In this document: one piece after another, positions 1 through 59,894 of the stretch
Layout of the letters: each line of letters begins with the position of its first letter
Position numbering within the stretch: the first letter of the stretch is position 1
DNA from: Candidatus Buchananbacteria bacterium
GTDB taxonomy: Bacteria; Patescibacteriota; Patescibacteriia; Buchananbacterales; UBA6539
NCBI GenBank assembly: GCA_041664165.1
Contig: JBAYLH010000007.1
Span: forward strand, 1 to 59,894
DNA length: 59,894 bases
Reading direction: 5' to 3'
Notes under the pieces: model-generated
The model's database searches: none
Seen by the model: only the letters and a program-made list of their open reading frames with translations
Told to the model about the DNA's origin: nothing
Made by a program: the position numbers and the translations under genes

Positions 1-26
1 CCAGACGGCGCACCGCCCGGCTGCGA

Positions 27-3000
27 TTAATACTTTTCTATCACTTTGATCGAGGCAGCGGCCGATGGGATATTTTTCTTGTTCCAGTTATCTTGAACTT
101 CAATGACTGGTTTAACCAGGCAGTAGTTTTGATCCGCCGGACAATCCAAATTCGGACCACGATTCGGGGAATTAGAAGTCCGCTTTAACTGCCAATAATC
201 ATAAGTATGATAAATCGTAAACGGATTTTCCAAATTCGGCCGCTCGCGCAAAGAAACGCCGGAAACCGAAGTTTTTTCGCCGTCTTGCCAGTCAACCGAA
301 TAGGACTTCAAAGGCAGCTGGTTGGCATCAACTTTAACCGTAAAATCCAATTTAACGGCGCCAACACCGTTAATCACCGTACTTTTCTGGCCATTAACTA
401 GCGTACTAGGAATTGCCGGTTCAATCCAGCAAACGTCGCTGAAAACACCCATCGGATCGGGATTGCCGGCCGGACGCTTGTTCTCTCCACACCTAGGGAA
501 AGAACCGCAGTTGATTGGCGGATTGGCTAAACAGTCCCAAGTTAAGGCATTACTGTTACTCACTTCTTTATACCCGTCGCCAAAATGGTTGATATTGCAA
601 GTCGCGGTATTGGTATTAGCGCAAAGGCTTTTATCGGTAACCGTACAATTCGCTGAATTATCGCTGCAAAGACCGCCAGTGGCCGCCGTGAAATCCCAGC
701 CGGTGCCATAACTTTTCAGAAAAATCCGTTTTAAATAATTTATGTCGTGTAGTTCGCCCATCCTGGCCTGATACGGCGCGCCTAAAGACGGCTGGGGCGG
801 TTCATAGAAAAGCGGCTGGCGGTTATTGGTCGTCCGGCTGTCCCAGTCCGGCGGATTTTGCAGGCCGGCCGGTGGAACAATCGCGCCGAAAGGTTCGTAA
901 TCTGAAGATTGATAGGCAAAATCCGGACTGTCAATATTGCCGTTCACGGCTTGGGCGGCCGTCAGAAATTGATCATAATTAAACGGATCGTAATAAAGAT
1001 AATAATTCCGATAGCTAGCGCCGACTTTTTTGCTGTTGGGGTCAGGCAAGAGGTATTGAGAACCCGGCGCCACCCGCGTTGACCAGGCCTTATTATTGCC
1101 GGTCGCGTCAACCACCTGGACTACTTGCTTGCAATAATTAACATTAATATCGTTAGTTTTAAAATTACCGTAAACTCCCGGCGCTTGTTCGGAACCTTCC
1201 ACCAAATTAATTACCGCCACGCCGTAAATATCGTTAGGAATATCCGGCATCGGATCAACAAACTGGCCGGTAAACCGCGGGTCATTTTCCGTTACAATGG
1301 TAACGCCGGTCGCCATTCCGATTTTGGCGCTGAACTGAACTCCTGAACTTATTTGAAGCGCCGCGGCTATATTTTCCATATCGCCGCCAGCCGCAAAGCC
1401 AAGGAGTGCTGAACCGGCTTGAGTAAATAAATTTAGAAATAGAGCTTGTGATTGAAAAGTTTGCATATCATCAATATAGCTGGCTGAACTTATTTGCGTT
1501 GAATTGTAGAACTTAAAACTATTTATATTTAAAAGAAGAGCCGCAGATGGATCTCCGGGAGAACCACCTGCAAGATTACCTACTATATCTAATGCTGAAC
1601 CAATAAGTTGAGAAATTCCAGGGTCACCACCTAATGCCCCTATTAAACCGGTAATTGCCGACCAAGGAACTATGAAACTCAGGGTGGCCGGTAAAAAACC
1701 ATAAATCTCACTGCCTTGCGATTGTAAATTAAAAGTTACATCACAACCTTGTATATGATCAATATTAGGATCACAATTTCCCGTTGGACCAAACGGCGTG
1801 CTATCTACGGTCGGCGGTAAATTCAAAACCATTCCTAAACCTCGCATCGCGAAGGCGGGCAAGTTGTCCGGTTCAAATTTAAAGTGGCCCTTGATTTGCC
1901 GGACATACGGATAGCGGAAAAGCGGCCGGTAGTCTTCGTTGATTTGAAACGGCACCAGCTGAACCGATCGGCCCTGGTTGTCATTGCTGCCGGCGCTGTA
2001 GCTGGTATAAGTATTGAAAGTGGCCATCAGCTGAGTTGACGGGAAAGCCGGCATCTCGCCTTTTTGCACACAATAATAAAGCGGCGTCTGGATTTGGTAA
2101 GGCACGACTTCATCGGCCATTTCGCCTTTGATTTGGTCGATTGGCAGCCACTGGACGCACTGCTGGGGATTATTCGGATCAGCGGTCAGGCAATAGCCGT
2201 ATTGGCCGATATGATAAATATTTTTGGCGTCGATATATTCGCAGGCCAAAGAACTATATTCGGGGTAAACCCGGCAGCTGCGGGAGACAAAATCATTGGC
2301 CGCAAAATTCAAATCATTACTCGTAACATTTTTAACCTGCAAAACCGGTTTTAAAGAAATCTGGTCAAACAGGGAATAGCCGCTGATGCCGCACTTGGTA
2401 TCGTCTTTACCGTCCCGGCAAGTGGCAACGTCACTAGCATAATTACTCAAATAAAGCGTCATTTTTGAACCCTTATCGCCGGAATTAAAGTCATAAGTCA
2501 GCTTCTGCCATTTGTTGCCGCTGGGTAAAACCAAAGCTTTGGGGCAGCAAACTTTGCTTCCGCTGTTATAATAGTCTCCTTCTTTTCGGCAGCTACTTTC
2601 GATTTCTGGATAGTAACAGACTTGCCCCCGCAAATAAGTACCCGGCAAAGTTCCCATAGTGGGATCGTCATGTTTTAATTCTTCGGTATTAATCCAGGCG
2701 GTCAAAATATAGTCGGTATTTTTTTCCAAATCAATTTCGGAAGATTTTGCCTCATAAGACGTGTTTAATTTCAAGTATCGGCCTTCGAGCCGCTGTTTGG
2801 AATTGGTTTCCAAAGTATATTTGTAAGGCATCCAGCCGCGGCCGTCAGTCGTATGGTCTGAACTCTGATTGCTGTATTCGCTCCAGGCCAGCGGCTGATT
2901 AGTTTGGTTAAAAGCCAATTCAAAATCGCCGTTGGAAATATAAGCCGCATTGCCGTACTGGGTCATTTCCGCGTAGGGGAAATAGCCGTTGATAGTCCGG

Positions 3001-6000
3001 GCGCAAGTTGTGAACGAGCCGGTGCAATCATTTTTAGAGTTGCAGGCGGCGCCGTTATTCATGCCGTTAGCGCAAACGCCCTGGTTAAAGCTCAAGCCGG
3101 CCGTGGCATAACCGCTTAAATTTTTAATTTCCTCAACTGTGCTGAACGCCGACTTTCTTAAATCATTGCCGCTTGAATCTTTACCGGCCGCCGGAACAAA
3201 ATTAGTGCAAATGCCGCTCTCATCAGCCGCATTGCAAAGGCCGAGGCTGAGGCATTGCTTTTGTTCGCCTTCGCTGGTAACGGCCGTAACCGCGTAGCTG
3301 GTACAAGCCAGCCAAGCTTCGCATTCGCGATCCGGCGTTACTTTCAAGACGGCATTGGAATCGCAGCTGCCCGAACAATTCGCCACCGGCAAGCCGTTAT
3401 TAACGTTGATGCCGCTGGTGTCGGCGTCAAAGCCCAGGGAGCTGATGTCATCTTCGCCGATTTTGAAATTAACCTGGCTGCGGTCATTAAACAAAACACA
3501 GCCCCGCTCCGGATCAACGATGCCGTTGCAGCTGAATTCATCAACCGTGTTGCTTAAAGTATAATAAATGCCGGTTTTGAATAAATTGACTTGTTTGACT
3601 GAATCTTTAATGTTATCCAAATCGCTGCCTTTTAAGTCCAGTTTGCAAACTTGCTTTTTGGGCACCGTAAAGCGGACGGAATAGGTGGTTTCCGCTGGAA
3701 AATTGCTGATTTGGTCAATTGTCCGGCTGTCGGCCTGGTAATTTCTCGGCGGAATTTTAAACGATTTATTGTCGCTGGCGATTTCAATTGAATGGTCGAA
3801 GGAAACGGCGTTCGGGCAGTCTTTCATTTCAATCACTAACAGGCTGCCATCAAGTTTCTTTTTGGCAGTAAAACTCAAAGTATATAAAGTATTGGCTTCC
3901 AGCTGCAAACCTTCCTGCGTGTAATTATCAGCGCCTTTTACCCAGCCATCGGGGACACTATTATTATCACTATCCCGGCTTAAATCGCCGTTGAAGATTA
4001 AATTTTTGGCAATCGTGCTGACGGGATCAATAAACTGAGTGCAGGAATTGAATTCGCCCGGACATAAGCCCGTCCAGCCATTGCTCGGATGGACAGCACC
4101 GACCGGCGGCTGAACCAGCGGGCAATCCGGTATTGTCGAAGCTGAACCGGATTTGAACCAGGCCGAGCTCGCCTGGCCGGGGGCAACCCGGTATTCGCAG
4201 GTTTTGGCTCCCGGATCTTTGAAATAAGCCGTCCCGTTGCCGGTCCGAAATTCATCGCAGCCGAATTCCGAACTTTGGCAAAGAATTGAACTATATTTAT
4301 CCGGATCATTAATCAGATAAGCCGTCTGGTAGCCGACGACTTTGTCAGCCGTGCTGATTTGCGGCCAGCCCAAAGCCTGGCAGCCTTTGTTGGCCGCGGT
4401 GCATTGAAACTGCGGCCGGTTAACCAGATAAACCAATTTGTCAGCCGGCACGCTAACCGCCGAAATCGGATCGTTGGCATTAAATGGCACTTCCGGTTCA
4501 TAAGGCGAAGCGGAATTAAAAGTATCAATCAGCGCCTGGCAGCCGATTACTTCCTGGCGGCACAAATGGTCGAATGATTTTAAATTATGGGTTCGGCTGT
4601 AGGAATCCCGATACTGCTTGCAGCCGAGCATAAATTGCGGCGCGGCAATCGGACCGGACGAAAGCCACGGATTGGTGTCGCAGCTATTCGGCGTTTTCCA
4701 GGAATTTTTGATTTCATAAACATAATTTTGAACTTCTTTGATTTCAATATTATCCGCGTAGAAAGCCGGCGTCCCGCCATTTTCACCAGTTAAGCTTAAA
4801 GCTAAATCCGAAGGAATGGCATCGGGCATGGTAAACGGCCCGAAATTATAATAATTCCAGTCCGAACCGAGGTTGGTTGATTCTTGAATAATGGCGCTGC
4901 CGGCCGAACCGCTGGCGAGCTTAACTTTGATTGGAATAGTATTGGTGGTCGAGCCTTTGGCCCAAAAAGAAATCAAATAAGTCTTAATCGGTTTAATCAG
5001 CTGGCTCAAATCCGAGCAAGATGATTCGCCGACATTAATCAGGCAAACCTGGCCGCCGGCGGTATCATCGGAAACGCACTTGCCCAAAGTCCGATCGAAA
5101 CAATCTTTGGCGTTATTGCCGCTGCAGGCTGTTACGCTTTCCGTGCAATTGCCGCCAGACGATAATTTGCTGTAAGCGCTGGCAATAGTTTCCAAACCAG
5201 CCAGCTGCTGGCTTTTAATTGAGTGGCCGCCGACGGACAACGCTTCGCTGCTAATCGTGCCGCTCTTCCAACCGACCGTGTCGCCGGGTTCAAAATTATC
5301 GGCAAAAGCCGTAAAGACGTTGCCGCTGGCATTACCGCTGTATTCGCGGCAGCCGGCGACGTTATTAGAACAGGCCAAACCTTGGCTGGGAATTGCCTGG
5401 TAAACGCAAGTTTTACTGCTGCCGTCCCAGGTGCCATGGCTGGCAGTACAATTAGCCGTCGCTTCGGCATCGCCTTCGTTCAGCCGCGATTTGCGGAACG
5501 GATGGCAGTCATCTGAACAGGCGATGGTATTATTATAAATCCGATAATAAATATTGCCGTCAATGCCGTAAAATTCCTTGCAGAAAGGATTGGAAATTAT
5601 ATCTTCCGGCCCGTCGCAGCAAGCCGGCTGGCCGTTAGCGCCGGCCGCCGTATCAGCGCACCAGTAAGGCAGCCAGCTTGAAATATCCATGGCCGCTTGC
5701 GGCGAACCGGCCGCGGCGGCTAAATTATAGACTTTGAGCTGGTAGCCGGCTTCGTCGGAACCCTGCCAATTATAGAAATTCTGGCAGCTGACGCCCGGGT
5801 CATTCGGCTTTTCGCAAAGCCTCAGGTATTTATAATATTCCTTGCCTTCGCCGCCCTTGGCAACTTCGTCTAAATTGGTAAATTCATCGCAGCCGGCGCT
5901 GGCGGCATTGCATTGTTTTCCGGTGGCCGGAATGAAATAATTAATCGAAGCCTGGCTTTCAAAAAAAGTATTTGATTGTTTATAAGAATCATAGCCGACG

Positions 6001-9000
6001 CATTCCGCCGGGCAATAGTCTTCCAGTTTGACGACGCCCGGAATTGTGGTTCCGCCTTTTAGCGGGGTATAAGCTTCGCAGCCGACTTCGTCTTGCTGGC
6101 AATACAAAGCGTAATTGGCGCACTGGGGCGAATCAACTTCGTGGCAGCAAAAATTGCCGGCCGCATCGCAGCTGTCAGCGGCGCAGGTGCCAGAGCCGCA
6201 ATCGGAATTAGCGCTGCAGCCTTGGCCGGCTTTGTCACCGCCCTGGCAGAACTTCCGCCAGACCAAAGTGTCGCCAACGCACTGAGCTTTGGTAACGCCG
6301 TCTAAAACCGCGGGGTTTGGCCGATCCAAACTATAGCCTTTGCAATCCAGTGAAACCGGCGCTTTTTTCAGATAAGTTAGGTTAGCCGCGCCATAATCTT
6401 TGTAGCTGGTCGTTACCGGATTTTTAGTTTCAACTTCTTCGATTTGAACGCCGTCAAGATAAAGCGGCTTGGTATTATCGGTACTCAAATTAGCGATTGA
6501 GAGTTTAAAATTATCGCTGCTGATTCGGGTAGTAATCGGATTGGCGACAAATCTCTGCCATTGGTCGGTTAAATGCAAAAATGCCGAATTATTAATTTGA
6601 AGCGGCGAAAAATCAGCCAAGCATTTGCCCTGGTTTCGGCCGCCAGCCGGACAGCCGCTCACCCCGTCGGCGCAGGTGCATAAATCATTAGTTGGCTCGC
6701 AGCTTAAAGCCGGATTCAAACTGCAAAAATGATCCGGATTATGATCGGATAAAATTTCCAAATACCACAGGCCGTCTTCCGGTTTTATTTCTTTGGTCGT
6801 CGAATCGGTTTTGGCCCAAAAAGAAATCCGGTAAGTGGTGTTGGCTTTCAAACCGGTAACCGGCCCGGTATCAAAATCCCGCGGCCGGCCCAAATTATCA
6901 TTATTTATTTTCAAGCATAATTTACCCACCGGGCAATCATTTTGAATTTGTTCAATTGAAGCATTATCGCTCGCTTGATGGCTTTCTCCCCAAAACCAGC
7001 CTTTGGGCAAACTACTAGCATCCGGCCAGTCTTCAAAACTGGCATTGTCAATCAAATTCGTGCCGGCATTGGGCAAAGTCTGGATGAATTCGGAACAACC
7101 AGCTTCCTCGGCCGAACAAGAACCGGCATCGCGGTCTAAATATAATTTGCTTTCGTCGCGGTCAATCGTCCCGACCAAAGTTAAAACTGCCCGATTAGTG
7201 ATGCAGCTTTTGGAAATCCGGAAATTATCAAACCAAACCACACCACTGACTTGTTTAACGCCGTCGCCGACTTCAATTCCGACCTTCACTTTGCCTTTGC
7301 CGTTGCCGGCGGCCGTAACCTTAAAATCAAAACTGATTTGCTGCCAGCCATTTTCTTTATTGACCATTTTTTCCCCTAGCACGCTGCTAGCCAAAGCATC
7401 GGTAACTTTTAAAGTAACATCGCCTTGGTTTAAATAATCATAAACTTGACTTGAAAAAGTATAATCGCCGGCCGGCAATTCCAATTCGGCCGAAGTCGCC
7501 GATTCGTCAATAACCGAACCGTAGTTGAAAAATCTCAAGCTCGCCTGGCCGCCATCGGCATAAATTCTTTCCGCCCCGCCGGCAACCTGGCTGAAATATT
7601 CCCGGTTGCCTTGCCACTTCAAAGAAAGCTGGCCGGTTGCCGGTGCCACGGCCGTTTCAAAACTCGGATTAGGCAACAAATTATCCAGGCTACTGCAGCT
7701 GTCGATAGCGCAAGAAACTCCGTTTTGCTTGATGGTGCAGCCGGTATTGACCACGCATTTGCTGCCGCTGGCCACCCAGAATTTTGAGCCGGAACTGCAT
7801 TTGTCGCTGATAGTCAAATTAACCTGCGAATTGGCGTCAAGACAGAAATTCAAGCCGTTGGGAATATCGCAGCTCGCCGTTACCGGACAGCCGCCTTTCT
7901 GGGTGCAGGGTTTGAGAACTTTTTTACCCTCATTAACGCAAGTCCAAATATTGTCAACCGGATTATAAGTCTGGCAATACCATTTGCAGCCGGCGTTATT
8001 GATGCTGCAGCCGTTGTAATTCAAAGAATTGGCCAAATAGCTGGCCACTGAGCCGCTGCTGCTTTGAAAAGTCTGACAGGTGTTATAATTAGCGCTGCAA
8101 TCTTTTCCGGCTAAATCCCAAACTCTTTTTTCTTCGCTGCAATAGCCGTAATTGCGGCAAGTGCCGTCGTTATTCCGGCTGATACAAGACTGGAAATCCG
8201 CGCAATATTCGGCGCGGCCGATATCGAGACTGGCCGCTTCGTCAGCCGAGCTGCCGGTTTCGGCTTGATAGATAATTTTCGGCCCGAAGCCCTGATTTTT
8301 ACAGATGACTTCCGGCAATTTTAAAACCCAATCCGGATCAATCAAGCCGTGATAAATACTCGCCGCATCGTTAGGGTCATTAAATTTTGAAACTAAATAA
8401 TTAAGGGTAATAATTTTACCGGGATCAAGCAGATGACCGGCTTCGGCCGCTAATTCCCAGCCAACCGGCACAATCCGGTAACTCCTCATAATCACGATAT
8501 TCCGATAAGACAGCTCCAAATTTTTCGCCGTCGGATCAAAATTCCAGGCTCCGAACGGCGCTTCACCGTCAATTAACCCGGCCTTCAGCGCATCCTTTAA
8601 AGTCATTTTTCTTTCGATGATATCGCGAAAAGCCGGCGAAATCACGCATTCTTCCGATCCCGGATTTTTGGGATCAGGACAAAAACTCAATTTGCTTAAT
8701 AAATCATAATCGCTGCTCGGCTTAACGCCGGCTTCCAAAAAATCCAAAAACCGCCGTTCGGCCGCCTTCTTGCCGCCGTATAAAGACACTCCGGTGTCGC
8801 CGGTATATAAATCCTGACTGCCGCCAGGACCCGGCCGAGGCAATAAACCCGCCAAAGCCCGGGCCAAATCTTCAATATAATTTTCATCATTGCCGGCATT
8901 GCTGGCCAAACCCTGCCTAAACCATTTGTCAAAAAGTTTGGACATTAAAGTATTGGCAAAAGTCGCAATCGCATAACCAAAAATATCGCCGAAAGGAACG

Positions 9001-9959
9001 TCCTCGGCCGCCTTGGTGCCTTTGCTGAGCGCCTGGTAAGACGCTTCGGAAACCAAAGACGATGGCGTCAAAATCGAATCAGCAATTTTTTGGCCGACCG
9101 ACTTCCAGCCTTGGCCTTCCTGCCGGCCCAAAATCCCGGCTAATTCATCTTTGGCTTTGGTCTGATAATAAAAATCAAACATCGAAAAAGCAATGCCGAT
9201 GTCATTAGCTGACGGCTCAAAAATACCGGTGAATTTATTCAAAAAATTCGGATCCTTGGCAAAACTTTGCCAATTCTTTACTAGCTGGGTTACGGTGCAT
9301 TTCGGCGGTTTCGGCCGACCCAGTTCGCTGATTCCCAAACTGATTCTGATTTTAATCGGACTGGCCGGTTCGCAAACATTATAATGCAGCCAGCTGCCGC
9401 TCAAACTTTCCAAAAATTTACCGCCGGCGGCATCGGCCAAATCCTTTAAATAAGCGCCCCAGCCCTTGGTATAAAACATCGGCTTTTGGCCTTCATCGCC
9501 GGTCGCCAGCCAAGTGGCCGTATCATAAGCAAAGGTATTAAGCATGTGGCTGACTGCGGTTTTGGCCGCCGCGTAAACGGAGTCTTTCAAGCTTTCCCAG
9601 CCCCAGTCCCTGACTTTAAAGAAATTACCCCACCAATCCTGCAAGCGCTGAATAAAAGTCAGATTTTTATTGGTGGTTTTGGTATCTTTATCAACTGCAT
9701 TGATAGTATCTTTTTGATTACCAGTTACTTCATCAAATTGGGGCTTGGTTACTTCGACTTCAATTGCGCTGGGCGACGCTGCCGCTTTGACCGGCAGCGG
9801 ATATAAAGCCGCTGGCATTACCGAAACTAAAACCATTTGAACCGTAATAATGATGGAAGCGGTTTTTTTAAAGCCGGAAAACCAAGGCCGACTCACCCGA
9901 TTTTTCAGCTGGGTTTGACCGTCTCCTGGCTTGGCAGATTTATTTGAAAAGTAATTCAT
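27..9959 (-). CDS. Giant (3310 aa) secreted/surface protein, Cys-rich, with several CBM4/9-like (galactose-binding fold) domains
   Basis: Single long ORF; N-terminal hydrophobic segment (ASIIITVQMVLVSVMPAALY); recurring domain starts NLLPNPSFET, NLIDNASFED, NLIFNGDLS, YISNGDFE; about ten C-x4/5-(G/S/T)C-xx-(F/Y/L) modules. Confidence 0.8.
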   Translation of the reverse strand: MNYFSNKSAKPGDGQTQLKNRVSRPWFSGFKKTASIIITVQMVLVSVMPAALYPLPVKAAASPSAIEVEVTKPQFDEVTGNQKDTINAVDKDTKTTNKNLTFIQRLQDWWGNFFKVRDWGWESLKDSVYAAAKTAVSHMLNTFAYDTATWLATGDEGQKPMFYTKGWGAYLKDLADAAGGKFLESLSGSWLHYNVCEPASPIKIRISLGISELGRPKPPKCTVTQLVKNWQSFAKDPNFLNKFTGIFEPSANDIGIAFSMFDFYYQTKAKDELAGILGRQEGQGWKSVGQKIADSILTPSSLVSEASYQALSKGTKAAEDVPFGDIFGYAIATFANTLMSKLFDKWFRQGLASNAGNDENYIEDLARALAGLLPRPGPGGSQDLYTGDTGVSLYGGKKAAERRFLDFLEAGVKPSSDYDLLSKLSFCPDPKNPGSEECVISPAFRDIIERKMTLKDALKAGLIDGEAPFGAWNFDPTAKNLELSYRNIVIMRSYRIVPVGWELAAEAGHLLDPGKIITLNYLVSKFNDPNDAASIYHGLIDPDWVLKLPEVICKNQGFGPKIIYQAETGSSADEAASLDIGRAEYCADFQSCISRNNDGTCRNYGYCSEEKRVWDLAGKDCSANYNTCQTFQSSSGSVASYLANSLNYNGCSINNAGCKWYCQTYNPVDNIWTCVNEGKKVLKPCTQKGGCPVTASCDIPNGLNFCLDANSQVNLTISDKCSSGSKFWVASGSKCVVNTGCTIKQNGVSCAIDSCSSLDNLLPNPSFETAVAPATGQLSLKWQGNREYFSQVAGGAERIYADGGQASLRFFNYGSVIDESATSAELELPAGDYTFSSQVYDYLNQGDVTLKVTDALASSVLGEKMVNKENGWQQISFDFKVTAAGNGKGKVKVGIEVGDGVKQVSGVVWFDNFRISKSCITNRAVLTLVGTIDRDESKLYLDRDAGSCSAEEAGCSEFIQTLPNAGTNLIDNASFEDWPDASSLPKGWFWGESHQASDNASIEQIQNDCPVGKLCLKINNDNLGRPRDFDTGPVTGLKANTTYRISFWAKTDSTTKEIKPEDGLWYLEILSDHNPDHFCSLNPALSCEPTNDLCTCADGVSGCPAGGRNQGKCLADFSPLQINNSAFLHLTDQWQRFVANPITTRISSDNFKLSIANLSTDNTKPLYLDGVQIEEVETKNPVTTSYKDYGAANLTYLKKAPVSLDCKGYSLDRPNPAVLDGVTKAQCVGDTLVWRKFCQGGDKAGQGCSANSDCGSGTCAADSCDAAGNFCCHEVDSPQCANYALYCQQDEVGCEAYTPLKGGTTIPGVVKLEDYCPAECVGYDSYKQSNTFFESQASINYFIPATGKQCNAASAGCDEFTNLDEVAKGGEGKEYYKYLRLCEKPNDPGVSCQNFYNWQGSDEAGYQLKVYNLAAAAGSPQAAMDISSWLPYWCADTAAGANGQPACCDGPEDIISNPFCKEFYGIDGNIYYRIYNNTIACSDDCHPFRKSRLNEGDAEATANCTASHGTWDGSSKTCVYQAIPSQGLACSNNVAGCREYSGNASGNVFTAFADNFEPGDTVGWKSGTISSEALSVGGHSIKSQQLAGLETIASAYSKLSSGGNCTESVTACSGNNAKDCFDRTLGKCVSDDTAGGQVCLINVGESSCSDLSQLIKPIKTYLISFWAKGSTTNTIPIKVKLASGSAGSAIIQESTNLGSDWNYYNFGPFTMPDAIPSDLALSLTGENGGTPAFYADNIEIKEVQNYVYEIKNSWKTPNSCDTNPWLSSGPIAAPQFMLGCKQYRDSYSRTHNLKSFDHLCRQEVIGCQALIDTFNSASPYEPEVPFNANDPISAVSVPADKLVYLVNRPQFQCTAANKGCQALGWPQISTADKVVGYQTAYLINDPDKYSSILCQSSEFGCDEFRTGNGTAYFKDPGAKTCEYRVAPGQASSAWFKSGSASTIPDCPLVQPPVGAVHPSNGWTGLCPGEFNSCTQFIDPVSTIAKNLIFNGDLSRDSDNNSVPDGWVKGADNYTQEGLQLEANTLYTLSFTAKKKLDGSLLVIEMKDCPNAVSFDHSIEIASDNKSFKIPPRNYQADSRTIDQISNFPAETTYSVRFTVPKKQVCKLDLKGSDLDNIKDSVKQVNLFKTGIYYTLSNTVDEFSCNGIVDPERGCVLFNDRSQVNFKIGEDDISSLGFDADTSGINVNNGLPVANCSGSCDSNAVLKVTPDRECEAWLACTSYAVTAVTSEGEQKQCLSLGLCNAADESGICTNFVPAAGKDSSGNDLRKSAFSTVEEIKNLSGYATAGLSFNQGVCANGMNNGAACNSKNDCTGSFTTCARTINGYFPYAEMTQYGNAAYISNGDFELAFNQTNQPLAWSEYSNQSSDHTTDGRGWMPYKYTLETNSKQRLEGRYLKLNTSYEAKSSEIDLEKNTDYILTAWINTEELKHDDPTMGTLPGTYLRGQVCYYPEIESSCRKEGDYYNSGSKVCCPKALVLPSGNKWQKLTYDFNSGDKGSKMTLYLSNYASDVATCRDGKDDTKCGISGYSLFDQISLKPVLQVKNVTSNDLNFAANDFVSRSCRVYPEYSSLACEYIDAKNIYHIGQYGYCLTADPNNPQQCVQWLPIDQIKGEMADEVVPYQIQTPLYYCVQKGEMPAFPSTQLMATFNTYTSYSAGSNDNQGRSVQLVPFQINEDYRPLFRYPYVRQIKGHFKFEPDNLPAFAMRGLGMVLNLPPTVDSTPFGPTGNCDPNIDHIQGCDVTFNLQSQGSEIYGFLPATLSFIVPWSAITGLIGALGGDPGISQLIGSALDIVGNLAGGSPGDPSAALLLNINSFKFYNSTQISSASYIDDMQTFQSQALFLNLFTQAGSALLGFAAGGDMENIAAALQISSGVQFSAKIGMATGVTIVTENDPRFTGQFVDPMPDIPNDIYGVAVINLVEGSEQAPGVYGNFKTNDINVNYCKQVVQVVDATGNNKAWSTRVAPGSQYLLPDPNSKKVGASYRNYYLYYDPFNYDQFLTAAQAVNGNIDSPDFAYQSSDYEPFGAIVPPAGLQNPPDWDSRTTNNRQPLFYEPPQPSLGAPYQARMGELHDINYLKRIFLKSYGTGWDFTAATGGLCSDNSANCTVTDKSLCANTNTATCNINHFGDGYKEVSNSNALTWDCLANPPINCGSFPRCGENKRPAGNPDPMGVFSDVCWIEPAIPSTLVNGQKSTVINGVGAVKLDFTVKVDANQLPLKSYSVDWQDGEKTSVSGVSLRERPNLENPFTIYHTYDYWQLKRTSNSPNRGPNLDCPADQNYCLVKPVIEVQDNWNKKNIPSAAASIKVIEKY

Positions 9960-9965
9960 TTTTTA

Positions 9966-11186
9966 TCAAGGCTTAGTCGAGGTGGAATTTTTATTGTAAT
10001 TATTTAAAGTCTGGCCGACCAGCTGAAGCAATTCGTCGTCGGAAACTTTGTCCAAAGTCGCTTTGGCCACTCCGGCCTGGCTCAGCAAATCGCGCAGCTG
10101 CGCCGGGCTTAAATTTTGGAGATTACTAGGGGTTAAAGAAATAGTTTTTGGCGCCGGCTGAGTTGCCGTCTGACCAACCGACGATTGAGTTGTCGACAAA
10201 GTTTCTTTGGCAAAATTTAATAATTCACTGTCCGTGATATTATCCAAAATGTCCTTTGTCATCCCGGCCTTGGTCAAAAGATCACGCAGCTGCTGGGGAG
10301 TTAAATTCTGCAATTGCTGAGGAGTCAAAGAAACGCTGCTTGGCGCGGTTGAATTCGCCGCGGGCTGGCTGGCGGCTAAAGTTTCCTGGGCTAAACTCAA
10401 TAATTGCTCATCAGTTACGCTGTCTAAAATGTCATTTGTCATCCCGGCCTTGGTCAAAAGATCACGCAGCTGCTGCGGAGTTAAATTCTGCAATTGCTGA
10501 GCCGTGCTGGCCGAAGATGCCGCACCGGACGAACCGGTCCCGCCGCCCATTTCCGCCATGACTTCCTGGTAGGCCTGAAGCAGTTCCGCATCGCTTAAAT
10601 TGGCCAAATCTTGCGCCGACATGCCGCCTTGAGCTAACGCACTGCGCAAACTGTCAATTTGGATTTGATCGGCGGAAATAAAATTATCCGGTGCCGCTGC
10701 TCCTGACTGGCTGGCGGCGGAATTACCGGCCAAACTGCTCCAGGAAGCGAAGCAATTCTGGCCTTCCGGGCAATTAGGATCGGTTTGTCGGACAACTTCC
10801 GTTTTATCTTCAACGCCATCGGAGTCGGAATCTTTCAAATATGGACTGGTATTGTAAACGTAAAGCTCATCGTAATCAGAAAGGCCGTCGGAATCAGTAT
10901 CTTTTTCCTTTAAACCAAGCAAATCCGGAGCCTCGTCGGCCGAAGCTAAATTCTGGCCAGTCGCCGGCAAAAAACTCTTGACAATCCGATGGCGAAACTG
11001 GGAAAAACCGAAAATCAGGCCGATTAAACCAAAAAAAAGAATGGCGACGGCAAGCAATTGATCAACCTTTTTAGGGTCTTTGAAATATTCCTTAACTGAT
11101 TTTTTCCCTTGAGATTTTTGGGCATCTTTTTGATAAATCTCTTTTAAAATAGTAAGGTTTTCAATTTTTCTGCCAGCTTGAGCCAT
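9966..11186 (-). CDS. Membrane-anchored protein with thrombospondin type 3-like Ca-binding motifs and internal helical repeats
   Basis: One TM helix (LLAVAILFFGLIGLIFGF); DTDSDGLSDYDE and DSDSDGVEDKTE motifs; repeated QLQNLTPQQLRDLLTKAGMT units; ends 6 nt before the giant gene start. Confidence 0.75.
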   Translation of the reverse strand: MAQAGRKIENLTILKEIYQKDAQKSQGKKSVKEYFKDPKKVDQLLAVAILFFGLIGLIFGFSQFRHRIVKSFLPATGQNLASADEAPDLLGLKEKDTDSDGLSDYDELYVYNTSPYLKDSDSDGVEDKTEVVRQTDPNCPEGQNCFASWSSLAGNSAASQSGAAAPDNFISADQIQIDSLRSALAQGGMSAQDLANLSDAELLQAYQEVMAEMGGGTGSSGAASSASTAQQLQNLTPQQLRDLLTKAGMTNDILDSVTDEQLLSLAQETLAASQPAANSTAPSSVSLTPQQLQNLTPQQLRDLLTKAGMTKDILDNITDSELLNFAKETLSTTQSSVGQTATQPAPKTISLTPSNLQNLSPAQLRDLLSQAGVAKATLDKVSDDELLQLVGQTLNNYNKNSTSTKP

Positions 11187-11294
11187 TTTTCTTTATGACG
11201 TTAAAAGTAATGGTAAAACCCATCTGATTTGTTTAGATTAACTTGTCTATATTATAGCAGAAAAATCCAGCAGCAAGCAAGGGAGTTCAACGCT

Positions 11295-12155
11295 TTAATT
11301 AAGATAATTATTTAACTCTTTGGCAAGTTTGAGCCAATCGGCAACCGACAATTCTTGAGCCCGAATTTTTGGATTAAAATTGGCTTCATTGAGCATTTTT
11401 TTTAAATCATCGGATGAAATTTTAAAACCGGCGGCTAAATTATTTTGCAGCTGCTTTCTTTTGGCGGCAAAACCAATTTTAGCCATTTGCCAAAAAAACT
11501 TCTCAGTTATCCCCTCTAAAAACTTATCCACTTGCGGCTGATTTTTAATTTTAGAAATTCGCAAGATCGCCGAATCAACTTTCGGTACCGGCCAAAAATT
11601 ATTTCGGCCGACAATTTCGATAATTTCAGGATCGCCGTAAAGCTGCGCCGAAACCGAAAGCAAGCTCATCTGGCCGGGCTTGGCGCAAATTCTTTCGGCG
11701 ACTTCTTTTTGAACCAACAGCGTCATGGTCGCCGGCCGCTCTCGTCTGGTTAAAAAATTCTTCAAAAAGTGGGAAGTAATGTTGTAGGGCAGGTTGGCAA
11801 CGATCTTGTAGCTTATAGATTTTAGGTTATAGGTTTCTGGGTTGAATTTTAAAATATCTTCATTAATTAATTCCAAATTGCTGGCACCGGCAAATTTTGC
11901 CTTTAAAAACCCAAAAAGCTTGGCATCTAGCTCAACGCTGATAACTTTTTTAACTTTTTTGACCAAAGCCTCGGTTAAAATTCCTAGCCCCGGCCCGACT
12001 TCTAAAACCGTATCGGTCGGCAAAAGCTCCGCCCTGGTAATAATTTGATTCAAAACTTTTTGGTTAATTAAAAAATTCTGACCTTTACTTCGCGCCGGCC
12101 AAAGATCATAAGCCTGGCAGATTTTTTTTATTTGATCAACAATTGGTTGCGGCAT
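11295..12155 (-). CDS. rsmA: 16S rRNA (adenine-N6,N6)-dimethyltransferase
   Basis: GQNFL, VLEVGPGLGILT, VANLPYNIT and PVPKVDSAIL motifs. Confidence 0.97.
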   Translation of the reverse strand: MPQPIVDQIKKICQAYDLWPARSKGQNFLINQKVLNQIITRAELLPTDTVLEVGPGLGILTEALVKKVKKVISVELDAKLFGFLKAKFAGASNLELINEDILKFNPETYNLKSISYKIVANLPYNITSHFLKNFLTRRERPATMTLLVQKEVAERICAKPGQMSLLSVSAQLYGDPEIIEIVGRNNFWPVPKVDSAILRISKIKNQPQVDKFLEGITEKFFWQMAKIGFAAKRKQLQNNLAAGFKISSDDLKKMLNEANFNPKIRAQELSVADWLKLAKELNNYLN

Positions 12156-12179
12156 AAAACTTAAAGTTAAAACTAATTT

Positions 12180-12306
12180 CCTCCCCCTCGCCCACTAAGT
12201 TAAGACGTGATCCCTCTCCCTCAATGGAGAGGGGAAAAAGCAAGACTTATTTCTAAGTTTCCCTCCACCCGCGGGGGAGGGACAAAGGGAGAGGGGCGAA
12301 GGGAGG
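12180..12306. repeat. REP-like palindromic cluster (CCCCTC/CCCTCTCCC...GGGAGAGGGG)
   Basis: Nested inverted repeats ccctctccctcaatggagagggg and ccctccacccgcgggggaggg; similar element at 57058-57117. Confidence 0.55.
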
Positions 12307-12352
12307 AATACTCAGAAAAGCTTATTTTCTTATTCTATGTTATAATAATCCT

Positions 12353-12796
12353 ATGATTTATCTTGAAGGGCTAATGCACCGAAAAATCAATCTCTGGCTG
12401 GCTTTATTGATAATTGCCATTATCGCCGCTATTTTTGCTTTGGTAATTTCAGCCAAAGCTTTTACTCTTGGCCAACCCGTGGCAATTCAGGTTTTGAGCA
12501 TGCCGGTAAAATGCGTGCCCGATCCGGATTTGGTAACCTGTCTGGCCAGCTGCCCGGTTTGCGGCAGTTTACCCAGTTGCAGCGCCGTATGGGAAGTTAA
12601 AGCCAGATACTTAAGCGGCTCGCGGCTGGTTTTGAGAAAAGGCCCCGGCGGCGAAGCTTTGTGCCTTACCTCGCCAATTTTATTTCCCCCGCCAATGAAA
12701 CCGGGATCATTCAAACCGATGGGCAAATGTCTGGGCTTAGTCCAAAAAACCCCGGCTGGCATTCATGTTTTACTTGTTTTCGCCTGCCGGCCATAA
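12353..12796 (+). CDS. Hypothetical exported Cys-rich protein
   Basis: Signal/TM segment (LWLALLIIAIIAAIFALVI), 8 Cys; AT-rich promoter-like TATAAT upstream; short convergent overlap with tsaC. Confidence 0.55.
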   Translation: MIYLEGLMHRKINLWLALLIIAIIAAIFALVISAKAFTLGQPVAIQVLSMPVKCVPDPDLVTCLASCPVCGSLPSCSAVWEVKARYLSGSRLVLRKGPGGEALCLTSPILFPPPMKPGSFKPMGKCLGLVQKTPAGIHVLLVFACRP

Positions 12797-13354
12797 TGAT
12801 TTAATTTTAATTTCCCCGGCTCGTAAAATTTCAATTTTATTTTTAGTTATCTTAACCACGGTTGAAACTTTCCTTTTAGCTAATTGGCCAGCATCGATAA
12901 TCAAATCCGGCTGGTTTTTTTGGTTGGCAAATTGTTTAATCGCTTCGGAAACCCGGTAAGGCGTTTTGCCGCCGGCTAAATTGGCCGAAGTCGCAATTAT
13001 CGGCCGGCCGGCCAGTTTAGCTAATTTCAAAGCCACCAAATTTTTCGGCACCCGAACGGCAAAGCGCCGGGAAATAACCAGCGACAGCGGGCCGGGCCAG
13101 CACTCCTTGGCTAATTTCTTTTGATTTTGATTCAATTTGAAAAATTTCCGAACCTGGCTTAAATCAGCCGCAATCAAAGTAAACTTATCATCTTTTCTTT
13201 TTTTGATTTTTAAAATTTTGGCATTAACTTTTTTAAAATTAAAAATACCGCCCAAAGCATAAGCCGTATCGGTCGGGTAAACTATTACTCCACCTTTTTT
13301 TATAACTCTAACCGCTTGCAAAATTCCCGCTTGAGTTGGTTTAACAATTATCAT
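12770..13354 (-). CDS. tsaC: L-threonylcarbamoyladenylate synthase (Sua5/YrdC family)
   Basis: VIVYPTDTAYALG, WPGPLSLV, PIIATSAN and STVV motifs. Confidence 0.93.
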   Translation of the reverse strand: MIIVKPTQAGILQAVRVIKKGGVIVYPTDTAYALGGIFNFKKVNAKILKIKKRKDDKFTLIAADLSQVRKFFKLNQNQKKLAKECWPGPLSLVISRRFAVRVPKNLVALKLAKLAGRPIIATSANLAGGKTPYRVSEAIKQFANQKNQPDLIIDAGQLAKRKVSTVVKITKNKIEILRAGEIKIKSLWPAGENK

Positions 13355-13369
13355 TGAAGTAATTAGGAA

Positions 13370-14401
13370 TCAGCCTCTTATCTGCTTCACGAATTTATAA
13401 ATTGAAAAAATTACCGGGTTAGTAACCAAATCAAAGCTGCCGACGTATTCTTTGGGCGCCGTTGACTGGGAAAAACTGGTTTTAAACCGCGTAATCCCTT
13501 GCCACTTGGCATTGTTGTAAGTTTGGCCGTTAACGCCGCCGAAATCATAAAAAGAACAGCCCTGCTTTTTTGCCGCGCTAATTGCTTCCCATTGCAAAAG
13601 GTACGGTGCCATGACTTCGCGGTATAAATCCGAAGAAGCGCCATGAAGATAAGTGCAATATTTGCCGAAAAAAGACACGATGTTAGCGGCAATTACTTTG
13701 TTGTCATATTCGGCAATAAATAATTTAACCAAATTTTCCGCCGCCAAAACCTCGAACATTTTTTTATAGTGTTCTTTGGTGTGGGGCTGAAAGCCATCGC
13801 GGCTTGAAGTCTGTTTGATTAATTGCCAAAAACTTTCAATGTCGGAAATTTCCGTGCTAATTCTAATATTAACTTTGTGCCGCTGAGCTAAGCCGATATT
13901 GTACCGGGTTTTCGGTTTCATGTCGACCAACAATTGATCCTCACTTTTGGCTAAATCGATAATGGCATTGCACTTCGGCTGAATTTCATATTCGCCTTTT
14001 CGGAAGCCAACGTCAGTTAAGCGCTTTTCATGACCCAAAATCCAGGGCGGGTCAACCCGGATTAAAAAACTTTTTTCCTCCCGGGCGATTTTTTTAATTT
14101 CGGCAAACAGCGAATCCAAATCATCAATTTTCAAAACATTAATTACCGGCCCGCGCGGACAGTAAAGATAATTATATTCAAAAGGCAAATCGTGTTTAAT
14201 TAACAAAGCCGCAGCCTGGAGCTGGCCTTCGTCGTCAATAACCCCGAGCCGGATGATATGATTATCCAAGGCTTTTTGAAAATCGCCCCAAAGCCAAGAC
14301 TGCAGCAGACCGCCGTCAGTGGCGTTGGTTTTAATGAAGCTATCCCAATGCTGTTTTAATTCATCGCCAACTTGGACTATCTGCATAAAACTAAATGACA
14401 A
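13370..14401 (-). CDS. FemAB/FemX-family peptidoglycan bridge aminoacyltransferase
   Basis: LLQSWLWGDF, YLYCPRGP, KTRYNIGLA, YLHGAS, YDFGG and GITRFKTSF motifs. Confidence 0.9.
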   Translation of the reverse strand: MSFSFMQIVQVGDELKQHWDSFIKTNATDGGLLQSWLWGDFQKALDNHIIRLGVIDDEGQLQAAALLIKHDLPFEYNYLYCPRGPVINVLKIDDLDSLFAEIKKIAREEKSFLIRVDPPWILGHEKRLTDVGFRKGEYEIQPKCNAIIDLAKSEDQLLVDMKPKTRYNIGLAQRHKVNIRISTEISDIESFWQLIKQTSSRDGFQPHTKEHYKKMFEVLAAENLVKLFIAEYDNKVIAANIVSFFGKYCTYLHGASSDLYREVMAPYLLQWEAISAAKKQGCSFYDFGGVNGQTYNNAKWQGITRFKTSFSQSTAPKEYVGSFDLVTNPVIFSIYKFVKQIRG

Positions 14402-16961
14402 AATTAATTAATTTCCCCGGCACAAAAACGATATTTTTCACCGTCTGGCCGTCTAAATACTTTTTAATTTTTTCGCTTTGACGGGCAACGATTTCGGCCT
14501 GCTGCTCGGTAATATCGGATCTTACTTTCACTTTATCGCGAAATTTGCCGTTGATTTGGATAATTAGTTCGAATTCTTCGGCTTTGGCTAAATTCTCATC
14601 AGCTTTCGGCCAGGCCGCTTTAAAAATCGACTTTTTATTGCCGAGTTTTTCCCAAAGCTCCTCGACTAAATGCGGGGCAAACGGCGCCAAAAGCTTTAAA
14701 AAATTTTCTAAAGCGGCTAAATCAACCTGATATTCCCCTTTCATCTCTTCCAGCCTTGGCCGCCAATCCGGTCGGCTGTCTATGCCATTAAACTGGATCA
14801 TTAAAGCGGAAACCGCCGTATTGTAATTTTGCGTTTCAATATCTTCGGAAACTTTTTTGATAGTCCTATGAATTAGCCTCGATTTTTCCGATCTCTGATT
14901 TCCGATCTCTGATTTTTTTAAATCATCGGCAATCTTTGAAACTACCATATAAACTCTATCTAAAAATCTCCTTACCCCAACTACCCCTTTGGTATCCCAG
15001 GGAATCGCCTGGTCAAACGGCCCCATAAACATTTCATAAACCCGAAAAGTATCAGCGCCGAATTTTTTTACGACTTCATCGGGATTGACCACGTTGCCTT
15101 TGGATTTCGACATTTTTTCGCCGCCCTCGCCTAAAATTAAACCGTGCGATGTCCGTTTTTTGTAAGGCTCCGACCCGCAGCTTTTCGGTACGGCGCCGAT
15201 ATCATACAAAAATTTATAAACAAAGCGGGAATAAAGCAGATGTAAAGTAGTATGCTCCATGCCGCCGTTATACCAGTCAACCGGAATAAAGTGGGCTAAT
15301 TTTTTTTCCGCGGCCAAGGCTTTATCATTTTTCGGGTCAACGTAACGCAAGAAATACCAGTTAGAGCCTGCCCAGTTTGGCATGGTATCGGTTTCGCGCC
15401 GAGCCGAGCCGCCGCAAACCGGGCATTTGGTATTGACCCAGTCGGTAATTACCGAAAGCGGCGATTCGCCGTTATCGGTCGGCTCATACTTTTTCACATC
15501 CGGCAATTTGACCGGCAAATTTTTTTCCGGCACCCTCACCCAGCCGCTCGCCTCGCCAGTTAGCGGGTCTTTGACCGCTCCGGTTTTCTTACAATTTTCA
15601 CAATAAACCATGGGAATCGGTTCGCCCCAGTATCTTTGGCGCGAAAAAACCCAGTCGCGAAGTTTATAATTAACGGCTTTTTTGCCTAACCCCTGCTTAA
15701 CCAGCCATAAAGTAATTTCAGCAATCGCTGCTTTAACCGGCAAATCATTAAACTGACCGGAGTTGACTAATTTGCCCTCGGCAATTTCTTCATAAGCTTT
15801 CTCTTTGATATTGCCGCCGGCGATTACTTCAACAACCGGCAAGCCGTACTTCTGGGCGAAATCCCAGTCGCGCTGGTCATGGGCCGGCACCGCCATAATC
15901 GCGCCGGTACCGTAAGAAGTCAAAACGTAATCAGCGACAAAGATTGGAATTTCTTTCTGAGTCGCCGGATTAACCGCTTTAAGGCCCTTCAATTCAACGC
16001 CGGTTTTTTCCTTATTTAATTCCGTCCGTTCCAAATCGGACTTACTTTTAGCCTGCCTTATATAATCTTCGACTTCTTCCTGATTTCTGATTTCTGATTT
16101 CTGCCTGCCCGCCGAAGCATTTGCGAAGGCGGGATTTCTTAAAAGTTCATGCTCTGGCGAAATTACCATAAAAGTCGCGCCGAACAAAGTATCCGGCCGG
16201 GTGGTAAAAACCTTCAAACTTGTCACTTGTCTCTTGTTACTTGTCACTACGACAAAATCAATCTCCGCGCCTTCACTTCTGCCGATCCAATTAATCTGCT
16301 GCTGCTTAATCCGGTCTAAATAATCAACAGTTTCCAAATCTTCAATCAGCCGGTCGGCGTAATTGGTAATTTTGAGCATCCACTGTTCCTTTTCCCGTTT
16401 TTCCACTTCACCGCCGCAGCGCTCGCATTTGCCGCTGACCACTTCTTCGTTGGCTAAACCGATCTTACAAGATAAGCACCAGTTGATTGGAATTTTAGCC
16501 TTATAAGCTAAGCCATGCTCATACATTTTTAAAAATATCCATTGCGTCCATTTGTAATACTTCGGGTCAGTCGTGGTTATAACCCGGTCCCAGTCAAAAG
16601 AAAAACCAAGCGCTTTGAGCTGGGTAGTAAAAGTTTTGATATTTTTTTCCGTGGTAATAGCCGGATGAATGCCGGTTTTAATGGCGTAATTTTCCGACGG
16701 CAGGCCGAAAGCGTCAAAACCGATCGGATACAAAACATTATAGCCTTCCATCCGGCGTTTTCGCGCTAAAATATCCAAAGCGGTATTGCTGCGCGGATGG
16801 CCGACATGCAGACCTTCGCCGGAAGGATAAGGAAATTCAATTAAACAATAATACTTCGGTTTGGCGGATTTATCAGCAGCGGCAAAAGCCTTGGTTTTCT
16901 CCCAAACCTTCTGCCATCTAGACTCACCTTTTTTGTCTAAAAAATTTTTATATGTTGACAT
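14391..16961 (-). CDS. leuS: Leucine--tRNA ligase, with several short in-frame insertions
   Basis: FPYPSGEGLHVGH, KMSKS, DTMPNWAGS and GGMEHTTLHLLYSRF motifs; ATG at 16961 chosen over TTG at 16970. Confidence 0.98.
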   Translation of the reverse strand: MSTYKNFLDKKGESRWQKVWEKTKAFAAADKSAKPKYYCLIEFPYPSGEGLHVGHPRSNTALDILARKRRMEGYNVLYPIGFDAFGLPSENYAIKTGIHPAITTEKNIKTFTTQLKALGFSFDWDRVITTTDPKYYKWTQWIFLKMYEHGLAYKAKIPINWCLSCKIGLANEEVVSGKCERCGGEVEKREKEQWMLKITNYADRLIEDLETVDYLDRIKQQQINWIGRSEGAEIDFVVVTSNKRQVTSLKVFTTRPDTLFGATFMVISPEHELLRNPAFANASAGRQKSEIRNQEEVEDYIRQAKSKSDLERTELNKEKTGVELKGLKAVNPATQKEIPIFVADYVLTSYGTGAIMAVPAHDQRDWDFAQKYGLPVVEVIAGGNIKEKAYEEIAEGKLVNSGQFNDLPVKAAIAEITLWLVKQGLGKKAVNYKLRDWVFSRQRYWGEPIPMVYCENCKKTGAVKDPLTGEASGWVRVPEKNLPVKLPDVKKYEPTDNGESPLSVITDWVNTKCPVCGGSARRETDTMPNWAGSNWYFLRYVDPKNDKALAAEKKLAHFIPVDWYNGGMEHTTLHLLYSRFVYKFLYDIGAVPKSCGSEPYKKRTSHGLILGEGGEKMSKSKGNVVNPDEVVKKFGADTFRVYEMFMGPFDQAIPWDTKGVVGVRRFLDRVYMVVSKIADDLKKSEIGNQRSEKSRLIHRTIKKVSEDIETQNYNTAVSALMIQFNGIDSRPDWRPRLEEMKGEYQVDLAALENFLKLLAPFAPHLVEELWEKLGNKKSIFKAAWPKADENLAKAEEFELIIQINGKFRDKVKVRSDITEQQAEIVARQSEKIKKYLDGQTVKNIVFVPGKLINFVI

Positions 16962-16989
16962 AATTAACAATTACTTTATAACTCTGCTC

Positions 16990-17058
16990 ACCTTGCTAGG
17001 CGAGCCAAAGCGGGTTTGCCTCGCCGAAGCCCCGATTTATCGGGACGGAGGCGGGCCA
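16990..17058. repeat. Single copy of the GCGAG..AAGCGGG..CGCCTCG palindromic repeat family plus small hairpin
   Basis: gcgagccaaagcgggtttgcctcgccgaagc resembles the array unit seen at 21430, 48440, 51470 and 59760. Confidence 0.5.
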
Positions 17059-17160
17059 TTTTGATTCAACTTTTTTTGGATCGTATTTCGTCATATTAAT
17101 AATGAATATAAATTACCATAAAATCAGGCTTTTTTCAAGTTAAAATTAATTTCTCTAAAC

Positions 17161-17186
17161 TAAAACCGAGGATCCATACCTCGGCT
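17161..17186 (-). terminator. Probable intrinsic terminator after uvrA
   Basis: CCGAGG-atccata-CCTCGG hairpin with A-run on the + strand (U-tail on the - strand). Confidence 0.5.
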
Positions 17187-17229
17187 TAATTTTTTTGATT
17201 GTAGCTTCCTACTTCCTACCAGCTACTTC

Positions 17230-20064
17230 CTATTGCAACACTTCTTTCAAATATTTTCCCGTATAAGATTTAACCGCTTTGGCGATGTCTTTTGGTATGC
17301 CCTGAGCAACCAAATAACCGCCTTTGACGCCGCCTTCCGGCCCCAAATCAATCACCCAGTCAGCACATTTAATCACGTCTAAATTATGTTCGATAATCAA
17401 AACGGTATTGCCCTTATCGACTAATTTATTCAAAACGATCAAAAGCTGCTTGATATCTTCAAAATGCAAGCCGGTCGTCGGCTCATCCAAAATATACAAA
17501 GTTTTACCGGTTGACCGCCGGGAAAGTTCCGTGGCTAATTTCACCCGCTGGGCTTCGCCGCCGGAAAGCGTCGTGGCCGGCTGACCCAGTTTGACGTAGC
17601 CCAAGCCGACTTCGAATAAAGTTTTCAATTTGTTATAAATAATCGGCTGCTGGCGGAAAAACCGCAGCGCCTCTTCGACTGACATATCTAAAATCGCGGC
17701 AATATTTTTACCTTGGTAATGGACTTCCAGCGATTCCGCCTTATAGCGCTGGCCGTGGCACTCTTCGCACTGGACATAAACATCCGGCAAAAACTGCATT
17801 TCAATTTTGACCAAGCCCTCGCCGGCGCAGTTTTCACAGCGGCCAGCCTTAGAATTGAAACTGAATTTGCCGGCTTTATAGCCCCGGATTTTGGCTTCCT
17901 GGGTCTGGGTAAATAAATCACGGATATAGGTAAAAACGCCGGTATAAGTTGCCGGGTTGCTTCGGGGCGTCCGGCCGATCGGCGACTGATCAATGGCAAT
18001 GACTTTATCGATATTTTCAATGCCTTTAATTTCCTTGTGCTTGCCCGGCAAATCTTTGGCTCGATAAAACTTTTTGGCTAAAGCTTTAACTAAAATCTCC
18101 AGCATCAAAGTTGATTTTCCCGAACCGGAAACGCCGGTTAAACAGATAAATTTGCCTAAAGGAATTTTGACATCCAAATTTTTCAAGTTAAATTCCTCAG
18201 CCCCAATAATTTCCAAAAATTTGCCGCTGCCTTTACGATAAGTTTTCGGCACGGAAATTTTCAGGCTGCCGGAAAGATAGCGGCCGGTTAAAGAATTTTT
18301 ATTTTTTTTAATTTCCGCCGGCGACCCTTGAGCCACCACTTTGCCGCCAGTTTCGCCCGCGCCCGGCCCGATATCGATAATTTCATCCGCCGCTTCCATA
18401 GTCATTTCGTCGTGTTCGACCACGATAACCGTATTACCCAAATCGCGGAGGTGTTTTAGCGTGTCAATTAGCCGCTGATTGTCTTTTTGGTGCAAGCCGA
18501 TTGACGGTTCGTCTAAAATATAAACCACGCCGGTCAAAGATAATCCCAGCTGCGTCGCCAGCCGGATTCTTTGGGCTTCGCCGCCAGACAATGTTGCTGA
18601 CGGCCGATCCAAAGTCAGGTAATTCAAGCCGACATTATTCAAATACTGCAAATGGCTGACGATTTCCTTGATGGCCTGGTCGGCAATTTTATGCTCCCGG
18701 CCGGTCAAATTGTTTTTTTCCGCCTTGCCAATTAATATTTTTTTAAATAAATCCAAGCTGGTTTCAATGGTTTTGGCGGTAATTTCGGAAACATTAAAAC
18801 CGCCGACGGTAACGGCCAAAAAAACCGGCTTTAACCTTTTGCCCTGGCAATAAGGGCAGACTGACACCCGCATATACTGCTCGATTTCCTGCCGCAAATA
18901 ATCCGAGGCCGTCTCTTGGTATTTTTCCTGCAATAATTCCAGGACTCCCGGGAAAGCGACTTTACCGGTACCAGCATTATATTCCTTGCCGCCGGTGCCA
19001 TGAAAAATTATCTCGACGGCTTTTTTTGATAAATCCAAAATCGGAACGTTAAGGGAAAAATTATTTTCTTTAGCCACCGCTTCTAAAAGTTTCCAATAGC
19101 TGCTTTGGTTGGAAAAATTGCGCGCCCAGGGCTTAATCGCCCCTTCGGCCAAAGTCAGGCGTTTATTGGGAATGACTAAATCCGGATCAACTTCCAGGCG
19201 AGTGCCTAAACCCAGACATTTTGGACAAGCGCCGGCCGGACTGTTAAAAGAAAAATTGCGCGGCTCCAAATTAGGCAAATTGACGCCGCAATCCGGACAA
19301 AAATAATGCTGGGAATAAAATCTTTCCTGGCCGTCGATATTAACAATCACTTGCCCGTTAGCCAAATCCAGAGCCAGCTCAATAAACCGGTAAAATTCTT
19401 CTTTAAACAATTCTTTTTCTTCGGCCGCATATTTCAATTCGCCGACAATAATCTGAATTTCAAATTTGTCTTGGTTGATTAATTCGCTAGCGGCTTCCAA
19501 ATCCTTAATTTTACCGTCAACTCTGACTTGTTTAAAACCGGATTTTTTGATTTCCTGCAATTTTTTCTGCTGATTTTCTTTTTGGTCGATGACAACCGGC
19601 GCTAAAACCAAAAGCTTTGAGCCGGCTTTAATGGCCACCAAAACTTCGGCATTGATCTGTCCGGAAGATTGCTGAAAAAGTTCTTTACCACAAACCGGAC
19701 AATGGACATGGCCGATCCGGGAAAAGACTAGCCGCAAGTAATCATAAATTTCCGTGATGGTGCCGACGGTTGACCGCGGATTAGCCGAAGAGGATCGCTG
19801 GTCAATGGAAATTGCCGGCGATAAGCCTTCAATTGAATCCACGTCCGGCTTGTCCATTAAACCTAAAAATTGCCGGGCATAAGTTGAAAGTGATTCAACG
19901 TAGCGCCGCTGGCCTTCGGCATAAATAGTATCAAAAGCGAGAGAAGATTTGCCCGATCCGGAAATACCTGTCAGGACGACTAATTTTTCCCGCGGGATCT
20001 CGACGTTGATATTTTTCAAATTATGCACTCGAGCGCCCCGAATTTTGATAAATTTGTAGGACAT
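17230..20064 (-). CDS. uvrA: Excinuclease ABC subunit A
   Basis: Two Walker A motifs ([18 protein letters not shown]), LSGGEAQR signatures, Zn-finger CxxC pairs. Confidence 0.99.
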
Positions 20065-20175
20065 AGATAAAATGGTGACCCCGCTTTAGTGGGCTTTTAT
20101 GGCCGACTAAAGTCGGGTACCTATTAAATTAAATTTATACATAAAAACAGGTGCATTTACTAAAACTAAATATAA

Positions 20176-20204
20176 ATGATACACCTGTTTTACTTCTATG
20201 TCAA
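20176..20204 (-). promoter_or_regulatory. Sigma70-like promoter of uvrA
   Basis: TTGACA-17 nt-TATCAT on the - strand. Confidence 0.65.
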
Positions 20205-20245
20205 ATGTTGTTTAACAATATTTTAAATAACCAAAAACCAGCCAA

Positions 20246-21349
20246 TTAATGATTAAGCAAAAAATCAAAACTGCCGGAAATCATGGCATGGGCGTTCCTA
20301 ATTGCCCGGTCGCCAACTTGGCCGGCATATCGGCTGGTTATAATATCATTACCCACGGCAACCCAAGCGGCCTGGCTGCCGCCGATTCCCGCCAAAATAT
20401 CAGTTTGAAGCTGGGTAAAACCATTGAGCCCGGCTTGGCCTAAATTAAAAGCCATATCCGTCAAGACCACCTGCCGGGCTTCGGAAATTCGGCCCAAAGC
20501 ATCCCAATTCGCCTGGCCGCCGACATAATTAATTGCTGTTTGATTGGCAGCGACTAGCCTTGATTGATACAAAGCTTCGGCCTGTTGCGGCGACAGTACC
20601 GTGTTAGCATTTAAAGTGACGGTTTCGGAAGTACCGTTGGCATAAGTCAAAGTAACCTGGTCGCCCGGCGTAAACCGGCACCCGGCGCCAATCGTCCAAT
20701 TGCCGAGGTTATCCTGATAAGCGCCCAAAGAAAAATTGCCAGATCCTTCATTATTTAAAATATAAGAATAAGCATCGCCGGCATAACCGCCGGGTAAATT
20801 ATATTGCCCCGGATTGGGATAATAATCATAATCACCGATACCGGTATAACCGGGCGTAAAAATCGGACCGGTCACGCCGGGCAATTTCGCCACTTGAATC
20901 TGTTTGATTTTAATCCCCTGCAAATTAATTAATGAGGGATTAATGGTCGCTAAAATCATAAACGCAAAAAAGGCCAAAAGCAAGCCGCTCAAAGCGCTGG
21001 CGATAAATTCTTTGGCCGTGCCGACTTTATCCGGACTGCCGGCTGACATCAGCCAAACCAAGCCGCCGGCCATAATCATCACAATAGCCAAAGTCGCCGC
21101 CAAACCGATGCCGTATTTATACAAAGCCGAAATGTAATCGCCGATCCAAGGAATACAATAATTACCGCCGCAAGGCTCAATCGGTCCGAATTTAATCGGC
21201 GTATTGCCCAGCTGAAACTGAATTTTCGGTTCGCTAACCGCCCCGGAAGAATTGGGAATGGTAACGGTGTTTGAATCCGCTTTTAAACCAACGGGCAATA
21301 ATAAAAAAACTAAAAAAAATGAGAAAATAATAATCCTGAAATATTTCAT
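20246..21349 (-). CDS. VirB2/TrbC-like pilin fused to a T4-type (GH24) lysozyme domain
   Basis: Pilin segment YISALYKYGIGLAATLAIVMIMAGGLVWLMSAGSPDKVGTAKEFI; C-terminus ILNNEG...AYQDNLGNWTIGAG and RQVVLTDMAFNLGQAGLNGF...SRYAGQVGDRAIR parallel T4 lysozyme motifs. Confidence 0.85.
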   Translation of the reverse strand: MKYFRIIIFSFFLVFLLLPVGLKADSNTVTIPNSSGAVSEPKIQFQLGNTPIKFGPIEPCGGNYCIPWIGDYISALYKYGIGLAATLAIVMIMAGGLVWLMSAGSPDKVGTAKEFIASALSGLLLAFFAFMILATINPSLINLQGIKIKQIQVAKLPGVTGPIFTPGYTGIGDYDYYPNPGQYNLPGGYAGDAYSYILNNEGSGNFSLGAYQDNLGNWTIGAGCRFTPGDQVTLTYANGTSETVTLNANTVLSPQQAEALYQSRLVAANQTAINYVGGQANWDALGRISEARQVVLTDMAFNLGQAGLNGFTQLQTDILAGIGGSQAAWVAVGNDIITSRYAGQVGDRAIRNAHAMISGSFDFLLNH

Positions 21350-21429
21350 AAAAAGTAATGCTGCTCAATTTTAACTGACCTATGACCCTCGCCCGCTAAA
21401 TACTAAGTATAACTAGGCACGGAGACCCC

Positions 21430-21505
21430 ACTTCGACTCGAACGACGCGAGCCCGCTTCGCCGAATCGATTCCGAGTCGAAGCGAGGCGAGCCCGCTTCG
21501 CCGAA
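21430..21505 (-). repeat. GCGAGCCCGCTTCG repeat cluster between pilin genes
   Basis: Two cores gcgagcccgcttcgccgaa, the reverse complement of the array core at 48440/51470/59760. Confidence 0.75.
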
Positions 21506-21526
21506 ACAAAAGGTGGTTTAAAAAAA

Positions 21527-22396
21527 CTAACGCGGCCACTCCGGTACCCAGGTCCAATTAGCCCCGGCAGCTTCAACGTGAAAATGCCGCCCGGTTCCTC
21601 CCGGTTCATCCACGAAAATCGTACCGTCTCGCATTCTATATGCCCTGCCCCACGTAAGCTGAGTAAAATTTGACCCATCGGGATTTTTGATAGCATTGGT
21701 TGTTACATAGTTATAACAAGGAGCCGTCATACTCGCATCCCAGACATAACCCGAACCATGGCGGTTCTCACCGGCTCGATAGCCATCAGTCGAAGTGCAG
21801 CCTTGGTCTTGATAGAGTTGCCGCCTTTGATTTGCTTCGTCTGTTAGCTGAGTAAAATTGCCGCGAGCCGTGCCGCCGCCGGCTCCTGTCCCGGCTCCGA
21901 TTGCCGCAAATTCCGCTGAACCGCCCGAACCAAACCCGGGCGATATCACGCCCGGCAACTTCGCGACGGCGATTTGCTTTATCCTAATGGCTTCCAAGTT
22001 GGTCAGTTTCGGATTTATCGCCGTTAGCACCATAATGGCAAATAAGGCCAAAAACAATCCGCTCAAGGCGCTAGTGATAAACTCTTTGGCTTTACCGACT
22101 TTATCCGGACTGCCGGCCGACATCAGCCAAACTAACCCGCCGACCATAATCATCACAATGGCTAAAGCGGCGGCGAAACCGACGCCGTAGTTATATAAAG
22201 CGGAAATATACTGGCCAAGCCAAGGAATTGAACACTCGGAACCGGCGGTGCAACTGACCGTTTGAAAATCAATTTTAGTTGAGCCGATTATAACCTGCAT
22301 TTTAGGCGGCGTGGTCTCACCAGCGGCCAAAACTAAAACCGGCAGAAAAATTGTCAAAATTAAACTGGCTAATAAAATTTTATTTCTCTTTTTCAT
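21527..22396 (-). CDS. VirB2/TrbC-like pilin fused to a putative M15-like Zn peptidase domain
   Basis: Same pilin segment; C-terminal GYR...RHGSGYVWD and HFHVE match the H-x(3-6)-D / HxH pattern of M15/LAS peptidases. Confidence 0.75.
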   Translation of the reverse strand: MKKRNKILLASLILTIFLPVLVLAAGETTPPKMQVIIGSTKIDFQTVSCTAGSECSIPWLGQYISALYNYGVGFAAALAIVMIMVGGLVWLMSAGSPDKVGKAKEFITSALSGLFLALFAIMVLTAINPKLTNLEAIRIKQIAVAKLPGVISPGFGSGGSAEFAAIGAGTGAGGGTARGNFTQLTDEANQRRQLYQDQGCTSTDGYRAGENRHGSGYVWDASMTAPCYNYVTTNAIKNPDGSNFTQLTWGRAYRMRDGTIFVDEPGGTGRHFHVEAAGANWTWVPEWPR

Positions 22397-22508
22397 TCTC
22401 TAAAAAATTAATATTTCTGTAAAAAATCGAATAGGATAAATCACTTTTAACCAAGCTGCCAATCAATGACAACACTTACCATTTCCGCCCGCCCTAGCCG
22501 ATTAAATA

Positions 22509-23387
22509 TCACATTGAAATATTCAACCTATTTGATTGCATCATATTTTCTATATATGACAACCCGGATGACATATCCATATTATTCAAATTCTGAGCCA
22601 TATCCCTAAATAGTTGGGGGATAGGAAAAATCAAATTACCCGGTGAATACCAGTGATTAGCAAGATTTGCTTGATTTGAAGCATCAACCCAGGGTATGCC
22701 ATCATTTATCGTTCGCGCATCAATTCCCCCATAATAGTATTGCCACCGGCCATCGTAAAATCTTAAATTTAACACACTTGTTGCCGACATTCCGACACGA
22801 TTTATTTCCGGCGGCGTTTCGACATGGATAAATCTACCATTATCAAAATCAGTCGCAGAAATACGCGCATTTAGGCCATTAGTGATTCCTTCAAGCCGCG
22901 GATTTACCCCGGTAACGGTAATTCCTTTTAAATTAACCAAATTGGGATTAATCGTGGTTAAAATCATCACCGCAAAAAGCGCCAAAAGCAAACCGCTCAA
23001 AGCGCTGGCGATAAATTCTTTCGCTTTGCCGACTTTGTCCGGACTGCCGGCTGATAATAGCCAGACTAAGCCGCCGACCATAATCATCACAATAGCTAAG
23101 GCGGCGGCCAAACCGATGCCGTAGTTATATAAAACGGAAATATACTGGCCGATCCAGCTAATTTGCAAGCACTGAACGCCGTTGGCCGTGCCGTTGGGAC
23201 AATAATTCGAACCACTTTGCCAGCCGGCGTTTTCGCCCGTCCAGCCGCTAAAGCCGCCGAGATGAATTTGAACTGTCGGCACAATCGGATCAGCCGCCAA
23301 GGTCAGGTTGGCGCCAAAAATAAAAATGAAAAAAAATAGCAAAAATTTTCCCGGGAGGCTCAAATTAAAATTTATTTTTTTAGCCAC
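22509..23387 (-). CDS. VirB2/TrbC-like pilin with unrecognised C-terminal domain
   Basis: Same pilin segment (YISVLYNYGIGLAAALAIVMIMVGGLVWLLSAGSPDKVGKAKEF); AT-richer unrelated C-terminus; GTG start 3 nt after the dsbA stop. Confidence 0.75.
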   Translation of the reverse strand: MAKKINFNLSLPGKFLLFFFIFIFGANLTLAADPIVPTVQIHLGGFSGWTGENAGWQSGSNYCPNGTANGVQCLQISWIGQYISVLYNYGIGLAAALAIVMIMVGGLVWLLSAGSPDKVGKAKEFIASALSGLLLALFAVMILTTINPNLVNLKGITVTGVNPRLEGITNGLNARISATDFDNGRFIHVETPPEINRVGMSATSVLNLRFYDGRWQYYYGGIDARTINDGIPWVDASNQANLANHWYSPGNLIFPIPQLFRDMAQNLNNMDMSSGLSYIENMMQSNRLNISM

Positions 23388-23390
23388 AAA

Positions 23391-24146
23391 TTATTGGTTT
23401 AGATAAGAAGTAATCATCTGCTCAAAAACGTTAAAAGGAACCGCGCCGGAAAGCTTGAGTCCGTTGATAAAAAAAGTGGGCGTGGCGGTAACGCCTAAAT
23501 CGGCGCCAGCTTGTAAATCCTCTTCGATTTTTTTGAGATATTTGCCTTCGGCGATGCAGGTATCAAACAGCGGCATATTCAAACCAGTCTGCAGGGCATA
23601 GGTTCTCAAGTCCGGAGTTAATAATTTAGTCTGATTATCAAAAATTTTATCATACATCGGCCAAAATCCGCCTTGTTCATTGGCGCAAGCCCCGGCCATC
23701 GCCGCCATTAAGGCTTGGGGATGATTATCAACTAAGGGGAAATTGCGAAAGACAAAAAGAATCCGGTCGCCATAATCTTTTAAAAGCTTTTTAACCACGG
23801 GGTAGGCTTCTTCGCAAGCCGGACACTGAAAATCGGCAAATTCAACAATTACCACTTTAGCGTCTTTTTTGCCGAACTTGGGGTCGTCAACTCCAAAAAA
23901 GCTGGAAAAATCTTTCGGCTGGGCTGAATTGACATTGCCGAAAACCTGTTTTGGGCTGACTTCACCGCTTTTGACCAAAGTTACAACTCTGGCGGCATAA
24001 AAAATCAAAGCCGACAAAATCATCAAAAAAACCGCCGAGAAAGCCAAAATTATCCGGCCCCACCATTTCTGATACCATTTTTTTTTGGTTTTTCCGGTTT
24101 TTTGTTGGCTGGGCGGCAGATTAAAATAATCGTTTGAACTAGGCAT
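23391..24146 (-). CDS. Membrane-anchored DsbA-family thiol-disulfide oxidoreductase
   Basis: EFADFQCPAC active site, RNFPL, GVTATPTFFING (cis-Pro loop); N-terminal TM. Confidence 0.93.
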   Translation of the reverse strand: MPSSNDYFNLPPSQQKTGKTKKKWYQKWWGRIILAFSAVFLMILSALIFYAARVVTLVKSGEVSPKQVFGNVNSAQPKDFSSFFGVDDPKFGKKDAKVVIVEFADFQCPACEEAYPVVKKLLKDYGDRILFVFRNFPLVDNHPQALMAAMAGACANEQGGFWPMYDKIFDNQTKLLTPDLRTYALQTGLNMPLFDTCIAEGKYLKKIEEDLQAGADLGVTATPTFFINGLKLSGAVPFNVFEQMITSYLNQ

Positions 24147-24341
24147 AACTTTAATAATATTATATCATAAAATCAAGCAACCGATAATAACCCCAGAGAT
24201 TATGAGACATTTTCCAACCTTTGCCGAAGAAATTGAAAAAAAATATAACCGGCAAGACCAAAAATTTAATAAAAAGATGAAAATCAGCGGCAAAAGCGTT
24301 TTTGGGCTTAAAAAAATTATTATCAAAAAAGCCAAACCTAG

Positions 24342-24370
24342 TTGACAATGCCGGGCTTATCTGCTAAAAT
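24342..24370 (+). promoter_or_regulatory. Sigma70-like promoter of secG
   Basis: TTGACA-17 nt-TAAAAT with a TG extended -10. Confidence 0.7.
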
Positions 24371-24382
24371 CTATTTATTACT

Positions 24383-24592
24383 ATGATTATCGACCTCATC
24401 CAAATAATTTCCGCAATTTTACTTATAATTGCTATTCTCATCCAGAATAAAGGCACCGGCTTAGGTGCTGCTTTTGGCGGCTCCGGTAATGTTTACCGCA
24501 CCAAACGCGGTTTGGAAAAAAATCTTTTCATTGCCACCATCGTCCTAGCGGTCATTTTTTTAGCCACCGCTTTGGTTAATGTTATCTACTAA
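24383..24592 (+). CDS. secG: Preprotein translocase subunit SecG
   Basis: ILIQNKGTGLGAAFGG and RGLEK motifs, two TM helices. Confidence 0.95.
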   Translation: MIIDLIQIISAILLIIAILIQNKGTGLGAAFGGSGNVYRTKRGLEKNLFIATIVLAVIFLATALVNVIY

Positions 24593-24684
24593 ACTCTCCC
24601 CCTCAACTGAATTTTTGTCCTCGCTAAAATAAAGGGTATTACACCCTTTTTGCCTCACTCGCTCTAAAATACAAAAATATAATT

Positions 24685-26712
24685 TTGTATTTTACTCGCT
24701 CTGTTCGGCAATTAACAAAACTTTTTGTGTTAGAAAAACTTTCTCTACTCAAAAAAATCAAAAAGGAAAAACCAATTATAACGGAAAATCAGCTCTTAAA
24801 CCAAAAAACCGAACCGACGACTGGCTTGATTTCACAAAAAGACCTAGACAAAAAACTGGTTTATTCTTTGAATAGCAAAAAAATCCCCAGTCTAAAGCAG
24901 CTTAAATATCTAAGCCATGTTTTAGACCAAAAACAACTGCTGACTTTCCGGGGACTGGCGGCTTTAATTATTGCCTGCCTGATTTTTATTGCTGCCAGCT
25001 TTTATTTTCAAAATTTCCGGCCAATACCGGCTTTCGGCGGCGAATATACCGAAGGCTTAATCGGCGCCCCGCAATATATTAATCCGATTCTTTCCCAAAC
25101 CAACGACGTTGATTCCGATATTTCCCGCCTGATTTTTTCCGGCTTGATGAAATTCGACCGGGAACTTAACTTAGTGCCGGATTTGGCGGAAAAATGGGAA
25201 GTCAGCACTGACCAAAAAAATTATACTTTTGTTTTAAAAGATAATCTCAAATGGCACGACGGCGAACCGCTGACTATCGATGATGTCATTTTTACTTTTC
25301 AAAGCATCCAGGATCAGGATTTCAAAAGTCCGCTTCTAATCAGCTTGCGCGGCGTGGAAATTGAAAAAGTTGACGACAAAACCGTTAAATTTATCCTGCC
25401 CGAACCTTACTCGGCGTTTTTGGAAATAATGGCCACTGGCATTTTGCCGGAGCACCTTTGGGGTGAAATTTCGCCGATCAACGCCAACTTGACCGAGTAC
25501 AACTTAAAACCCGTCGGCAGCGGGCCCTGGAAATTCAAATCGCTAGCCAAGGATAAATTGGGAAACATCAAATCTTATGTTTTGATTCCTAGCCCGGATT
25601 ATTACGGCAAAAAGCCTTATTTAGAAAAAATCACTTTCAAATTTTATCCGGATTTCGAAACCGGAATTGCCGCTTTGAAAAGCCATTCGACTGACGGCAT
25701 CAGCTTTTTGCCGAAAGAAATGAAATCAAGCTTTACCAGCCAAAAAAACATCACTTACCATTCCTTTGATTTACCCCAATACACCGCGATTTTCTTTAAC
25801 TCAAAACAAAATGAAATTTTAAAGGATAAAAATGTCCGGCTGGCTTTGGCTTTAAGTATCGATAAATCAAAAATTTTAAGCGACTCGCTGCAGCAGGAAG
25901 GCGAAATCATCAACGGTCCTATTTTGCCTTTAAACGTCAAGCTCAGCCAAGACAAGGTAATCGGTTTTGACCCCGTCAAAGCCCAGGAAGTTCTTGACCA
26001 AAACGGCTGGATCAAAATCAATCCTTTGGATTACGATGCGTTTTTGAAAGACCAGGAAAACAAAAAAGCGGAGGCGGAAAAAAATAATACCGCCGAGTCT
26101 AGCACCACCACGCCGACAACGACCGAAGAAAATTTACCGGCGGAGCAAAAAGATCAAAATCCGCCGCCTTTCTACCGTAAAAATAAAGATGTAATTTTGG
26201 AACTGACCTTAACCACCGTCAACCAACCGGAAAATGTCAAAGACGCCGAAATAATCAGGGACTTCTGGCAGAATATCGGCGTTAAAGTTAATTTGCAAAT
26301 TTTAGACGGGGGAAAAATCATGCGCGAAATTATCAAACCGCGCAATTACGAAATCCTTTTGTTCGGCATTATCGTCGGCGCCAATTCCGACCCTTACCCA
26401 TTTTGGCATTCATCGCAGGTTTCCGATCCCGGCTTGAACTTGGCCGGCTTTGGCAATCGCGATGTTGATAAAATCCTCGAAGATGCCAAAAAAACCGATG
26501 ACCCCGACAAACAGGCTGAATTATACCAAAAGTTTGATCAAATCTTAGCCGCCGAAATTCCCGCTATCTTTTTATACAACCCGACTTATACTTACGCTTT
26601 GGATAAAAAAATCAAAGGCATTGATACCAAAAGAATTACGACTCCGTCGGATCGCTTCAATAATTTAGAAAATTGGTACATCAATACTAATAGAACCTGG
26701 CAGGGAAAATAA
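24685..26712 (+). CDS. Peptide/nickel ABC transporter substrate-binding protein (family 5), TM-anchored
   Basis: INPIL, LIFSGL, PDLAEKW, WHDGEPLTIDDVIFT and PVGSGPWKF motifs; start codon uncertain. Confidence 0.9.
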   Translation: MYFTRSVRQLTKLFVLEKLSLLKKIKKEKPIITENQLLNQKTEPTTGLISQKDLDKKLVYSLNSKKIPSLKQLKYLSHVLDQKQLLTFRGLAALIIACLIFIAASFYFQNFRPIPAFGGEYTEGLIGAPQYINPILSQTNDVDSDISRLIFSGLMKFDRELNLVPDLAEKWEVSTDQKNYTFVLKDNLKWHDGEPLTIDDVIFTFQSIQDQDFKSPLLISLRGVEIEKVDDKTVKFILPEPYSAFLEIMATGILPEHLWGEISPINANLTEYNLKPVGSGPWKFKSLAKDKLGNIKSYVLIPSPDYYGKKPYLEKITFKFYPDFETGIAALKSHSTDGISFLPKEMKSSFTSQKNITYHSFDLPQYTAIFFNSKQNEILKDKNVRLALALSIDKSKILSDSLQQEGEIINGPILPLNVKLSQDKVIGFDPVKAQEVLDQNGWIKINPLDYDAFLKDQENKKAEAEKNNTAESSTTTPTTTEENLPAEQKDQNPPPFYRKNKDVILELTLTTVNQPENVKDAEIIRDFWQNIGVKVNLQILDGGKIMREIIKPRNYEILLFGIIVGANSDPYPFWHSSQVSDPGLNLAGFGNRDVDKILEDAKKTDDPDKQAELYQKFDQILAAEIPAIFLYNPTYTYALDKKIKGIDTKRITTPSDRFNNLENWYINTNRTWQGK

Positions 26713-26755
26713 ATTCGAAATTCGAATCTCTAAGCTTAGGATTTTAAAAACTTAA

Positions 26756-26840
26756 GGGCGAGTGGCGAAACTTGGTAGACGCGCTAGCTTCAGGAGCTAG
26801 TTCCCGCAAGGGATTGGAGGTTCAAATCCTCTCTCGCCCA
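26756..26840 (+). tRNA. tRNA-Leu (anticodon CAG), CCA not encoded
   Basis: Acceptor GGGCGAG/CTCGCCC, anticodon arm CTAGC-TTCAGGA-GCTAG, long variable arm CCC-GCAA-GGG, T-arm GGAGG-TTCAAAT-CCTCT. Confidence 0.96.
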
Positions 26841-26876
26841 TCTCCCGTATCCTGCAATATAAAATGGTGCAGGGAC

Positions 26877-26987
26877 GGGGAAACCCATGAGAGTTTCCCG
26901 ACGCACGTATTATTAAAAATAATTAATGAAGTCGGGATCCCGATTGCCAACTTTAGTAGCACATCGGGACGAGTCTCCCCTTCGGCA
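26877..26987 (+). pseudogene. tRNA-Leu-like 3' fragment interrupted in the T-loop by a palindromic element
   Basis: GGGGAAACCCATGAGAGTT [26896-26969 insert] CGAGTCTCCCCTTCGGCA. Confidence 0.6.
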
Positions 26988-27015
26988 TAGACATAAGTGG
27001 CACTTTACGTCGGGA

Positions 27016-27247
27016 TTCTCGCAAGAGATTGGAGGTTTCCCGACGCACGTATTACTTATATTAATTTAAGAAGTCGGCCTGCCCGCCATTTGTCTCCTTA
27101 AATTTAAGGTTTAAAGTTTTTGGGTTATAACGCTCCAATCATTCTAATTTATAAATTGAGCAGGCATTGGCAGGCGGGGATCCCGATTTTCTAAACCATA
27201 ATTTTAAAAAATCAGGACAAATCCTCTCTTGCCCACCTTCGGCACCA
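27016..27247 (+). pseudogene. Second tRNA-Leu 3' fragment interrupted in the T-loop, plus a third 3' end with CCA
   Basis: TTCTCGCAAGAGATTGGAGGTT [27038-27217 insert] CAAATCCTCTCTTGCCCA, overlapping CCCACCTTCGGCACCA. Confidence 0.7.
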
Positions 27248-27296
27248 GACAATTCTTAAATTTAATAATTAAACAAAACTAACAAATATTTTTATT

Positions 27297-29063
27297 ATGA
27301 AAAAAACTAACAAACCAAAAGGCCGGCAATGGCACCGGCCGCTCTCCAGACAACAGTCAAAGGGAGCCAACGAATCTTATAAAATCGGCAACAAAGCCGA
27401 GGCGAAGCTTAAAATTTATGCTTTAGGGGGCCTCGAAGAAGTCGGCCGGAATATGACGGTTTTCGAATTCGGCTCCGATATTATTATCGTTGATATGGGT
27501 TCGCAATTTCCCGAAGAAGACATGCATGGCATTGATTACATTATTCCCAACGTGACTTCGCTGAAAGGCCGGGAAAAAAATATCCGCGGCGTGATTATCA
27601 CCCACGGCCATTTAGACCATATCGGCGCCGCGCCTCACCTTCTGCCGAAACTAGGCAATCCTTTGGTTATCGGGGCGCCAATGACCATTGCCTTATTGAA
27701 AAAACAGATTGAAAACCATCAGGAAAAATTTACCCCTAAGGTTTTAGAAATAAAATCGCTGAAAACCCAGGTTCAACTGGGCAAATTTAAAATCAATTTT
27801 TTCCAGGTTACCCACAGCATTAAAGATTCAATCGGCGTAATCATTCAAACGCCGGTGGCCAATGTCATCCATCCCGGCGATTGGCGGTATGATTTGGATC
27901 CGGTGGCCGGTCCGAGAACCGATTTGAGATATTTGGCTCGCTGGAATACCAAATTAGCGCCTTCGATTTTAATGATGGAAAGTTTAGGTTCAACCGAATT
28001 GGGCCATCAAGGTTCGGAAAAAGAGGTTTATAAAAATGTTGAAAATATCATCAAAAAAGCCGAAGGCCGGGTCATTTTCGGCACCTTTGCCAGCATGTTG
28101 GAACGGATCGGCCAAGTCATTGAAATTGCCCAAAATCACGGCAAAAAAGTGGCGGTTGACGGTTTCAGCATGAAAACCAACGTCGAAATCGGCAAAAAAT
28201 TCGGCTTTATTAAAGCCAGCAAAAACACTTTAATCGATATTGATAAAATTGACAGCTACCCTAAAAATAAAATTGTGGTAATTTGTACCGGTTCGCAGGG
28301 CGAAGGCCGAGCCGTGCTGAGCCGGATCGCCAACCGCGAGCACCGCTACATTAAAATTGAGCCCAAAGACACCGTGGTCTTTTCTTCTTCAGTGATTCCC
28401 GGCAATGAAAGAACAATTCAATATCTCAAAGACAGCCTGTATCGGCAGGGCGCGAATGTTATCCACAAAGAAATTATGGATGTTCACGCCGGCGGCCATG
28501 GCAAAATTGAAGACATCAAACTTTTACTCAGCCAAGTCAGGCCGGCCTGGCTAATTCCGATTTATGCCAACCATTACCTTTTGCGGGAAGCGGCTAAAGT
28601 CGCCGAAAGCATCGGTTTCAACAAACAAAAAATCTTGGTCGCTGACAACGGCCAAATCATTGAATTCGATAAAGCCGGCGGCCGGCTGACCGATAACCGC
28701 GTCCCGACCGATTACGTTTTCGTTGATGGCTTAGGCGTCGGCGATGTTTCCCACGTCGTTTTACGCGACCGCCAAGTCATGGCCGACGATGGGATGATTG
28801 TCGTCATTGCGACGATCAGTAAAGCAACCGGCACTTTGGTCCAAAATCCCGATTTGATTTCCCGCGGTTTTATCTATATGAAGGAAAACAAAAAGCTGAT
28901 TGAAGAAACCAGGATGAAAGCCAAAAAAATCTTCAAGGAAAATTTAACCGGCGGCATTGATGAAAATTATTACAAAGATAAAATCAGAAATGAAATCGGC
29001 CAATTCCTGTACCAAAAAACTCAAAGGCGACCGATGGTACTTCCAGTAATTATCCAGGTTTAG
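27297..29063 (+). CDS. rnj: Ribonuclease J
   Basis: LGGLEEVGRNM, THGHLDHIGA, VTHSI, GSQGE and HAGGH motifs. Confidence 0.97.
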   Translation: MKKTNKPKGRQWHRPLSRQQSKGANESYKIGNKAEAKLKIYALGGLEEVGRNMTVFEFGSDIIIVDMGSQFPEEDMHGIDYIIPNVTSLKGREKNIRGVIITHGHLDHIGAAPHLLPKLGNPLVIGAPMTIALLKKQIENHQEKFTPKVLEIKSLKTQVQLGKFKINFFQVTHSIKDSIGVIIQTPVANVIHPGDWRYDLDPVAGPRTDLRYLARWNTKLAPSILMMESLGSTELGHQGSEKEVYKNVENIIKKAEGRVIFGTFASMLERIGQVIEIAQNHGKKVAVDGFSMKTNVEIGKKFGFIKASKNTLIDIDKIDSYPKNKIVVICTGSQGEGRAVLSRIANREHRYIKIEPKDTVVFSSSVIPGNERTIQYLKDSLYRQGANVIHKEIMDVHAGGHGKIEDIKLLLSQVRPAWLIPIYANHYLLREAAKVAESIGFNKQKILVADNGQIIEFDKAGGRLTDNRVPTDYVFVDGLGVGDVSHVVLRDRQVMADDGMIVVIATISKATGTLVQNPDLISRGFIYMKENKKLIEETRMKAKKIFKENLTGGIDENYYKDKIRNEIGQFLYQKTQRRPMVLPVIIQV

Positions 29064-29188
29064 GCCAACTTGCCCCGCACCAATTCAAAAGCTAAACTTT
29101 GACTATATTATAAAGCAAGCCGCAGGCGAATCCGCGCCCAAGTATCAATGATCTCTAATTTTATTTTTTTCGCGGAATTCAGTGCGGG

Positions 29189-29218
29189 GTGGTTTTACCC
29201 GTTATTATTCAAGTCTAA
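29189..29218 (+). repeat. Partial duplicate of the rnj 3' end
   Basis: Reads VVLPVIIQV-stop versus rnj MVLPVIIQV-stop. Confidence 0.75.
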
Positions 29219-29265
29219 ACTGTGGAGATGAACAGTGGATGGCTTTTTAATAAATTTATTACTTT

Positions 29266-30513
29266 ATGAAAAAACTTTTACTCTGTTTGCCGCTTTTATT
29301 AACCTTGCTTGTTTCCGGCTGTCAAGCACCACCGATTGCCCAACCTAATGTTAACGACAACGGTGCTAATTTGGATTCAATTGGTAAAACCATTAAAGGT
29401 AATGATGAATTCGGCTTGAATTTATATACTAAATACAAGACCAAAGACGGCAATATTTTCTTTTCACCCTATAGCATCTCTTCGGCTTTGGCGATGACTT
29501 ACGAAGGCGCCAAAGGCCAAACCGCCGCTGAAATGCAGAAAGTTTTCGGCTTTTTAGCCGACCCGACCGATCGCCGGTCTTCTTTTGCTAAAATCTACAA
29601 CGATTTGAACGCAAAAAATGAAGATTACCAGCTTAACACAGCCAACGCTTTATGGGTGCAAAAAGATTTTCCATTTTTAGCTGATTATCTTAACCTGGTT
29701 GAAAAATATTACGGTGGCAAAGCAACCAATTTGGATTTTATAAATCAAACCGAACAGTCCCGACAGACAATTAACCAATGGGTGGAAAAAAAGACTAATA
29801 ACAAGATTCAAAACCTCCTGCCCCAAGGCAGTGTTTCTGGTGACACCAGGCTGATTTTAACCAATGCCGTTTATTTCAAAGGAACCTGGCTTTTCCCGTT
29901 TGAAAAAAGCAGCACTCAAAAAAAAGATTTTCAGCTAACACCAACCAATACCGTTACTGTCGATATGATGCAACTATACGGCAAAAAATTTAAGTATAGC
30001 GAGACTAATAAACTCCAAGCCTTAGAAATACCATACAAGGGTGATAAAATTTCCATGCTAATTCTATTGCCAAAAAATAACGATTTGGCGTATCTGGAAA
30101 ATAACCTCAACTTGAAAAATTTAAATGAGTGGAAAACCAGCATGAACTCAGAAAAAGTCACAGTTTTTTTACCTAAATATAAATTTGATACAAAATATGA
30201 TATGGCCCAAGATTTAACTCAATTAGGCATGCCAACCGCTTTCAATTGTTCACTCGCTGATTTCTCCGGCATGACCGGCAAAACTGACTTATGTATTGAC
30301 CAGGTCATTCATAAAGCCTTTATTGAAGTTGATGAACAGGGAACTGAAGCCGCGGCGGCTACGGCGGTTATCATGAAGACTAGCATGGCTGGTCCGACTC
30401 AACCAGAAAAAATCTACTTTTTTAATGCTGATCATCCATTTATCTTCTTAATTCAAGACAAACAAAGCGGCAATATCTTATTTTTAGGCCGAGTCAGCGA
30501 CCCGACCAAATAA
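29266..30513 (+). CDS. Serpin-family protease inhibitor, probable lipoprotein
   Basis: NIFFSPYSISSALAMTYEGAKGQT, hinge EQGTEAAAATAV, FNADHPFIFLI; lipobox LLVSGC. Confidence 0.95.
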   Translation: MKKLLLCLPLLLTLLVSGCQAPPIAQPNVNDNGANLDSIGKTIKGNDEFGLNLYTKYKTKDGNIFFSPYSISSALAMTYEGAKGQTAAEMQKVFGFLADPTDRRSSFAKIYNDLNAKNEDYQLNTANALWVQKDFPFLADYLNLVEKYYGGKATNLDFINQTEQSRQTINQWVEKKTNNKIQNLLPQGSVSGDTRLILTNAVYFKGTWLFPFEKSSTQKKDFQLTPTNTVTVDMMQLYGKKFKYSETNKLQALEIPYKGDKISMLILLPKNNDLAYLENNLNLKNLNEWKTSMNSEKVTVFLPKYKFDTKYDMAQDLTQLGMPTAFNCSLADFSGMTGKTDLCIDQVIHKAFIEVDEQGTEAAAATAVIMKTSMAGPTQPEKIYFFNADHPFIFLIQDKQSGNILFLGRVSDPTK

Positions 30514-30528
30514 TTGCCTTCCCGCAGC

Positions 30529-30606
30529 CGCAATGAAATCGGCCAATTCCTATACCAAAAAACCAAAAGAAGGCCACTGGTTTTACCAGCCATTATTCAA
30601 GTCTAA
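30529..30606 (+). repeat. Diverged duplicate of the last 25 codons of rnj
   Basis: Reads RNEIGQFLYQKTKRRPLVLPAIIQV-stop versus rnj RNEIGQFLYQKTQRRPMVLPVIIQV-stop. Confidence 0.9.
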
Positions 30607-30632
30607 ACTAATTTTTGGTACAATAAATCTAT

Positions 30633-30968
30633 ATGGATATTATTATTAAAAGCATAGCGTCTGGCATAGTAACGGCAATAATTTTGCTAATTGCAAAATT
30701 TGCCGGCCCTAAAATGGGGGGGGCAATTGGCGGAATACCAATCGTTTTTGCCGTGTCGTATGTCATGCTGACCTTAAAGGACAAAAGTTTAGGCCATGAA
30801 TTTCTAATTGGCGGAATTTATGGCGCTATCGCTGCAATATTTTTCAGTCTTATTCTTATGTGGTTTAATATTCAGTTTGCTAAAAGCCATTGGTTAAATT
30901 TTGCCATAGCCTATATTCTGACATTTTTACTTGCCCTTGCTCTAGTATATTTTACCTCAAAGAAATAA
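30633..30968 (+). CDS. Small 4-TM membrane protein (DUF3147-like)
   Basis: IIKSIASGIVTAII, GGAIGGIP motifs; family recalled from motif only. Confidence 0.65.
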   Translation: MDIIIKSIASGIVTAIILLIAKFAGPKMGGAIGGIPIVFAVSYVMLTLKDKSLGHEFLIGGIYGAIAAIFFSLILMWFNIQFAKSHWLNFAIAYILTFLLALALVYFTSKK

Positions 30969-31059
30969 TGGAAATAAAATAGTCTTCTAGCAAACACAGA
31001 GCGCAGAGTTGACAAAGATTTTAAACCTGCTAAACTGGATTTATTCGTTAACAATTCTA

Positions 31060-31498
31060 AAACCTATGAAACGTGTCCCCCCCCACTTTCTATTCTACTT
31101 AATCCAGAAATCAAATCGAGATAATATATAAAACTTTAAATCAAGAGAATAGAAAGTGAAAAAGAAAGTGGGGGAGGGATTGGGCACGCTTCGTTACGTC
31201 GCTCGCGAACGATGTAACAAGGTGATTACTGCGTTAGTGGCAATCCGGCAGCCTCCGTAACCAAGGGCTAGAGCGTGTTGCCCCGAATCAAGTTCGGGGT
31301 CAAAGCGCTTGAAAGTTTACCCCCACACCTTGGATGAATAATCCAGGGCGTGAAGCCAACTCAAATTAAAATAAATTTAATGGCAACAACTTAACCCAAA
31401 AGGTTAAGGTGTAGGGGTGAATAAGGGTGGTACCGCGGAATAACCTTTCGTCCCTTAAGTATATTTTAGATATACCTAAGAGCTGAGAGGTTTTTTTG
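31060..31498 (+). promoter_or_regulatory. T-box leader/antiterminator upstream of trpS; 5' boundary uncertain
   Basis: AATAAGGGTGGTACCGCGG...TTTCGTCCCTT at 31420-31456, followed by hairpin and T-run to 31498. Confidence 0.8.
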
Positions 31499-31543
31499 TT
31501 GGCGGCAACTAGAGGCTCTTTAGACGAGAAGGAGGATTAGACC

Positions 31544-31729
31544 ATGGCTTGGGGTCAAACTAAAGTCTTGGAAGGGGCGGGAATTTGCCCCTTTTGTCAG
31601 CAACCGAAAGCTGGCACCAAAACCGGCCCGGTCGGCGGCGGCGGCTGGGGCAGCCAATGCAGAGAAGGGATGATAGCTTGCTGCATTAATCCCAATTGCT
31701 CCGAAGGCCGGAAGAATCCGGCCAAATAA
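31544..31729 (+). CDS. Small Cys-rich hypothetical protein (putative Zn-binding)
   Basis: Strong SD AAGGAGG 7 nt before the ATG; CPFC...C...CCINPNC. Confidence 0.55.
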   Translation: MAWGQTKVLEGAGICPFCQQPKAGTKTGPVGGGGWGSQCREGMIACCINPNCSEGRKNPAK

Positions 31730-31849
31730 AAGCAATAAGCAGCTTGGTTTCACCATTGAGTCGCTGGCGGCAGGAATTATCCTCCGCCAGCGGCCATTTT
31801 TTCAAAATTAACAGTTTACAATAAACGATTTAAGTAATAAAATAAGTAT

Positions 31850-32821
31850 ATGACTAAAGAAATTATCGTGTCGGGAATTAGACCGACGGGAAAACTTCAT
31901 ATCGGCAACTATTTGGGGGCTTTAAAAAACTTCGTTAAACTGCAAAAAGATTACGAGTGCTACTTTTTTATTGCTGATCTGCATTCTTTGAATGCGCCAT
32001 TTGATCCTAAAATCAAACCTCAGCAAATTTTAAATTTGGTCAAAGATTTTCTAGCCGCCGGATTGGACCCAAAAAAATGCACCCTCTTTATTCAGTCTCA
32101 TATCGCCGAACATAGCGAACTGGCGGTTATCCTTTCCAATTTTATTCCGGCATCTTTCCTTTTCCGAATGACTCAATATAAAGAAAAGTCTGCCGATCAA
32201 TCCCAAGAGAATGCAAATGCCGGCCTGCTTTATTATCCGATTTTAATGGCTTCGGACATATTGATGTACAAAGCCAGCCGCGTACCGGTCGGTATTGACC
32301 AAACCCAGCACGTTGAACTGGCTCGAGATGCCGCCGGTTTTTTCAACAACAAATTCGGCGGAACTTTCCCGGAGCCAAAGCCGCTTTATACGGAGACACC
32401 AAAAGTTATGAGCTTATTGGCGCCTGATAAAAAAATGGCAAAAAGCTTAGGCGATAGTCATTGTCTTTATATCGACGACGAACCGGAAGTAATCAAAACC
32501 AAGCTGGCCAAGGCAGTAACCGACACCGGCGACGGCAAAAGTTTAGGCGCGAAAAATCTTTTGGATTTAGTCAAAATCTTCAGCACCAAAAAAACCTACG
32601 ATAAACTCTCAGCCGACAGCAATGCCGGCAAATTAAAATACTCGGAATTAAAAAGCCAGCTGGCTTTAGACATTGCCGACTATTTTGCCGATTTCCGCAA
32701 AAAGAAAAAACAAATTACTGAAAAAGAAGTAAAAAAAGTTTTAGCGGCCGGCGCCAAAAAAGCCCAAAAGGTCGCCGCTAAAACCATGGCTGAAATCCGG
32801 AAAAAAATTGGTTTAAGATAA
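31850..32821 (+). CDS. trpS: Tryptophan--tRNA ligase
   Basis: SGIRPTGKLHIGNYLGA, VPVGIDQTQHVELAR and KKMAKS motifs. Confidence 0.97.
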   Translation: MTKEIIVSGIRPTGKLHIGNYLGALKNFVKLQKDYECYFFIADLHSLNAPFDPKIKPQQILNLVKDFLAAGLDPKKCTLFIQSHIAEHSELAVILSNFIPASFLFRMTQYKEKSADQSQENANAGLLYYPILMASDILMYKASRVPVGIDQTQHVELARDAAGFFNNKFGGTFPEPKPLYTETPKVMSLLAPDKKMAKSLGDSHCLYIDDEPEVIKTKLAKAVTDTGDGKSLGAKNLLDLVKIFSTKKTYDKLSADSNAGKLKYSELKSQLALDIADYFADFRKKKKQITEKEVKKVLAAGAKKAQKVAAKTMAEIRKKIGLR

Positions 32822-32825
32822 AAAT

Positions 32826-33371
32826 ATGACTATTGTTTACTCAATTGCTTTTTTTATTGCTGGCGTTGCTTTAATTATCGGCCTGTTTACCCTGGCGAGC
32901 TTGATTGTTTTGTTTTTTACTAAAGTCCCGTTTGTGCCGACGCCGAAAAAAAATGTCAAGCTAATTATCGATCAGCTGAATTTGAAGCCCGGCCAGATTT
33001 TTTACGATTTAGGCTGCGGCGACGGCCGATTTTTAATTGAAGCCGAGAAACACGGCGCCAAAGTTTTTGGCTTTGAAATCTCGCCCTGGGCTCATTTTCG
33101 GGCGAGGTTGAATTTAATAATTCACCAAAGCCGCGGCAAAATCTTTTACCAAAATTTTTATTTCCGCCCGATTGCCGATGCCGATGCAGTTTTTTGTTTT
33201 TTGATGGATAATGTCATGCCCAAAGTTGAAGAAAAGCTGCTCAAAGAGCTGAAACCGGGAGCCATTGTCGCCAGTTACGGCTTTAAAATGCCGAATTGGT
33301 CGCCGGAAAAAATAGTTGACCTCAAGCCTTTTGATAAAAAAGCAAGCAAAATTTATATCTATAAAAAATAA
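32826..33371 (+). CDS. Membrane-anchored class I SAM-dependent methyltransferase
   Basis: N-terminal TM, PFVPT, FYDLGCGDGR, GFEISP motifs. Confidence 0.88.
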   Translation: MTIVYSIAFFIAGVALIIGLFTLASLIVLFFTKVPFVPTPKKNVKLIIDQLNLKPGQIFYDLGCGDGRFLIEAEKHGAKVFGFEISPWAHFRARLNLIIHQSRGKIFYQNFYFRPIADADAVFCFLMDNVMPKVEEKLLKELKPGAIVASYGFKMPNWSPEKIVDLKPFDKKASKIYIYKK

Positions 33372-33384
33372 CCGACTAATAACT

Positions 33385-34632
33385 ATGCCTTCACCCTTTC
33401 AAAATGCGATGCGACAATTGGCCATTGCGGCCAAAATTTTAAAGCTAAAACCAAAAGACTTGGCGGCTTTGCAAAAACCAAAAAGAATTTTTAAAGCTGA
33501 TATTTCGGTAAAAATGGATAACGGACAAACCAAAAAATTCAAGGCCTTCCGGGTTCAATATAATGATTTTCGCGGACCGTTTAAAGGCGGCATCCGGTTT
33601 CATTCCCAAGTCAATTTGGATGAGGTCAAGGCTTTGGCTTTTTGGATGACCATCAAAACCGCGACTGTCGGCATTCCCATGGGCGGCGGCAAAGGCGGCG
33701 TGGTTGTTGATCCGCGCCACTTGTCACTTCCCGAACTGGAAAAATTGTCCCGCGGCTATATCAAAGCTTTTTATAAACACCTGGGCCCCAAGCTTGATGT
33801 TCCGGCTCCCGACGTCAACACCAATTCCCAAATCATGGATTGGATGGTTGACGAATACAACAAACTGACCGGAAAAATCCAACCGGCGGTCATCACCGGC
33901 AAATCTTTGGCCGGCGGCGGTTCACTGGGCCGCGACACGGCTACAGCCGACGGCGGCTTTTTCATCCTTGACGCTTTGGTTAAAAAATTAAAAATTAATC
34001 CAAAAAATACCACCGTGGCCGTTCAAGGCTATGGCAACGCCGGCGCCAATATCGCCCATTCGCTTTACCATGCCGGTTTTAAAATCGTGGCGGTTTCCGA
34101 TTCCCAGACTGCCGTCGTTGACGCCAAAAACCAAGGATTCGATGCCCATGTCATTGAAAAAATTAAAAAAAATCATGGCCGGGTTGATATTTGCGGCTGC
34201 GATAAAATTAAGTGCGGCTGTACCGATCACCAGCATCTTGACCCGAAAAAAATCCTGGAATATCCTTGCGACATTTTGGTTTTAGCCGCGCTGGAAAATC
34301 AAATCACCAAAACGAACATGAAAAAAATTAAGGCTAAAATAATTTTGGAACTCGCTAACGGGCCATTAACCCCGGATGCCGATTGCTATCTTTTCGGCAA
34401 AGGCGTAACCGTTTTGCCCGATGTTTTGGCCAATGCCGGCGGGGTAACGGTTTCCTATTTTGAGTGGCTGCAAAATCTAAAGCATGAGAAGTGGAGCCGA
34501 ACCAAAGTCAAAAAAATGCTCAAGCCGATTATGATTAAGGCTTTTACCGAAATCCAAAACGTCGCCAAAAAATACCAGGTTGATTTGCGTACTGCCGCTT
34601 TTGTCGGCGCCGTTAAAAAACTAGTGAGATAA
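33385..34632 (+). CDS. gdhA: Glu/Leu/Phe/Val dehydrogenase (glutamate dehydrogenase)
   Basis: GPFKGGIRF, PMGGGKGG, DVPAPDVNT, QGYGNAG and NAGGVTVSYFEW motifs; ATG at 33385 chosen. Confidence 0.93.
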   Translation: MPSPFQNAMRQLAIAAKILKLKPKDLAALQKPKRIFKADISVKMDNGQTKKFKAFRVQYNDFRGPFKGGIRFHSQVNLDEVKALAFWMTIKTATVGIPMGGGKGGVVVDPRHLSLPELEKLSRGYIKAFYKHLGPKLDVPAPDVNTNSQIMDWMVDEYNKLTGKIQPAVITGKSLAGGGSLGRDTATADGGFFILDALVKKLKINPKNTTVAVQGYGNAGANIAHSLYHAGFKIVAVSDSQTAVVDAKNQGFDAHVIEKIKKNHGRVDICGCDKIKCGCTDHQHLDPKKILEYPCDILVLAALENQITKTNMKKIKAKIILELANGPLTPDADCYLFGKGVTVLPDVLANAGGVTVSYFEWLQNLKHEKWSRTKVKKMLKPIMIKAFTEIQNVAKKYQVDLRTAAFVGAVKKLVR

Positions 34633-34667
34633 AAAAACTCCTTCGTCCAAAATTCAGGACGAAGGAG
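34631..34667 (-). terminator. Intrinsic terminator after the FGGY kinase gene
   Basis: CTCCTTCGTCC/GGACGAAGGAG perfect 11-bp stem with 7 A on the + strand. Confidence 0.75.
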
Positions 34668-34694
34668 ACTAAATAGCAATTTCCTCCTGTTTCT

Positions 34695-36020
34695 TCAACG
34701 AAGCATTGCCAGCGCTTCGTTGAAAGTTTTAGCATCGCCGACGCGAACCAAAGCGTCAGCGGCCAAACCGGCATGAGTCGCTTCCGCGGCGAACGGCGGG
34801 ATGTGGACTTTGTAGCCCAGCTTTCTCAAAGCGTTGATGAAAGCGCTGTTCTGCGCCCAGCCGCCGATCACGCTAATCTCCGTCGGTGCCGCTAAACGCA
34901 AAACTCCTGCCGTGGCTTCCAATTTTTGATGACAAGCCAGAGCCGCCGACTTGAGCAAACCGGCAATCGCCGCCTGCGGGCTTCGTTTGTTATAGAGTTC
35001 TCTCAGCCAAGTCTTAGCCTCGGCTTCGTCTGTTGGCATGCCAGTCAAGTCATAAGGTCTGGTACAATCAATTACTGTGTTTGCCTGTAGTGCCGCGGTG
35101 GCATAATCCCAATTGGCGAACCCAATCATCCACTTATAGGCTCTGCCAAGCTGAGCGATATTAGTAATCGCCGCCCGACTGGATCCAATCCCTTCAAACG
35201 CAATGCCGGCCGCAAAAGTCTGAGCCGTCGGTTTAATCCCGAGGTGTTTTAGCAGGCAAAACGCTATCCCCAGCCAAGTACCGGACCAAATCACCCAGGG
35301 ACACTGACTGAAACCGACCATTCTGGCCGGCACCGAATCGTGAGTTACGGGCACGATGATCGCCCCGCTGGCACGGTCTCTCACCACTTCGCACCGTCGG
35401 AAAAAATCAGACCGGAATAGCTTGGCAGCTAGATCTTTGCCAAACAGTTTTCGGTATAGCGCTTCTGAGGTGAGTGTCGCCAAACCCTGGCTTTGCCACA
35501 TTACTTGATCGGCTCTTAAACCTACCCGCCAATTATGCAAAACACCTGTCAGCCAGTCAGCCAACGGCACAATTGTGTCGGTATTCCACATTGTACTTCG
35601 GGAGGCAAACATCGCTGCCAGCTGGCAATAAGGCTGGTAAAAATCCACGTTTGCCCCGCCGGTGGCCATGTAAAGCTCAAGGGCGGGAATTTTGGCCGTA
35701 ATTTCGGCCAATACACCTTCCGGAGTTGAGGGGTAATGCCGCGCCTTGAGAGGGAAACCAGACTTCAAAAATACCAGGTCAGCTCCGGGCATCGCGCCGG
35801 CAATTAAGTCACCTCGGCCGGCATAGCTTCTGACCGCTTTCATCATATCTTGCAACCAATCTAGCGGCCAGTAGATCGCTCCGCCTTTCCCAGTTTGCCA
35901 AGGAACCTTGGCCTCAACTACCTTCTGATTGCCAGTTGGACTATACACTCTGACGGTGAAGTCAGAGGTTGCCCCAAATCCGGCCGCCACCACATTTCTG
36001 CTGCCCTTTTTACTATTCAC
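34695..36020 (-). CDS. Divergent FGGY-family carbohydrate kinase (rhamnulokinase-like)
   Basis: AAGFGATS, PVTHDS, IWSGTWLG and VIGGWAQN resemble FGGY/RhaB motifs; SD AAGGAG before the GTG. Confidence 0.65.
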   Translation of the reverse strand: MNSKKGSRNVVAAGFGATSDFTVRVYSPTGNQKVVEAKVPWQTGKGGAIYWPLDWLQDMMKAVRSYAGRGDLIAGAMPGADLVFLKSGFPLKARHYPSTPEGVLAEITAKIPALELYMATGGANVDFYQPYCQLAAMFASRSTMWNTDTIVPLADWLTGVLHNWRVGLRADQVMWQSQGLATLTSEALYRKLFGKDLAAKLFRSDFFRRCEVVRDRASGAIIVPVTHDSVPARMVGFSQCPWVIWSGTWLGIAFCLLKHLGIKPTAQTFAAGIAFEGIGSSRAAITNIAQLGRAYKWMIGFANWDYATAALQANTVIDCTRPYDLTGMPTDEAEAKTWLRELYNKRSPQAAIAGLLKSAALACHQKLEATAGVLRLAAPTEISVIGGWAQNSAFINALRKLGYKVHIPPFAAEATHAGLAADALVRVGDAKTFNEALAMLR

Positions 36021-36137
36021 GGCTAGTTCTCCTTATGTGTTGTAATTCAGCCAATTTGCTTAAGCTAAATCTAGGGTAGATACCATAAGACTACTGGTTA
36101 TTTAACATAAAATCATTCCCTTTGTCAATAAAATTTT

Positions 36138-36189
36138 AATTTGTCATTTCCGCCCTGGTCTATTGATGACAAGCTTGATGTGAAATCCC
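36138..36189. repeat. Left end of the composite repeat element
   Basis: aatttgtcatttccgccctggtctattgatgacaagcttgatgtgaaatcc matches the starts of the elements at 51284 and 59573. Confidence 0.7.
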
Positions 36190-36262
36190 AGAAGTTTTGA
36201 TTAAACTCTGGATAAACAAAAAACCGAAGTATCACCTTCGGCTTGGTATTAATTAAAAATTA

Positions 36263-37069
36263 TCAGCTTAACTCGATTTTTTCCAGTTCAATTTTTCGGC
36301 CCAGCCAGTCTTGGGCATTATCTTTAAAAACTGCCGTCAAGTCGGTGACTAAAAAGCGATTATTTTTTCCTTTGACTAATTTACTTTCAATTTCCGGATG
36401 GCGCTTAAGATAATCAACCAATTTTTCCCCGACGATTTTAGCCGAATCCAAAACTTTGATATTTTTGCCGCCGACGCGCTGAAATGATTTATATAAAATC
36501 GGATAATGGGTGCAGCCTAAAATTAAAGTGTCGATTTTCTGCTGCTTTATCGGCCTTAAATAAAAGCGCAGTATTTTCATGGTTTCCGGCCTGGCTCCCC
36601 AGCCTTCTTCGATTAATGGCACGAGCAGCGGACAAGGCCGGGCGATTACTTTTATTTCCGGTTTTAAGACTTTTAATTCCCGATCATAAGCGCCGGAGCT
36701 AATCGTTGCCCTGGTGCCGCAAACGCCAATCCGATTGGAGCGTGAGACCTTAATTGCCGCTTCGGCGACCGGCCGGATCACGCCGAGCACTCGCTTGTCT
36801 GGATAATGTTTAGGCAGCCATTCCTGCTGCAGTTTTTTCAAAGCTTCGGCCGAAGCGGTATTACAGGCCAAAATAACCAGTTCGCAGCCTTGCTTGAATA
36901 AATAATCAACCGCCTCAACGGTAAACTTGTAAATTAATTCCTGCGACCGGTTGCCGTAAGGCGTTCTGGCCGTATCGCCCAAATACAAAAGCTGGTAGCC
37001 GGGTAATTGCCTGGCTACTTCTTTATAAACGGTTAAACCGCCGATGCCGGAATCAAAGATGCCAATCAT
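36263..37069 (-). CDS. murI: Glutamate racemase
   Basis: IGIFDSGIGGLTV, PYGNRS, LACNTAS and LGCTHYP motifs. Confidence 0.98.
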   Translation of the reverse strand: MIGIFDSGIGGLTVYKEVARQLPGYQLLYLGDTARTPYGNRSQELIYKFTVEAVDYLFKQGCELVILACNTASAEALKKLQQEWLPKHYPDKRVLGVIRPVAEAAIKVSRSNRIGVCGTRATISSGAYDRELKVLKPEIKVIARPCPLLVPLIEEGWGARPETMKILRFYLRPIKQQKIDTLILGCTHYPILYKSFQRVGGKNIKVLDSAKIVGEKLVDYLKRHPEIESKLVKGKNNRFLVTDLTAVFKDNAQDWLGRKIELEKIELS

Positions 37070-37136
37070 GGATTAGTTGGTAAGTTTACAAGTTAATAAA
37101 TTTTTAAGTTGGTAAGTTGAAGTTCGGATCGAACTA

Positions 37137-37901
37137 TTATTTTTTAGCGAAGCCGTCAAAAGCTTTCAAGGTTTCCACCGGCACCATAAAGACAACCGTA
37201 TTGGAATCATCGGAAGACATATCGTTAATCGACTGCAAAGTTCGCAAATGAAGCGCGCCCGGCACTTTAGCCAGAGTTTCGGCCGCTTTGCTCAAATTCT
37301 GCGAAGCCAGCACTTCGCCTTCGGAATTAATAATCACCGCGCGTTTTTCCCTTTCCGCTTCGGCTTGTTTGGCAATCGTCCGCTTCATCCCTTCGGGCAA
37401 AGTAATATCCTTTAATTCCACGTCAATAATTTGAATGCCCCAGGATTCCGAAGATTTATCGACAATTTCTTTGATCCGGGAAGAAATCTGCTCCCGATTG
37501 GCCAAAAGTTCGTCCAAGGTAACTTCGCCGCTGGCGTTTCTCATCGTGGTTTGAGCCAGCTGGGAAACGGCAAATTCATAATTTTCCACTTCCAATTTGG
37601 CCTTGGAGGCGTCAACAACCCGATAATAAATAACCGCATTGATTTTGACCGAAACATTATCACGGGTAATTGATTCCTGATCCGGAACATCGGCGACTTT
37701 AGTTCGAATGTCAATTTTAAACATCCGCTGAATATTCAAAAAAGTAAAAATCCAAGTCAAGCCCGGCTGGCGCATGCCCGCGTACCGACCCAAAGTTAGA
37801 ATTACTCCCCGCTCATTTTGGTCAACCACTCTCAAACCGGCAATTAGAATAACTACGATAAAGATACCGACTAAACTAAGCACTGATAAAAATGGACCCA
37901 T
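37137..37901 (-). CDS. SPFH/band 7 (slipin/stomatin-like) protein
   Basis: N-terminal TM, ITRDNVSVKINAVIYYRV, AQTTMRN and QAEAEREKRA motifs. Confidence 0.95.
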   Translation of the reverse strand: MGPFLSVLSLVGIFIVVILIAGLRVVDQNERGVILTLGRYAGMRQPGLTWIFTFLNIQRMFKIDIRTKVADVPDQESITRDNVSVKINAVIYYRVVDASKAKLEVENYEFAVSQLAQTTMRNASGEVTLDELLANREQISSRIKEIVDKSSESWGIQIIDVELKDITLPEGMKRTIAKQAEAEREKRAVIINSEGEVLASQNLSKAAETLAKVPGALHLRTLQSINDMSSDDSNTVVFMVPVETLKAFDGFAKK

Positions 37902-37919
37902 ACTTTTTGCAATTAATAA

Positions 37920-39263
37920 TTATTTTATTTCATTGACAAAATCAACCAGCTCCCGCTTTTTCGAAAGCAGTTTCTCTTCGGTATCAGCTTCAACCGTAAC
38001 CCGTAATAACGGTTCGGTATTAGAAGCCCTGGCGTTAAACCACCAGTCATTATATTCAACCGTCAAACCATCCAAAAAATCCTGTTTGCCGTCGCGATAT
38101 TGCTTTTTAAATTCGGCGATTACCCGGTCAATCGTTTGCCGGTTTTCAAAAACTAAATTTTCTTCCGGTGCCTTGGCGTATTTATAAAAAGGCTTAACGA
38201 TTTCGGAAAGCGGCTGATTTTGCCGTGAAAGCAGCTCAAGCAAAATTACCAAAGGAATAAAACCGGAATCAGAATAAGCGTTATCCCGAAAACAGTAATG
38301 AGCCGCCAATTCCCCACCCATTATTCCCTGATTCTTTTTTAAACCGTCGCTCACGTTGACAAAGCCGACTTTGGTTCTGATCGGTTTGCCGCCCCACTCT
38401 TTGATTTTTTCCGGAACAATTTTTGAACAAATTAAATTATAGGCGATGCTGGCGCCCGGTTCGCGGCGCAAAAATTCTTTGGCTAAAAGCAATAAGGTAA
38501 TATCCGCCCGGATAAACTTGCCTTTTTCATCGACAAAAAATAGCCGGTCGGTATCGCCGTCAAAAATTACGCCGAAGTCCGCTTTTTGCCTGACCACTTC
38601 TCGCGTAATTTGAATTTGGCTTTCAGGCAGAAGCGGATTAGAAGGATGAACGGGAAAACTGCCGTCCAGCTTGAAATTCAAAGGGATAACTTTAATCGGC
38701 AAATGAGGTTCAAGTAACGGGGTAATTTTTCCGGCCATGCCGTTACCCGCATCAATAATGACTTTCAAATTTTTTATTTTTTTTGGATTGCAGAAAGAAA
38801 GAACATGCTTGATATAATCAGGTAAAATATCAACTGCCTCGACTTTGCCTTTGGTCTTGGCTATTTTTTTCGGCAGCTTCAAAACATCGTTTAACAAAGC
38901 TTCGCCGCGCAGCCATTTAGTTTTAGCTAAAATCATCTTGAAACCGTTATATTCCTTGGGATTATGGGAAGCGGTAACCATTATTCCGCCGGCATATTTC
39001 AAAATACCGACGGCGACATAAACCGTATCAATCGTTACTAAGCCAATATCCGCCACATCAACGCCTTCGTCGGTAATGCCTTCAATTAGCTTAGCTTTCA
39101 GCGCCGGGCCGGACAAACGCATATCGCTGCCGACCGCTACTTTTTTGGCTTTGGTTTTTCTGGCAAAGGCCCGGCCAATCAGATAAGCCGCCTCTTCATT
39201 AAGCTCGGCCGGATAAACTCCCCGAATATCGTAAGATTTAAAAATTTTTTGGTTAATCGCCAT
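37920..39263 (-). CDS. Phosphomannomutase/phosphoglucomutase
   Basis: IFKSYDIRG, VTASHNP, FDGDTDR, GGELAAH and RASNTEP motifs. Confidence 0.96.
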   Translation of the reverse strand: MAINQKIFKSYDIRGVYPAELNEEAAYLIGRAFARKTKAKKVAVGSDMRLSGPALKAKLIEGITDEGVDVADIGLVTIDTVYVAVGILKYAGGIMVTASHNPKEYNGFKMILAKTKWLRGEALLNDVLKLPKKIAKTKGKVEAVDILPDYIKHVLSFCNPKKIKNLKVIIDAGNGMAGKITPLLEPHLPIKVIPLNFKLDGSFPVHPSNPLLPESQIQITREVVRQKADFGVIFDGDTDRLFFVDEKGKFIRADITLLLLAKEFLRREPGASIAYNLICSKIVPEKIKEWGGKPIRTKVGFVNVSDGLKKNQGIMGGELAAHYCFRDNAYSDSGFIPLVILLELLSRQNQPLSEIVKPFYKYAKAPEENLVFENRQTIDRVIAEFKKQYRDGKQDFLDGLTVEYNDWWFNARASNTEPLLRVTVEADTEEKLLSKKRELVDFVNEIK

Positions 39264-39267
39264 TATT

Positions 39268-40428
39268 TTAACGGTAAGTTTTGATTAAATATTTTTTAGT
39301 CTGAATCATCGCCCCAAACGCCCACAAAACCAAAGCCAGTCTGGCCAGCCAGCCCAAAAACGGAATTGAACCAACGATAACAAAAATCAGAAGTCCTAGC
39401 ACTAACGGCCACATCAAGCTGCCTTTGTGTTTTTTGCCCGGCGCCAAGCTGTCCAAAATTACCAAGCCAATCACAAAAGCGGCGATTATCTTGCTGAGGT
39501 ATAAACCAATCAGATATAAAGGAATAATTATCAAAGCCAAAGGCAGGCCGATAATCGTCATCATTAATAAAATAGTAGCGGCCGGAATAACGATTAAATA
39601 AACTAAGCCCCAGCCGATTGACGGCCAGATTCTTTTCAGCATTTCTTCCTTAATTTCCAAAACCGGCTTCGGAATCAAAGTGATTAAAACCAAACCGACA
39701 ACCAACAGACTGAATAAAGAAATAATTTTTAATAGCCCAACCGCCGAATTAAAACTTTTCTGCCAGTCTGACTGAGCTGATAAATCTCGGGCTTCTCTCG
39801 TAATCTTGCCAATAACAACCGAACCCTCTTTCAAAATTAGCTGCTGGTCATTTACCGCCTGGTAATTCAAATTGCCAGTGATGCTGGCCTCGGGCGCCAA
39901 GGTTAATTTACCGTCGCTGCCAAGCGCGGCGGTAATGTCGCCGCCGACTTGGTTGGCAATTAAAATATTAGCACCGGTAACGGCAACGCGGCGGTCAACC
40001 GCTCCTTTGATTGCGATGTCAGCCGCCGTGCTATAAAAATCCCAGCCGACCCAGGCGTCCGAATTTAAAACGACGCTGCTGCCGAGCGCCCAGACGTTAT
40101 GGCTGACGTTGCCGTCAATTTCAATGTTACTGCCCAAAACCCGGACACTGCCGGAAACATCGCCTTTAATTTTGATATTGCTGCCTAAAATAATGACGTC
40201 GCCGGCCACCGGACCGGAGATGGTGATATTATTGCCTAAAATCATAACATCGCCGTTAACCGCGCCGGCTAAATCGATATTTTCACCGGCTTTGATAAAA
40301 TTGCCTTCAATGATTTCATCGGGTCCGACCGAATCCGGCTGATTTTTCGCAGCAAAAACTAAAACCGGCAAGGTAATAAAAAAAAGACCCGCTAGAATAA
40401 AAATTGATAACTTTTTAAATTTTTTCAT
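39268..40428 (-). CDS. Exported beta-helix (bactofilin-like repeats) protein with C-terminal multi-TM domain
   Basis: Repeats GxVxGDVxxxGxxIxI; signal peptide; about four C-terminal TM helices. Confidence 0.8.
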   Translation of the reverse strand: MKKFKKLSIFILAGLFFITLPVLVFAAKNQPDSVGPDEIIEGNFIKAGENIDLAGAVNGDVMILGNNITISGPVAGDVIILGSNIKIKGDVSGSVRVLGSNIEIDGNVSHNVWALGSSVVLNSDAWVGWDFYSTAADIAIKGAVDRRVAVTGANILIANQVGGDITAALGSDGKLTLAPEASITGNLNYQAVNDQQLILKEGSVVIGKITREARDLSAQSDWQKSFNSAVGLLKIISLFSLLVVGLVLITLIPKPVLEIKEEMLKRIWPSIGWGLVYLIVIPAATILLMMTIIGLPLALIIIPLYLIGLYLSKIIAAFVIGLVILDSLAPGKKHKGSLMWPLVLGLLIFVIVGSIPFLGWLARLALVLWAFGAMIQTKKYLIKTYR

Positions 40429-40473
40429 AAATTTTATAATGTTAATTATCGGCTTTTTATTAGTATTATATTA

Positions 40474-41202
40474 TCATTTTTTGGCAATACTGACAAGATT
40501 GGCGGCTTTAAAATAATCAAACCTCGCCGCCCGACCACCGGACCAAAAAGCTAAATAATTTTTTTCTAATTTTAAACCAGACCGGCTGAATAATCTTTTT
40601 AACTCGCCTAAAGTAAAAGCGTGATAATAGCGGAAAGCTTTGCCTTTCATCCAGGGCAAATAGATGTCTTTAAAATCCAAGTCACTATGGCCGATTAGTT
40701 TTAGCCAGGCGTGTTTGATGATATAATGCAGGTAGTTTAATTGCCAGCGGTTCCAGTTAGTCATTACTAAAATTCCGCCCGGTTTCAAAACTCTTTTGAT
40801 TTCCGCCAGAGTTTTTAACCTTAATTCCCGGCCGGGCAAGTGGTGCAAAACGGCGACTAGAAAAACTACGTCAAAATAGTTATCAGAGAAAGGCAGCTTG
40901 AAAACATTCGCTTGAATAAATTTTTGGCTGTTCAGCTTGAAATCTAATCTTTTTTCTGCTACGCTTAAAAGCTCGCTTGAACTATCAACACCGAAATAAT
41001 CAAGCGGCATATCTTTAAATAACAGACGCAACTTACCGTTGCCGCAGCCTAAATCTAAGACTTTATCCCTCGGCTGAACATACTTTTTAAAATCCTTCAG
41101 CCCGGGCCAAAGATAGCTTCTGGTCTGGTTAAAATCCGAAGCAATCGCGTCGTAGCTATTCTTCGTCTGTTCTAATATTTTTTGCGCTGTTTGCAGTTTC
41201 AT
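40474..41202 (-). CDS. Class I SAM-dependent methyltransferase
   Basis: VLDLGCGNG, GVDSS and AVLHH motifs. Confidence 0.9.
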   Translation of the reverse strand: MKLQTAQKILEQTKNSYDAIASDFNQTRSYLWPGLKDFKKYVQPRDKVLDLGCGNGKLRLLFKDMPLDYFGVDSSSELLSVAEKRLDFKLNSQKFIQANVFKLPFSDNYFDVVFLVAVLHHLPGRELRLKTLAEIKRVLKPGGILVMTNWNRWQLNYLHYIIKHAWLKLIGHSDLDFKDIYLPWMKGKAFRYYHAFTLGELKRLFSRSGLKLEKNYLAFWSGGRAARFDYFKAANLVSIAKK

Positions 41203-41213
41203 AAACTAATTTC

Positions 41214-41340
41214 TTGTCATTCTGAACCCCGACGCAGCAACGCAGTTAGTATGCAGTCGGGGTGAAGAATCTCTAACTATTCGAGTGTGTGAGATTCTTC
41301 GGTCGTCCAAATTTATGCCTAGACTCCCTCAGAATGACAC
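41214..41340. repeat. REP/BIME-like palindromic unit (GTCATTCTGA...GAAGAATCT / AGATTCTTC...TCAGAATGAC)
   Basis: Terminal inverted repeats tgtcattctga/tcagaatgaca; similar unit at 48206-48317. Confidence 0.75.
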
Positions 41341-41347
41341 ATAAAAA

Positions 41348-42922
41348 ATGAATAAAAAACTAACCATCATCGTCAAAAGCCTAATCAAAGCCAGGGTAAA
41401 CTCCCGGGCTAATCTTTTGAATCTTAAACGCCAGCTGTCCAACCGGCAAAAAATCGCGCCGCCGCTAAACTCCGATTTATTCAGGATTTACCGTCAGCTT
41501 TTAAAAAAGAAAGCGATTAAACCAAACCCAGCTTTGGAAACTTTTTTTCGCAAACGGGAAATCCGAACATTATCCGGCGTGGCTCCCATTACCGTTTTGA
41601 CCAAACCCTATCCTTGTCCGGGTCATTGCATCTATTGCCCCGATGAACCCGGCATGCCGAAAAGCTATCTTTCCAACGAACCGGCCGCGGCCCGAGCCAA
41701 AGGCACTAAATTTGACCCGTTCAAGCAAGTCAAGGTTCGCCTCAAAGCTTTGGCCAATAACGGCCATTCAACCGACAAAGTCGAGCTGATTGTTTTGGGC
41801 GGCAGCTGGACGGCTTACCCAAAAAATTACCAGACTTGGTTTATCAAAAAATGTTTTGACGCCTTAAACGGCAAAAGCGCGAAAACTTTGGCCGCCGCCC
41901 AGAAATTAAACGAAACGGCGAAACACCGCTGCGTCGGCTTGACTTTGGAAACCCGGCCGGATTTAATTGATACCGAAGAAATCAAGCGAATGCGCAAACT
42001 CGGCTGCACCCGCCTTGAATTGGGCGTTCAGAGTATTTATGATCCTATCTTAAAACTAAACAAAAGAGGCCAGACTGTCAAACAAACAATCGAGGCCACC
42101 AAATTGCTCAAGCAGTCCGGTTTCAAAGTGATGTACCATTTGATGCCGAATTTGCCCGGCAGCAGCCCGGCTTTGGATTTGAAGATGTTTAAACGGCTTT
42201 TTTCCGATTCCGACTTCCAGCCGGATCTGCTGAAAATTTATCCCTGCATTGTTACCAAAAATTCCGTTTTATGCCGCTGGTACCGGCAAAAAAAGTTTCG
42301 ACCCTATTCTGACAAACAATTGAAAGACTTGCTGATTAAAATTAAAAAAACTGTCCCGAGCTACGTCCGAATTACCCGGTTAATCCGCGATATTCCGGCC
42401 GAAAGCATTGTTGCCGGCAACAAGATTACCAATCTTCGCCAGATTATTGCCAATGATTTCAAAGGCTGCAAATGCATCCGCTGCCGCGAAGCCGGACACC
42501 AAAAAAGTTCAGGGTTTTCCGCCAAAGGCGGAAAAGTTAAAAGTTTAAAGCTATTTACTAAAAAATACCAAGCATCGGAAGGTATTGAATATTTTTTGAG
42601 TTATGAGTCAAAAAACCGGAAAATTCTTTATGCTTTTTTGCGCTTGAGGATAAACGATAATGCCAACGAAAACTTTATCGACGAATTAAAAGGCGCGGCA
42701 ATTATCCGCGAGCTGCATACCTACGGCGAACTGGCGCCATTAGGCCAGGCCGGAAAAGTCCAGCACTTAGGTTTGGGTAAAAAATTGATTTTTGAGGCTG
42801 AAAAAATTGCTAGAAAAAATAAGCTAAAAAGGATCGCCGTCATTTCCGGAATTGGCGTTCGGCAATATTACCAAAAATTAAGCTATAAACTGGAAGGAAC
42901 TTACCTGGTTAAAATCTTATAA
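41348..42922 (+). CDS. elp3: Elp3-like radical SAM tRNA uridine(34) acetyltransferase
   Basis: CPGHCIYCP, LETRPD, ELGVQS, IRELHTYG and QHLGLGK (GNAT) motifs. Confidence 0.93.
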   Translation: MNKKLTIIVKSLIKARVNSRANLLNLKRQLSNRQKIAPPLNSDLFRIYRQLLKKKAIKPNPALETFFRKREIRTLSGVAPITVLTKPYPCPGHCIYCPDEPGMPKSYLSNEPAAARAKGTKFDPFKQVKVRLKALANNGHSTDKVELIVLGGSWTAYPKNYQTWFIKKCFDALNGKSAKTLAAAQKLNETAKHRCVGLTLETRPDLIDTEEIKRMRKLGCTRLELGVQSIYDPILKLNKRGQTVKQTIEATKLLKQSGFKVMYHLMPNLPGSSPALDLKMFKRLFSDSDFQPDLLKIYPCIVTKNSVLCRWYRQKKFRPYSDKQLKDLLIKIKKTVPSYVRITRLIRDIPAESIVAGNKITNLRQIIANDFKGCKCIRCREAGHQKSSGFSAKGGKVKSLKLFTKKYQASEGIEYFLSYESKNRKILYAFLRLRINDNANENFIDELKGAAIIRELHTYGELAPLGQAGKVQHLGLGKKLIFEAEKIARKNKLKRIAVISGIGVRQYYQKLSYKLEGTYLVKIL

Positions 42923-43000
42923 AAGGGACAAAGCTTGGTGCGGGGTTAAAAAAAAGTGATCCAATCCTGAGACTGGACCACGTAGAACTTACGCTTCAAG

Positions 43001-43336
43001 CTACTGCATCGGCTTAAAGCGTTCCTCGACGACGACGGAAAGATCGAACGTCTTCTCTCCACCGCCCGGCACATTAATGACGGCTGCCAAGCCTTGCGTG
43101 CACGGCAACCTCTTGGGATCAACCGGTCCCATGAAATTGATCGGGACTGAGAAAGCACAGCCATCCTTTCCGCAGGGTGTGCACATGACGGCGCGGCCGT
43201 CGTGCAAGCGCAAGTAACCACTCCCGCGACAAGTGCCGAGGCAGGCATTACCGCCGCCGCCTTGATGCGCCGGGAATACTACTCCAGCCGCTTCTGCCGT
43301 TACCGGTGCGGCCGCCAATCCATCCGTATTCGTCAT
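43001..43336 (-). CDS. Hypothetical small protein with CxxxC/CxxC pairs
   Basis: SD AAAGGAG before the ATG; own TTGACA promoter near 43497; GC-richer than flanks. Confidence 0.55.
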   Translation of the reverse strand: MTNTDGLAAAPVTAEAAGVVFPAHQGGGGNACLGTCRGSGYLRLHDGRAVMCTPCGKDGCAFSVPINFMGPVDPKRLPCTQGLAAVINVPGGGEKTFDLSVVVEERFKPMQ

Positions 43337-43521
43337 CGTAGTACCACTCCTTTTTGTTTGGCTTGCGCGTATTATGCGCCGCCGTTTCTGCCTATGTTTA
43401 AGCCATGGTCATACCCACGGCAACTAAGGTAATCAAAGGACATGTCTAAAATAATAACCTTATACCATACTCTTTTCAAAATAGCTTGTCAAGGCCAATT
43501 TCCCGTTATATAATAAAAACG

Positions 43522-43929
43522 ATGAAAAACGATAACTACAAATTTAATAACGTCATCATTGCTGCCGGCCCGGTGATTATTAAGGGTGGCAAGGTTTTAC
43601 TCAATAAACACGGCGAAGGCAGGCTTTGGAAATTCCCCGGCGGCGATATTTACGAAGCCACCGGCGATTTGGAAAACTGGGCCTGTAAAAAAGCCAAAGA
43701 AGAAATGGGTCTTGACGTCAAATTGATCAGGCCGCTTAAACCCATGGTAATTTGGCAAGCTGACGAAGTGATAATTTTAATCCATTATTTAGCCGAAATG
43801 ACCAGCGAAGAAATCAAACCGGCTGACTACATTTTAGATTACCAATGGCTAGACATTAATAATCTGCCGGCTGACTGTTCGCCTAATATTAAACCAGTGG
43901 TTGATGAATATAAAAATTCAATAAGCTAA
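43522..43929 (+). CDS. NUDIX hydrolase
   Basis: WKFPGG...ACKKAKEEMG degenerate Nudix box; ATG at 43522 chosen. Confidence 0.8.
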   Translation: MKNDNYKFNNVIIAAGPVIIKGGKVLLNKHGEGRLWKFPGGDIYEATGDLENWACKKAKEEMGLDVKLIRPLKPMVIWQADEVIILIHYLAEMTSEEIKPADYILDYQWLDINNLPADCSPNIKPVVDEYKNSIS

Positions 43930-44090
43930 GATTAACAACCGACATGATTTTTGAATCCCTTGAATTCAAATAACAAATTAACTCAGGCCGCCGAAAAATC
44001 TTTTGTTTTACAGGCGGTTTTTTGTTTGCTAAACTTAAATAACTACCTAATTCCTAATCCCTAATCCCTAATCCCTAATTTCCTAAATAT

Positions 44091-45344
44091 ATGATCTACG
44101 AACAACTCCCCAAACAAGACCCCCAAATTGCCGACTTGGTCCGAAAAGAAATCGGCCGACAGCAAAATGGCTTAGTCATGATTGCTTCGGAAAACCACGC
44201 TTCGGTGGCGGTTTTAGAAGCGATGGCCACGGTTTTATCCAATAAATATTCCGAAGGCTACCCCAATAAACGCTATTACACCGGCAACCAATTCATTGAC
44301 CAGGTAGAACAATTGGCCATTGACCGGGCGAAAACTCTATTCAACGCCGAGCACGCCAATGTCCAGCCGAACGCCGGCAGTCCGGCTAATTTGGCCATTT
44401 ACCTGGCCACGCTCAAACCCGGCGACAAAGTCATGGGCATGAAGCTTGACCAGGGCGGCCATTTGACCCACGGCCATCCGGTCAACCTCTCCGGCCAGCT
44501 TTATAACTTCGTTCAATACGGCGTCAAAAAAGATACGGAACTAATTGACATGGATGAAATCCGGGAACAGGCGTTAAGAGAAAAACCAAAAATGATTGTT
44601 ACCGGCGCCACGGCTTATCCCCGTATTTTTGATTTCAAAGCCTTCCGTGAAATCTGCGATGAAATCGGCGCCACGCTGCTCGCTGACATTTCCCATTTTG
44701 TCGGACTTTGCATTTCCGGCGATCACCCTCACCCGTTTCCGTATGCGGATTTTGTCATGACCACGACTCATAAGACTTTGCGCGGTCCGCGCAGCGCCAT
44801 AATTTTGTGCAAAGAAAATTACGCCAAAGCCATTGACAAAGCGATTTTCCCCGGCATGCAAGGCGGGCCGCTAGAACATATCATTGCCGCCAAGGCTGTC
44901 TGTTTTGCCGAAGCTTCCACGCCTGAGTTCAAAATTTACGCTTCGCAAATTGCCAAAAACGCCAAAGCCTTAGCCGCGGTTTTGATGGCCGAAGGCATTA
45001 GGTTAGTCTCCGGCGGCACGGATAATCATTTAATGCTAATTGACTGCGGGCCGCTAAAAATTACCGGCCGGCTCGGCTCCGAAGCTTTAGCGGCCGGCGG
45101 CATCTACACTAACCGCAACACGATTCCTTATGATCCGGGTTCGGCCTTTGAACCGTCCGGCATTCGAATCGGCACGCCGGCGGTAACCACCCGCGGGATG
45201 AAAGAACCGCAGATGGAAATTATCGGCAAAATTATCGCCAAAGTTTTAAAAAATCCAACCAGCGACGAAACAATCAAAGAACTGAAAAATACGGTTACTC
45301 AGCTGACCGAAGAATTTCCCGTGTACGAAGGAATGACAATTTAA
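44091..45344 (+). CDS. glyA: Serine hydroxymethyltransferase
   Basis: MIASEN, YSEGYP, GGHLTHG, TTTHKTLRGPR and GIRIGTPA motifs. Confidence 0.98.
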   Translation: MIYEQLPKQDPQIADLVRKEIGRQQNGLVMIASENHASVAVLEAMATVLSNKYSEGYPNKRYYTGNQFIDQVEQLAIDRAKTLFNAEHANVQPNAGSPANLAIYLATLKPGDKVMGMKLDQGGHLTHGHPVNLSGQLYNFVQYGVKKDTELIDMDEIREQALREKPKMIVTGATAYPRIFDFKAFREICDEIGATLLADISHFVGLCISGDHPHPFPYADFVMTTTHKTLRGPRSAIILCKENYAKAIDKAIFPGMQGGPLEHIIAAKAVCFAEASTPEFKIYASQIAKNAKALAAVLMAEGIRLVSGGTDNHLMLIDCGPLKITGRLGSEALAAGGIYTNRNTIPYDPGSAFEPSGIRIGTPAVTTRGMKEPQMEIIGKIIAKVLKNPTSDETIKELKNTVTQLTEEFPVYEGMTI

Positions 45345-45380
45345 GCAAGCTAAATTTTAAGTTTTCGGCAAGATAAGCCA

Positions 45381-45441
45381 CTTATCTTGCTTATCTCGCT
45401 TATCTCGCTTATCTTGCTTATCTCGCTTACCACTTATCTTG
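45381..45441 (+). repeat. 9-bp tandem repeat (CTTATCTYG)n between glyA and folD
   Basis: About six copies visible. Confidence 0.85.
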
Positions 45442-45446
45442 TTTAC

Positions 45447-46292
45447 ATGCCTGCTCAAATAATCGACGGCAAAACCATTGCCGAAAATATCCTACTAGAC
45501 TTAAAGACCAAAATTACTGGCCTAAAACGCCAGCCTGGCTTAGCCGTGATTTTAGTCGGCGACGATCCGGCTTCGCATCTTTACGTCAAAAACAAAAAGA
45601 AAGCCGCCCAAAAAATCGGCGTGGTTTTTAATGATTACTACTGCGGCCAGAAATGCTGCCCCCAGGCCACGGCTAAAGAGGTTTTGGAAATGATTGATTT
45701 TTTAAATAATGATCAAGCTATCGACGGCATCATTGTCCAGCTGCCTTTGCCCAAAAATTTTGACCGAGAAAAAATTATTAACCAAATTTCACCGGCCAAA
45801 GACGTTGACGGTTTCCATTCACAAAACCAAAAAGATTATTTAGCCGACCAAAGCCCGATTACGCCGCCGTTAATTGGCGCCGTTAATGAAGCGCTGAAAG
45901 CCACCGGCCAAAATTTAGCCGGCAAAAATGCCGTCATTGTCGCTAAGGGCGAAATTTTTGCCGAAGCTCTAAAAAAAGATTTGGAAAACCAAGGTTTAAA
46001 AGTTAAAATCAGCAAACCCGACCGCGCCCTGGCTGGCCTGACCAAACAAGCGGATGTCTTAGTTGTTATTTTGGGCCAGAAAAAATTCATCACCAAAAAT
46101 ATGGTCAAGCCGGAGGCAATTATCATCGACATCGGCACTAATTTAATTGGTGAAAATAAATTTGTCGGCGACGCTAGTCCTGAGGTCGCCGAAGTAGCGG
46201 GTTTTCTCACGCCGGTGCCGGGCGGCATTGGCCCGCTGACAGTCGCGATGCTTTTAAAAAATGTTTACGAACTGGCAAAAAATAATCAATAG
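45447..46292 (+). CDS. folD: Bifunctional methylenetetrahydrofolate dehydrogenase/cyclohydrolase
   Basis: IIDGK, LAVILVG, GIIVQLPLP, KDVDG and TPVPGGIGPLTVAML motifs; ATG at 45447. Confidence 0.96.
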   Translation: MPAQIIDGKTIAENILLDLKTKITGLKRQPGLAVILVGDDPASHLYVKNKKKAAQKIGVVFNDYYCGQKCCPQATAKEVLEMIDFLNNDQAIDGIIVQLPLPKNFDREKIINQISPAKDVDGFHSQNQKDYLADQSPITPPLIGAVNEALKATGQNLAGKNAVIVAKGEIFAEALKKDLENQGLKVKISKPDRALAGLTKQADVLVVILGQKKFITKNMVKPEAIIIDIGTNLIGENKFVGDASPEVAEVAGFLTPVPGGIGPLTVAMLLKNVYELAKNNQ

Positions 46293-46350
46293 CTGAATTT
46301 ACTAAAAAAGACTGAGAAATTTTCCCGGCCTTTTTTAGTACCTAGAATTT

Positions 46351-46791
46351 TTAAACTTTGGGCATTATTGGCGGCTGCGGTTGATTTGGCATTTTGGCAA
46401 TTTCGCCGCCATGAGTCATTTTCGCCGCCAAAACAACACCGGCAAACATTAATAAAAATCCAACCCATAAATTCCACATGCCATAAAATGTTTTTAAGCC
46501 GGCAAAGTAGCCGGCGCCAGCTTTGACGTATTGAACCGTAATTAATAAATCTAAAACTCCGCCGACCAAAAACCAAACCGCGCCCAAAGCTAAGCCGTCT
46601 TTTAGCTCACCCGGGTTTTTCTTGAAATAAATCCGGGCCAAAATAAAGCTGGCCGCGCCCGACAGGACAATTTCTAAAATTTTCTGCCAAATTGCTGGTA
46701 ACGGCGCGACCATTAAGGCCGAAACACCGATAAACATGACCACCCAAAGCCCCAAGGCTAAGGCAATCGCGGTAATCCAATTTTTTACCAT
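46351..46791 (-). CDS. Hypothetical 4-TM membrane protein
   Basis: Four hydrophobic segments, host-like codon usage. Confidence 0.75.
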   Translation of the reverse strand: MVKNWITAIALALGLWVVMFIGVSALMVAPLPAIWQKILEIVLSGAASFILARIYFKKNPGELKDGLALGAVWFLVGGVLDLLITVQYVKAGAGYFAGLKTFYGMWNLWVGFLLMFAGVVLAAKMTHGGEIAKMPNQPQPPIMPKV

Positions 46792-46876
46792 AAGTTTTAA
46801 AATAGCGATACTAATTATCCCAATTTAAATATTTTTGGTAATTAAAGTAATCGGGATGGTTAGTATCGGTTATTAA

Positions 46877-47266
46877 TTAATAATTTTTTATCAAATTGCA
46901 ATTGCCGTCAATTTCCACGTAGTGATGAGCCTTGCCGTCGCGAAAATTCGAACATTGGTTTTTTGGATCATTATCCTCCGGCGTTCGCGGCGAATGAGCC
47001 ACGTCGCAAACCCAATCCGGAATAATCTCATTATTTAAACAGGGACCAACGGCCATATTTTCGCCGTCGGAAGATAAAATATTTTGGCATAGTTCCTGGC
47101 ATTTAACGGTCGCCAAAGTTTTATCCGCCTGCAATTTTTGTTCAATCTGAACTTTGCCCGTAACGTAATCCGCAAAATTAGCAACCGGATTATTCGCCAG
47201 CTCACAGCCGGCTAAAATAAAAAAACCGCAACTGGCTAAAAACATAATTTTAATAATTTTTTTCAT
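46877..47266 (-). CDS. Hypothetical lipoprotein with Cys motifs
   Basis: Lipobox ILAGC; GPCL...WVCDVAH...C; SD AAGGAGG before the ATG at 47266. Confidence 0.75.
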   Translation of the reverse strand: MKKIIKIMFLASCGFFILAGCELANNPVANFADYVTGKVQIEQKLQADKTLATVKCQELCQNILSSDGENMAVGPCLNNEIIPDWVCDVAHSPRTPEDNDPKNQCSNFRDGKAHHYVEIDGNCNLIKNY

Positions 47267-47292
47267 ACCTGCCTCCTTAGCTATATTATATA

Positions 47293-47754
47293 TCATTTTA
47301 CCATTTTAAACAGCAGCCAATTTTTGCCTTTCAGCTGAAACAAAACGTAATTGCCTTTCAGTTTTTTCCCCCTAAGCTCAAACTTCAAAGACTTGAGCGT
47401 AGATTCCAGCAACTTAAACTTGCCCTGATCCCAAATTTCCACTTTGCCCGCGCCATAATTGCCTTCGGGAATGATGCCGGAAAAATTAAGGTAACTGACC
47501 GGATGGTCTTCCACGGCCACGGCCAAATGTTTTATTTTCGGTACAACCGGTATCCCTTTCGGCACGGCCCAAGATTTTAAAACAATTTTTCCAAAGTCAA
47601 CTTCGGCGGGCAGCTCCAGCCGAAAATCATAATGCAAGTGGCTGGCCTGGTGTTTTTGAACGACAAAACGGTTTAAACTTTTAATTTTGGCCAAAGCTTT
47701 TGGCTCCGGCGTTTTAGTAAAATTTCTTTTCTTTTTATACTTTTGTAAAACCAT
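47293..47754 (-). CDS. Stand-alone LigD 3'-phosphoesterase domain protein
   Basis: YKKKRNFTKTPEP, FVVQKHQASHLHYDFRLE, LKSWAVPKG, EDHP and YGAGKVEIWD motifs. Confidence 0.92.
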   Translation of the reverse strand: MVLQKYKKKRNFTKTPEPKALAKIKSLNRFVVQKHQASHLHYDFRLELPAEVDFGKIVLKSWAVPKGIPVVPKIKHLAVAVEDHPVSYLNFSGIIPEGNYGAGKVEIWDQGKFKLLESTLKSLKFELRGKKLKGNYVLFQLKGKNWLLFKMVK

Positions 47755-47850
47755 TTGTTTAAATCAGAAATCAGAAATAAGAGATAAAAAATAAGAAATA
47801 AGAGACAGAGATAGAACTTATCTCTGATTTTTTTATTTATTGATTTCAGC

Positions 47851-48138
47851 CTAGTCTTTCAAATACGCCAAATCGCCGACTTTCACCGGCTGGCTGACTT
47901 TCAAACCGACTGAATCGCCGGCTTTGGCTGAAATTACCTGGCTGTGTTCAACCTGCATCGAATCAACCGGCTGGGAAAAATCACCCTGAGCAGTGGCAAT
48001 GACGATAGTATCGCCAACCTTTAAATCACTAGTTAGCACCAAAACGGCCACGCCGATTTTGTTAAAATAATGGGTGATTTTGCCAATTGGTTTTCCTTTG
48101 ATCGGCTCGGTTTTTTTAGCGGTTTTTTCTTGATCCAT
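47851..48138 (-). CDS. Small translation-factor-like beta-barrel protein
   Basis: IGKITHYFNKIGVAV and AKAGDSVGLKV motifs. Confidence 0.8.
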   Translation of the reverse strand: MDQEKTAKKTEPIKGKPIGKITHYFNKIGVAVLVLTSDLKVGDTIVIATAQGDFSQPVDSMQVEHSQVISAKAGDSVGLKVSQPVKVGDLAYLKD

Positions 48139-48205
48139 ATACTAAAAGCGTAGCGCTGGCGGGCAAAAAAGTCAAAGTGCTGTATGCAAGTGCGAAAAAA
48201 AATTT

Positions 48206-48715
48206 GTCATTCTGAGTTCCGATCGCCGGCCGTGATGGCAGGTAGGCGACCAGAACGAAGAATCTCGACTCAATGAGACAAACCGAGATCCTTCGGCCTC
48301 CGGCCTCAGGATGACAATTCGGCGTATAGCTGTTTTAATTTCCAGGCTAAGCCTCAAGACAAGTCTCAGTCTCCAAGCTGTGTCGTCTAAAGACCAACAC
48401 TTGTGTTGACCGCTAATACTACAAAACAAGTTTTGTTCACCTCGCTTGACGCGAGTCGAAGCGGGCTCGCCTCGATTCGGCGAAGCGGGCTCGCCTCGCT
48501 TCGACTCGGAATCGACTCGGCGAAGCGGGCTCGCCTCGACTCAACCGCCCGCTTAACGTGAGTCGAAGCGGGTTCTCCGGGCTGCATCGCACTTGTGCTA
48601 CCAATCGGATAACCCCGCACTAAAACTTAGTATTTGTAACTGCTCGGCTTCGCCTCACAGACAAATACTAAAAAAAAGACCAGCTAAGCTCGTCTTAAAC
48701 GACAAGTAGCTGGTC
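48206..48715. repeat. Composite repeat element copy 1 (REP-like unit, GAAGCGGGCTCGCCTCG array, conserved hairpins/terminator)
   Basis: Shares 48393-48440 and 48627-48715 with the element at 51284-51938. Confidence 0.8.
48671..48715 (-). terminator. Intrinsic terminator after purC
   Basis: GACCAGCTA...TAGCTGGTC stem followed by T-run on the - strand; near-identical one at 51891-51938 after purH. Confidence 0.7.
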
Positions 48716-48797
48716 AGAATAGTTTTCCTCCTGTTGCGCGACCTCAGCCGACGTAATCGTCGAACATTTGGTCTATGGCAATAGACTCCCGCCGAGC

Positions 48798-49733
48798 TTA
48801 GGCGACGAATTCTCGTCCCATAAGGTGACGATAAGCTTCGAGATAGGCTTTCCGCGTATTGCTGACAACTTCATCCGGAAGCCTCGGCGGCGGGGAATTT
48901 TTGTTCCAGCCAAACTGTGTCAACCAGTCGCGCAAATTTTGTTTATCCCAACTGACTGGCGACCTGCCAACCACGACTCCAGCGGCCGGCGAGAAACGCG
49001 ACGAATCCGGCGTGTGCACTTCGTCGATAAGAATCAGTTTCCCATCACGGGTGCGGCCGAATTCATACTTGGTGTCGAGGAGGCTGATACCGCGTCGCAA
49101 CGCCCAAAGGGCAGCGGCGGAATAAAGCATCAGGCTCCGCTCTCGAATAGCGACGGCAGTCCGCCGACCCAGAATTTCCACGGCTTTCCCAAATGAAACA
49201 TTCTCGTCGTGCAGACCCTGTCGTGCCTTAGTGGCTGGAGTGAAAATCGGCGGCTCAAGCGGACTGGCTAGTTGCAGGCCTTCGGGCAATTTAATCCCGC
49301 AGACCAAACCAGTCTTTTGGTAATCGGTCAAGGCCGAACCAAGCAAGTAGCCACGAACCACGCACTCCACTGGCAAGGCTTCGACCTTGCGTACCAATAT
49401 GCTTCGACCGGCCAAAATCTTGGCCAGCGACTTGAGCGTGGGACGAAGCTTCACAATCTCATCCCACACTCCGGAAATCAGATGGGTCGAAAGTCCCAGA
49501 CCTTGGGCAAACTGCAATCCCAAAAGCGAAAGGTCGGTCAAAATCTTGCCCTTGCCAGGGACTGCCGGAGTCTGGTTCCAATCGAAGGCCGATACTTCGT
49601 CGCTGGCAACCATCAATAGTATGCCGCCGCCGACTTCGACCATGACGCGAACCTTACCGACCTTATTGACCATTAAGCCCTGACTGACCAAGGCAGATCG
49701 AATAGCACTGCGAGTAACACCTGTTTCATTCAT
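48798..49733 (-). CDS. purC: SAICAR synthetase
   Basis: GKVR, SAFD, PGKG, VECVVRGY, FTPATKA, DTKYEFG and DEVHTPDSSRF motifs; SD AAAGGA before the ATG at 49733. Confidence 0.92.
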   Translation of the reverse strand: MNETGVTRSAIRSALVSQGLMVNKVGKVRVMVEVGGGILLMVASDEVSAFDWNQTPAVPGKGKILTDLSLLGLQFAQGLGLSTHLISGVWDEIVKLRPTLKSLAKILAGRSILVRKVEALPVECVVRGYLLGSALTDYQKTGLVCGIKLPEGLQLASPLEPPIFTPATKARQGLHDENVSFGKAVEILGRRTAVAIRERSLMLYSAAALWALRRGISLLDTKYEFGRTRDGKLILIDEVHTPDSSRFSPAAGVVVGRSPVSWDKQNLRDWLTQFGWNKNSPPPRLPDEVVSNTRKAYLEAYRHLMGREFVA

Positions 49734-49813
49734 GATAGTTCCTTTCATCTTTGAGTTTTGCCTGCCGGCGATCAAGTCTCACAATAGACATGAACCGGTT
49801 TTTAGCATCCACG

Positions 49814-51007
49814 TTAGATAATCCGGCCCGCTATCGGCGCACCGTTTTGGGCACACTCTACTGCCGCTTCAATGAAGCGCATACCTCTAACACCATTCTC
49901 AACACCGGCATAGTTTACTCCGGCGTGGATTGAGGGTAAACCGCGGTAATAGCGCCGGACATCGACTTCGAAAAAGTCATAGAGCCGACACCAGGCGTCA
50001 TGCAATCCTTCCGGATGACCACTGGGCCAATAAGTTTTGAGTAGCTCTCTTGGCACGGCTTTCAAAAATCCGTCATGGGCGCAGACATTGCCGCGCCAAT
50101 ATACCAGATCCGGTTTGTTAATCCGACAGACGGTCAGCTCTTCGGGTTTTTCCTGATCCCAAATGACACTACCTTTGTCGCCGTTGACTTCGAACTGCAA
50201 ATGGTTTTTATGACCCACCCGGACTTGCGACGCCCGGATATCAAATGGCGTTCCGTCAGCCAACTGGGCGCAGACCGTAAAGTCGTCATCGAGTCGGCGT
50301 TGACCAATCAAACTGGCTAGCCGGGCAAAGCTAATCTGACTGACAGGCAATCCGGTCACAAATTCCAGTTGCATCAGCGCGTGCGTACCGATGTCGCCGC
50401 CGCAGCCGCTCATACCGGCCTTAGCCGGATCGGTACGCCATTCGGCTTGCTGGTTTCCCATTTTTTCCAGTTGAGTTACTAGCCAATCTTGGTCGTATTC
50501 GGCCGTGGCTTTGATCACCCGGCCAATCAAACCTTGCTGGATAATGAACCGGGCAAAACGCGCGGTCCAATGGCCCCAATAGCCGTGCATCAACATGAAT
50601 GGCACCCCGGTCTTAACAACCGCCGCGGTCAATTCATCGGCTTCCGCCACAGTCATAGTCATCGGCTTTTCGCAGACGACCGGAATTCCAGCTTTCACAA
50701 ACGCCATTGCCTGTTCAAAATGACAGAAGTTTGGCGTCGTGATGACCGCGAAATCAATCCGGTCATTTGCCGGCAAGCCTTGCTGGTGAGCCAGCATCTC
50801 CTGCCAACTGGCATAGCCGTGCAGTGGATAGCGCCACTGCTTAGCCGCCGCCAGAGCAGTCTCCGGATCCTGGTGCAAGGCGGCATAAACTACCCGGCGC
50901 GTCCCCGACATGAAAATCGCGGCTTCATGGTGGGACGCAATAAAGGCCTGATGACCGCCAACCACACCAGCCTGAAGAACTTGATTCCTTCCGACTTTTT
51001 TCTTCAT
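49814..51007 (-). CDS. Gfo/Idh/MocA-family oxidoreductase
   Basis: ITTPNFCH, VVCEKPM, GCGGDIGTHA and GHPEG motifs; ATG at 51007 chosen. Confidence 0.9.
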   Translation of the reverse strand: MKKKVGRNQVLQAGVVGGHQAFIASHHEAAIFMSGTRRVVYAALHQDPETALAAAKQWRYPLHGYASWQEMLAHQQGLPANDRIDFAVITTPNFCHFEQAMAFVKAGIPVVCEKPMTMTVAEADELTAAVVKTGVPFMLMHGYWGHWTARFARFIIQQGLIGRVIKATAEYDQDWLVTQLEKMGNQQAEWRTDPAKAGMSGCGGDIGTHALMQLEFVTGLPVSQISFARLASLIGQRRLDDDFTVCAQLADGTPFDIRASQVRVGHKNHLQFEVNGDKGSVIWDQEKPEELTVCRINKPDLVYWRGNVCAHDGFLKAVPRELLKTYWPSGHPEGLHDAWCRLYDFFEVDVRRYYRGLPSIHAGVNYAGVENGVRGMRFIEAAVECAQNGAPIAGRII

Positions 51008-51283
51008 CGCTTTTCTCCCTCTCAACTAGGTTAGCCCAAATCTCAAAACAGAAAGTCTGTTCAGCTATACTCTAACAGTAGAGATAATTAACTCTTCTAC
51101 TGAATTGATGTCAAAAAACAAAGCCTTTCCTTGCCCCGCCGTCGCCCCAAGCTTATCAAGCGGCAAAAGCGAGCCTCTAAAAAAGACCCGAAACCGGTTT
51201 TAAATTAGCAAAAAAACCGCTCAATGTCAAGGCAATTCGAAAATTTTTTGTCCCTTAAATACCCAAAAAATCAAAAATATTTT

Positions 51284-51938
51284 AATTTGTCATTCCACAC
51301 TGGTCTATTGATGACAGGCTTGAGGCGGAATCCAGGAGTCCTTTTTTGCCGCCCATGGCGACATAAGCCCAGGGCTACGCCTCATAACAAATCTCGGATT
51401 CCCAAGCCGCGCCGTCTGGCGGAGACCAACACTTGTGTTGGCCGCTAAAACTACAAAACAAGTTTTGTTCGCCTCGATTCGGCGAAGCGGGCTCGCCTCG
51501 ATTCCGATCGCTTCCGAGTCGAAGCGGGCTCGCCTCGATTCGGCGAAGCGGGCTCGCCTCGATTCCGATCGCTTCCGAGTCGGAGCGGGCTCGCCTCGCT
51601 TGACGCGAGTCGGAGCGGGCTCGCCTCGCTCGACGCGAGTCGGAGCGGGCTCTCCACTAGTCAAGTTAAGCTGCCGGACTAAAGTCCGGCCTGCGTGGAG
51701 AACCCAGCTTATCCCGCTCCAAGTTTGCGAACCGGCTTTAATTAATATTATCGTCTAGTTGGCGCAAAGATCGCCTTACCTGAAATAAACTCAATTATCG
51801 GCTGGTAAGATTAATAATCATGTTTAATTAGGAACTTGGTGCGGGATTAGTATTTGTAACTGCTCGGCTTCACCTCGCGGACAAATATTAAAAAAAAGAC
51901 CAGCTAAGCTCGTCTTATATTGACAAGTCTAACTGGTC
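51284..51938. repeat. Composite repeat element copy 2
   Basis: First ~220 bp nearly identical to 59573-59790; internal array of six (A/G)GCGGGCTC cores; right end shared with copy 1. Confidence 0.9.
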
Positions 51939-51967
51939 GAGATACTCCCTCCGCCTCTTGGCGAGGC

Positions 51968-53632
51968 TTAATGGCCGGCAAAACCGCGATCTTCCGGCGG
52001 CAAGTAAGCCACCGAAACGCCATTTTTCGAAAAGTACTCCTGCACTTTGGGCAGCTCTTTGCCGTCGGCCGGAACTACGCCGCCGACACAACCGGCTTGC
52101 ACCAAAAGTTCTGGACCTTCCAATGGTTCGCCCTCAAACCCGTGTTCAGCATACGGAAAGAAGGCATCGGAAGCAAAGACCGCACCGTTTGTATCGTGGC
52201 CGGAACGTCTGGCGCGATCCAGACAAAGCTGAACGCAGGCAATGCGATCCTGCTGGCCACAACCCAAACCGATAAGCATGCTATCTTTGGCTAAAGCAAC
52301 CGTGTTACTAGTAGCCCGCCAAGTTATTACCTGTGCCAATAAAAGATTGCCTAGCTGAACAGAAACGAACTGCTCCTCTGTTGTCCGCCAAGTGATATCA
52401 AGGCTGCTCTGGTCGAAAATAAACCACGGCGCTTTCTGCTGGAGCCAGCCGCTAGGAACCGGCCGCCGCATCCAAACTTCCGACGACATCGGCGGATCAA
52501 GTAATACTGGATTGGAAAACAACCGGCGCTTCTCCCGCTTGCCGAGCAATTCAATACTGGTGGCTGAAAACTCGGGAGCAAAAATCACGTCTAACCCCCA
52601 ATTCTTCCGCCCCACCAAGTTAACCAGATCTTTCGGCACGGCAAAAATCGCCGTACCCAATTCATCGGTAATTTCAAAGTTGGTTACCAGCTCGCCGCCC
52701 ATGCACGCGATCGGATCGCCGAGCAAAGCATTCTGCAAAGCCACGTACGGATATTTCCAATCAAATGCCGCACCGCACGGATTGCCGTGTTTACAAATCA
52801 CGGCGATATAAGGCACCGTGCCGTGGAAGTTACGGCGAAATGACTCAGCCAAAAACCGCAGGATGCTGATGGCTTTATCACCATCAGCAAAGCTAATGTA
52901 GCTGGGATTGCCAGAAACAACGGAAAACCTGGCTAACGCCAGCGGATCATGCGGTCTCGGCGACAGGTTTCCATACAGATACGCCGGATTCTGGTCACGA
53001 TTTTCCCCATAAGCCACCTCACGCAACCGTTGACCAACCACACCATCAAATTCGCCACCACTGTGAAAACGGGCGGCGTCAAGGCAATAACCAGACACGA
53101 TCGCTTCGGCCTTAGCCCGCAGGTATTGACGGGTTTTTGCGTCAACGTCGCCAATGGTCTTGAGCGACTCAGTAACCAAGGCTCGGTCTTCGGGATCACA
53201 AATAACGATCCGACCGCCTTTGGCTGCCGACCGAACCATGGTTGGTCCGCCGATATCAGTCTGTTCCACGACAGCGTCAACCGTTACACCCGCTTTGGCG
53301 ATTTCCTCGGCGAGCGGATAGAAATCACAGCAGACCATCTCAATCCGGGGAATGTTCAGTCTGGCCAGTTCGTCTCGGTCTTCCTGACAATCACGGGCCA
53401 AAAGGCCGGCGTGAACTTCACGCGATAAAGTCACTACCCGGTGACCCAAAATCGCACCGCCGCCGACCAGATCGGCCACGTCTTTGACTTCCAGTCCAGC
53501 CTCACGCAAATGGCGACAAGTACCACCTGAAGCCAGAAGATGCCAGCCCAAACCAACTAGCTTTTGGGCAAACCCGGTAATACCGTCCTTACTGTAGACG
53601 CTTAATAGCGCCCATTTATCTGTTTCACTCAT
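51968..53632 (-). CDS. purH: Bifunctional AICAR transformylase/IMP cyclohydrolase
   Basis: ALLSV, SGGT, DIGGPTMVRSAAK, YGENRDQ, KHGNPCG, GQQDRI and ASDAFFP motifs. Confidence 0.92.
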   Translation of the reverse strand: MSETDKWALLSVYSKDGITGFAQKLVGLGWHLLASGGTCRHLREAGLEVKDVADLVGGGAILGHRVVTLSREVHAGLLARDCQEDRDELARLNIPRIEMVCCDFYPLAEEIAKAGVTVDAVVEQTDIGGPTMVRSAAKGGRIVICDPEDRALVTESLKTIGDVDAKTRQYLRAKAEAIVSGYCLDAARFHSGGEFDGVVGQRLREVAYGENRDQNPAYLYGNLSPRPHDPLALARFSVVSGNPSYISFADGDKAISILRFLAESFRRNFHGTVPYIAVICKHGNPCGAAFDWKYPYVALQNALLGDPIACMGGELVTNFEITDELGTAIFAVPKDLVNLVGRKNWGLDVIFAPEFSATSIELLGKREKRRLFSNPVLLDPPMSSEVWMRRPVPSGWLQQKAPWFIFDQSSLDITWRTTEEQFVSVQLGNLLLAQVITWRATSNTVALAKDSMLIGLGCGQQDRIACVQLCLDRARRSGHDTNGAVFASDAFFPYAEHGFEGEPLEGPELLVQAGCVGGVVPADGKELPKVQEYFSKNGVSVAYLPPEDRGFAGH

Positions 53633-53670
53633 CGCTTCCTTCTCCTTTTTCTTGCTCCTGCATTAGGAGC

Positions 53671-54168
53671 TTAGGGTTGTTCTTCTTTAGCGCCACAACC
53701 AGCACACTGATCAGCAGACGCTTCTTCAAGCATTGCCACTATCAGACCATCGGCATGTTGCAAAACCTCTTCGGTTACTAAGATTTGACAACCAACCACC
53801 CGAAGGGCTACAGCGATTGCATCACCGGGCCGGCAGTCAATCCGAGTTAAGGTTTCCTTTTCCGGTTCCGAATAAATAAGCTGGCCGATAAAGGTGCCAT
53901 CTACTAATTCGGAGATAAGAACTTCGGCTCTAGTCGAACTCCCGACCATTGTTTTGGCAACCAGGTCATGTATTAGCGGCCGAGGCGGCTTATTACAATC
54001 CAACGCCAGACGAATGGCAGTGGCTTCGAATCGGTTTACAACAAGAACCAAATCCGTTTCACCACTTGCCATCGTAACCAAAAAACGGCCGCTATCCTCA
54101 ATTACCCCGACACCGGAGATTCTGGCAGTGTAATAGGTAATCCCATCTCTAGTCACTCTCATCTTCAT
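53671..54168 (-). CDS. Bifunctional nuclease (DUF151/BFN) family protein
   Basis: EATAI, PRPLIHDL, DGTFIG and IDCRPGDAIAVALR motifs; SD GGAAAGGAG before the ATG at 54168. Confidence 0.85.
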   Translation of the reverse strand: MKMRVTRDGITYYTARISGVGVIEDSGRFLVTMASGETDLVLVVNRFEATAIRLALDCNKPPRPLIHDLVAKTMVGSSTRAEVLISELVDGTFIGQLIYSEPEKETLTRIDCRPGDAIAVALRVVGCQILVTEEVLQHADGLIVAMLEEASADQCAGCGAKEEQP

Positions 54169-54178
54169 CGCTCCTTTC

Positions 54179-55657
54179 CTATTCCCCTGCTTCCCACCAG
54201 AGGGTTTTTTCCGCTTCCGCTTGCGCAATCTTGACTGCGTCGCCGACATAGAGTTGCGGGTTACGCAGCAATTCCTTAGTACTGACCGGAACTTTCTTCC
54301 AGGCTCGCCTAATGGCTTTATTTTCTTTCTGACCGACCAATGAGTCCATCGCCATTCCCAAGTCCTGATTCGTCAAACGCGCTAACGGCACCACGGTCCG
54401 GTTGACAAACTCGTGAGCGCCGATAAAGCCCTGCTGTTGCAAAGACAAATAGAGCAGCTCAGCCATTACGACATTAGCATCGACGGCAAAATTTTGCCGA
54501 CAACGTTCAGAGTCAATCACCAGACTCTTCAAAATCCGCAGCGTGGTTAACATCTGTTCATACGTGTAGACCATAACTTCGGAATAACCCCGCATCACGC
54601 AAGACCATCGTAGATCACGCTGCAAATCACAAACCAAAGTCAGCAGCAGCCGATTGAAAGCGGCAATGACAATAACGTGCATGCCGGCGTCATTTTCGGC
54701 CGCAATCGGATTAGTCATCTTGTGCGCCATCGTCGAAGAGGACGAAGACGCCGAAGTCAATTCGCCGCACATTGACGATTGCAGAATTCTGACATCTTCA
54801 CCCAGGTTAGCCATCGCACCGGAAAGCAAAACCATTTCGCTGTAACAGCGATAGGCACCTTCCGGCGGCGTGATCTGGGTTGTAATGGCCGCTTGCGGCA
54901 AGCCAAGCAAATCCAGCATCATTTTTTCGGCATTGACATCGCCAAACAGCTCCCGCTGCGCGGCAAAACTGCCAACCGCACCGGAAACCTTACCCGGCAC
55001 TTCATGAGCATACCGGCCGGCTTGCCGCGCCGTCAGGACAAATCGGCTATGCAGATTCGCCAGCCAAAAACCGACAGTTACCGGCAAGGCGGTCTGTAAA
55101 TGAGTCCGACCGGCGCAAACCACTTCGGCATTTTCGGCAATCCTTTGCCGCCAGAGCTCATCAACTTCGCAAAGCTTCGGCCAGAAAACCAGATCGTAGG
55201 TCTTGGCAATTTGCAACGCGTATGCCGTGTTAATAATGTCATACGACGTCGCGCCAAAGTGCAGCCAACGTTGCAGTTCCGGCGGCAGATACTTCCGCAT
55301 CAGCCGCAGTAAAGCCAGGATGTCGTGGTTGGTTTTGTTCAGCGCCTGCTTTTCTTCGTAGTCCTGCATCGTCGTCGTGATACTGAAAAGCAATTTCTGT
55401 AACCGACGAACCGTCAGGTACTTAGCATGCTGTTTCGGCATAACACCAATTTTGGCCAAAGTCAAAAGCCAAAACCATTCGACAATGACGAGCCAGCCAG
55501 CCCACTGATCGTAGCCGAGGTAAGGCCGTAAATCATTGGGTTGGTAGCGGGGATCACCAGGCATCTGTAAATTCAGATTGCCTTTTTTCCTTTCAACAGC
55601 GGTCAAAGCATCCAAAGCTTCGGTCAGCCATTTTTTACCATCAGTCAATGCAATCAT
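54179..55657 (-). CDS. purB: Adenylosuccinate lyase-like protein (fumarase/ASL superfamily), divergent
   Basis: LHFGATSYDI, GRTHLQ, GKVSGAVG, TTQI and SSTMAHKMTNPI signatures. Confidence 0.82.
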   Translation of the reverse strand: MIALTDGKKWLTEALDALTAVERKKGNLNLQMPGDPRYQPNDLRPYLGYDQWAGWLVIVEWFWLLTLAKIGVMPKQHAKYLTVRRLQKLLFSITTTMQDYEEKQALNKTNHDILALLRLMRKYLPPELQRWLHFGATSYDIINTAYALQIAKTYDLVFWPKLCEVDELWRQRIAENAEVVCAGRTHLQTALPVTVGFWLANLHSRFVLTARQAGRYAHEVPGKVSGAVGSFAAQRELFGDVNAEKMMLDLLGLPQAAITTQITPPEGAYRCYSEMVLLSGAMANLGEDVRILQSSMCGELTSASSSSSTMAHKMTNPIAAENDAGMHVIVIAAFNRLLLTLVCDLQRDLRWSCVMRGYSEVMVYTYEQMLTTLRILKSLVIDSERCRQNFAVDANVVMAELLYLSLQQQGFIGAHEFVNRTVVPLARLTNQDLGMAMDSLVGQKENKAIRRAWKKVPVSTKELLRNPQLYVGDAVKIAQAEAEKTLWWEAGE

Positions 55658-55996
55658 GATCTTTCTCCTCTACCCTCAGTTTCTATCCCAAACTTCATCC
55701 AAATTCAAAATGTCAAAAAACAAAGTCCCTCCTTGCCTCGTCGTAACCACAAGTTTACCAAGTAACAGAGGCGGGCAGGGACTTGCAAGTGCCTTTAAAT
55801 TAACAAAAAATCACCCTTAATGTCAAGGTAAATTTTTTAGGCTGATAACCCTAAAACTTAATTCAAAAATAAGGATTCTCAGCTGCTTGTTTCCCCCGGC
55901 TGGGACATTTTTCCATCGGCGATTGAAAAAAATTCTCCTCCCTGCTAAACTAACCTTGCCTCCTGAATTTATAATTCATAATCTATAATTTCACTC

Positions 55997-57046
55997 ATGT
56001 CTTTCTCCATTGGCATCGTCGGCCTGCCCAACGTCGGCAAAAGCACCCTCTTCAAGGCTTTAACCAAAAAACAAGTTGATATCGCTAATTACCCCTTTTG
56101 CACCATCGCGCCCAACGTTGGCGTGGTTACCGTACCGGACGAGCGCTTGGATCAACTGTCAAAATTATCCAATTCCGCTAAAACCGTTTACACTACCGTC
56201 GAATTCGTTGATATCGCCGGCTTGGTCAAAGACGCCCACAAAGGCCAGGGTTTAGGCAACCAATTTTTAGCCCACATCCGGGAAGTTGACGCCATTGCCC
56301 AAGTCTTGAGAGAATTTTCGGATCATAACGTCATTCATGTTGATGGCAAAGTCGATCCGGAGTCGGACAAAGAAACTATTAATTTGGAATTAATTTTTGC
56401 CGATTTACAGACGGTTGACAAAAGAATTTCCAAAAACCACAAAGACTTGCGCGCCAATTTAAAAGAGGCCAAAGAACTTCAGTCGGTTTTGGCTAAACTA
56501 AAAACCGGACTGGAAGCCGGCCATTTGGCGAATGAAATTATTACCGAGGAAAAAGAAAAATTAATGGCTCGCGAATTGAATTTATTGACGATGAAACCGA
56601 TGCTTTATGTTTTGAACGTTGACGAAGATAAGGTCGTAGACGATTCCGATTACATTACGACCTCGGCTAAAATTGAAGCTGAGCTGTCCGAACTTTCGCC
56701 AGAGGAAGCCGCAGAATACCTCAAAGAGTTAAAATTAAATTCCTCGGGCTTAGACCGCCTGATTAAAAAATCTTACGAAACTTTGGATTTGATTACTTTT
56801 TTAACCACCGGCCCGACCGAATCGCGCGCTTGGACGATCAAAAAAGGGACGAAAGCGCCCCAGGCCGCCGGCGTCATTCATACTGATTTTGAAAGCCATT
56901 TTATCCGCGCCGAAATCATCAACTGGCAGGACTTGCTCAAAGCCGGCAGCGAAGCCAAGGCTAAAGAGCTTGGTTTGGTTCGGATTGAAGGCAAAGACTA
57001 CGTCATGCAAGACGGCGATACCGTCTATTTCCGAACCGATGTCTAG
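55997..57046 (+). CDS. ychF: Redox-regulated ATPase YchF
   Basis: GIVGLPNVGKST, NYPFCTIAPN, DIAGL, GLGNQFL and EGKDYVMQDGD motifs. Confidence 0.98.
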   Translation: MSFSIGIVGLPNVGKSTLFKALTKKQVDIANYPFCTIAPNVGVVTVPDERLDQLSKLSNSAKTVYTTVEFVDIAGLVKDAHKGQGLGNQFLAHIREVDAIAQVLREFSDHNVIHVDGKVDPESDKETINLELIFADLQTVDKRISKNHKDLRANLKEAKELQSVLAKLKTGLEAGHLANEIITEEKEKLMARELNLLTMKPMLYVLNVDEDKVVDDSDYITTSAKIEAELSELSPEEAAEYLKELKLNSSGLDRLIKKSYETLDLITFLTTGPTESRAWTIKKGTKAPQAAGVIHTDFESHFIRAEIINWQDLLKAGSEAKAKELGLVRIEGKDYVMQDGDTVYFRTDV

Positions 57047-57134
57047 ATTTTATCAATTCCCCTCGCCCCGCTTCAGCGGGGAGAGGGTTCAAGTCACTTT
57101 TCAGTGGGTGAGGGGAAAAAAGATAAACTTTGAA

Positions 57135-58307
57135 TCAGAACTGACGCTTAAAAATATAAATCTGCCGCCAGACTTTCTGGCCTTCGCGGCTGTAAATTAA
57201 TTTATCGGCATTAACTTGGCTAAAACCAAGTTTTTTGATTTGGTCTAAAATCGGCATTTCTAAAATTTGGCTGCCCACCCGAAAAGACGGAAAAATCATC
57301 ACCACTTTGCCGCCATTATTTAAAATCTTTCGAAACTCGGAAAACGCCTCAATATACAGCTCGGCTAAGCCCTTAATATTTTTTTCAACTTCGTGCCGGT
57401 CTTCACTGCCTCGCAGCGGCGGGCCCAAATGCGGTTCAGTCACAATGGCATCAACATTACTGACTTTACTGGATACATTTTTAACATCAACTTGAAAAAC
57501 TTGAAACTGATTTCTGCCTGCCCGCCGAAGAGGCGGATTTTCTGTTTTCTGTTTTCTGTTCTCTGTTCTCTGTTCTCTGTTTTCTGCTCTCTGTTCTCTG
57601 TTCTCCAAAAGCCACTCTAAGTTCTTCTTGGTATCTTTAATCGCTTTTTCAGCAATATCCGAACCAATCATTTTGTAGCCCAAAAGTAACCCTTCCTGAA
57701 GCATCGTGCCGGAGCCGCAAAACGGATCTAAAATTGTTTCGCCGACTGGCAGCTGAGCCAAGTTAATCATAATCTTCGCCAGCTTCGGCGGCATGCTGCC
57801 CGCGACTAAATCGCGGCTTGGCCGGCCGTAATCGCGGAAACTATAGTCTTCAAATTCCTGAACCGCGCCGGTTTCACCCAGCCACTTATTGCCTAAAATT
57901 AAAAATTCATGGCATTTATTTTTTGTTACCACTACCGATGACAAAGCTTTGTCTCGACTGACCACTAACCGGCAGCTGATGCCGGCGTCTTTTAATTCTT
58001 TTTTAATTTCCATGCCGAAATTATCGGGTTTAGCATCGTAATAACTAATGCCGAAGTTAAGCTTGTTTTCGGCTTTTATCTGTTTCAATTTTTCTATCGT
58101 TACTTTTTTACTGATTTGGCTGCCGATAATGGTGCCGATTTTAATCGTGCCACCTAACCGCGCTAAAATTTTCTGGCAGTCAATTTCTTCATTTTCCAAA
58201 ATCAAAAAAGTACTGGTTTCGGCAACGACTTTGGCGTGAGGCAAAACCGCTAGAATTTCCGCCGCGGAAAGCTTGGGGTTATGGCCTAAAATGAAAACAT
58301 ACTGCAT
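57135..58307 (-). CDS. Trm11/Trm14-like RNA methyltransferase with an in-frame repeat insertion
   Basis: DYGRPSRD, SMPPKLAKIMINLA, ILDPFCGSGT and IVTEPHLGP motifs. Confidence 0.85.
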   Translation of the reverse strand: MQYVFILGHNPKLSAAEILAVLPHAKVVAETSTFLILENEEIDCQKILARLGGTIKIGTIIGSQISKKVTIEKLKQIKAENKLNFGISYYDAKPDNFGMEIKKELKDAGISCRLVVSRDKALSSVVVTKNKCHEFLILGNKWLGETGAVQEFEDYSFRDYGRPSRDLVAGSMPPKLAKIMINLAQLPVGETILDPFCGSGTMLQEGLLLGYKMIGSDIAEKAIKDTKKNLEWLLENREQRAENREQRTENRKQKTENPPLRRAGRNQFQVFQVDVKNVSSKVSNVDAIVTEPHLGPPLRGSEDRHEVEKNIKGLAELYIEAFSEFRKILNNGGKVVMIFPSFRVGSQILEMPILDQIKKLGFSQVNADKLIYSREGQKVWRQIYIFKRQF

Positions 58308-58434
58308 ATTATTAAAAAGATATTAATAAGGCAATTGAACTTAAAACCTACCAACTTATTAACTTATCAACTTAAAAACTTACTAAACGACTCTCCAGCG
58401 CCAACTTACCAACTTAAGTATACCACATCCGTTC

Positions 58435-58483
58435 AAAAAAAGACCCCGGAAAGCCAAGGTTTGAAAACCAAGGTTTCCCGGGG
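58435..58483 (-). terminator. Probable terminator after the 58512-59363 gene
   Basis: CCCCGGAAA...TTTCCCGGGG stem with A-run on the + strand. Confidence 0.55.
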
Positions 58484-58511
58484 AAAATGTATCAAGGGCA
58501 GCTCGACATCC

Positions 58512-59363
58512 TTACTTCGGAGGACCGGAGAGCGCCATTCTTAAACGGCGCGCAAATATGCGTGCCAAAAGACTGCCTTTCCTAAACGGCTTTAATCGAG
58601 CCGCAATCGCTTTTTCCACATCTTCGGGAGAAATAACTGGTGCCGGCGGCTTTGACTGCGGGTTAGTAACAGTTTCCTCTGCAACCGGCGGCTTTGACTG
58701 TGAGCTGGTCGCGGCTTGGCGGTAAATCACCATGAGCTTTTGGACATCATCAAGCAAACTCGCCGAAGCGTACCGACCCTCTATTCCGTCAATGGCCTTG
58801 CGGATCTCGTCCAGCTCTTCTCGCGCCGTTTTCTCGGCCATGCACTCTTGAGCCGCTTCCTGCAGGTCTTTGAGCTCCGCCCGACCGGCCAAAAAGCGGC
58901 AAAGCAGGTCGCCGTCGGCAACGTGAGACGTGCCCGGCACGTCCGGCTGGGTGGTAAAGATCTCATCCAACCGGCCTTTCTCACCCCGTGCGATCACGCG
59001 CAAGACATAGACAATGTGGGCGCAGACAACCTCTACGATTTCGGCCAACTGTCCTGAATCGCAAACGAAGGCTTTGCTCAATTCAATCCCATTCTGATTT
59101 ACTTCCAGGATAGCCGGATAGCTTAGAGAATTACCTCGCGGCCCCGACCATTTGACAAAAATCGCGATTACACCGCGGTCTGTGCCCAGATCTGCCAGAT
59201 CAAAAGAGATTGTACCCTCCCTTTCTTGACCCAGATCAGCCGATGTCGGTACTGAACTACCCAGCAACCAAAAACGAGTTGCTGGATCCTTTGGACTCAT
59301 TGCTATCGTCGTTGAGTCCTGTCTTCGGTCTACTGCAAATAATTGACTCAGATCCATTTCCAT
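58512..59363 (-). CDS. Hypothetical protein
   Basis: 283-aa ORF, SD GAGGAG (start may be ATG 59357), own TTGACA promoter near 59520; no family recognised. Confidence 0.7.
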   Translation of the reverse strand: MEMDLSQLFAVDRRQDSTTIAMSPKDPATRFWLLGSSVPTSADLGQEREGTISFDLADLGTDRGVIAIFVKWSGPRGNSLSYPAILEVNQNGIELSKAFVCDSGQLAEIVEVVCAHIVYVLRVIARGEKGRLDEIFTTQPDVPGTSHVADGDLLCRFLAGRAELKDLQEAAQECMAEKTAREELDEIRKAIDGIEGRYASASLLDDVQKLMVIYRQAATSSQSKPPVAEETVTNPQSKPPAPVISPEDVEKAIAARLKPFRKGSLLARIFARRLRMALSGPPK

Positions 59364-59572
59364 CTCCTCATTAGCGCCAGCTCATTGCTGCGCGCCAGTC
59401 AAGGAACAATCGGTGTCTACCAACGTAGCACACCTGAGGCAGCCGCTCCTGCCCTGCGAGGTTGCAAAACCACAGTGGTTTTGAACTCTAAATCCTAGTC
59501 TATTTTTCAAGATTTGTCAATGCCAACAACACTTTAAATTCTTTAAATACCAAAAAATCAATAAAACCTTTC

Positions 59573-59894
59573 AATTTGTCATTCCGCACTGGTTTATTGA
59601 CGATAGGCTTGATGCGGAATCCAGGAGTCCTTTTTTGCCGCCCATGGCGACATAAGCCCAGGGCTACGCCTCATAACAAATCTCGGATTCCCAAGCCGCG
59701 CCGTCTGGCGGAAACCAACACTTGTGTTGGCCGCTAAAACTACAAAACAAGTTTTGTTCACCTCGATTCGGCGAAGCGGGCTCGCCTCGCTTGACGCGAG
59801 TCGAAGCGGGCTCGCCTCGCTTGACGCGAGTCGAAGCGGGCTCGCCTCGCTTGACGCGAGTCGAAGCGGGCTCGCCTCGCTTGACGCGAGTCGA
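59573..59894. repeat. Composite repeat element copy 3, truncated by the window end; includes a 30-bp tandem repeat
   Basis: TTGACGCGAGTCGAAGCGGGCTCGCCTCGC repeated exactly three times from 59791 plus a partial fourth. Confidence 0.92.

Follow-up and report, generated by a model that had tools for sequence, protein, structure and literature searches.

Palindromic E elements in truncated tRNA copies of uncultured bacteria: a stack of tRNA-Leu remnants, two of them interrupted, in Buchananbacteria

Directly downstream of an intact tRNA-Leu gene in a Buchananbacteria genome, we found three 3' remnants of tRNA-Leu genes (F1, F2 and F3), two of which are split after T54-T55 of the T-loop by short palindromic inserts with no coding capacity. 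The inserts belong to a family, termed E below, that recurs in truncated tRNA copies in several bacterial phyla. We give about even chances to the reading that E is a non-autonomous double-palindrome DNA insertion element, with a preference for tRNA stem-loop sequences, whose surviving copies are confined to the redundant remnants that repeated tRNA gene replacement leaves behind. The window, i.e., the whole stretch of DNA analysed here, is 59,894 nucleotides long (60 kb below), and all positions refer to it. The features of the locus are as follows.

26756..26840, plus strand: intact tRNA-Leu(CAG) gene (ARAGORN; Rfam RF00005, 54 bits; comparison of alleles with loci L138 and L145)
26844..26879, plus strand: hairpin hp0, tentative (sequence, fold and analogues in relatives)
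26876..26895, plus strand: remnant F1, left part; variable arm (GGGGAAACCC), T-stem 5' strand and TT, of native-type tRNA-Leu(CAG)
26896..26969, no strand assigned: element E1, 74 nt (sequence, excision, repeat comparison, family members)
26970..26987, plus strand: remnant F1, right part; rest of the T-loop, T-stem 3' strand and acceptor 3' strand (CGAGTCTCCCCTTCGGCA), no CCA
26988..27015, plus strand: linker TAGACATAAGTGGCACTTTAC and orphan right hairpin arm GTCGGGA at 27009-27015 (sequence, repeat comparison, relatives)
27016..27037, plus strand: remnant F2, left part; variable arm (CTCGCAAGAG, with a compensatory change), T-stem 5' strand and TT
27038..27217, no strand assigned: element E2, 180 nt (sequence, excision, repeat comparison)
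27078..27178, no strand assigned: nested insert, 101 nt, AT-rich with GC-rich ends (CCTGCCCGCC...GGCAGGCGGG)
27218..27235, plus strand: remnant F2, right part (CAAATCCTCTCTTGCCCA; repeat D2)
27236..27247, plus strand: remnant F3 (CCTTCGGCACCA); native-type acceptor 3' strand, encoded CCA and native downstream flank
27297..29063, plus strand: RNase J gene, a conserved downstream neighbour that is not part of the element and served as bait for orthologous loci

The intact gene does not encode CCA and, by comparison with the alleles of L138 and L145, belongs to a type (GGGCGAG...CTCGCCCA) other than the native one of Buchananbacteria. When the insert is removed, F1 reads GGGGAAACCCATGAGAGTT joined to CGAGTCTCCCCTTCGGCA and agrees with the intact L138 tRNA-Leu gene in 35 of 37 positions; its T-stem has one mismatch. 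Rejoined F2, TTCTCGCAAGAGATTGGAGGTT followed by CAAATCCTCTCTTGCCCA, carries the allele type of the intact gene in the window and matches it at 37 of 40 positions; the compensatory CCC/GGG to CTC/GAG change in its variable arm (repeat D3), pointed out in the first-pass annotation, is real. F1 and F2 behave as tRNA 3' parts, as each was called tRNA-Leu(CAG) by ARAGORN when fused to a matching 5' part. Judging from its sequence, F3 probably derives from the 3' end of the gene that originally resided here. ARAGORN detected no additional tRNA in the region, with or without the inserts, even under its intron and low-score options, and the matching 5' halves for which the first-pass annotation had suggested a search do not occur in the 60 kb. 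A tmRNA, a permuted tmRNA and a split tRNA were considered and set aside, as ARAGORN gave no call and the 60 kb holds no matching 5' half.

The locus is flanked by genes for SBP_bac_5 and RNase J. Two independent groundwater metagenomes (2018 and 2022) contain the region with identical sequence, and it is therefore not an assembly artefact; no insert-free variant of the locus was found among the metagenome contigs compared with the region. An exact-protein look-up with RNase J returned the source contig as the sole match, with no strain variants.

Between the intact gene and F1 lies hp0, in which TCCTGCA (26850-26856) pairs with TGCAGGGA (26868-26875), the stem being lengthened by CCCG/CGGG. 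Its 3' end is the exact start of the F1 variable arm. The hairpin is tentatively analogous to the TCCCGC..GCGGGA hairpin that stands in for the anticodon arm in the remnants of L151 and L144, and ATGGTG (26864-26869) within it looks like a D-arm residue of an old gene. The idea that AATGGTGCGGGA, located before the remnants, is an inverted copy of a tRNA 3' end was dropped after comparison with relatives; these relatives favour reading the segment as a D-arm residue (TGGTG) together with the right arm of an E-type hairpin. The orphan arm GTCGGGA (27009-27015) abuts the F2 variable arm; neither this arm nor hp0 appeared in the first-pass annotation. The linker in front of it starts with TAGAC..., resembling the linker after the tRNA-Leu 3' end in L144, L128, L147, L172 and L181.

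In each case the insert separates TT from C in the T-loop and has the form TCCCGA..TCGGGA followed immediately by TCCCGA..TC(G/A)GGA; the sequence strings, the anatomy and the split position given in the first-pass annotation were all found in place, with unambiguous boundaries. E1 comprises hairpin 1 (TCCCGAC..GTCGGGA, 26896-26937), hairpin 2 (TCCCGAT..ATCGGGA, 26938-26969) and the central palindrome TCGGGATCCCGA. Hairpin 1 of E2 spans 27038-27077, continues after the nested insert at 27179-27180, and is followed by hairpin 2 (TCCCGAT..ATCAGGA, 27181-27217). The two elements share the first hairpin (86% over 43 nt) and differ in the second, so the claim that the same element sits in both remnants holds at the family level only. 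TCCCGA-N-TCGGGA and TCCCGACGCACGTATTA each occur twice in the window against 0.13 expected, and the 60 kb contain these two adjacent E copies and none elsewhere. The nested insert is located in the 3' arm of hairpin 1 of E2, 2-4 nt 5' of the junction of the two hairpins. It is a real element, as had been proposed, because removal of 27078-27178 in silico restores GTCGGGATCCCGAT, the boundary sliding over 2 G. Its ends resemble a second palindrome family (CCTGCCTGCC followed by GGCAGGCAGG), and a diverged copy of 27099-27190 is present in run X2.

We compared an unbiased sample of 80 CPR loci (462 kb), in which orthologous loci had been fetched via RNase J. All seven hairpin matches in the 462 kb (80 CPR loci, four genomes) fall in the T-loop of a tRNA-Leu remnant, while shuffled sequences gave 0-2 matches; the first-pass annotation is supported in so far as the insert is a non-coding element strongly linked to tRNA sequence. 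In nine loci (L125-L127, L136, L137, L140, L141, L143 and L146), a bare tRNA-Leu...CACCA is followed by RNase J, and in other related loci one to four remnants lie behind tRNA-Leu. From these sequences we read the remnant-free downstream region as the ancestral state. The native-type ...GGCACCA end (...GACACCA in L128) is found only in the last remnant, in the window as well as in L123, L124, L128 and L144. The stack had been regarded as scars of serial integration: the serial accumulation stands, given the bare loci and those with one to four remnants, but an integrative element as its source is unsupported, neither an integrase nor cargo being found in the window. Two loci point to recombination at E: in L138, the flank to its left is of foreign type and the one to its right of native type, and what looks like a single hairpin in L128 combines the left arm of hairpin 1 with the right arm of hairpin 2. 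The tRNA-Leu allele of L140 is a mosaic. Other palindromes occupy the same kind of site. A GC-rich, unrelated two-hairpin palindrome (E') occurs in L124, L144 and L151, and the second palindrome family, of 20 nt (CCTGCCTGCCGGCAGGCAGG), was found in the D- and T-loops of tRNA-Leu remnants in L133, L140, L141, L145 and L191.

A single pattern scan of reference genomes revealed at least 119 E loci, against a chance expectation of about two (our own arithmetic before the scan, not computed by a tool), in Omnitrophota, Patescibacteria, Margulisiibacteriota/Saganbacteria, WOR-1 and Planctomycetota. The scan demanded perfect arms and the dimer form, and both the family-wide 'conservation' and the ratio of monomers to dimers are biased by this way of detection. 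MEUD01000001 (WOR-1), JAZDFF01 and VGKK01 each carry three or four E loci, and the copy number per genome appears to be low in Patescibacteria. Other complete or near-complete genomes with E are those of Ca. Velamenicoccus archaeovorus (CP019384) and of a member of the Parcubacteria (LBUF02). Of the 91 low-GC copies, 31 lie within 150 nt of an intact tRNA, vs. 3.4% of locus bases, and a third or more of the copies have no tRNA nearby. In 31 cases the flanks of E align to the adjoining tRNA, with the same isotype and strand, and the neighbour is intact in all 31. What E interrupts there is a truncated copy of the neighbouring tRNA, in its D-arm, anticodon arm or T-loop (junctions at positions 10-16, 39-41 and 54-58, or 67-69 in long-arm tRNAs). 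Among the copies examined, we saw none in an intact tRNA. Excision of E in silico regains a consensus T-loop or D-arm in several tRNA species; it yields an ARAGORN-callable tRNA in four of 105 cases, all beside an intact tRNA of the same isotype and anticodon, and in the three of these that were checked (two in L027 and one in L078) the 5' acceptor strand is missing or unpaired. The hosts of E are pseudogenes.

E is 52-96 nt long and has no ORF. In subfamilies, its arms (TCCCGA/TCGGGA) reach 12-15 nt. Base pair seven shows covariation (C:G, T:A and A:T), the loops show extra self-complementarity (mean z -1.5), and two folds are about equally frequent (49 vs. 41). The specificity for GTT^C(G/A)A put forward in the first-pass annotation proved too narrow, as E is also found after GTTC in the T-loop, at TAG^CTCAG, TTAG^CTTGG and GCT^CAG in the D-arm, and at positions 39-41. 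The flanks show a loose T-W-G preference on either side. Read by eye, the orientation of E relative to the tRNA sense is not fixed even at the same tRNA site. No target duplication accompanies E at tRNA sites; 7-nt direct repeats, or TA at each end, flank some of the copies in Omnitrophota, though not consistently. Since both orientations occur and no copy was seen in an intact tRNA, the apparent specificity can be viewed as what remains after selection against insertions into working genes. An IS91-like GTTC/CTTG target was considered and set aside, as it fits some T-loop sites but not the D-arm sites. Nor does E always mark a hybrid crossover junction: the majority of remnants are coherent to the left and right of it.

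In the reading that we favour, E is an insertion element; it consists of four copies of an arm of 6-15 nt (core TCCCGA) in alternating orientation, which give two adjacent hairpins, and its two ends can also pair with each other. Such an element would enter tRNA stem-loop-type sequences, namely at TAG^CT in the D-arm, past TT or TTC in the T-loop and on the 3' side of the anticodon arm, in either orientation, without target duplication and between flanks that are loosely T-(A/T)-G. Selection would remove insertions from working tRNA genes, and redundant truncated copies beside a working gene would keep them. In the Buchananbacteria lineage, tRNA-Leu(CAG) may have been replaced several times via recombination with other alleles. 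Every replacement would displace the older 3' parts downstream, F3 with its CCA and native flank being the oldest; E and the second palindrome family would then build up in the remnants, and recombination between arms would delete and reshuffle the pieces. We infer that E is mobile at the DNA level via a trans-acting, probably structure-specific (HUH/RAYT-like) enzyme, that the remnant came first and E second, and that the remnants arose by the recombination route outlined above. No transposition event of E was caught, and no candidate enzyme was identified in the window or in the neighbourhoods of E. No recombinase domain is encoded by the 38 ORFs in the window, no integrase or transposase was found in the window, and neither a RAYT nor a transposase lies next to E. 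When the ORFs within 2.5 kb of E were clustered across the 119 loci, no recurrent protein was found; we suspect the top cluster of being spurious short ORFs close to E and tRNA neighbours. It is also odd for a selfish element to prefer a target in which most insertions would be lethal.

The insertion model leaves one aspect of the data unexplained. A truncated copy lies 6-57 nt behind the intact gene in L040, L062, L066, L077, L049, L078 and L027; that intact genes so regularly have a truncated, E-bearing copy close by (L078, L027, L040, L066 and L077) points to a possible mechanistic coupling between duplication and insertion. Such pairs would be expected if the mobile unit were a cassette, comprising E and flanking tRNA sequence, that enters by homologous recombination with the resident tRNA gene, either with one crossover, the fragment being circular or concatemeric, or, following DNA uptake, by homology-facilitated illegitimate recombination. 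The outcome would be viable only if the crossover falls on the side of E that keeps an intact gene, leaving that gene with a truncated E-bearing copy. The architectures of L078 (tRNA positions 1-76, 6 nt, then positions 6-16, E and positions 17-76) and L003 (leader, positions 1-12, E and positions 13-22, then leader and intact gene) are exactly those predicted for a single crossover. The remnant often carries an allele different from that of the adjoining gene (L062, L077, L027-Val and F1 in the window), and the mosaic allele of L140 is also in line with such exchange. In L003, the whole block of remnant and E, with a diverged leader, replaces 15 nt between near-identical flanks: a contig matching these flanks (no differences over 125 nt and one over 21 nt) lacks the 131-nt remnant with E. 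As an empty site, this contig counts equally for the insertion model. The RNA runs for L003 yielded tRNA-like word matches only, bar one contig corresponding to the empty allele. Nevertheless, we saw no circular or free form of the cassette, the homology arms on one side (8-20 nt) are very short for RecA, and the first entry of E into a tRNA, its reproducible insertion points and the presence of unrelated palindromes at the same positions are left unaccounted for. We consider the cassette a rather unlikely explanation.

Another explanation, to which we assign a still smaller probability, is that the composite (a T-stem around two hairpins plus the acceptor 3' strand) is kept for a host function, as a signal for RNA processing or termination downstream of the tRNA, or as hairpins that disarm the remnant against RNase P, RNase Z or recombination. 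In the orthologous copies (the window, L123, L128 and L138), the arms and junctions (GTTTCCCGAC and ATCGGGAC) are almost invariant where RNase J is only 77-85% identical, and the loops have diverged, a pattern that fits selection for function as well as mobility. The unrelated E' insert shows compensatory changes at the same T-loop site in L124 and L144, and the fold of the 410-nt region is clearly more stable than those of shuffled controls (z -5.1). On the other hand, many close relatives lack the composite entirely, E sits beside many different tRNAs and downstream genes in either orientation, and a third or more of its copies are far from any tRNA. Nor was there support from Rfam, in which only RF00005 at the intact gene passes the gathering score; all else is far below, and at an E-value threshold only noise (miRNA models, a trypanosome rRNA model and RAGATH-36) was obtained.

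Among integration sites in tRNA and tmRNA genes, the T-loop is reportedly a crossover sublocation of tRNA-targeting integrases. E could then be the crossover site of a tyrosine integrase, its hairpin arms being recombinase binding sites left at attR after loss of the element. Several remnants indeed begin at the T-stem 5' strand like att identity blocks (L040 and L066), and L138 has hybrid flanks to the left and right of E. Most remnants are, however, coherent on both sides (L062, L077, L123 and F2 in the window), no overlap sequence is common to the ends of E and the T-loop, and no integrase was found in the window or recurrently near E. E is nearly absent from viral contigs, the scan of which returned two atypical matches with no phage link, and it occurs in D-arms and far from tRNAs as well. 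We therefore regard this scenario as very improbable.

Archaeal non-canonical tRNA introns include T-loop positions. E, a compact structured insert at positions of archaeal non-canonical introns (PMC4090602), could likewise be an RNA-level intervening sequence, i.e., a bacterial tRNA intron that is excised with its exons rejoined, given that exact excision in silico restores canonical T-loops and D-arms; we judge this unlikely, with only the slimmest of chances, as the hosts are truncated copies beside an intact gene, some flanks cannot pair as a T-stem (L138), E takes no fixed orientation relative to the tRNA sense, its two junctions are found at the base of a single 6-bp helix, or of two neighbouring hairpins, and not in a bulge-helix-bulge, and no ribozyme or intron was matched in Rfam. 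No RNA runs were found for the organism of the window.

Returning to E as an insertion element, it is tempting to extend the picture, though we hold the extension to be possible rather than probable. Several families of short palindromes (E, the GC-rich E' and the 20-nt CCTGCCTGCC with GGCAGGCAGG) may home to tRNA stem-loops via a trans-acting enzyme, possibly on single-stranded DNA, in uncultured bacteria (Patescibacteria, Omnitrophota, Margulisiibacteriota and relatives). They would drive a cycle of disruption, duplication and replacement by foreign alleles, and cassettes would spread between genomes with the tRNA sequence as the recombination anchor. If our interpretation is correct, an unnoticed class of tiny palindromic elements attacks the tRNA genes of several large uncultured phyla, and the stacks of dead tRNA pieces are a record of repeated gene replacement. 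E would then account for odd tRNA-like fragments that confuse the annotation of CPR and Omnitrophota genomes. It may serve as a natural marker of recombination and horizontal exchange at tRNA loci in unculturable organisms, and TCCCGA..TCGGGATCCCGA..TCGGGA provides a sequence handle for finding the responsible enzyme by phyletic profiling. If the hairpins were instead removed from RNA, a new kind of bacterial tRNA processing would be at hand. Our literature search retrieved no description of the E motif or of tRNA-targeted palindromes in these phyla.

How E relates to known systems can be considered by comparison with four of them. Archaeal tRNA introns of the bulge-helix-bulge (BHB) type are likewise short structured inserts at many tRNA positions, the removal of which restores the tRNA. 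They interrupt the sole functional gene and have two 3-nt bulges around a 4-bp helix, whereas the hosts of E are bacterial, truncated pseudogenes, BHB geometry is absent and the orientation is not fixed. The duplication of att sites by integrative elements resembles the E loci in the 3' direct repeats downstream of an intact tRNA (F1-F3, with the same layout in L040, L062, L066 and L077), the age-ordered stack and the T-loop as the hot position. In E loci, however, neither an integrase nor an element body or cargo lies between the repeats, the pieces behind tRNA-Leu in the window being only 36-170 nt apart and the spacers in the other loci shown 6-57 nt; a foreign palindrome interrupts the repeats, which are hybrid in L138 and coherent in F2, L062, L077 and L123; and whole-gene allele replacement and 5'-side remnants upstream of genes are further differences. 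The single-strand transposons of the IS200/IS605 group and their miniatures share with E the hairpins at both ends, the lack of target duplication and a short preference adjacent to the ends. In E, the hairpins are terminal rather than subterminal, both orientations occur where that group has one, no fixed tetra- or pentanucleotide target is used, and no TnpA or TnpB was seen. REP/BIME/REPIN sequences with RAYT, and MITEs (Correia, ERIC and RPE), are like E short, non-coding, palindromic and hairpin-forming. They occur in several dispersed copies per genome, to which the three or four E loci each in MEUD01000001, JAZDFF01 and VGKK01 and the two adjacent copies in the window may be compared. 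E differs in that its 6-nt arm core is common to several phyla and not lineage-specific, in being strongly tied to tRNA remnants at defined positions, with no fixed-length target duplication at tRNA sites, and in having no RAYT or transposase next to it or in the window. The units of BIMEs alternate in orientation, as do those of E, and have no gene of their own, presumably being mobilised in trans. A REP consists of GTAG and a palindrome; E insertions in D-arms, with GTAG directly before the hairpin, are reminiscent of this layout.

The intact tRNA-Leu(CAG) of the window, flanked by genes for a family-5 solute-binding protein and RNase J, is followed directly on its 3' side by 407 nt that hold tRNA-Leu 3' remnants (F1, F2 and F3). 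F1 and F2 are each split by one copy (E1, E2) of a double-hairpin palindromic insert with core arms TCCCGA/TCGGGA, hereafter E. The features, read from the sequence unless a program is named, are as follows.

26756-26840: intact tRNA-Leu(CAG) (ARAGORN; Rfam tRNA, 54 bits)
26850-26875: hairpin TCCTGCA..TGCAGGGA
26876-26895: remnant F1, left part
26896-26969: insert E1
26970-26987: remnant F1, right part
26988-27015: linker with an orphan GTCGGGA at its end
27016-27037: remnant F2, left part
27038-27217: insert E2
27078-27178: nested insert of 101 nt within E2, the excision of which gives back GTCGGGATCCCGAT
27218-27235: remnant F2, right part
27236-27247: remnant F3, CCTTCGGCACCA

The first-pass annotation had described two tRNA-Leu ends split at one T-loop position, and all strings that it quoted were found in the window. 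Both inserts indeed lie between T55 and C56, the nested element proposed in the second insert was recovered, as removal of 27078-27178 regenerates its uninterrupted sequence, and the further tRNA-Leu end placed after the second split copy is F3. Once rejoined, F1 agrees with the intact tRNA-Leu of a relative (L138) in 35 of 37 positions and F2 with the gene of the window itself in 37 of 40; sequence comparison also bore out the CCC/GGG to CTC/GAG change in the variable arm. Each rejoined fragment was called tRNA-Leu(CAG) by ARAGORN once given a matching 5' part. The hairpin motif and a 17-mer common to E1 and E2 each occur twice in the window, against 0.13 expected, and the remnant stretch is present with identical sequence in two independent groundwater metagenomes.

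The surroundings are those of an ordinary chromosome (UvrA, LeuRS, KsgA, SHMT, purine genes, TrpRS/TyrRS), and 38 ORFs of the window yielded no integrase or transposase domain. RNase J shares 80-85% identity with proteins from Candidatus Buchananbacteria and other Patescibacteria, and a serpin-domain gene (29266-30513) lies directly 3' of it. A giant ORF of 3310 aa occupies the window start (27-9959, minus strand), and two adjacent genes with weak T4SS-pilin domain matches lie beside a lysozyme-like gene (21527-23387). The leucyl-tRNA synthetase gene (14391-16970, minus strand) is ~10 kb upstream of the tRNA-Leu locus, a proximity that is probably a coincidence.

We compared 80 related RNase J loci, across which the gene order tRNA-Leu(CAG) to RNase J is conserved; in L122 (upstream of 2501) tRNA-Leu is missing from its place and RNase J comes straight after the solute-binding protein gene. 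The region downstream of the tRNA gene is bare, and the gene ends in ...GGCACCA, in nine loci (L125, L126, L127, L136, L137, L140, L141, L143 and L146), which we take as the ancestral state. One to four truncated tRNA-Leu copies lie 3' of the intact gene in L121, L123, L124, L128, L130, L133, L138, L144, L145, L147, L151, L172 and L181. The intact gene in remnant-bearing loci usually lacks CCA, and the native-type ...GGCACCA end (...GACACCA in L128) with the native flank survives solely in the last remnant (window, L123, L124, L128, L144), indicating that older 3' ends were displaced downstream. Two allele types can be distinguished, a native one (GCCG..., variable arm GGGGAAACCC) and a second one (GGGCGAG... 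or anticodon stem GCTAGC; variable arm C(C/T)CGCAAG(G/A)G), and mosaics of the two exist. The L140 gene (2224-2310) combines a native acceptor and D-arm with an anticodon stem of the second type and a variable arm of mixed type, which suggests gene conversion between the types. In the window F1 and F3 belong to the native type and the working gene to the second; thus, the resident gene itself was replaced. This lends support to the earlier proposal of serial integration as regards serial accumulation, but not as regards integration by an integrase specifically.

Two further observations concern these remnants. In L133 (~1030-1060) an inverted copy of a remnant 3' end stands ahead of that end (TTTGGCGCGGGGAG T CTCCCCCGCGGCACCAAA), the pair forming a near-perfect palindrome, CCA included. 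A conserved linker, TAGGCGTAGGCAGG(CGGG), lies 3' of tRNA-Leu and 5' of a 5'-truncated copy in the window (26988-27008, as TAGAC...), L128 (2155), L144 (2183), L147 (1318), L172 (2151) and L181 (2389), loci whose RNase J proteins are merely 54-80% identical.

E is not confined to this locus. A scan of one genome per species for TCCCGA-N-TCGGGATCCCGA-N-TCRGGA, requiring perfect arms and the dimer form, matched at least 119 loci, against ~2 expected by chance from our own arithmetic made beforehand. Among the matches listed, 14 in GC-rich genomes appear to be fortuitous hits within genes; the others are spread over Omnitrophota, many Patescibacteria classes, Margulisiibacteriota, Saganbacteria, WOR-1, Planctomycetota and a few other groups. 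Viral contigs gave just two matches, both atypical. The listed copies are 52-96 nt long and comprise two adjoining hairpins on 6-bp feet (TCCCGA/TCGGGA), with a covarying seventh pair (C:G, T:A or A:T). Their loops vary, yet exceed shuffled loops in self-complementarity (mean z -1.5; 65 of 184 below -2). The outer ends pair over 12-15 nt in some subfamilies of these copies, and the fold with paired outer ends is preferred in about half of them (41 vs 49). The arms thus run forward, reverse, forward, reverse, which makes E a double palindrome. It has no match in Rfam, and a literature search found no description of the motif or of such an element.

Of the 91 low-GC copies among the matches listed, 31 (28 of 67 with the Omnitrophota subfamily left out) have an intact tRNA within 150 nt, compared with 3.4% of locus bases. 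In 31 cases the joined flanks align to the neighbouring tRNA, with isotype and strand in agreement. E occupies the T-loop of 3' remnants downstream of tRNA-Trp (L040), -Pro (L062), -Ile (L066), -Arg (L077) and -Phe (L049). In 5' remnants upstream of tRNAs (L003, L005, L015, L036, L052, L064, L070, L091) it sits in the D-arm (TAG^CTCAG, TTAG^CTTGG or GCT^CAG) or at positions 39-41. The 80 CPR loci, an unbiased set of 462 kb, contain seven TCCCGA..TCGGGA hairpins, from four genomes, and each of them interrupts the T-loop of a tRNA-Leu remnant; with shuffled sequence there were 0-2 matches. Once E was excised, ARAGORN called a tRNA in only 4 of 105 listed cases, each adjoining an intact tRNA that shares its isotype and anticodon, and in the three that were checked (two in L027, one in L078) the 5' acceptor strand is missing or unpaired. 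The flanks show a loose T-(A/T)-G preference beside either end and no more. No target duplication was seen at the tRNA sites, and no recurrent protein family near the listed loci.

The Omnitrophota subfamily (L002, L006, L008, L011, L019, L037, L061, L071, L084, L085 and others) has 12-nt terminal inverted repeats (TCCCGAATGNAG..CTNCATTCGGGA) and is rarely near tRNAs (3 of 24 among the matches listed). Its copies often have TA on either side or else 7-nt direct repeats, the latter sitting in short tandem heptamer runs (TAGAGAG, TAGCAAG, CGATATG). The MAG DRR093004_bin.13 (L032 560-727, L033, L045, L075) carries several tandem arrays in one genome, alternating the hairpin units TCCCGAGACTTAATATG..CTCGGGA and TCCCGAAGTATTTCGG.

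Gain, loss and exchange have left traces at E. A contig from another sample matches both flanks of L003 (0 differences in 125 nt; 1 in 21 nt) and has 15 nt in place of a 131-nt block made up of a leader, tRNA-Thr positions 1-12, E, positions 13-22 and a second leader. The orthologous tRNA-Leu copies (E1, E2, L123, L128, L138) can be aligned; their AT-rich loops differ strongly, while GTTTCCCGAC and ATC(G/A)GGAC, the junctions, do not vary. In L128 an internal deletion has left one hairpin, to which hairpin 1 contributes the left arm and hairpin 2 the right. The flanks of E in L138 are of the second type on the left and native on the right, indicating exchange at or inside E. Right arms (GCGGGA, GTCGGGA, CAGGGA) abut the variable arm of remnants on its 5' side in the window (26870-26875 and 27009-27015), L124 and L138. 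Judged from the sequence, these arms are the trace of a second E-type hairpin in the position of the anticodon arm; such a hairpin is still complete at that place in L151 and L144. The 5' truncations of the remnants were probably mediated by these arms.

Other palindromes share this niche. A GC-rich two-hairpin insert (TCCGCCC..GGCGGG + TGCGCC..GGCGCA) follows GTTC of the remnant T-loop in L124 (~2330), L144 (~2240-2270) and L151 (~150-205); compensatory changes separate L124 from L144, and the insert is like E in architecture and site but different in sequence. A 20-nt perfect palindrome, CCTGCCTGCCGGCAGGCAGG, lies in tRNA-Leu remnants, in the D-loop (L140, L145, L141) or T-loop (L133, L191), at the following places.

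L133 ~1789, L140 ~1957, L141 ~2165, L145 ~830, L191 ~1987: 20-mer palindrome CCTGCCTGCC|GGCAGGCAGG, a loop being present in some copies

This family also occurs outside tRNAs (L122, L184, L109, L107), and the ends of the nested insert in E2 resemble it. An old tRNA-Val copy in L052 (4617-5000) carries four insertions: one is E, whose second hairpin encloses an intact, identical tRNA-Val gene, and the T-loop insertion begins CCTGCCCC. In these bacteria, tRNA remnants are thus a general sink for short palindromic elements.

E is most simply explained as a non-autonomous DNA element that is moved in trans. It would favour sequences or structures typical of tRNA arms, and insertions into working tRNA genes would be purged, so that E would persist only in redundant remnants. 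This account leaves unexplained the very regular layout of an intact gene, 6-57 nt and a truncated E-bearing copy. In the main rival, what moves may be the cassette of E plus flank, by recombination for which tRNA homology serves as the anchor: exactly this layout is predicted if a short fragment of E plus flank, circular or concatemeric, undergoes one crossover with the resident gene. A host function for the composite of remnant and E is possible, given the conserved arms, but is hard to square with the lack of the composite in close relatives and with its varied contexts. E is unlikely to be an RNA intron, since its hosts are pseudogenes, its orientation relative to the tRNA sense strand, read by eye, varies and no bulge-helix-bulge is present. 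If E is a mobile DNA element, its anatomy of hairpins only, the lack of target duplication and its resemblance to REP/BIME units suggest that the mobilising enzyme may be of the single-strand-specific HUH type.

Follow-up and report, generated by a model that had tools for sequence, protein, structure and literature searches.

The rnj locus described here lies in a stretch of 59,894 nucleotides from a Candidatus Buchananbacteria bacterium (contig JBAYLH010000007.1), hereafter the window, and its features are on the forward (+) strand. Downstream of an intact tRNA-Leu(CAG) gene (26756-26840), which is followed by three displaced 3' fragments in a region extending to 27247, rnj itself is intact (27297..29063; Pfam RNase_J_b_CASP, RNase_J_C and Lactamase_B). 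The working copy A of its tail, i.e. the final 11 codons and the stop (RPMVLPVIIQV*), occupies positions 29028-29063. A first displaced tail (tail 1) overlaps it: the head (29062..29068; AGG CCA A, i.e. Arg-Pro-M...) has its AG in common with the working TAG stop, and the body (29190..29218) reads TG GTT TTA CCC GTT ATT ATT CAA GTC TAA. Between head and body, a palindromic repeat of 121 nt (29069..29189; CTTG-CCCCGCACCAATTC ... GAATTCAGTGCGGGG) splits tail 1 at CCA A^TG G; it contains the inverted repeat CCCCGCAC...GTGCGGGG (29073-29189). Then come a low-GC inserted segment with one gene, a serpin (29219..30528; CDS 29266-30513; Pfam Serpin, E 2.5e-124), a second displaced tail (tail 2; 30529..30606), which is the end of an rnj allele with 25 codons and a stop (RNEIGQFLYQKTKRRPLVLPAIIQV*), and a low-GC segment encoding a 111-aa membrane protein (30607..31008; CDS 30633-30968). 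The latter segment ends at the trpS leader promoter, where the conserved right-hand neighbour begins (31009..32821). This neighbour comprises the promoter TTGACA-16-TAAACT (31009-31036), a T-box-like leader (31286-31458), a small Cys-rich ORF (31544-31729) and trpS (31850-32821). The order rnj, palindrome, tail, serpin, tail and DUF3147-like gene had been proposed in an initial annotation made from the letters of the window, and it is confirmed position by position; the 10 codons then given for tail 1 (29189-29218, VVLPVIIQV*) have to be corrected to 12, split by the hairpin.

An assembly artefact as the origin of the extra tails is ruled out, since two independent assemblies agree across the whole stretch. 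The contigs of two runs (2018, 64x; 2022, 12x), both groundwater assemblies, carry the same arrangement and are colinear over positions 28151-31900. As regards an excised circle or an empty site, the assembler contigs of both runs report no joints between 28711 and 31900. The synteny SBP5 - tRNA-Leu - rnj - trpS is kept in most of the 80 species loci, and the trpS promoter and leader can be aligned by eye with those of loci L001, L004 and L086.

The gene content of the inserts is restricted to the serpin and the DUF3147-like gene, whose GC contents (0.389 and 0.366, respectively) are lower than in any of the 26 further genes of the window for which GC was measured (mean 0.463, minimum 0.397). 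The serpin is of a secreted or lipoprotein type. Its segment of about 1.3 kb, flanked by tails 1 and 2 as direct repeats of the target, with rnj intact, is absent from about 180 related loci. No shared cassette was found for the captured genes postulated in the initial annotation; the nearest serpins, from DPANN archaea, Omnitrophota and other Patescibacteria, are 58-60% identical and lie in unrelated contexts (archaeal and other) with no rnj tail. The 111-aa membrane protein matches DUF3147/GlpM only weakly (E 0.004, below the Pfam cut-off) and its gene has its own extended -10-like sequence, TGGTACAAT. This gene is absent behind rnj in all relatives, and the closest homologues of its product adjoin displaced tRNA fragments. 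As previously noted, the window holds no recognizable integrase: none of the 10 unclear ORFs tested matched an integrase or transposase family, the remaining ORFs being judged housekeeping by sequence only.

The displaced tails diverged as coding sequences

In tail 2 (26 codons including the stop), 22 of the 25 residues are identical to RNase J (tblastn E 3e-10). With the hairpin read out, tail 1 extends over 12 codons (RPMVLPVIIQV*) and forms a tandem copy with a period of 34 nt, in the +1 frame; its Arg codon overlaps the working TAG stop. A repeat search of the window recovers both tails (families D1 for tail 2 and D2 for tail 1). By itself, tail 1 is too short for significance, and its identification is backed by its identity with tail 2 and by its recurrence at the same place in relatives. 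The last 32 nt of tail 2, including the ACT after the stop, match tail 1 at 29 positions right of the TGG point, a similarity that ranks within the highest 1% of 378 tail pairs compared between species. Left of the TGG point, tail 2 is about 50% diverged from the working gene. Tails 1 and 2 have identical blocks of 8 and 18 nt in common; between the working tail and tail 1, such identity is limited to TGGT and ATTAT. The working and displaced copies lack a shared identical core of at least 7 nt, and may have diverged after the event.

Between working and displaced tails (window, L002, L111, L123 and L061), pS ranges from 0.75 to 1.08 and pN from 0 to 0.09. All or nearly all differences are synonymous (P<=4e-4 against random expectation), and the displaced tails of the window, L002 and L180 show no amino-acid change at all despite saturated synonymous sites. 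Moreover, the 6 differences between tail 1 and the displaced tail of L002 are all synonymous (P=5e-5). As the differences are almost only synonymous, the tails have a history as coding sequence and are not products of decay at their present position, which bears out the initial proposal that they derive from other rnj alleles. A duplication of the rnj end within the locus would account for the tandem arrangement of tail 1 with its 34-nt period; its subsequent neutral decay is ruled out by differences confined to synonymous positions at saturation, and we consider an origin by such a duplication or by an assembly artefact extremely improbable.

The initial annotation also had each tail heading an AT-rich gene. 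Tail 1 heads no captured gene; it is displaced by a non-coding unit of 155 nt composed of a replacement tail (34 nt) and the palindromic repeat (121 nt). A role of the tails as promoters of the downstream genes was not retained: TTTACC-16-TAAACT scores 8/12 and is not called, the scan calling the trpS leader promoter only.

The palindromic repeat is a dispersed element

The 121-nt hairpin is a dispersed element and is not specific to rnj, because a second copy lies at 51.7 kb in the window (51713..51845, reverse strand; nhmmer E 4e-7), in an intergenic position 3' of a purH-like gene. Besides these two copies, the family (about 115-140 nt) has more than 20 members in related loci, detected by nhmmer. 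Elsewhere, relatives have copies within displaced tRNA-Leu fragments, either in the D-loop (after CCAR) or in the T-loop. The consensus fold of the family alignment A1 has 21 pairs, 10 of them with compensatory changes; the terminal stem consists of 14 pairs, with complementary ends of about 14-15 nt. Structure is evident only in this alignment, as folding of the single sequence gives nothing exceptional (z -1.1 and -2.3), and no Rfam match was obtained over 29064-29192 at E<=1.

Being short, non-coding, multi-copy and complementary at its termini, the 121-nt hairpin resembles MITE, REP and single-strand IS200/IS605-type derivatives, which it also recalls by its several copies per genome and its position after a short motif (CCAR). 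It differs from them in that no target-site duplication (the flanks CCAA|...|TGG, CCAG|...|TTTC and TTCG|...|AGTC show no duplicated motif), partner transposase or autonomous copy was found, the transposase search covering the 10 unclear ORFs of the window. In addition, the repeat never occurs in the rnj setting without a replacement gene end beside it, a feature that has not been described for any of these element types. We found no literature on such palindromic repeats in Patescibacteria. The hairpin copies of five carriers diverge in a star-like manner, all pairs being 71-76% identical; recent transfer of the hairpin between the sampled genomes was not seen.

Displaced rnj tails recur in relatives

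The distance separating rnj from trpS varies among relatives, from about 10 nt to over 4 kb, and the intervening genes differ. A variable region behind rnj and further carriers of rnj tails were both anticipated from the window sequence, and at least 11 relatives were found to have the hairpin and a displaced rnj tail, intact or decayed. In those relatives that were inspected, the cargo showed no integrase or transposase. Carriers and non-carriers are interspersed among close relatives on the rnj tree, which gives a patchy distribution. The collections searched held no closer strains without inserts, the best relative being 85% identical in RNase J. L001 and L084, considered as a near-isogenic pair, were discarded (87% nucleotide identity, no downstream homology).

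The TAG-R-CCN-A junction is found again in L002, L084, L086, L088, L090, L172, L173 and L180. Removing the hairpin gives the reading RPMVLPVIIQV* for the displaced copy of the window and for those of L002 and L180; decay has affected this copy in L084, L090 and L172. CCNA^TGG is also the position of the hairpin in the distant lineage L111 and, putatively (manual boundaries), in L044 and L123. The left limit of the displaced copy is at 12 codons in the window and about nine close relatives, at about 12-16 in L111, at 14 in L061 and at 26 in tail 2.

These data could be explained by a single ancient tandem duplication and hairpin insertion, followed by vertical inheritance in a Buchananbacteria-like group. 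The tail would then have been kept intact in some lineages because it is used, either as a mini-ORF of 9-10 codons (GTG/ATG-VLPVIIQV*) or as the working end after loss of the unit by recombination between copies. The junction common to all close carriers, the star-like divergence of the hairpins and the tails of the window, L002 and L180, which lack amino-acid changes, are all compatible with such a history. The last G of the hairpin moreover converts the split ATG to GTG in every carrier, but no ribosome-binding spacing is present 5' of this GTG. Tails that are decaying or deleted (L084, L090, L172, L004 and L155) argue against their use, the rnj tree would require at least seven precise losses, and tail 2 and the similar events in distant lineages would be left unexplained. 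We regard this scenario as improbable.

Two proposed nested insertions at the same site

From the anatomy of the locus, the coding-type divergence of the tails, their patchy recurrence in relatives and the dispersed hairpin, we propose, with a probability of about 45%, that two nested, target-restoring insertions at the same site, CCN A^TG GTN (Pro-Met|Val), displaced pieces of their target, which persist as the extra rnj ends. Each incoming DNA would have brought its own rnj end, so that RNase J would have remained full-length and the end then in use would have been pushed downstream. A segment of about 1.39 kb with one serpin gene probably entered first, and the end native at that time would have become tail 2. 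The 155-nt unit would then have entered, displacing tail 1, with the stop of the replacement tail formed at the junction. In this order, the newer insertions would lie nearest rnj. The events may have been site-specific and catalysed in trans by an enzyme encoded outside the window, candidates being a recombinase or the activity that mobilizes the palindromic repeats. The 155-nt unit would move in one piece that starts at the CCNA^TGG of the tail copy it carries and finishes where the hairpin ends.

The shared CCNA^TGG junction, the hairpin copies at other sites, the TGG point in the serpin event and the low-GC cargo are consistent with two such insertions, as is the stacking rule known for integrated islands, given below. 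This explanation is weakened by the lack of an integrase or transposase among the 10 window ORFs tested and in the cargo of the relatives inspected, by that of an identical core of at least 7 nt, by scans of viral contigs for a phage or plasmid attachment site mimicking the rnj end, which yielded no look-alike, and by the star-like similarity of the hairpins (71-76%), which gives no sign of recent transfer. The idea of serial capture behind rnj, put forward in the initial annotation, holds for the coding-type tails, the variable region and the recurring scars, and fails for the event that displaced tail 1, which brought no gene. In this idea, the rnj end may be a recombinase attachment site or just an anchor for homology.

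The same topology could result from host recombination, which we consider possible, though unlikely. Naturally transformable bacteria are known to undergo homology-facilitated illegitimate recombination. The term appears in PMC6382021 and PMC8116780. Pairing through the conserved body or end of rnj would involve either DNA taken up from a related lineage or a circle that was excised between two tails. A single homologous (Campbell-type) crossover, or such a joining at a microhomology, would then duplicate the rnj end to either side of the foreign DNA; the palindromic repeat would have settled later in the useless copy. The lack of an integrase among the ORFs tested fits this mechanism, as do the deep conservation of rnj and its position at the border of a variable region. 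With left limits that vary between displaced copies, homology-driven events fit equally well as several elements with different attachment regions. Further points in its favour are scars of the same kind, found at trpS, where the cargo measures 1.8-2.1 kb, and at an AlaRS-like gene of archaea, together with a tail-copy scan of about 2 Mb, in which 17 copies were downstream and 3 upstream. However, the tail homologies of just 30-80 nt, at 66-85% identity, are a poor substrate for RecA, and the illegitimate joins known to date usually delete recipient DNA and do not duplicate it. Host recombination also has to contend with a hairpin junction at exactly the same dinucleotide in lineages down to 55% RNase J identity, and with an identical T|AGR junction in about nine genomes, which requires one origin or a precise process.

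Within the reading of two nested insertions, the 155-nt unit might be a self-insuring miniature mobile element, which enters the final codons of an essential gene, carries synonymous replacements for these same codons, their stop arising at its own junction, beside a palindrome recognized by an enzyme in trans, and which leaves precisely. A precise exit would occasionally return the native end to use, and would explain the lack of amino-acid changes at saturated synonymous divergence. We hold this proposal to be rather unlikely. By the same logic, the unit would carry a replacement tRNA 5' end in the copies found in the tRNA-Leu D-loop. Should the short hairpin unit prove to move in one piece, it would exemplify, in compact form, an element able to repair the essential gene in which it lies, and would point to a putative additional recombination or transposition activity in this group.

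Comparison with known integration systems

We read serial insertion at rnj as a variant of known target-restoring integration; no description of rnj as an integration target was found in the literature, and nothing for Patescibacteria. Genomic islands inserted in tRNA and tmRNA genes by tyrosine integrases are gathered in the Islander collection (PMC4383910), and the tycheposons of Prochlorococcus are islands in the same genes (10.1101/2020.12.28.424599). As these sources describe, the island copy restores the split target and the displaced fragment marks the island end; upon repeated integration, newcomers push older arrivals outward, off the target, leaving scattered partial targets that include integrase-less remnants. 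The rnj locus is similar in these respects, but its target is a protein-coding 3' end, so that copies differ at synonymous sites, it has no integrase and no visible identical core, and its cargo consists of one gene or none (155 nt).

Among streptococcal ICEs, cis-mobilizable elements are integrase-less remnants flanked by att sites that accumulate in tandem. Islands and integrative elements in the 3' or 5' ends of protein-coding genes include SGI1 in trmE (PMC2297512, PMC8409611) and the dusA islands (PMC4482086). In them, a conserved housekeeping gene offers its end as attachment site, a role that the rnj end may share, and a substitute end comes with the incoming DNA; directly repeated gene ends, tandem arrays and remnants without recombination genes are common to both types of elements and to the rnj locus. 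Unlike the rnj inserts, these elements are kilobases long and encode an integrase or clearly derive from elements that do.

Integron cassettes are likewise single-gene units bounded by repeats and stacked at a fixed point behind a conserved sequence. However, the rnj locus has no IntI, the repeat that bounds its units is a host-gene end, and direct reading of the hairpin (ends CTTGCCCCGC.../...GCGGGG) and tails revealed no attC consensus (RYYYAAC...GTTRRRY), so that an attC reading of the hairpin was rejected. Tn7-like elements are likewise addressed by an essential gene, glmS, through its conserved coding 3' end, but Tn7 inserts past the stop without duplicating or replacing the gene end, and no Tns genes are present here.

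Displaced ends at other genes

Patescibacteria have tiny genomes with few recognizable mobile elements, yet their gene content varies among close relatives. Displaced gene ends with cargo and without integrase were also found at trpS and tRNA genes in other Patescibacteria, so this kind of scar, first noticed at rnj, extends beyond it. Displaced ends of conserved genes (rnj, trpS, tRNA-Leu and tRNA-Lys), with one-gene cargo and no integrase, constitute a searchable footprint of accessory-gene acquisition. At the rnj locus, this cargo consists of a secreted protease inhibitor and a small membrane protein, and the Pro-Met|Val site is a reusable address across lineages with only about 55% RNase J identity.

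In the window, the three displaced tRNA-Leu fragments (repeat families D5, D9 and D16) are on the forward strand. The third is uninterrupted (27236-27247), and the same fragment pattern occurs in L001, L002, L003, L005, L008 and L019. In the first (26877-26895 and 26970-26987) and the second (27012-27037 and 27218-27235), the T-loop is interrupted by an insert, of 74 and 180 nt, respectively, and both inserts begin with TCCCGACGCACG.

Organization of the rnj locus

The window derives from a Patescibacteria genome of Buchananbacteria-like affiliation; searches of genome and metagenome collections gave RNase J identities of 74-85% for the best matches. A gene for a family-5 solute-binding protein (SBP5) precedes tRNA-Leu(CAG) (26756-26840), rnj (27297-29063), a serpin gene (29266-30513) and a gene for a 111-aa membrane protein with a weak DUF3147 match (30633-30968). 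Then come a sigma-70-type promoter (31009-31036), a T-box-like leader, a small Cys-rich ORF and trpS (31850-32821). Contigs of two independent groundwater runs (different studies and years; 64x and 12x) span 28151-31900 unbroken, so the arrangement is not an assembly artefact. Over this interval, the second run's contig shows 13 single-base differences from the window. Eight of them lie in a 91-nt stretch inside rnj (28637-28727), in a cluster that looks like a short recombination tract, and only 5 in the next 3.2 kb.

Displaced ends of rnj

Insertions have repeatedly used the end of rnj as their address, and the tails found downstream of it are coding ends that were displaced. Both extra rnj ends of the initial annotation were confirmed where it had placed them, tail 1 (VVLPVIIQV*) at 29189-29218 and tail 2 (RNEIGQFLYQKTKRRPLVLPAIIQV*; 22 of 25 residues identical) at 30529-30606. 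Tail 2 is significant by itself (tblastn, E 3e-10). Tail 1 is short, but its alignment with the end of tail 2 gives 29 identical bases out of 32, counting the ACT after the stop; only 4 of 378 between-species tail pairs reach 29 (mean 23.7). Of the five strain differences outside the cluster, one falls in tail 1 (position 29200, CCC to CCG, synonymous-type).

The working end differs from tail 1 by 8 bases and no residue (pS 1.08, pN 0.06), and from tail 2 by 18 bases and 3 residues (pS 0.75, pN 0.09). Against either displaced end, synonymous sites are thus saturated and amino-acid sites nearly unchanged, which rules out local decay of the copies. When equal numbers of substitutions were placed at random (20,000 trials), no trial of either comparison changed so few residues. 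The proposal that the copies evolved as coding sequence of other rnj alleles therefore holds.

Tails 1 and 2 are near-identical rightward from a TGG in the Pro-Met/Val codons (CCN A^TG G), and to its left tail 2 departs from the working gene over 5 codons in a row. The similarity break of tail 2 therefore falls at the TGG of the hairpin unit described below. Farther left, tail 2 includes a stretch in which several species conserve even the synonymous sites; identity there is therefore uninformative.

A hairpin unit behind rnj

What had been read as a "palindrome" separating rnj from tail 1 is an element of 121 nt (29069-29189) with a terminal stem of 14 pairs, an inner GCC/GGC hairpin and a CGCG stem. 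With this hairpin removed, the sequence after the working stop reads AGG CCA ATG GTT TTA CCC GTT ATT ATT CAA GTC TAA (RPMVLPVIIQV*). Tail 1 therefore repeats the last 11 codons of rnj as a tandem 34-nt copy, shifted by one base and split by the hairpin at CCA A^TG G; the working TAG stop gets its AG from the Arg codon of tail 1. Serial capture of genes behind rnj, as originally proposed, is partly supported: it stands for the recurrent use of the rnj end and for the nature of the tails, but not for tail 1 as the head of a captured gene: it was displaced by a short non-coding unit of 155 nt (34-nt replacement tail plus hairpin).

A profile search found this hairpin family (~115-140 nt) in many related loci. 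The consensus fold of 11 aligned copies has 21 pairs, 10 of them kept by changes on both sides, and no Rfam family matched the element. The window carries a second copy behind a purH-like gene (51713-51845, minus strand). Immediately next to this copy, at 51469-51652, are tandem arrays (periods 24, 30 and 61 nt; 97-100% matches), and the ORFs overlapping them on both strands are probably spurious. In relatives, the hairpin also lies within displaced tRNA-Leu pieces: loci L001, L003, L005, L008, L019 and probably L006 carry it in the D-loop, reversed and following CCAR when read on the element's own strand, and L008 has it in the T-loop as well.

Distribution in related genomes

The order SBP5, tRNA-Leu, rnj, trpS is kept in most of 80 species-level loci. 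Variable cargo behind rnj had been anticipated and was found: the spacing between rnj and trpS ranges from ~10 nt to >4 kb, with a varying gene content including a small MFS-like protein, chorismate mutase, TrpB-like enzymes, DapB, a HicAB pair, a methylase with a partner gene, and others.

Several relatives carry a hairpin and a displaced rnj tail at a common junction (TAG-R-CCN-A^TG). The tail is intact in L002 and L180, retained as PVIIQV* in L173 next to a nearly deleted hairpin, altered in L084 (RPVVLSIIIQV*) and L090 (RPVMPPVII*V*), internally deleted in L172, and reduced to remnants in L086 and L088/L089. In L004 the hairpin is a related one and the tail has decayed badly. Distant lineages (RNase J ~55% identical) show the same arrangement with their own tail spelling, as in L111 (SRPMVLPVVIEV*) and L123 (KTMILPVIIEV*); L044/L133 have two hairpins and L155 a truncated tail. 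In L061, a 14-codon tail lies behind a different hairpin.

On the RNase J tree, carriers alternate with non-carriers (the window vs. L003 and L081; L084 vs. L001; L086 vs. L087). The hairpins of five carriers are 71-76% alike in a star-like pattern, with rnj third codon positions 51-57% alike, and no recent hairpin transfer among the sampled genomes was seen in these five. A third reading, after the two mechanisms weighed below, posits one ancient event, after which selection retained the displaced tail. The common junction among carriers agrees with it, as do tails intact at saturated synonymous divergence (6 of 6 differences between the window and L002 are synonymous), but it is weakened by the clearly decaying tails of other carriers.

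Cargo genes

The serpin and membrane protein genes were found behind rnj in none of ~180 loci. Their GC contents (0.389 and 0.366, respectively) are below those of all 26 other window genes measured (mean 0.463, sd 0.044, minimum 0.397). The segment between the tails, with a period of 1388 nt, holds the serpin as its single gene. The nearest serpins are only 58-60% identical, from DPANN archaea, Omnitrophota and other Patescibacteria; the two contexts inspected were archaeal and unrelated to rnj, and no shared serpin cassette could be defined from these. In one of the nearest-serpin contigs (L163, DPANN-type; 3024-4930), the AlaRS-like gene next to the serpin is followed ~100 nt downstream by a stop-terminated repeat of its own last 10 residues (8/10 identical).

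The membrane protein encoded behind tail 2 is one of a 110-aa family that is common in the Candidate Phyla Radiation (CPR). Close homologues lie directly behind a displaced tRNA 3' fragment (L176/L177; L176 150-260) and within a tRNA-Lys locus that also contains incomplete tRNA copies (L175, 2130-3180), as expected for a gene travelling with attachment-site scars. The closest homologues with context each have a similar extended -10 box. The tRNA-Lys locus has two partial 5' tRNA copies, one with a GC-rich hairpin in its D-loop, a GIY-YIG-type ORF, and tRNA 3' end fragments after the cargo gene.

Displaced ends of other genes

Over ~2 Mb of fetched loci, we looked, within 3 kb downstream of each gene, for a stop-terminated copy of that gene's last 10 residues. 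This gave 17 matches, against 3 in the upstream control; besides rnj, they included trpS in L073 and in L125/L126, and the archaeal AlaRS-like gene. In L073 (10899-13090) and L125 (9887-11720), displaced trpS 3' tails of ~18-20 codons lie behind 1.8-2.1 kb of cargo, namely a RelE-like toxin with unknown genes (2.1 kb) in L073 and, in L125, a radical-SAM gene together with an opposite-strand HIT-like gene. Inspection of these cargo ORFs, without a family scan, noticed no integrase.

In the region 26756-27247, three displaced tRNA-Leu 3' fragments from different alleles lie downstream of tRNA-Leu(CAG). Two are split exactly in the T-loop by inserts of a second repeat family beginning with TCCCGACGCACG (26896-26969, 74 nt; 27038-27217, 180 nt); the same family occupies T-loops of such fragments in L001 and L002. 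Relatives likewise have displaced 5' and 3' fragments from different alleles. In five of them, 5' pieces lie upstream of the working gene, each with the palindromic hairpin repeat in its D-loop (L003 4430-4836, as two tandem units; L008 6130-6560; L001 7370-7890; L005 85-330; L019 7600-7750). An inverted 11-12-nt repeat (CCCCTCACCAA / TTGGYGAGGGG) brackets the working tRNA in L001 and L008; L003 has only the upstream arm.

Possible mechanism

In integrated islands, incoming DNA carries a copy of the distal part of its target, so that the gene is regenerated and its former end displaced, and later arrivals at the working site shift earlier ones outward (PMC4383910; 10.1101/2020.12.28.424599). 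The rnj arrangement has the same topology. A first event would have brought in the serpin segment and left tail 2 behind; the 155-nt unit would then have entered, leaving tail 1. This unit would span from the CCNA^TGG of its own tail copy to the hairpin end, and its entry and exit would leave RNase J unchanged.

The rnj end would be either an attachment site or a homology anchor. We favour a site-specific process acting in trans because the hairpin junction is the same dinucleotide in far-apart lineages, the similarity break of tail 2 falls at the same point, and the hairpin family is demonstrably dispersed, so that some enzyme must move it. Tail state also tracks hairpin state: intact tails accompany well-paired hairpins (window, L002, L180) and decayed tails damaged ones (L084, L090, L172). 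Four points count against it: no recombinase matched among 10 unclear window ORFs, no identical core common to working and displaced ends is visible, the left limits of displaced copies vary, and similar scars occur at trpS. Homology-anchored recombination of taken-up DNA fits these points equally well. Events of this kind have precedents at tRNA genes and at some few protein genes; what this locus adds is the target (the rnj Pro-Met/Val site in Patescibacteria), the target-restoring 155-nt unit, and a setting where those 10 ORFs yielded no integrase.

Other features of the window

In the trpS leader (31009-31729), a strong promoter is accompanied by a long inverted repeat (31077-31177) and by a T-box match that is weak (31.8 bits, far below the Rfam cut-off of 93). 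The leader also includes a Cys-rich ORF of 61 aa, which at least 7 relatives keep between leader and trpS. A 3310-aa ORF occupies the left end (27-9959, minus strand), and three tandem paralogues, putative secreted or membrane proteins, are encoded at 20246-23387.

Follow-up and report, generated by a model that had tools for sequence, protein, structure and literature searches.

The composite repeat is probably a mosaic of short non-autonomous DNA repeats that form hairpins. It would have accreted in the intergenic space between an intrinsic terminator and the promoter that follows, and later been copied in part between loci. In the window (the whole stretch of 59,894 nt that was analysed) three copies were verified, c1 at 48206-48715, c2 at 51284-51938 and c3 at 59573-59894. 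In agreement with the original prediction, all of its repeat pieces were found in place, the layout is modular, and a non-autonomous element with an expanding hairpin array comes close to our conclusion. The terminator-like and promoter-like sites stand as well, whereas a structured RNA is not supported, and nor is a single element with defined ends: the copies combine at least two independent families, the left-end hairpins (family A) and the array units (family B), which also occur separately at 36140, 41213-41340 and 21425-21505. The predicted list of three copies and one left-end fragment was correct but missed the sites at 21425-21505, 41213-41340 and ~16990-17060.

The copies c2 and c3 are 95% identical across 230 nt, a stretch that begins upstream of the hairpin, inside a promoter-like region. 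A 57-nt middle is 93% identical among all three copies. It was mapped on the plus strand to 48393-48438 in c1, with two near-palindromes, CAACAC-TT-GTGTTG and CAAAAC-AA-GTTTTG, 29 nt apart, to 51425-51470 in c2, where both near-palindromes recur, and to 59714-59759 in c3. At the right end (11-bp inverted repeat and hairpin/A8), c1 and c2 are 94% identical. Neither the middle nor the 11-bp inverted repeat belongs to family A or B. Generally, whole modules and the number of units vary between copies; a variable segment of c2 (51656-51846) is not present in c1. Logan contigs cover positions 51625-51785, partly within this segment, at ~8 times the depth of the flanks, which indicates that the segment itself is multi-copy.

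Left-end hairpins and array units

The left end is an oriented hairpin of the type of the Neisseria NTS and Ssn-related motif (TTGTCAT-stem-loop-stem-ATC). Family A has conserved flanks, 5' TTGTCAT and 3' ATC-Y-N-G, while the stem varies between copies yet stays complementary (ATTCT/AGAAT, ATCCT/AGGAT, ATTCC/GGAAT, ATTTC/GAAAT, ATTGC/GCAAT), and its hairpins are usually arranged as an inverted pair. Such a pair of NTS/SRM-like hairpins forms the left end of c1 (48203-48317), with a DNA fold for the first hairpin (48206-48264, plus strand, TTGTCATTCTGAG...CGAAGAATCTCG); the second lies at 48287-48315 on the minus strand (TTGTCATCCTGAGGCCGGAGGCCGAAGGATCTCG). The left ends of c2 (51286-51335, TTGTCATTCCACAC...GAGGCGGAATCCAGG) and c3 (59575-59624, TTGTCATTCCGCAC...GATGCGGAATCCAGG) carry one NTS/SRM-like hairpin each on the plus strand, and the layouts of c1 and 41213-41340 weakly suggest that 51394-51430 (minus strand, ...GGGAATCCGAG) could be a degenerate inverted partner of the c2 hairpin. 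The predicted left-end fragment is a solo hairpin at 36140-36190 (plus strand, TTGTCATTTCC...GTGAAATCCCAG). It has the terminator of a racemase gene on one side and, on the other, the promoter-like boxes that belong to gene 34695-36020; the label FGGY given to this gene is unsupported, as Pfam finds no family. Compared with c2 and c3, the stem of the solo hairpin is changed on both sides, from ATTCC/GGAAT to ATTTC/GAAAT. A free-standing inverted pair of the same type occupies a divergent intergenic region at 41213-41340.

In the window, a complementary 5-nt arm plus C follows TGTCAT within 80 nt at 7 of 10 intergenic sites vs 1 of 24 genic ones. A search for family A found 11 hairpins vs 1.3 in shuffles; as it demanded GTCAT, a perfect 5-bp stem and C directly after, the conservation of these parts is partly built in.

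The unit of family B consists of the arm CTCGCCTCG, a variable loop or linker and the arm CGAAGCGGG. Its core GAAGCGGGCTCGCCTCG has 15 matches in the window at up to 3 mismatches (0.17 expected), 12 of them in the composites (three in c1, five in c2, four in c3). The others are two minus-strand matches at 21443-21499 and one with 3 mismatches at 17007. All arrays of the composites run on the plus strand. In c1 (48439-48583) exact cores start at 48458, 48482 and 48522, and the last unit is degenerate. The c2 array (51471-51655) holds three exact cores, two with one mismatch and a partial sixth, with tandem periods of 61 (2.1 copies, 98%) and 30 (2.6 copies). In c3 (59760-59894, period 30, 4.1 copies, 100%) at least four identical 30-nt units run up to the window end. 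A mini-array at 21425-21505, in the opposite (minus) orientation and between two minus-strand genes, comprises two cores, a degenerate unit and the end TTAGTATTT; over 21443-21505 it shows 97% complementarity to 48476-48538. A degenerate relative of the unit lies at 16990-17060, upstream of leuS.

The arm-loop-arm context was found at ~29 GTDB loci. In other genomes of the Patescibacteria (CPR), family B is intergenic but also lies in frame within genes, in both orientations (LeuRS, Pth, the GIY-YIG domain of UvrC, L10, GT2, YrdC), and thus behaves as a selfish palindromic element at the DNA level. No in-frame insertion was found in the genes of this window, whose LeuRS shows a gap of 10 aa precisely where, in L009, residues are encoded by the element. 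Family B is a widespread CPR element, probably expanded in this genome through tandem duplication, and its arrays may grow by slippage. No link of family B to any enzyme emerged from the analysis.

Arrays or near-identical copies could be artefacts of short-read metagenome assembly, given that c3 touches the window end, with the end of the ENA contig at most 15 nt away by coordinate arithmetic, and that Logan contigs break within every array. However, a near-identical ENA contig differs by 3 SNPs and zero gaps over 20,288 nt and has c1 and c2 arrays of equal length, Logan contigs from two runs carry unique flanks into the modules, c2 and c3 fall short of 100% identity, and the array unit is present in many unrelated public MAGs. 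Hence, a misassembly of c1 and c2 is unlikely, and artefacts are a highly improbable explanation in general. In the Logan contigs, depth over the modules is 4-10 times that of the flanks, and many alternative module joints are seen.

Terminators, promoters and the RNA readings

The right end had been predicted to terminate purC and purH, and a terminator-like hairpin with T8 indeed lies on the strand of these genes, 82 nt past the stop codon of purC in c1 and 30 nt past that of purH in c2. The c1 structure (48670-48715, minus strand) comprises the hairpin at 48678-48715 (GACCAGCT...AGCTGGTC) and T8 at 48670-48677; a simple scan did not list it because its loop exceeds the 3-8 nt limit of that scan. 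The c2 structure (51890-51938, minus strand) starts with the hairpin at 51898-51938, followed by T8. Adjoining them are the inverted-repeat hairpins of c1 (48627-48671, TTAGTATTTGT...ACAAATACTAA) and c2 (51847-51891, of the right-end repeat family). As also predicted, promoter-like boxes come next to the left end. The promoter/leader of gfo, with two TTGACA boxes, lies outside the mosaic at 51109-51230 (minus strand), and a promoter-like site, TTGACA-17-TAGGAT, lies just outside the left end of c3 (59520-59492, minus strand).

A large structured non-coding RNA (a gene or part of one), or a structured 3' UTR of the pur genes, would account for a folding energy far below that of shuffles and stronger on the gene strand (z = -9.5 on minus vs -6.1 on plus for c1), yet any palindromic repeat gives such energy, and nothing else favours this reading. 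Rfam returned no family match even at E ≤10, only chance hits to hairpin-type microRNA models. The copies differ in whole modules and unit number, and on the gene strand the terminator-like hairpin is upstream of most of the composite. Relative to its flanking genes, the mini-array at 21425-21505 is reversed, the array unit also lies within protein-coding genes in both orientations, and JGI metagenomes lack the middle motif. An RNA of this kind is thus very unlikely. In favour of guide-RNA arrays like those of CRISPR or TIGR, short conserved repeats alternate here with linkers that are also short, and CPR bacteria are known to have TIGR systems. However, just three linker types, matching those originally described, are reused and pair with the flanking arms, the two alternating 8-12-nt repeats and 9-nt variable spacers are missing, and Pfam scans show no Nop-domain or Cas protein; the features tested contradict this reading, whose probability we regard as negligible. 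Neither an ncRNA nor an integron nor a TIGR/CRISPR-like array gained support from the analysis.

The GIY-YIG gene and the closest known systems

The original prediction had advised a search for GIY-YIG genes flanked by the same ends, and the contig indeed carries one ~5.7 kb beyond the window (L130:25619-25915); a single hairpin precedes this gene and two inverted pairs follow it. It encodes a 98-aa single-domain protein with more than 8000 homologues of ~95-100 aa. Its assignment to the Ssn family (cd10448) would be tentative: an NCBIfam search with this protein gave no match, and a sequence search of the PDB nothing significant (best E 0.1). By analogy, the gene is likely to encode a partner nuclease of the left-end hairpins.

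SsnA is a single-domain GIY-YIG single-strand nuclease; binding of its hairpins depends most on the C directly after the palindrome and cleavage most on the 3 nt upstream, the identity of the loop is irrelevant, and the loop position tolerates added extensions (PMC11893778). Like the NTS/dRS3/SRM repeats of that system, the hairpins described here have GTC just before an ATTCC-type palindrome and C just after, are multi-copy, intergenic and often in inverted pairs, and a ~95-aa GIY-YIG gene has hairpins on either side. They differ in their shorter stems and in loops of 11-49 nt vs ~3-5 nt; the published degenerate SRM pattern, with a maximum loop of 5, has zero matches in the window. The terms 'Candidatus', 'CPR' and 'Patescibacteria' are absent from the main text of PMC11893778. 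An inverted pair with the exact Neisseria NTS consensus was found in another CPR MAG (L127:17687-17767). If the 98-aa protein acts as SsnA does, it would bind the hairpins in single-stranded DNA and cut just upstream, and the mosaics could serve as marks that influence how single-stranded DNA recombines or is integrated at the flanking genes; an effect on transcription or recombination is conceivable.

The closest known systems are the NIME mosaics of Neisseria, the BIME mosaics of E. coli and the Rickettsia palindromic elements. Family B resembles the last in its in-frame occurrence in conserved genes, in other CPR genomes, where it adds 10-30 residues; within the window, no insertion of this kind was found. 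Tandem arrays are not known from the Rickettsia elements. E. coli BIMEs consist of clustered REP palindromes with a few types of linker motif between them. They resemble the composites in their palindromic units, few reusable linkers, variable unit number and position 3' of transcription units, but a GTAG-type REP head is missing here, the unit sequence is unrelated, and the 70 kb searched yielded no RAYT transposase (BIMEs are mentioned in PMC11893778). NIMEs are likewise intergenic arrays of variable content in which dRS3-type hairpins are mixed with other units (PMC1797815). There, however, dRS3 lies between all repeat units, whereas here the hairpins are at one end only, and another repeat family with unique modules makes up the remainder.

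Neighbouring genes and relatives

A role in favouring the recombination of adjacent genes has been proposed for NIMEs (PMC1797815), and in Neisseria both NIME arrays and minimal mobile elements have been put forward as recombination scaffolds. The composites could similarly be recombination scaffolds bounding mobile gene cassettes, with portable homology, terminator and promoter for gene swapping. This would fit the GC content of the genes flanking the copies (0.53-0.54 vs ~0.44 elsewhere), a 95-aa gene adjoining c1 that is missing there in L129, L132 and L136, the nearest named gfo homologues, which come from Planctomycetes and Verrucomicrobia at ~50% identity, and the c2/c3 identity reaching into the promoter-like region. 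Against it, gfo lies in the same place, between purH and purE/purC, in L134 and L136, where two pattern scans detected neither repeat family in the spacers between purH and gfo (318 nt in L134, 192 nt in L136); the promoter/leader ahead of gfo is common to the window and L134. The nearest PurH homologues are all from CPR and purB, purH and purC are syntenic in relatives, which argues that the GC-rich pur genes are native. Only the 95-aa gene beside c1 looks lineage-specific. A search of 70 kb revealed neither an integrase nor a recombinase, and the original prediction saw no recombinase either. Support for the cassette shuffling of the original prediction is thus weak at best, and a scaffold role appears doubtful.

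In line with the mosaic that we favour instead, short spacers take the place of the mosaics in syntenic relatives, which are few and distant (PurH 55-63% identical); in L129, purB, purH and purC follow each other with gaps of at most 26 nt. The gfo leader is homologous to the gfo and purB leaders of L134 and to positions 55704-55776 of the window. The host is an ultra-small groundwater bacterium.

Composite repeats and their assembly

The composite copies c1 (48206-48715), c2 (51284-51938) and c3 (59573-59894) lie in chromosomal DNA of a groundwater Patescibacteria (CPR) bacterium. The window also contains housekeeping genes (leuS, uvrA, ksgA, trpS, the RNase J gene, glyA, folD and purB/H/C) and type IV secretion pilin-like genes. 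In agreement with the original prediction of a composite repeat, the core, the middle, the right end and the tandem arrays were all recovered in the sequence. When up to three mismatches are allowed, the 17-nt core GAAGCGGGCTCGCCTCG is matched 15 times, compared with 0.17 expected; c1, c2 and c3 account for 12 of these, the minus strand at 21443-21499 for two, and a weak one lies at 17007. A 57-nt middle, which contains two near-palindromes, is common to c1, c2 and c3 with an identity of 93%, c2 and c3 are 95% identical over 230 nt, and the 11-bp inverted repeat with the hairpin and A8 is 94% identical between c1 and c2. The c3 array is a tandem of a 30-nt unit (4.1 copies, 100% identity), that of c2 combines a 61-nt unit (2.1 copies) with a 30-nt unit (2.6 copies). 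A single 17-nt core is joined by three reused linker types of 7, 13 and 20 nt, and module content and unit number vary among the copies. A mini-array on the minus strand (21425-21505), a free-standing pair of left-end hairpins (41213-41340) and a degenerate array unit near 17000 had not been listed in the original prediction.

Near-identical copies could arise by misassembly. An ENA groundwater assembly holds a near-identical contig of 99.7 kb, which differs from the window by three substitutions and no gaps over the 20,288 nt compared, and the region is present in two groundwater runs, the second of which carries a diverged strain of it (10 substitutions and three gaps over 870 nt). The lengths of c1 and c2 are identical in both assemblies, and in Logan contigs of the two runs the unique flanks continue into the modules; misassembly of c1 and c2 is unlikely. 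c3 reaches the end of the window, and by coordinate arithmetic the ENA contig stops at most 15 nt from there. In the Logan contigs the modules reach 4-10 times the depth of the flanks and many joints link modules in other orders, so that further copies with other combinations exist in the genome or the community. Searched against JGI metagenome contigs, the middle motif gave no matches, and the composite as such was not found beyond this organism.

Left-end hairpins and a candidate GIY-YIG partner

Every left end starts from TTGTCAT and continues through a 5-bp arm, a loop that measures 15-45 nt and the complement of the arm to ATC-Y-N-G. The arms vary from copy to copy with complementarity kept, and inverted hairpin pairs are formed at the left end of c1 (48203-48317) and at 41213-41340. 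A search that itself demanded GTCAT, the stem and the C returned TTGTCAT (GTGTCAT in one case) with a 5-bp stem and C in seven intergenic copies in the window and in five copies around the GIY-YIG gene described below. Within the window, the hairpin plus C is present at 7 of 10 intergenic TGTCAT sites versus 1 of 24 genic ones. DNA folds of single units showed no significant gain over shuffles. The case for a structure is built on the recurrence of the hairpin and on changes that keep its arms complementary rather than on energy.

A text search for the hairpin sequence led to a study of the Neisseria nuclease SsnA, in which the NTS is defined as CGTCATTCCCGCGMAVGCGGGAATCYRG and motifs adjoining small single-domain GIY-YIG genes are termed Ssn-related motifs, SRM (PMC11893778). 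SsnA, a single-domain GIY-YIG protein of about 94 aa, binds the hairpin in single-stranded DNA only, with the cut placed a few nucleotides upstream of it; the C directly after the palindrome matters most for binding and the three upstream nucleotides for cutting, and loop identity is not essential (PMC11893778). The published SRM pattern HGTCWYN(0-2)YYVSBRHN(0-5)WNVSBRGN(0-2)RNCYNB has no strict match in the window, and with the loop relaxed to 60 nt its sole match lies inside gfo and looks like chance. As the loops of the window copies are too long and their stems shorter, they miss the pattern and are variants rather than strict members. A strict match, at the same time the exact NTS consensus CGTCATTCCCGCGAAAGCGGGAATCCAG, occurs at 17687-17714 in another CPR MAG (L127/L128). 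In this Patescibacteria MAG the exact Neisseria NTS is accompanied by an inverted partner (17687-17767).

The original prediction had proposed a search for GIY-YIG genes flanked by the same ends, and one such gene was found on the same contig beyond the window. It appears when the contig is extended by 10 kb past window position 1 and encodes a single-domain protein with a Pfam GIY-YIG match (L130:25619-25915, at 5.66-5.96 kb outside the left end of the window). The gene was called at 88 aa; with an upstream ATG, which we chose as the start, the protein has 98 aa and regains the YYIYIM and LYTGVT motifs. The gene has one hairpin immediately upstream and two inverted pairs downstream, and the loop of the upstream hairpin holds an array-family unit on the opposite strand (25570-25598). 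The same hairpin-gene-hairpin layout has been described for the ssnA locus (PMC11893778). More than 8000 homologues of the 98-aa protein, with 95-100 aa, are spread over a wide range of phyla, and many carry the name GIY-YIG nuclease family protein; the 98-aa protein matches no NCBIfam family, and among PDB sequences nothing below E 0.1. The Ssn family is defined by CDD family cd10448, of which the protein is a candidate member. The gene for a 3310-aa protein occupies window positions 27-9959; next to it, outside the window, come TrbL-like (1402 aa), PrgI-like and TraC-like genes (L130:20062-29933), and together these look like a type IV secretion-like cluster enclosing the GIY-YIG gene. No RAYT (Y1 transposase) is present within the 60-kb window or the 10-kb extension.

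A single contig joins Ssn-type hairpins, a candidate Ssn nuclease gene and a second palindromic family. By analogy with SsnA, the candidate GIY-YIG protein would cut the hairpins when they are single-stranded. In Neisseria, cutting by SsnA lowers the integration of transforming DNA bearing the motif (PMC11893778), and if the analogy extends this far, such lowered integration could apply in this genome too. If the link between nuclease and hairpins is true, the Ssn system would reach this lineage and would provide a testable handle on gene gain and rearrangement in CPR genomes. Natural transformation has served for genetics in this lineage.

The array unit in other CPR genomes

Genomes other than this one carry the 17-mer in the context of an arm CTCGCCTCG, a loop of 4-25 nt and an arm CGAAGCGGG, a unit that usually forms two hairpins with a common central 18 nt. 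The window 'linkers' hence correspond to hairpin loops. This context was found at about 29 loci in GTDB genomes, namely of Saccharibacteria, Microgenomates, Moranbacteria, Wildermuthbacteria, Komeilibacteria, other low-GC MAGs and one Omnitrophota MAG. Most of the 117 genome matches to the core are single chance hits in high-GC genomes, and seven single matches in viral contigs, from high-GC phage and lacking the arm-loop-arm context, were also dismissed as chance.

In other CPR genomes (loci L009, L059, L111, L103, L100 and L087) the array unit lies in frame, in either orientation, within LeuRS, peptidyl-tRNA hydrolase (Pth), the GIY-YIG domain of UvrC, ribosomal protein L10, a family-2 glycosyltransferase (GT2) and YrdC. 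This second palindromic family is also located inside essential genes of other CPR lineages. The inserts add about 10-30 residues (e.g. EAGSPR..., ARRARFA..., SEASPLR), and Pfam domain matches run across them. The LeuRS of the window has a 10-residue gap precisely at the element-encoded stretch of L009, and no in-frame insertion of the unit was seen within the genes of this window. The LeuRS of L009 carries a second GC-rich insert, coded over the palindrome TCTCCCCCTGCCCGAGGGGGAGA. Such in-frame insertions are relevant to CPR annotation and protein alignments.

The presence of the unit inside coding genes also bears on the idea that the composite is a structured RNA, one of the readings put forward originally. 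Folding energy is the single point in its favour, and it is at odds with the variation of the modules, the placement of the composite after a terminator and the opposite orientation at 21425-21505 as well as with the coding insertions. At the gathering score, Rfam 15 identified a tRNA elsewhere in the window only, and in E-value mode weak hairpin-type matches only. The behaviour of the array unit does not fit an RNA gene and, by analogy, matches that of a DNA-level selfish palindromic element. Elements of this kind occur in Rickettsia. Other array types were also considered and rejected. TIGR arrays, to which the literature had drawn attention, have two alternating 8-12-nt repeats, 9-nt variable spacers and an adjoining Nop-domain protein, whereas here one core is combined with three reused linkers and no Nop-domain protein was found in the Pfam scans. 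CRISPR-like arrays fail on architecture and on proteins missing from these scans. An integron cassette array, characterized by an IntI integrase and an attC site after each cassette, fails likewise: neither the window proteins nor the gene calls of the extension include a Pfam integrase family.

Neisseria and enterobacteria have well-documented intergenic repeat mosaics, and in 2007 arrays of the Neisseria intergenic mosaic element (NIME) were stated to be absent outside Neisseria (PMC1797815). As in NIME, the intergenic arrays vary in content and length between loci, and palindromic units with a small linker set are shared with BIME/REP. In-frame insertion into conserved genes, a Rickettsia-type feature, is displayed by the array unit in other CPR genomes. 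In NIME, 20-bp dRS3 inverted repeats (ATTCCC-N8-GGGAAT) flank each 50-150-bp unit; unlike this, ATTCC-type hairpins are found here at the left end of the composite only and not between modules. The composites form a genuine mosaic of the NIME/BIME type within a CPR genome, and our literature search returned no description of such mosaics for CPR bacteria, ultra-small organisms with otherwise compact genomes. Nor did it return a paper describing the array unit for CPR; the CPR-wide double-hairpin element, which also inserts into genes, is the more novel lead. A broader proposal, which we regard as possible but rather doubtful, is that CTCGCCTCG-loop-CGAAGCGGG represents a previously undescribed CPR mobile double-hairpin family that enters intergenic DNA and, in frame, essential genes, and in some genomes joins Ssn-type hairpins and a GIY-YIG nuclease in NIME-like mosaics controlling the recombination sites of incoming single-stranded DNA.

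Gene neighbourhood and origin of the composites

Relatives were compared at the pur locus. L129, with a PurH 57% identical, has the same neighbourhood without gfo, and the purB, purH and purC gaps are at most 26 nt; in L132 the gaps at these sites are 245 and 378 nt and contain neither repeat family. L134 and L136 have the order purB-purH-gfo-purE, followed in L136 by purC and a LigD-like gene, and their purH-gfo spacers (318 and 192 nt, respectively) gave no hit to either repeat family in two pattern scans. The gfo promoter/leader of the window (51109-51214) has homologues in L134, namely the leaders of gfo and purB. This shared leader and the spacers in which neither family was seen place c2 between the terminator of purH and a promoter that is older, and argue that gfo, whose position is kept in L134 and L136, is not a recently shuffled cassette, contrary to the spacer-driven cassette shuffling initially suggested. 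At the corresponding site, L129, L132 and L136 all lack the 95-aa gene that adjoins c1. The comparison with relatives shows that the mosaics fill intergenic spacers in a lineage-specific manner. Genes adjoining the copies are richer in GC than the rest. The nearest homologues of PurH are from CPR, while the nearest named ones of gfo are from Planctomycetes and Verrucomicrobia; a foreign origin of the pur genes is ruled out by their CPR nearest homologues and CPR synteny.

After purC and purH a terminator-like hairpin is followed by T8 on the gene strand and, judging from sequence and fold, probably ends both transcripts. A promoter/terminator consensus scan listed a promoter-like site at c3 and missed the terminator hairpins of c1 and c2, the loops of which are beyond its limit. 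The remainder of the composite would most simply be repeat DNA, selfish or neutral, that accumulates where it is harmless, with the repeats spreading afterwards by recombination between copies and the perfect tandem units possibly arising from slippage or unequal exchange.

The leader before gfo and purB is conserved (minus strand, window 51109-51214 and 55704-55776; L134 upstream of both genes) and contains two TTGACA boxes, a small hairpin then a T-run, and a second hairpin that is GC-rich. No Rfam family matches this leader, which could be a shared regulatory leader of purine genes. A T-box leader match at 31286-31458 (+), which precedes a small Cys-rich ORF (31546-31729) and trpS (31850), spans the full model length and includes GGGTGGTACCGCG; with 31.8 bits (E 3.9e-05) it stays below the gathering score of 93. 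A long imperfect inverted repeat, CCCCCCCACTTTCTATTCT...AGAATAGAAAGTG...GTGGGGGAGGG (31059-31202), lies in the 881-nt gap before trpS and is matched by microRNA-type hairpin models only.

Further repeats were observed in the window. Adjacent minus-strand genes at 20872-23162 contain three tandem paralogous segments (75-78% over 283 nt); two of these genes are T4SS-pilin-like, and the minus-strand mini-array lies between two of the genes. Short tandem repeats with units of 7-9 nt are found inside the methyltransferase gene (TCTGTTC, nine copies, 57541-57605), at the start of folD (CTTATCTCG, five copies, 45381-45429) and in intergenic DNA (CCTAATC, five copies, 44046-44086; AAATAAG, six copies, 47761-47803). 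The 83 nt at the 3' end of the RNase J gene (28989-29071) recur with 76% identity just past the serpin gene (30532-30614) and may be a partial duplication. A 111-aa ORF on the minus strand (43001-43336), called as a gene by ENA, matches no Pfam family and has an unusually high GC of 0.60.

Follow-up and report, generated by a model that had tools for sequence, protein, structure and literature searches.

Gene content of the locus

The stretch of DNA analysed (59,894 nt, hereafter the window) carries a compact group of five genes, all on the minus strand, which are listed with their flanking features in Table 1. Pfam and NCBIfam identities, together with gene spacing, confirmed that the two sets described in the initial annotation, purB-bfn-purH and gfo-purC, are real and lie at the positions first given. 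Both the gfo/purC and the bfn/purH spacers measure 38 nt, purB and bfn abut, and 940 nt separate gfo from purH, a spacing compatible with two operons. The start codon of bfn is likely the ATG at 54168, past the purB stop. Also as first described, glyA-folD is found nearby, 2.5 kb from purC, and a Pfam scan recognised no further pur gene among the remaining 32 large ORFs in the window.

The hairpin following purH is a possible terminator of purB-bfn-purH, a weak candidate since it was absent from the listing of a consensus terminator scan. A pattern search of the whole genome placed repeat arrays on both sides of gfo-purC. The 119-aa “ORF” at 51305-51664, whose GC content (0.61) is the highest of 1037 ORFs and which had no Pfam or NCBIfam match, is the array located in the gfo-purH gap. 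The host is a groundwater bacterium with a 1.2-Mb genome (assembly 95% complete), and its order belongs to the Patescibacteria, with homologues labelled Candidatus Buchananbacteria.

Table 1. Features of the late-purine locus and its borders.
Feature	Position	Strand	Evidence and remarks
glyA (serine hydroxymethyltransferase)	44091..45344	+	PF00464 501 bits, NF000586 581 bits; one-carbon supply, conserved left side of the slot
folD (methylene-THF dehydrogenase/cyclohydrolase)	45387..46292	+	THF_DHG_CYH domains; best NCBIfam match FolD, 239 bits, below cut-off; syntenic in relatives
GC-rich dispersed tandem repeat array	48469..48532	-	just downstream of purC; whole-genome pattern search
purC	48798..49775	-	stand-alone long-type SAICAR synthetase without PurE domain; SAICAR_synt 193 bits, NF010568 317.6 bits
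gfo, Gfo/Idh/MocA-family NAD(P) oxidoreductase (“type A”)	49814..51025	-	PF01408, PF22725, PF02894
GC-rich tandem repeat array	51471..51652	-	24-, 30- and 37-nt units; inside the 940-nt gfo-purH gap
Hairpin and T run	51890..51920	-	directly after the purH stop; read from sequence
purH-like, bifunctional AICAR formyltransferase/IMP cyclohydrolase, Patescibacteria type	51968..53632	-	PF02142 (MGS) and PF01808 (AICARFT_IMPCHas)
bfn, BFN domain (bifunctional nuclease family)	53671..54168 (ORF open to 54249)	-	PF02577 79 bits
purB-like adenylosuccinate/SAICAR lyase, divergent	54179..55657	-	Lyase_1 88 bits, TIGR00928 191 bits
ychF	55997..57046	+	TIGR00092 435 bits; conserved right border of the slot

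Divergent PurH and PurB, canonical PurC

The sequence divergence pointed out initially holds for PurH and PurB, both below curated cut-offs, but not for PurC. The latter, a canonical long-type PurC, reaches equivalog level (NF010568 cut-off, 251), matches PDB 3r9r and 6yvq with 234 bits, and ends, after 325 aa, where the Mycobacterium PurC ends. PurB falls below the TIGR00928 cut-off (326); nevertheless the top 10 of its 42 PDB matches are adenylosuccinate lyases, 1dof being the best, and the lyase signature motifs HD, TH.Q and SS..M.HK are aligned and retained. For the purH-like protein, the best NCBIfam match is PurH (274 bits, cut-off 402), and human ATIC (PDB 1p4r) is matched with 179 bits. 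It belongs to a clade of more than 100 full-length homologues, of which the named ones are mostly from Patescibacteria, Buchananbacteria or Parcubacteria. All 130 aligned members of this clade have the transformylase-site pair K-H, and the cyclohydrolase-site residues Tyr, Asp and Lys occur in 127-128 of the 130. The cyclohydrolase motif reads GHRVVTLSR in place of GGRVKTLHP, with Val standing where human ATIC has Lys66, a residue with a catalytic role; this substitution is clade-wide (113/130 members). PurH and PurB are divergent Patescibacteria-type lineages, in which the examined catalytic residues are retained except for the clade-wide PurH substitution.

As for the two partner genes, the BFN protein matches PDB 1sj5 and 1vjl (TM0160), and gfo reaches no NCBIfam cut-off, its nearest matches being 72% and 56% identical, followed by proteins of Planctomycetes and Verrucomicrobia at about 50%.

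A conserved slot with variable gene content

Of 17 loci examined in 16 order relatives, 15 have pur genes beside glyA-folD and/or ychF, in the arrangement glyA-folD ... purC/purCE-purH-purB-ychF. Identity to these relatives is far lower for the pur genes (PurH 30-59%, PurB 24-51%, PurC 23-46%) than for the flanks (YchF 63-80%, GlyA 50-83%), and across the order each of PurC, PurB and PurH is represented in the slot by two or more lineages. BFN and GFO-family genes recur in the slot of several relatives: four of the six BFN genes of the order are located there, and a different GFO lineage (type B) is present in G029 and G023. Among 30 order relatives, a single one has an orthologue-level match to the present gfo, and there the gene lies at a different locus. 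Because its genes share their chromosomal spot with those of relatives, the block is the lineage's own reshuffled, mosaic late-purine cluster and no foreign island.

Recent import of the whole 7-kb block from outside the lineage could nonetheless be suspected from its composition, the island genes having a GC content of 0.50-0.54 for a genome mean of 0.429, and ranking at the 94th-97th percentile of the 1037 ORFs for four of the five, and at the 91st for bfn. However, GlyA, which is vertical (about 80% identical to relatives), is equally GC-rich (GC3 0.571, 95th percentile), and composition therefore does not discriminate between native and foreign genes. The protein closest to PurC is 63% identical, the following matches are at 47-54%, and the named ones are all from non-CPR bacteria; the closest named homologues of GFO are likewise non-CPR, at about 50%. 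Yet a placement of PurC as sister to the fused PurC-PurE clade of the order is not rejected (AU test, p-AU 0.72), the constrained tree having the higher likelihood, and in a FastTree phylogeny PurH falls within the Patescibacteria clade, grouped with those of G018 and G020, relatives of the same family (support 86-92). On a tree of 129 rows, the PurH of 11 order genomes require 8 label changes. Together with the shared slot and gene order, the position of PurH and the AU test make whole-block import very improbable. The repeat arrays bracketing gfo-purC could be cited in its favour, but a later arrival is suggested for gfo at most, alone or together with purC. In the initial annotation, a horizontally acquired full pathway had been envisaged: early-gene homologues do exist elsewhere in the genome, but order-wide synteny and the PurH clade speak against the island, and the failure to find PurE and PurA and the stop in a PurN-like gene (see below) against its being full.

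The recurrence of non-pur partners (type A GFO here, type B in two relatives, BFN in four slots) also bears on the earlier proposal that pur paralogues, GFO and BFN yield a modified purine or nucleoside instead of IMP, in the manner of formycin or coformycin. PurH and PurB are divergent, and the PDB matches of PurH include ForH, a paralogue that serves a nucleoside-antibiotic pathway. But this divergence is clade-wide and spares the examined catalytic residues save Lys66, PurC reaches equivalog level as a canonical enzyme, the slot contains no further genes for tailoring or export, and most slots are devoid of GFO and BFN. The tight, conserved glyA-folD linkage suits ordinary IMP synthesis. 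Beyond the recurring neighbours we found no support for this proposal, which is the least probable of those considered.

Purine genes elsewhere in the genome

Searching the whole genome for purF, purD, purN, purL, purM, purE and purK gave a mixed answer: homologues of early genes are present on other contigs, but the set is not complete. PurF-, PurD-, PurN- and PurM-like genes, a PurS-PurL fusion and PurQ are carried by contigs C4, C11 and C6, GuaB and GuaA by contig C18, and Apt and Prs are present as well. The PurS-PurL fusion (970 aa) is uninterrupted, as are all late genes, and the PurM-like protein retains DGVGTK and GGETAE; no NCBIfam cut-off is reached by the PurD-, PurM-, PurL- or PurQ-like protein.

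No PurE was found in the genome by Pfam, nor by tblastn with nine PurE-bearing proteins of relatives as queries, and no remnant was seen downstream of purC. With a lineage-specific HMM, the lowest E-value among 11919 six-frame segments was 0.24. The syntenic place of PurE in relatives is filled here by gfo and repeats. PurA was not found in the assembly, and for the PurK/PurT ATP-grasp family (PF02222) the genome yielded Ddl and nothing else. The PurN-like gene contains an in-frame TAA, identical in contigs of two sequencing runs, both of which may be the source of the present DNA. The PurF-like protein begins with MSG rather than MCG, with Ser at the position of the catalytic Cys1. Since the Ser subtype also occurs in G019, a relative without family match to PurH, PurC, PurE or PurA and without match to the present PurS-PurL, the protein may not be a PurF at all. 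As assembled, the pathway is incomplete.

Purine genes in relatives

Loss of purine genes is common in the order and class, PurH often being found without PurE. Among 31 order genomes, PurH was counted in 15, PurE in 12, PurC in 21, PurS-PurL in 10 and PurA in 13, in many combinations. In the 12 PurE-bearing genomes, PurE is always fused or adjacent to PurC, and 7 of them have both in one open frame. Of the 151 class genomes sampled, 22 have PurH, and a preprint reports the de novo pathway missing in 93% of Patescibacteria genomes, so that the initial statement that most CPR lack nucleotide biosynthesis is broadly right. Another paper reports that 32% of 399 CPR MAGs have a complete route for making IMP de novo.

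PurH without PurE was observed in 8 of the 15 PurH-bearing order genomes and in 12 of the 22 of the class sample (genomes at least 90% complete). Several nearly complete genomes have PurC, PurB and PurH without match to the present PurS-PurL or to the PurE family; G022 (97% complete), G026 (97%) and G006 (99%) have late genes and PurA, again without PurS-PurL match. Such genomes lend some weight to the earlier idea of a truncated route salvaging imidazole intermediates. The late module would then operate with no early pathway behind it and draw on intermediates that are taken up or scavenged: Apt or a kinase, for example, would make AICAR from AICA or AICA-riboside, and PurH would carry it on to IMP. 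A role for PurC and PurB would depend on the availability of CAIR or SAICAR, and the nuclease (BFN) and the dehydrogenase (GFO) would assist in scavenging. Apt, which would be expected to accept AICA, is encoded here, as is Prs; three steps of the early or middle pathway seem impaired (PurF-like Ser1, PurN-like stop, no PurE found), and four of the six BFN genes of the order are in the pur slot. Nevertheless, the genome retains an intact PurS-PurL, PurQ, and PurM- and PurD-like genes, which count against pure salvage, as it would not need them. Moreover, no imidazole riboside transporter or kinase was identified, and CAIR is the sole substrate known for PurC. On balance, we regard salvage as rather unlikely.

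About equally doubtful, in our view, is an eroding relic, in which a host-dependent bacterium is losing its purine synthesis as selection relaxes, the genes being still open but the pathway no longer working. The patchy distribution over the 31 genomes points in this direction, as do, here, the lack of a detected PurE and the interrupted PurN-like gene, and remnants at the slot of relatives: a PurH fragment with TAA in G023, a PurH fragment in G030, PurB as two ORFs in G012, and PurC with TAG in G011. G030 also has a PurA with TAA. On the other hand, PurC, PurB, PurH, PurS-PurL, PurQ and the PurM- and PurD-like proteins are full-length with catalytic motifs, a single stop codon is found in some 5,000 codons of pur genes, and the stand-alone purC was kept beside gfo, which argues for continued use.

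A proposed late-purine module of the lineage's own

The explanation that we favour, with a probability of about one half, is that the locus is the lineage's own late-purine module, in a conserved but swap-prone glyA-folD/ychF slot, that it belongs to a de novo route and that its enzymes are active. The enzyme activities, metabolite flow and replacement history that we infer from gene identities, synteny, motifs and inventory would be as follows. PurC, consuming aspartate and ATP, PurB and PurH would convert CAIR to SAICAR, AICAR, FAICAR and finally IMP, with 10-formyl-THF for PurH supplied by the adjacent GlyA and FolD. IMP would be turned into GMP by GuaB and GuaA, and AMP, no PurA having been detected, would be made by Apt from adenine. 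Early steps would be those of the PurF-, PurD-, PurN- and PurM-like proteins, PurS-PurL and PurQ encoded on the other contigs. In the history of the mosaic, the PurC-PurE fusion of relatives would have been replaced by a stand-alone PurC and the GFO oxidoreductase, bracketed by dispersed repeats; the BFN gene lies within the purB-purH operon. The gap in CAIR supply may reflect steps that are unassembled or unrecognised, or a pathway in early erosion.

Comparison with known systems

With the canonical late genes purE-purC-purB-purH of E. coli and B. subtilis (AIR to IMP), the locus shares the three families, the predicted CAIR-to-IMP chemistry and linked folate genes. It differs in that searches found no PurE, PurK or PurA, the scores of PurH and PurB stay under the curated cut-offs, and GFO and BFN are interleaved. 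A PurC-PurE fusion of the PAICS type (animal PAICS, PDB 4ja0) occupies exactly this slot, beside PurH and PurB, in seven order relatives, whereas the present PurC stands alone. PurH has the two-domain architecture of ATIC/PurH (human 1p4r, avian 1g8m, M. tuberculosis 3zzm) and its conserved sites, and departs from it by the cyclohydrolase motif and the Val described above. Formycin (For) and coformycin-type pathways resemble the locus by Pur-family enzymes beside an oxidoreductase, and by the weak PDB match to ForH, but no evidence of a secondary-metabolite cluster is seen here, the genes being syntenic and of housekeeping type in a small genome. Finally, the several lineages of each late enzyme found in one conserved slot across the order are reminiscent of xenologous gene displacement in situ, which gives rise to mosaic operons. 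Here, however, replacement appears to drop a step, PurE, and not merely to swap equivalents.

Identity of the late-purine enzymes

The five genes of the late-purine block reported in the initial annotation were all located between glyA-folD and ychF (an interval hereafter named the slot), and a Pfam scan of 32 more ORFs revealed no further purine gene in the window. The observation itself is real. The sequence divergence claimed with it holds for PurH and PurB, which fall below NCBIfam cut-offs, and not for PurC, which lies above. PurC reaches the curated equivalog level over its full length (NF010568, 317.6 bits for a cut-off of 251; PF01259, 193 bits), and its alignment with PurC of Mycobacterium (PDB 3r9r, residues 39-323, 234 bits) runs from one end to the other.

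The PurB-like protein scores below the equivalog cut-offs (TIGR00928, 191 bits for 326; NF006764, 140 bits for 446). It has 42 PDB matches, the best ten of which are all adenylosuccinate lyases, with 1dof on top. Upon alignment with 1dof, HD, GRTH.Q and SSSTMAHKMTNP are present: the fumarate-lyase signature and the His motifs are kept, SSSTMAHKMTNP differing from SS..M.HK.NP by one inserted residue and a Pro to Ala change. The residues of HD, TH.Q and SS..M.HK are those to which we assume catalytic roles in the lyase family. The gene is moreover linked to purC and purH by adjacency, in the window and in most of the relatives' slots.

PurH-like is a single chain with two domains, MGS-like (PF02142, residues 18-131) and AICAR formyltransferase (PF01808, residues 142-472), again under the equivalog cut-offs (NF002049, 274 bits for 402; TIGR00355, 267 bits for 528). 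Its alignment with human ATIC covers residues 7-475. In the transformylase site the K-H pair is retained, as are Tyr, Asp and Lys in the cyclohydrolase site, with GHRVVTLSR at the place of ATIC GGRVKTLHP. We aligned 130 PurH sequences, i.e. that of the window, 10 from relatives of the same order and 119 database homologues. The K-H pair is kept in 130/130, and 127-128 sequences retain the equivalents of Tyr, Asp and Lys. Val occupies the position equivalent to human ATIC K66, a residue which we take to participate in catalysis, in 113 members, including the window PurH. Such a wide distribution makes the unusual motif a conserved feature of a large clade, rather than a sign of decay. A His located just before could make up for the loss of Lys. 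The variant cyclohydrolase motif GHRVVTLSR is that of most Patescibacteria-type PurH.

In one relative (G013), a stand-alone 240-aa protein has, of the two PurH halves, only the MGS-like (IMP cyclohydrolase) one, and adjoins PurB, PurE and PurC. The transformylase half was not found in that genome.

Gene layout and repeats

Coordinates are collected in the table. No gene lies in the 940-nt gap that separates gfo from purH. Its 119-aa ORF, considered as a hidden gene or a PurE remnant, was ruled out, being a GC-rich tandem repeat with copies at further loci, contig ends included. The unit lengths in the gap are 24, 30 and 37 nt, and the dispersed GC-rich repeats of this AT-rich genome have units of about these sizes, starting GAGCCCGCT; 22 of 23 pattern matches lie on a single strand. 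Two arrays in the same orientation, one on either side, bracket the gfo-purC pair. Arrays are also present at the end of contig C7 (the window) and at the start of C16, so the assembly is probably broken there.

A riboswitch upstream of the operons was rejected, as the Rfam gathering search of the window returned one tRNA only, and neither a ZTP nor a purine riboswitch. Consensus scans for promoters and terminators gave fewer sites than in shuffled sequence, and thus lend no support to operon boundaries.

Several other genes of the window deserve mention. A giant 3310-aa ORF, probably a surface protein, has the carbohydrate-binding domain CBM_4_9 as its sole Pfam match. A full-length serpin (PF00079, 416 bits) is encoded in this 1.2-Mb bacterial genome, and two adjacent paralogous genes carry a T4SS_pilin domain. 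A bacterial Elp3 homologue, a radical SAM/GNAT tRNA modification enzyme (TIGR01211, 562 bits), adjoins glyA in several relatives too. Finally, folD and purC are separated by small unannotated ORFs, among which lies a stand-alone LigD 3'-phosphoesterase domain protein (PF13298).

Features of the window and of other contigs (C) of the genome under study (G000), and of loci (L) fetched from it or from relatives. Positions given alone refer to the window.
Feature	Position	Strand	Remark
3310-aa ORF	27-9959	minus	CBM_4_9
Repeat array	21449-21488
T4SS_pilin gene pair	21527-23387	minus
Serpin	29266-30513	plus
Elp3 homologue	41348-42922	plus
glyA + folD	44091-46292
LigD 3'-phosphoesterase domain protein	47293-47754	minus
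Repeat array	48469-48532		just downstream of purC
purC	48798-49775	minus
gfo (type A), Gfo/Idh/MocA oxidoreductase	49814-51025	minus
Repeat array	51471-51652
purH-like	51968-53632	minus
BFN-domain gene	53671-54249	minus	probable start 54168
purB-like	54179-55657	minus
Repeat array	59784-59873		end of C7
PurF-like	C4:11492-12946		L010:1309-2763, minus
PurM-like	C6:19927-21108
PurN-like frame	C6:21123-21850		L008:11124-11852; directly after PurM-like
PurS-PurL fusion	C6:22501-25413		970 aa; followed by PurQ
Repeat array	C6:34660-34699
PurD-like	C11:8811-10151
Repeat array	C12:28872-28961
Repeat array	C15:22744-22856
Repeat array	C16:4-123		contig start
GuaB + GuaA	C18
GFO type B, G029	L022:8501-9769		in pur slot
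GFO type B, G023	L025:10196-11452		in pur slot
MGS-like PurH half, G013	L024:5284-6006		240 aa

A conserved slot with variable contents

Pur genes were searched in 31 genomes of the order, G000 included, and occur in many differing combinations: PurC in 21, PurH in 15, PurA in 13, PurE in 12, and a match to the G000 PurS-PurL in 10. Synteny was analyzed on 17 loci from 16 relatives (the G007 purC being assigned to the slot from match coordinates rather than ORF picking). Pur genes stand beside glyA-folD and/or ychF, in the gene order of the window, at 15 of these loci. The flanking genes are far closer to their G000 copies (YchF 63-80% identity, GlyA 50-83%) than the pur genes are (PurH 30-59%, PurB 24-51%, PurC 23-46%). 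Each pur gene is represented in the slot by two lineages or more: PurC is fused to PurE, stand-alone of the long type, or very divergent; PurB either has an ADSL_C domain or is of the G000 type; PurH has the canonical or the variant motif. A YchF search of the genome collection returned 80 loci, mostly from Clostridia, and few from CPR.

PurE is fused to PurC or adjoins it in all 12 PurE-bearing genomes of the order, with one open frame in 7 of them. PurH occurs without PurE in 8 of the 15 PurH-bearing genomes. In a sample of the class (151 genomes at least 90% complete), 22 genomes have PurH, 23 have PurE, and 10 have both.

Remnants in the slot of four relatives indicate ongoing loss: PurH is fragmentary in G023 (with a TAA) and in G030, PurB is split in G012, and the PurC of G011 has a TAG. 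That the block of G000 is likewise an eroding relic would agree with these remnants; set beside the clade-wide conservation of the PurH motif and the full-length PurC, we find it rather unlikely.

Origin of the block

The block genes have a GC content of 0.50-0.54, for a genome mean of 0.429, which might suggest a foreign origin. This argument was ruled out: the native glyA, which is inherited vertically, shares its GC3 percentile with the block genes, so that composition is no evidence of foreign origin. Together with a slot common to 15 of the relatives' 17 loci, this contradicts a recently acquired island, and we regard recent import of the whole block as highly improbable.

The individual genes have different histories. 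More than 100 PurH homologues were found, and the named ones are mostly from Patescibacteria, Buchananbacteria or Parcubacteria; one member of the clade carries the label Aenigmatarchaeota (DPANN). On a FastTree phylogeny of 129 PurH rows, G000 PurH groups with the family relatives G018 and G020 (support 86-92), and the 11 sequences of the order require 8 label changes. This pattern fits repeated exchange among Patescibacteria, less so if the unnamed database rows are close kin of the order, as they may be.

For PurC, the closest database protein, an unnamed one, has 63% identity and the next ones 47-54%, those with a name being all from non-CPR bacteria. The origin outside CPR that these identities suggest was not upheld, since the quick ML tree is a polytomy, and PurC as sister to the fused PurC-PurE clade of the order is not rejected by the AU test (p-AU 0.72) and is even preferred by the likelihood. 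A metagenome search with PurC gave 21 loci at 31-40% identity, except for one 81-residue segment at 67%, and no close relative. The stand-alone PurC may have lost a PurE domain, or may have been imported together with gfo. The nearest named relatives of gfo type A are PVC-group bacteria (around 50% identity), and its orthologue was found in one of 30 order relatives, away from the slot there.

Partner genes in the slot

Gfo type A comprises the N-terminal Rossmann domain (PF01408, 77 bits), PF22725 (73 bits) and PF02894 (53 bits), and reaches none of the substrate-specific NCBIfam cut-offs, the best being levoglucosan dehydrogenase with 98 bits for 650. The BFN (bifunctional nuclease family) gene is assigned by PF02577 (79 bits for a cut-off of 27); its product, a putative nuclease, matches TM0160 structures (E = 1.3e-8).

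BFN genes are present in 6 of the 31 genomes, and in 4 of these 6 (G000, G022, G029, G030) they lie within the pur slot, adjoining PurC-PurE in the latter three. Another GFO lineage, type B (around 420 aa), was found in four genomes, and inside the slot in two of them, G029 and G023. It is assigned to the GFO family by Pfam and is unrelated in lineage to type A: the two slot copies share 50% identity with each other, and 24% with the window GFO, over part of the length only. The recurrence of BFN and GFO in the slot hints at a functional link with the late pur genes; given small counts and related genomes, it is a lead rather than a finding. The initial annotation had taken these partners, together with sequence divergence, to suggest a truncated route, which would either salvage host imidazole intermediates or make a modified purine. 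A modified-purine pathway appears extremely improbable to us.

Early purine genes and gaps in G000

The assembly of G000 comprises 1.205 Mb in 32 contigs, with 95% completeness and 0.17% contamination. A genome-wide inventory, suggested with the first interpretation, recovered PurF-like, PurD-like, PurM-like, PurS-PurL and PurQ, and did not recover PurE, PurK or PurT. With PurC, PurB and PurH of the window, homologues of most steps to IMP are present, that of PurF having a Ser at position 1, and not every step has an intact gene: PurN-like is interrupted, and the three genes just named were not found. A full pathway is therefore not seen in the assembly, and the first interpretation as a whole was partly right. 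All early pur proteins score under the curated cut-offs. GuaB, GuaA, Apt and Prs genes are also present, and PurA was not found in G000.

PurE gave no Pfam match in G000, nor a tblastn match with nine PurE-bearing proteins of relatives, and the best E-value reached by a PurE lineage HMM over 11919 six-frame segments was 0.24; as the assembly is 95% complete, this does not prove absence. The sole PF02222 ATP-grasp match, a candidate for PurK or PurT, is Ddl. No source of CAIR for PurC, i.e. PurE with or without PurK, was thus found in G000.

Every PDB match of PurM-like with an E-value of at most 0.01 is an AIR synthetase, and the protein retains DGVGTK. PurN-like has a single in-frame TAA, between the first 50 N-terminal codons and the remainder, and retains the N, H and D active-site motifs. 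Logan contigs from two groundwater metagenomes (runs X1 and X2), both of them possible sources of the G000 DNA, are identical at the TAA. G029 has the same PurS-PurL fusion (63% identity); the neighbouring PurM-like gives only a partial match at 31%, and no homologue of the G000 PurN-like was detected beside this fusion.

PurF-like starts with MSGIFG rather than MCG, placing Ser at the catalytic Cys position, and retains the Fe-S cysteines. The Ser start is common to all four members of this subfamily in the order (G000, G029, G019, G018); seven canonical PurFs of the order start with MCG or VCG, the start of an eighth (G008) not being seen. In G019, no PurH, PurC, PurE or PurA family match and no PurS-PurL match were found, which makes a role of the Ser protein in purine synthesis doubtful.

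Interpretation

What stands out is that PurE was not found, that BFN and GFO partners recur, and that PurH and PurF-like are of variant subtypes. We favour, with a probability of about one half, the reading that the block is the lineage's own late-purine module, with active PurC, PurB and PurH, located in a conserved, swap-prone slot and tied to early genes elsewhere in the genome. GlyA and FolD would supply the module with formyl-THF, and its output would be converted to GMP by GuaB and GuaA. The early genes would feed it from their other locations, by way of a CAIR-forming step for which no gene was found. If the module instead works on salvaged imidazole intermediates, the block would be a truncated salvage route. 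The PurH-bearing genomes without PurE are in line with this and the early homologues of G000 speak for the other side; we hold it to be possible and rather unlikely.

A broader proposal, quite doubtful in our eyes, is that PurE-less PurC/PurB/PurH with recurrent BFN/GFO partners form a distinct pathway in G000 and many related Patescibacteria, either (a) salvaging scavenged nucleic-acid breakdown products or imidazole ribosides to IMP, or (b) making CAIR without PurE; the PurH motif and the Ser1 PurF-like would then belong to one and the same rewiring of purine metabolism. The recurrent PurE-less set-up is in any case a testable gap, behind which may lie salvage of imidazole intermediates, a carboxylation step that has escaped recognition, or simply a stepwise pathway loss.

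Nucleotide supply of the ultra-small Patescibacteria is central to the question of their host dependence. Our literature search retrieved nothing published about PurE-less late-purine modules or BFN/GFO linkage in Patescibacteria, although such papers may exist. Pathway calls based on curated thresholds would miss the sub-cut-off PurH and PurB of the window; they would also overcall completeness, with PurE not found, PurN-like broken and PurF-like atypical. In published surveys, complete de novo IMP synthesis is given for 32.05% of 399 CPR MAGs (PMC11608272), CPR are described as often being without complete nucleotide pathways (PMC8407418), and 93% of the Patescibacteria genomes examined are reported to be without de novo nucleotide synthesis, the biosynthesis genes being phylogenetically scattered (bioRxiv 10.64898/2026.06.21.733656). 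The present case illustrates that a seeming purine island can be a lineage's own cluster, at a conserved slot in which copies are swapped, trimmed and lost.
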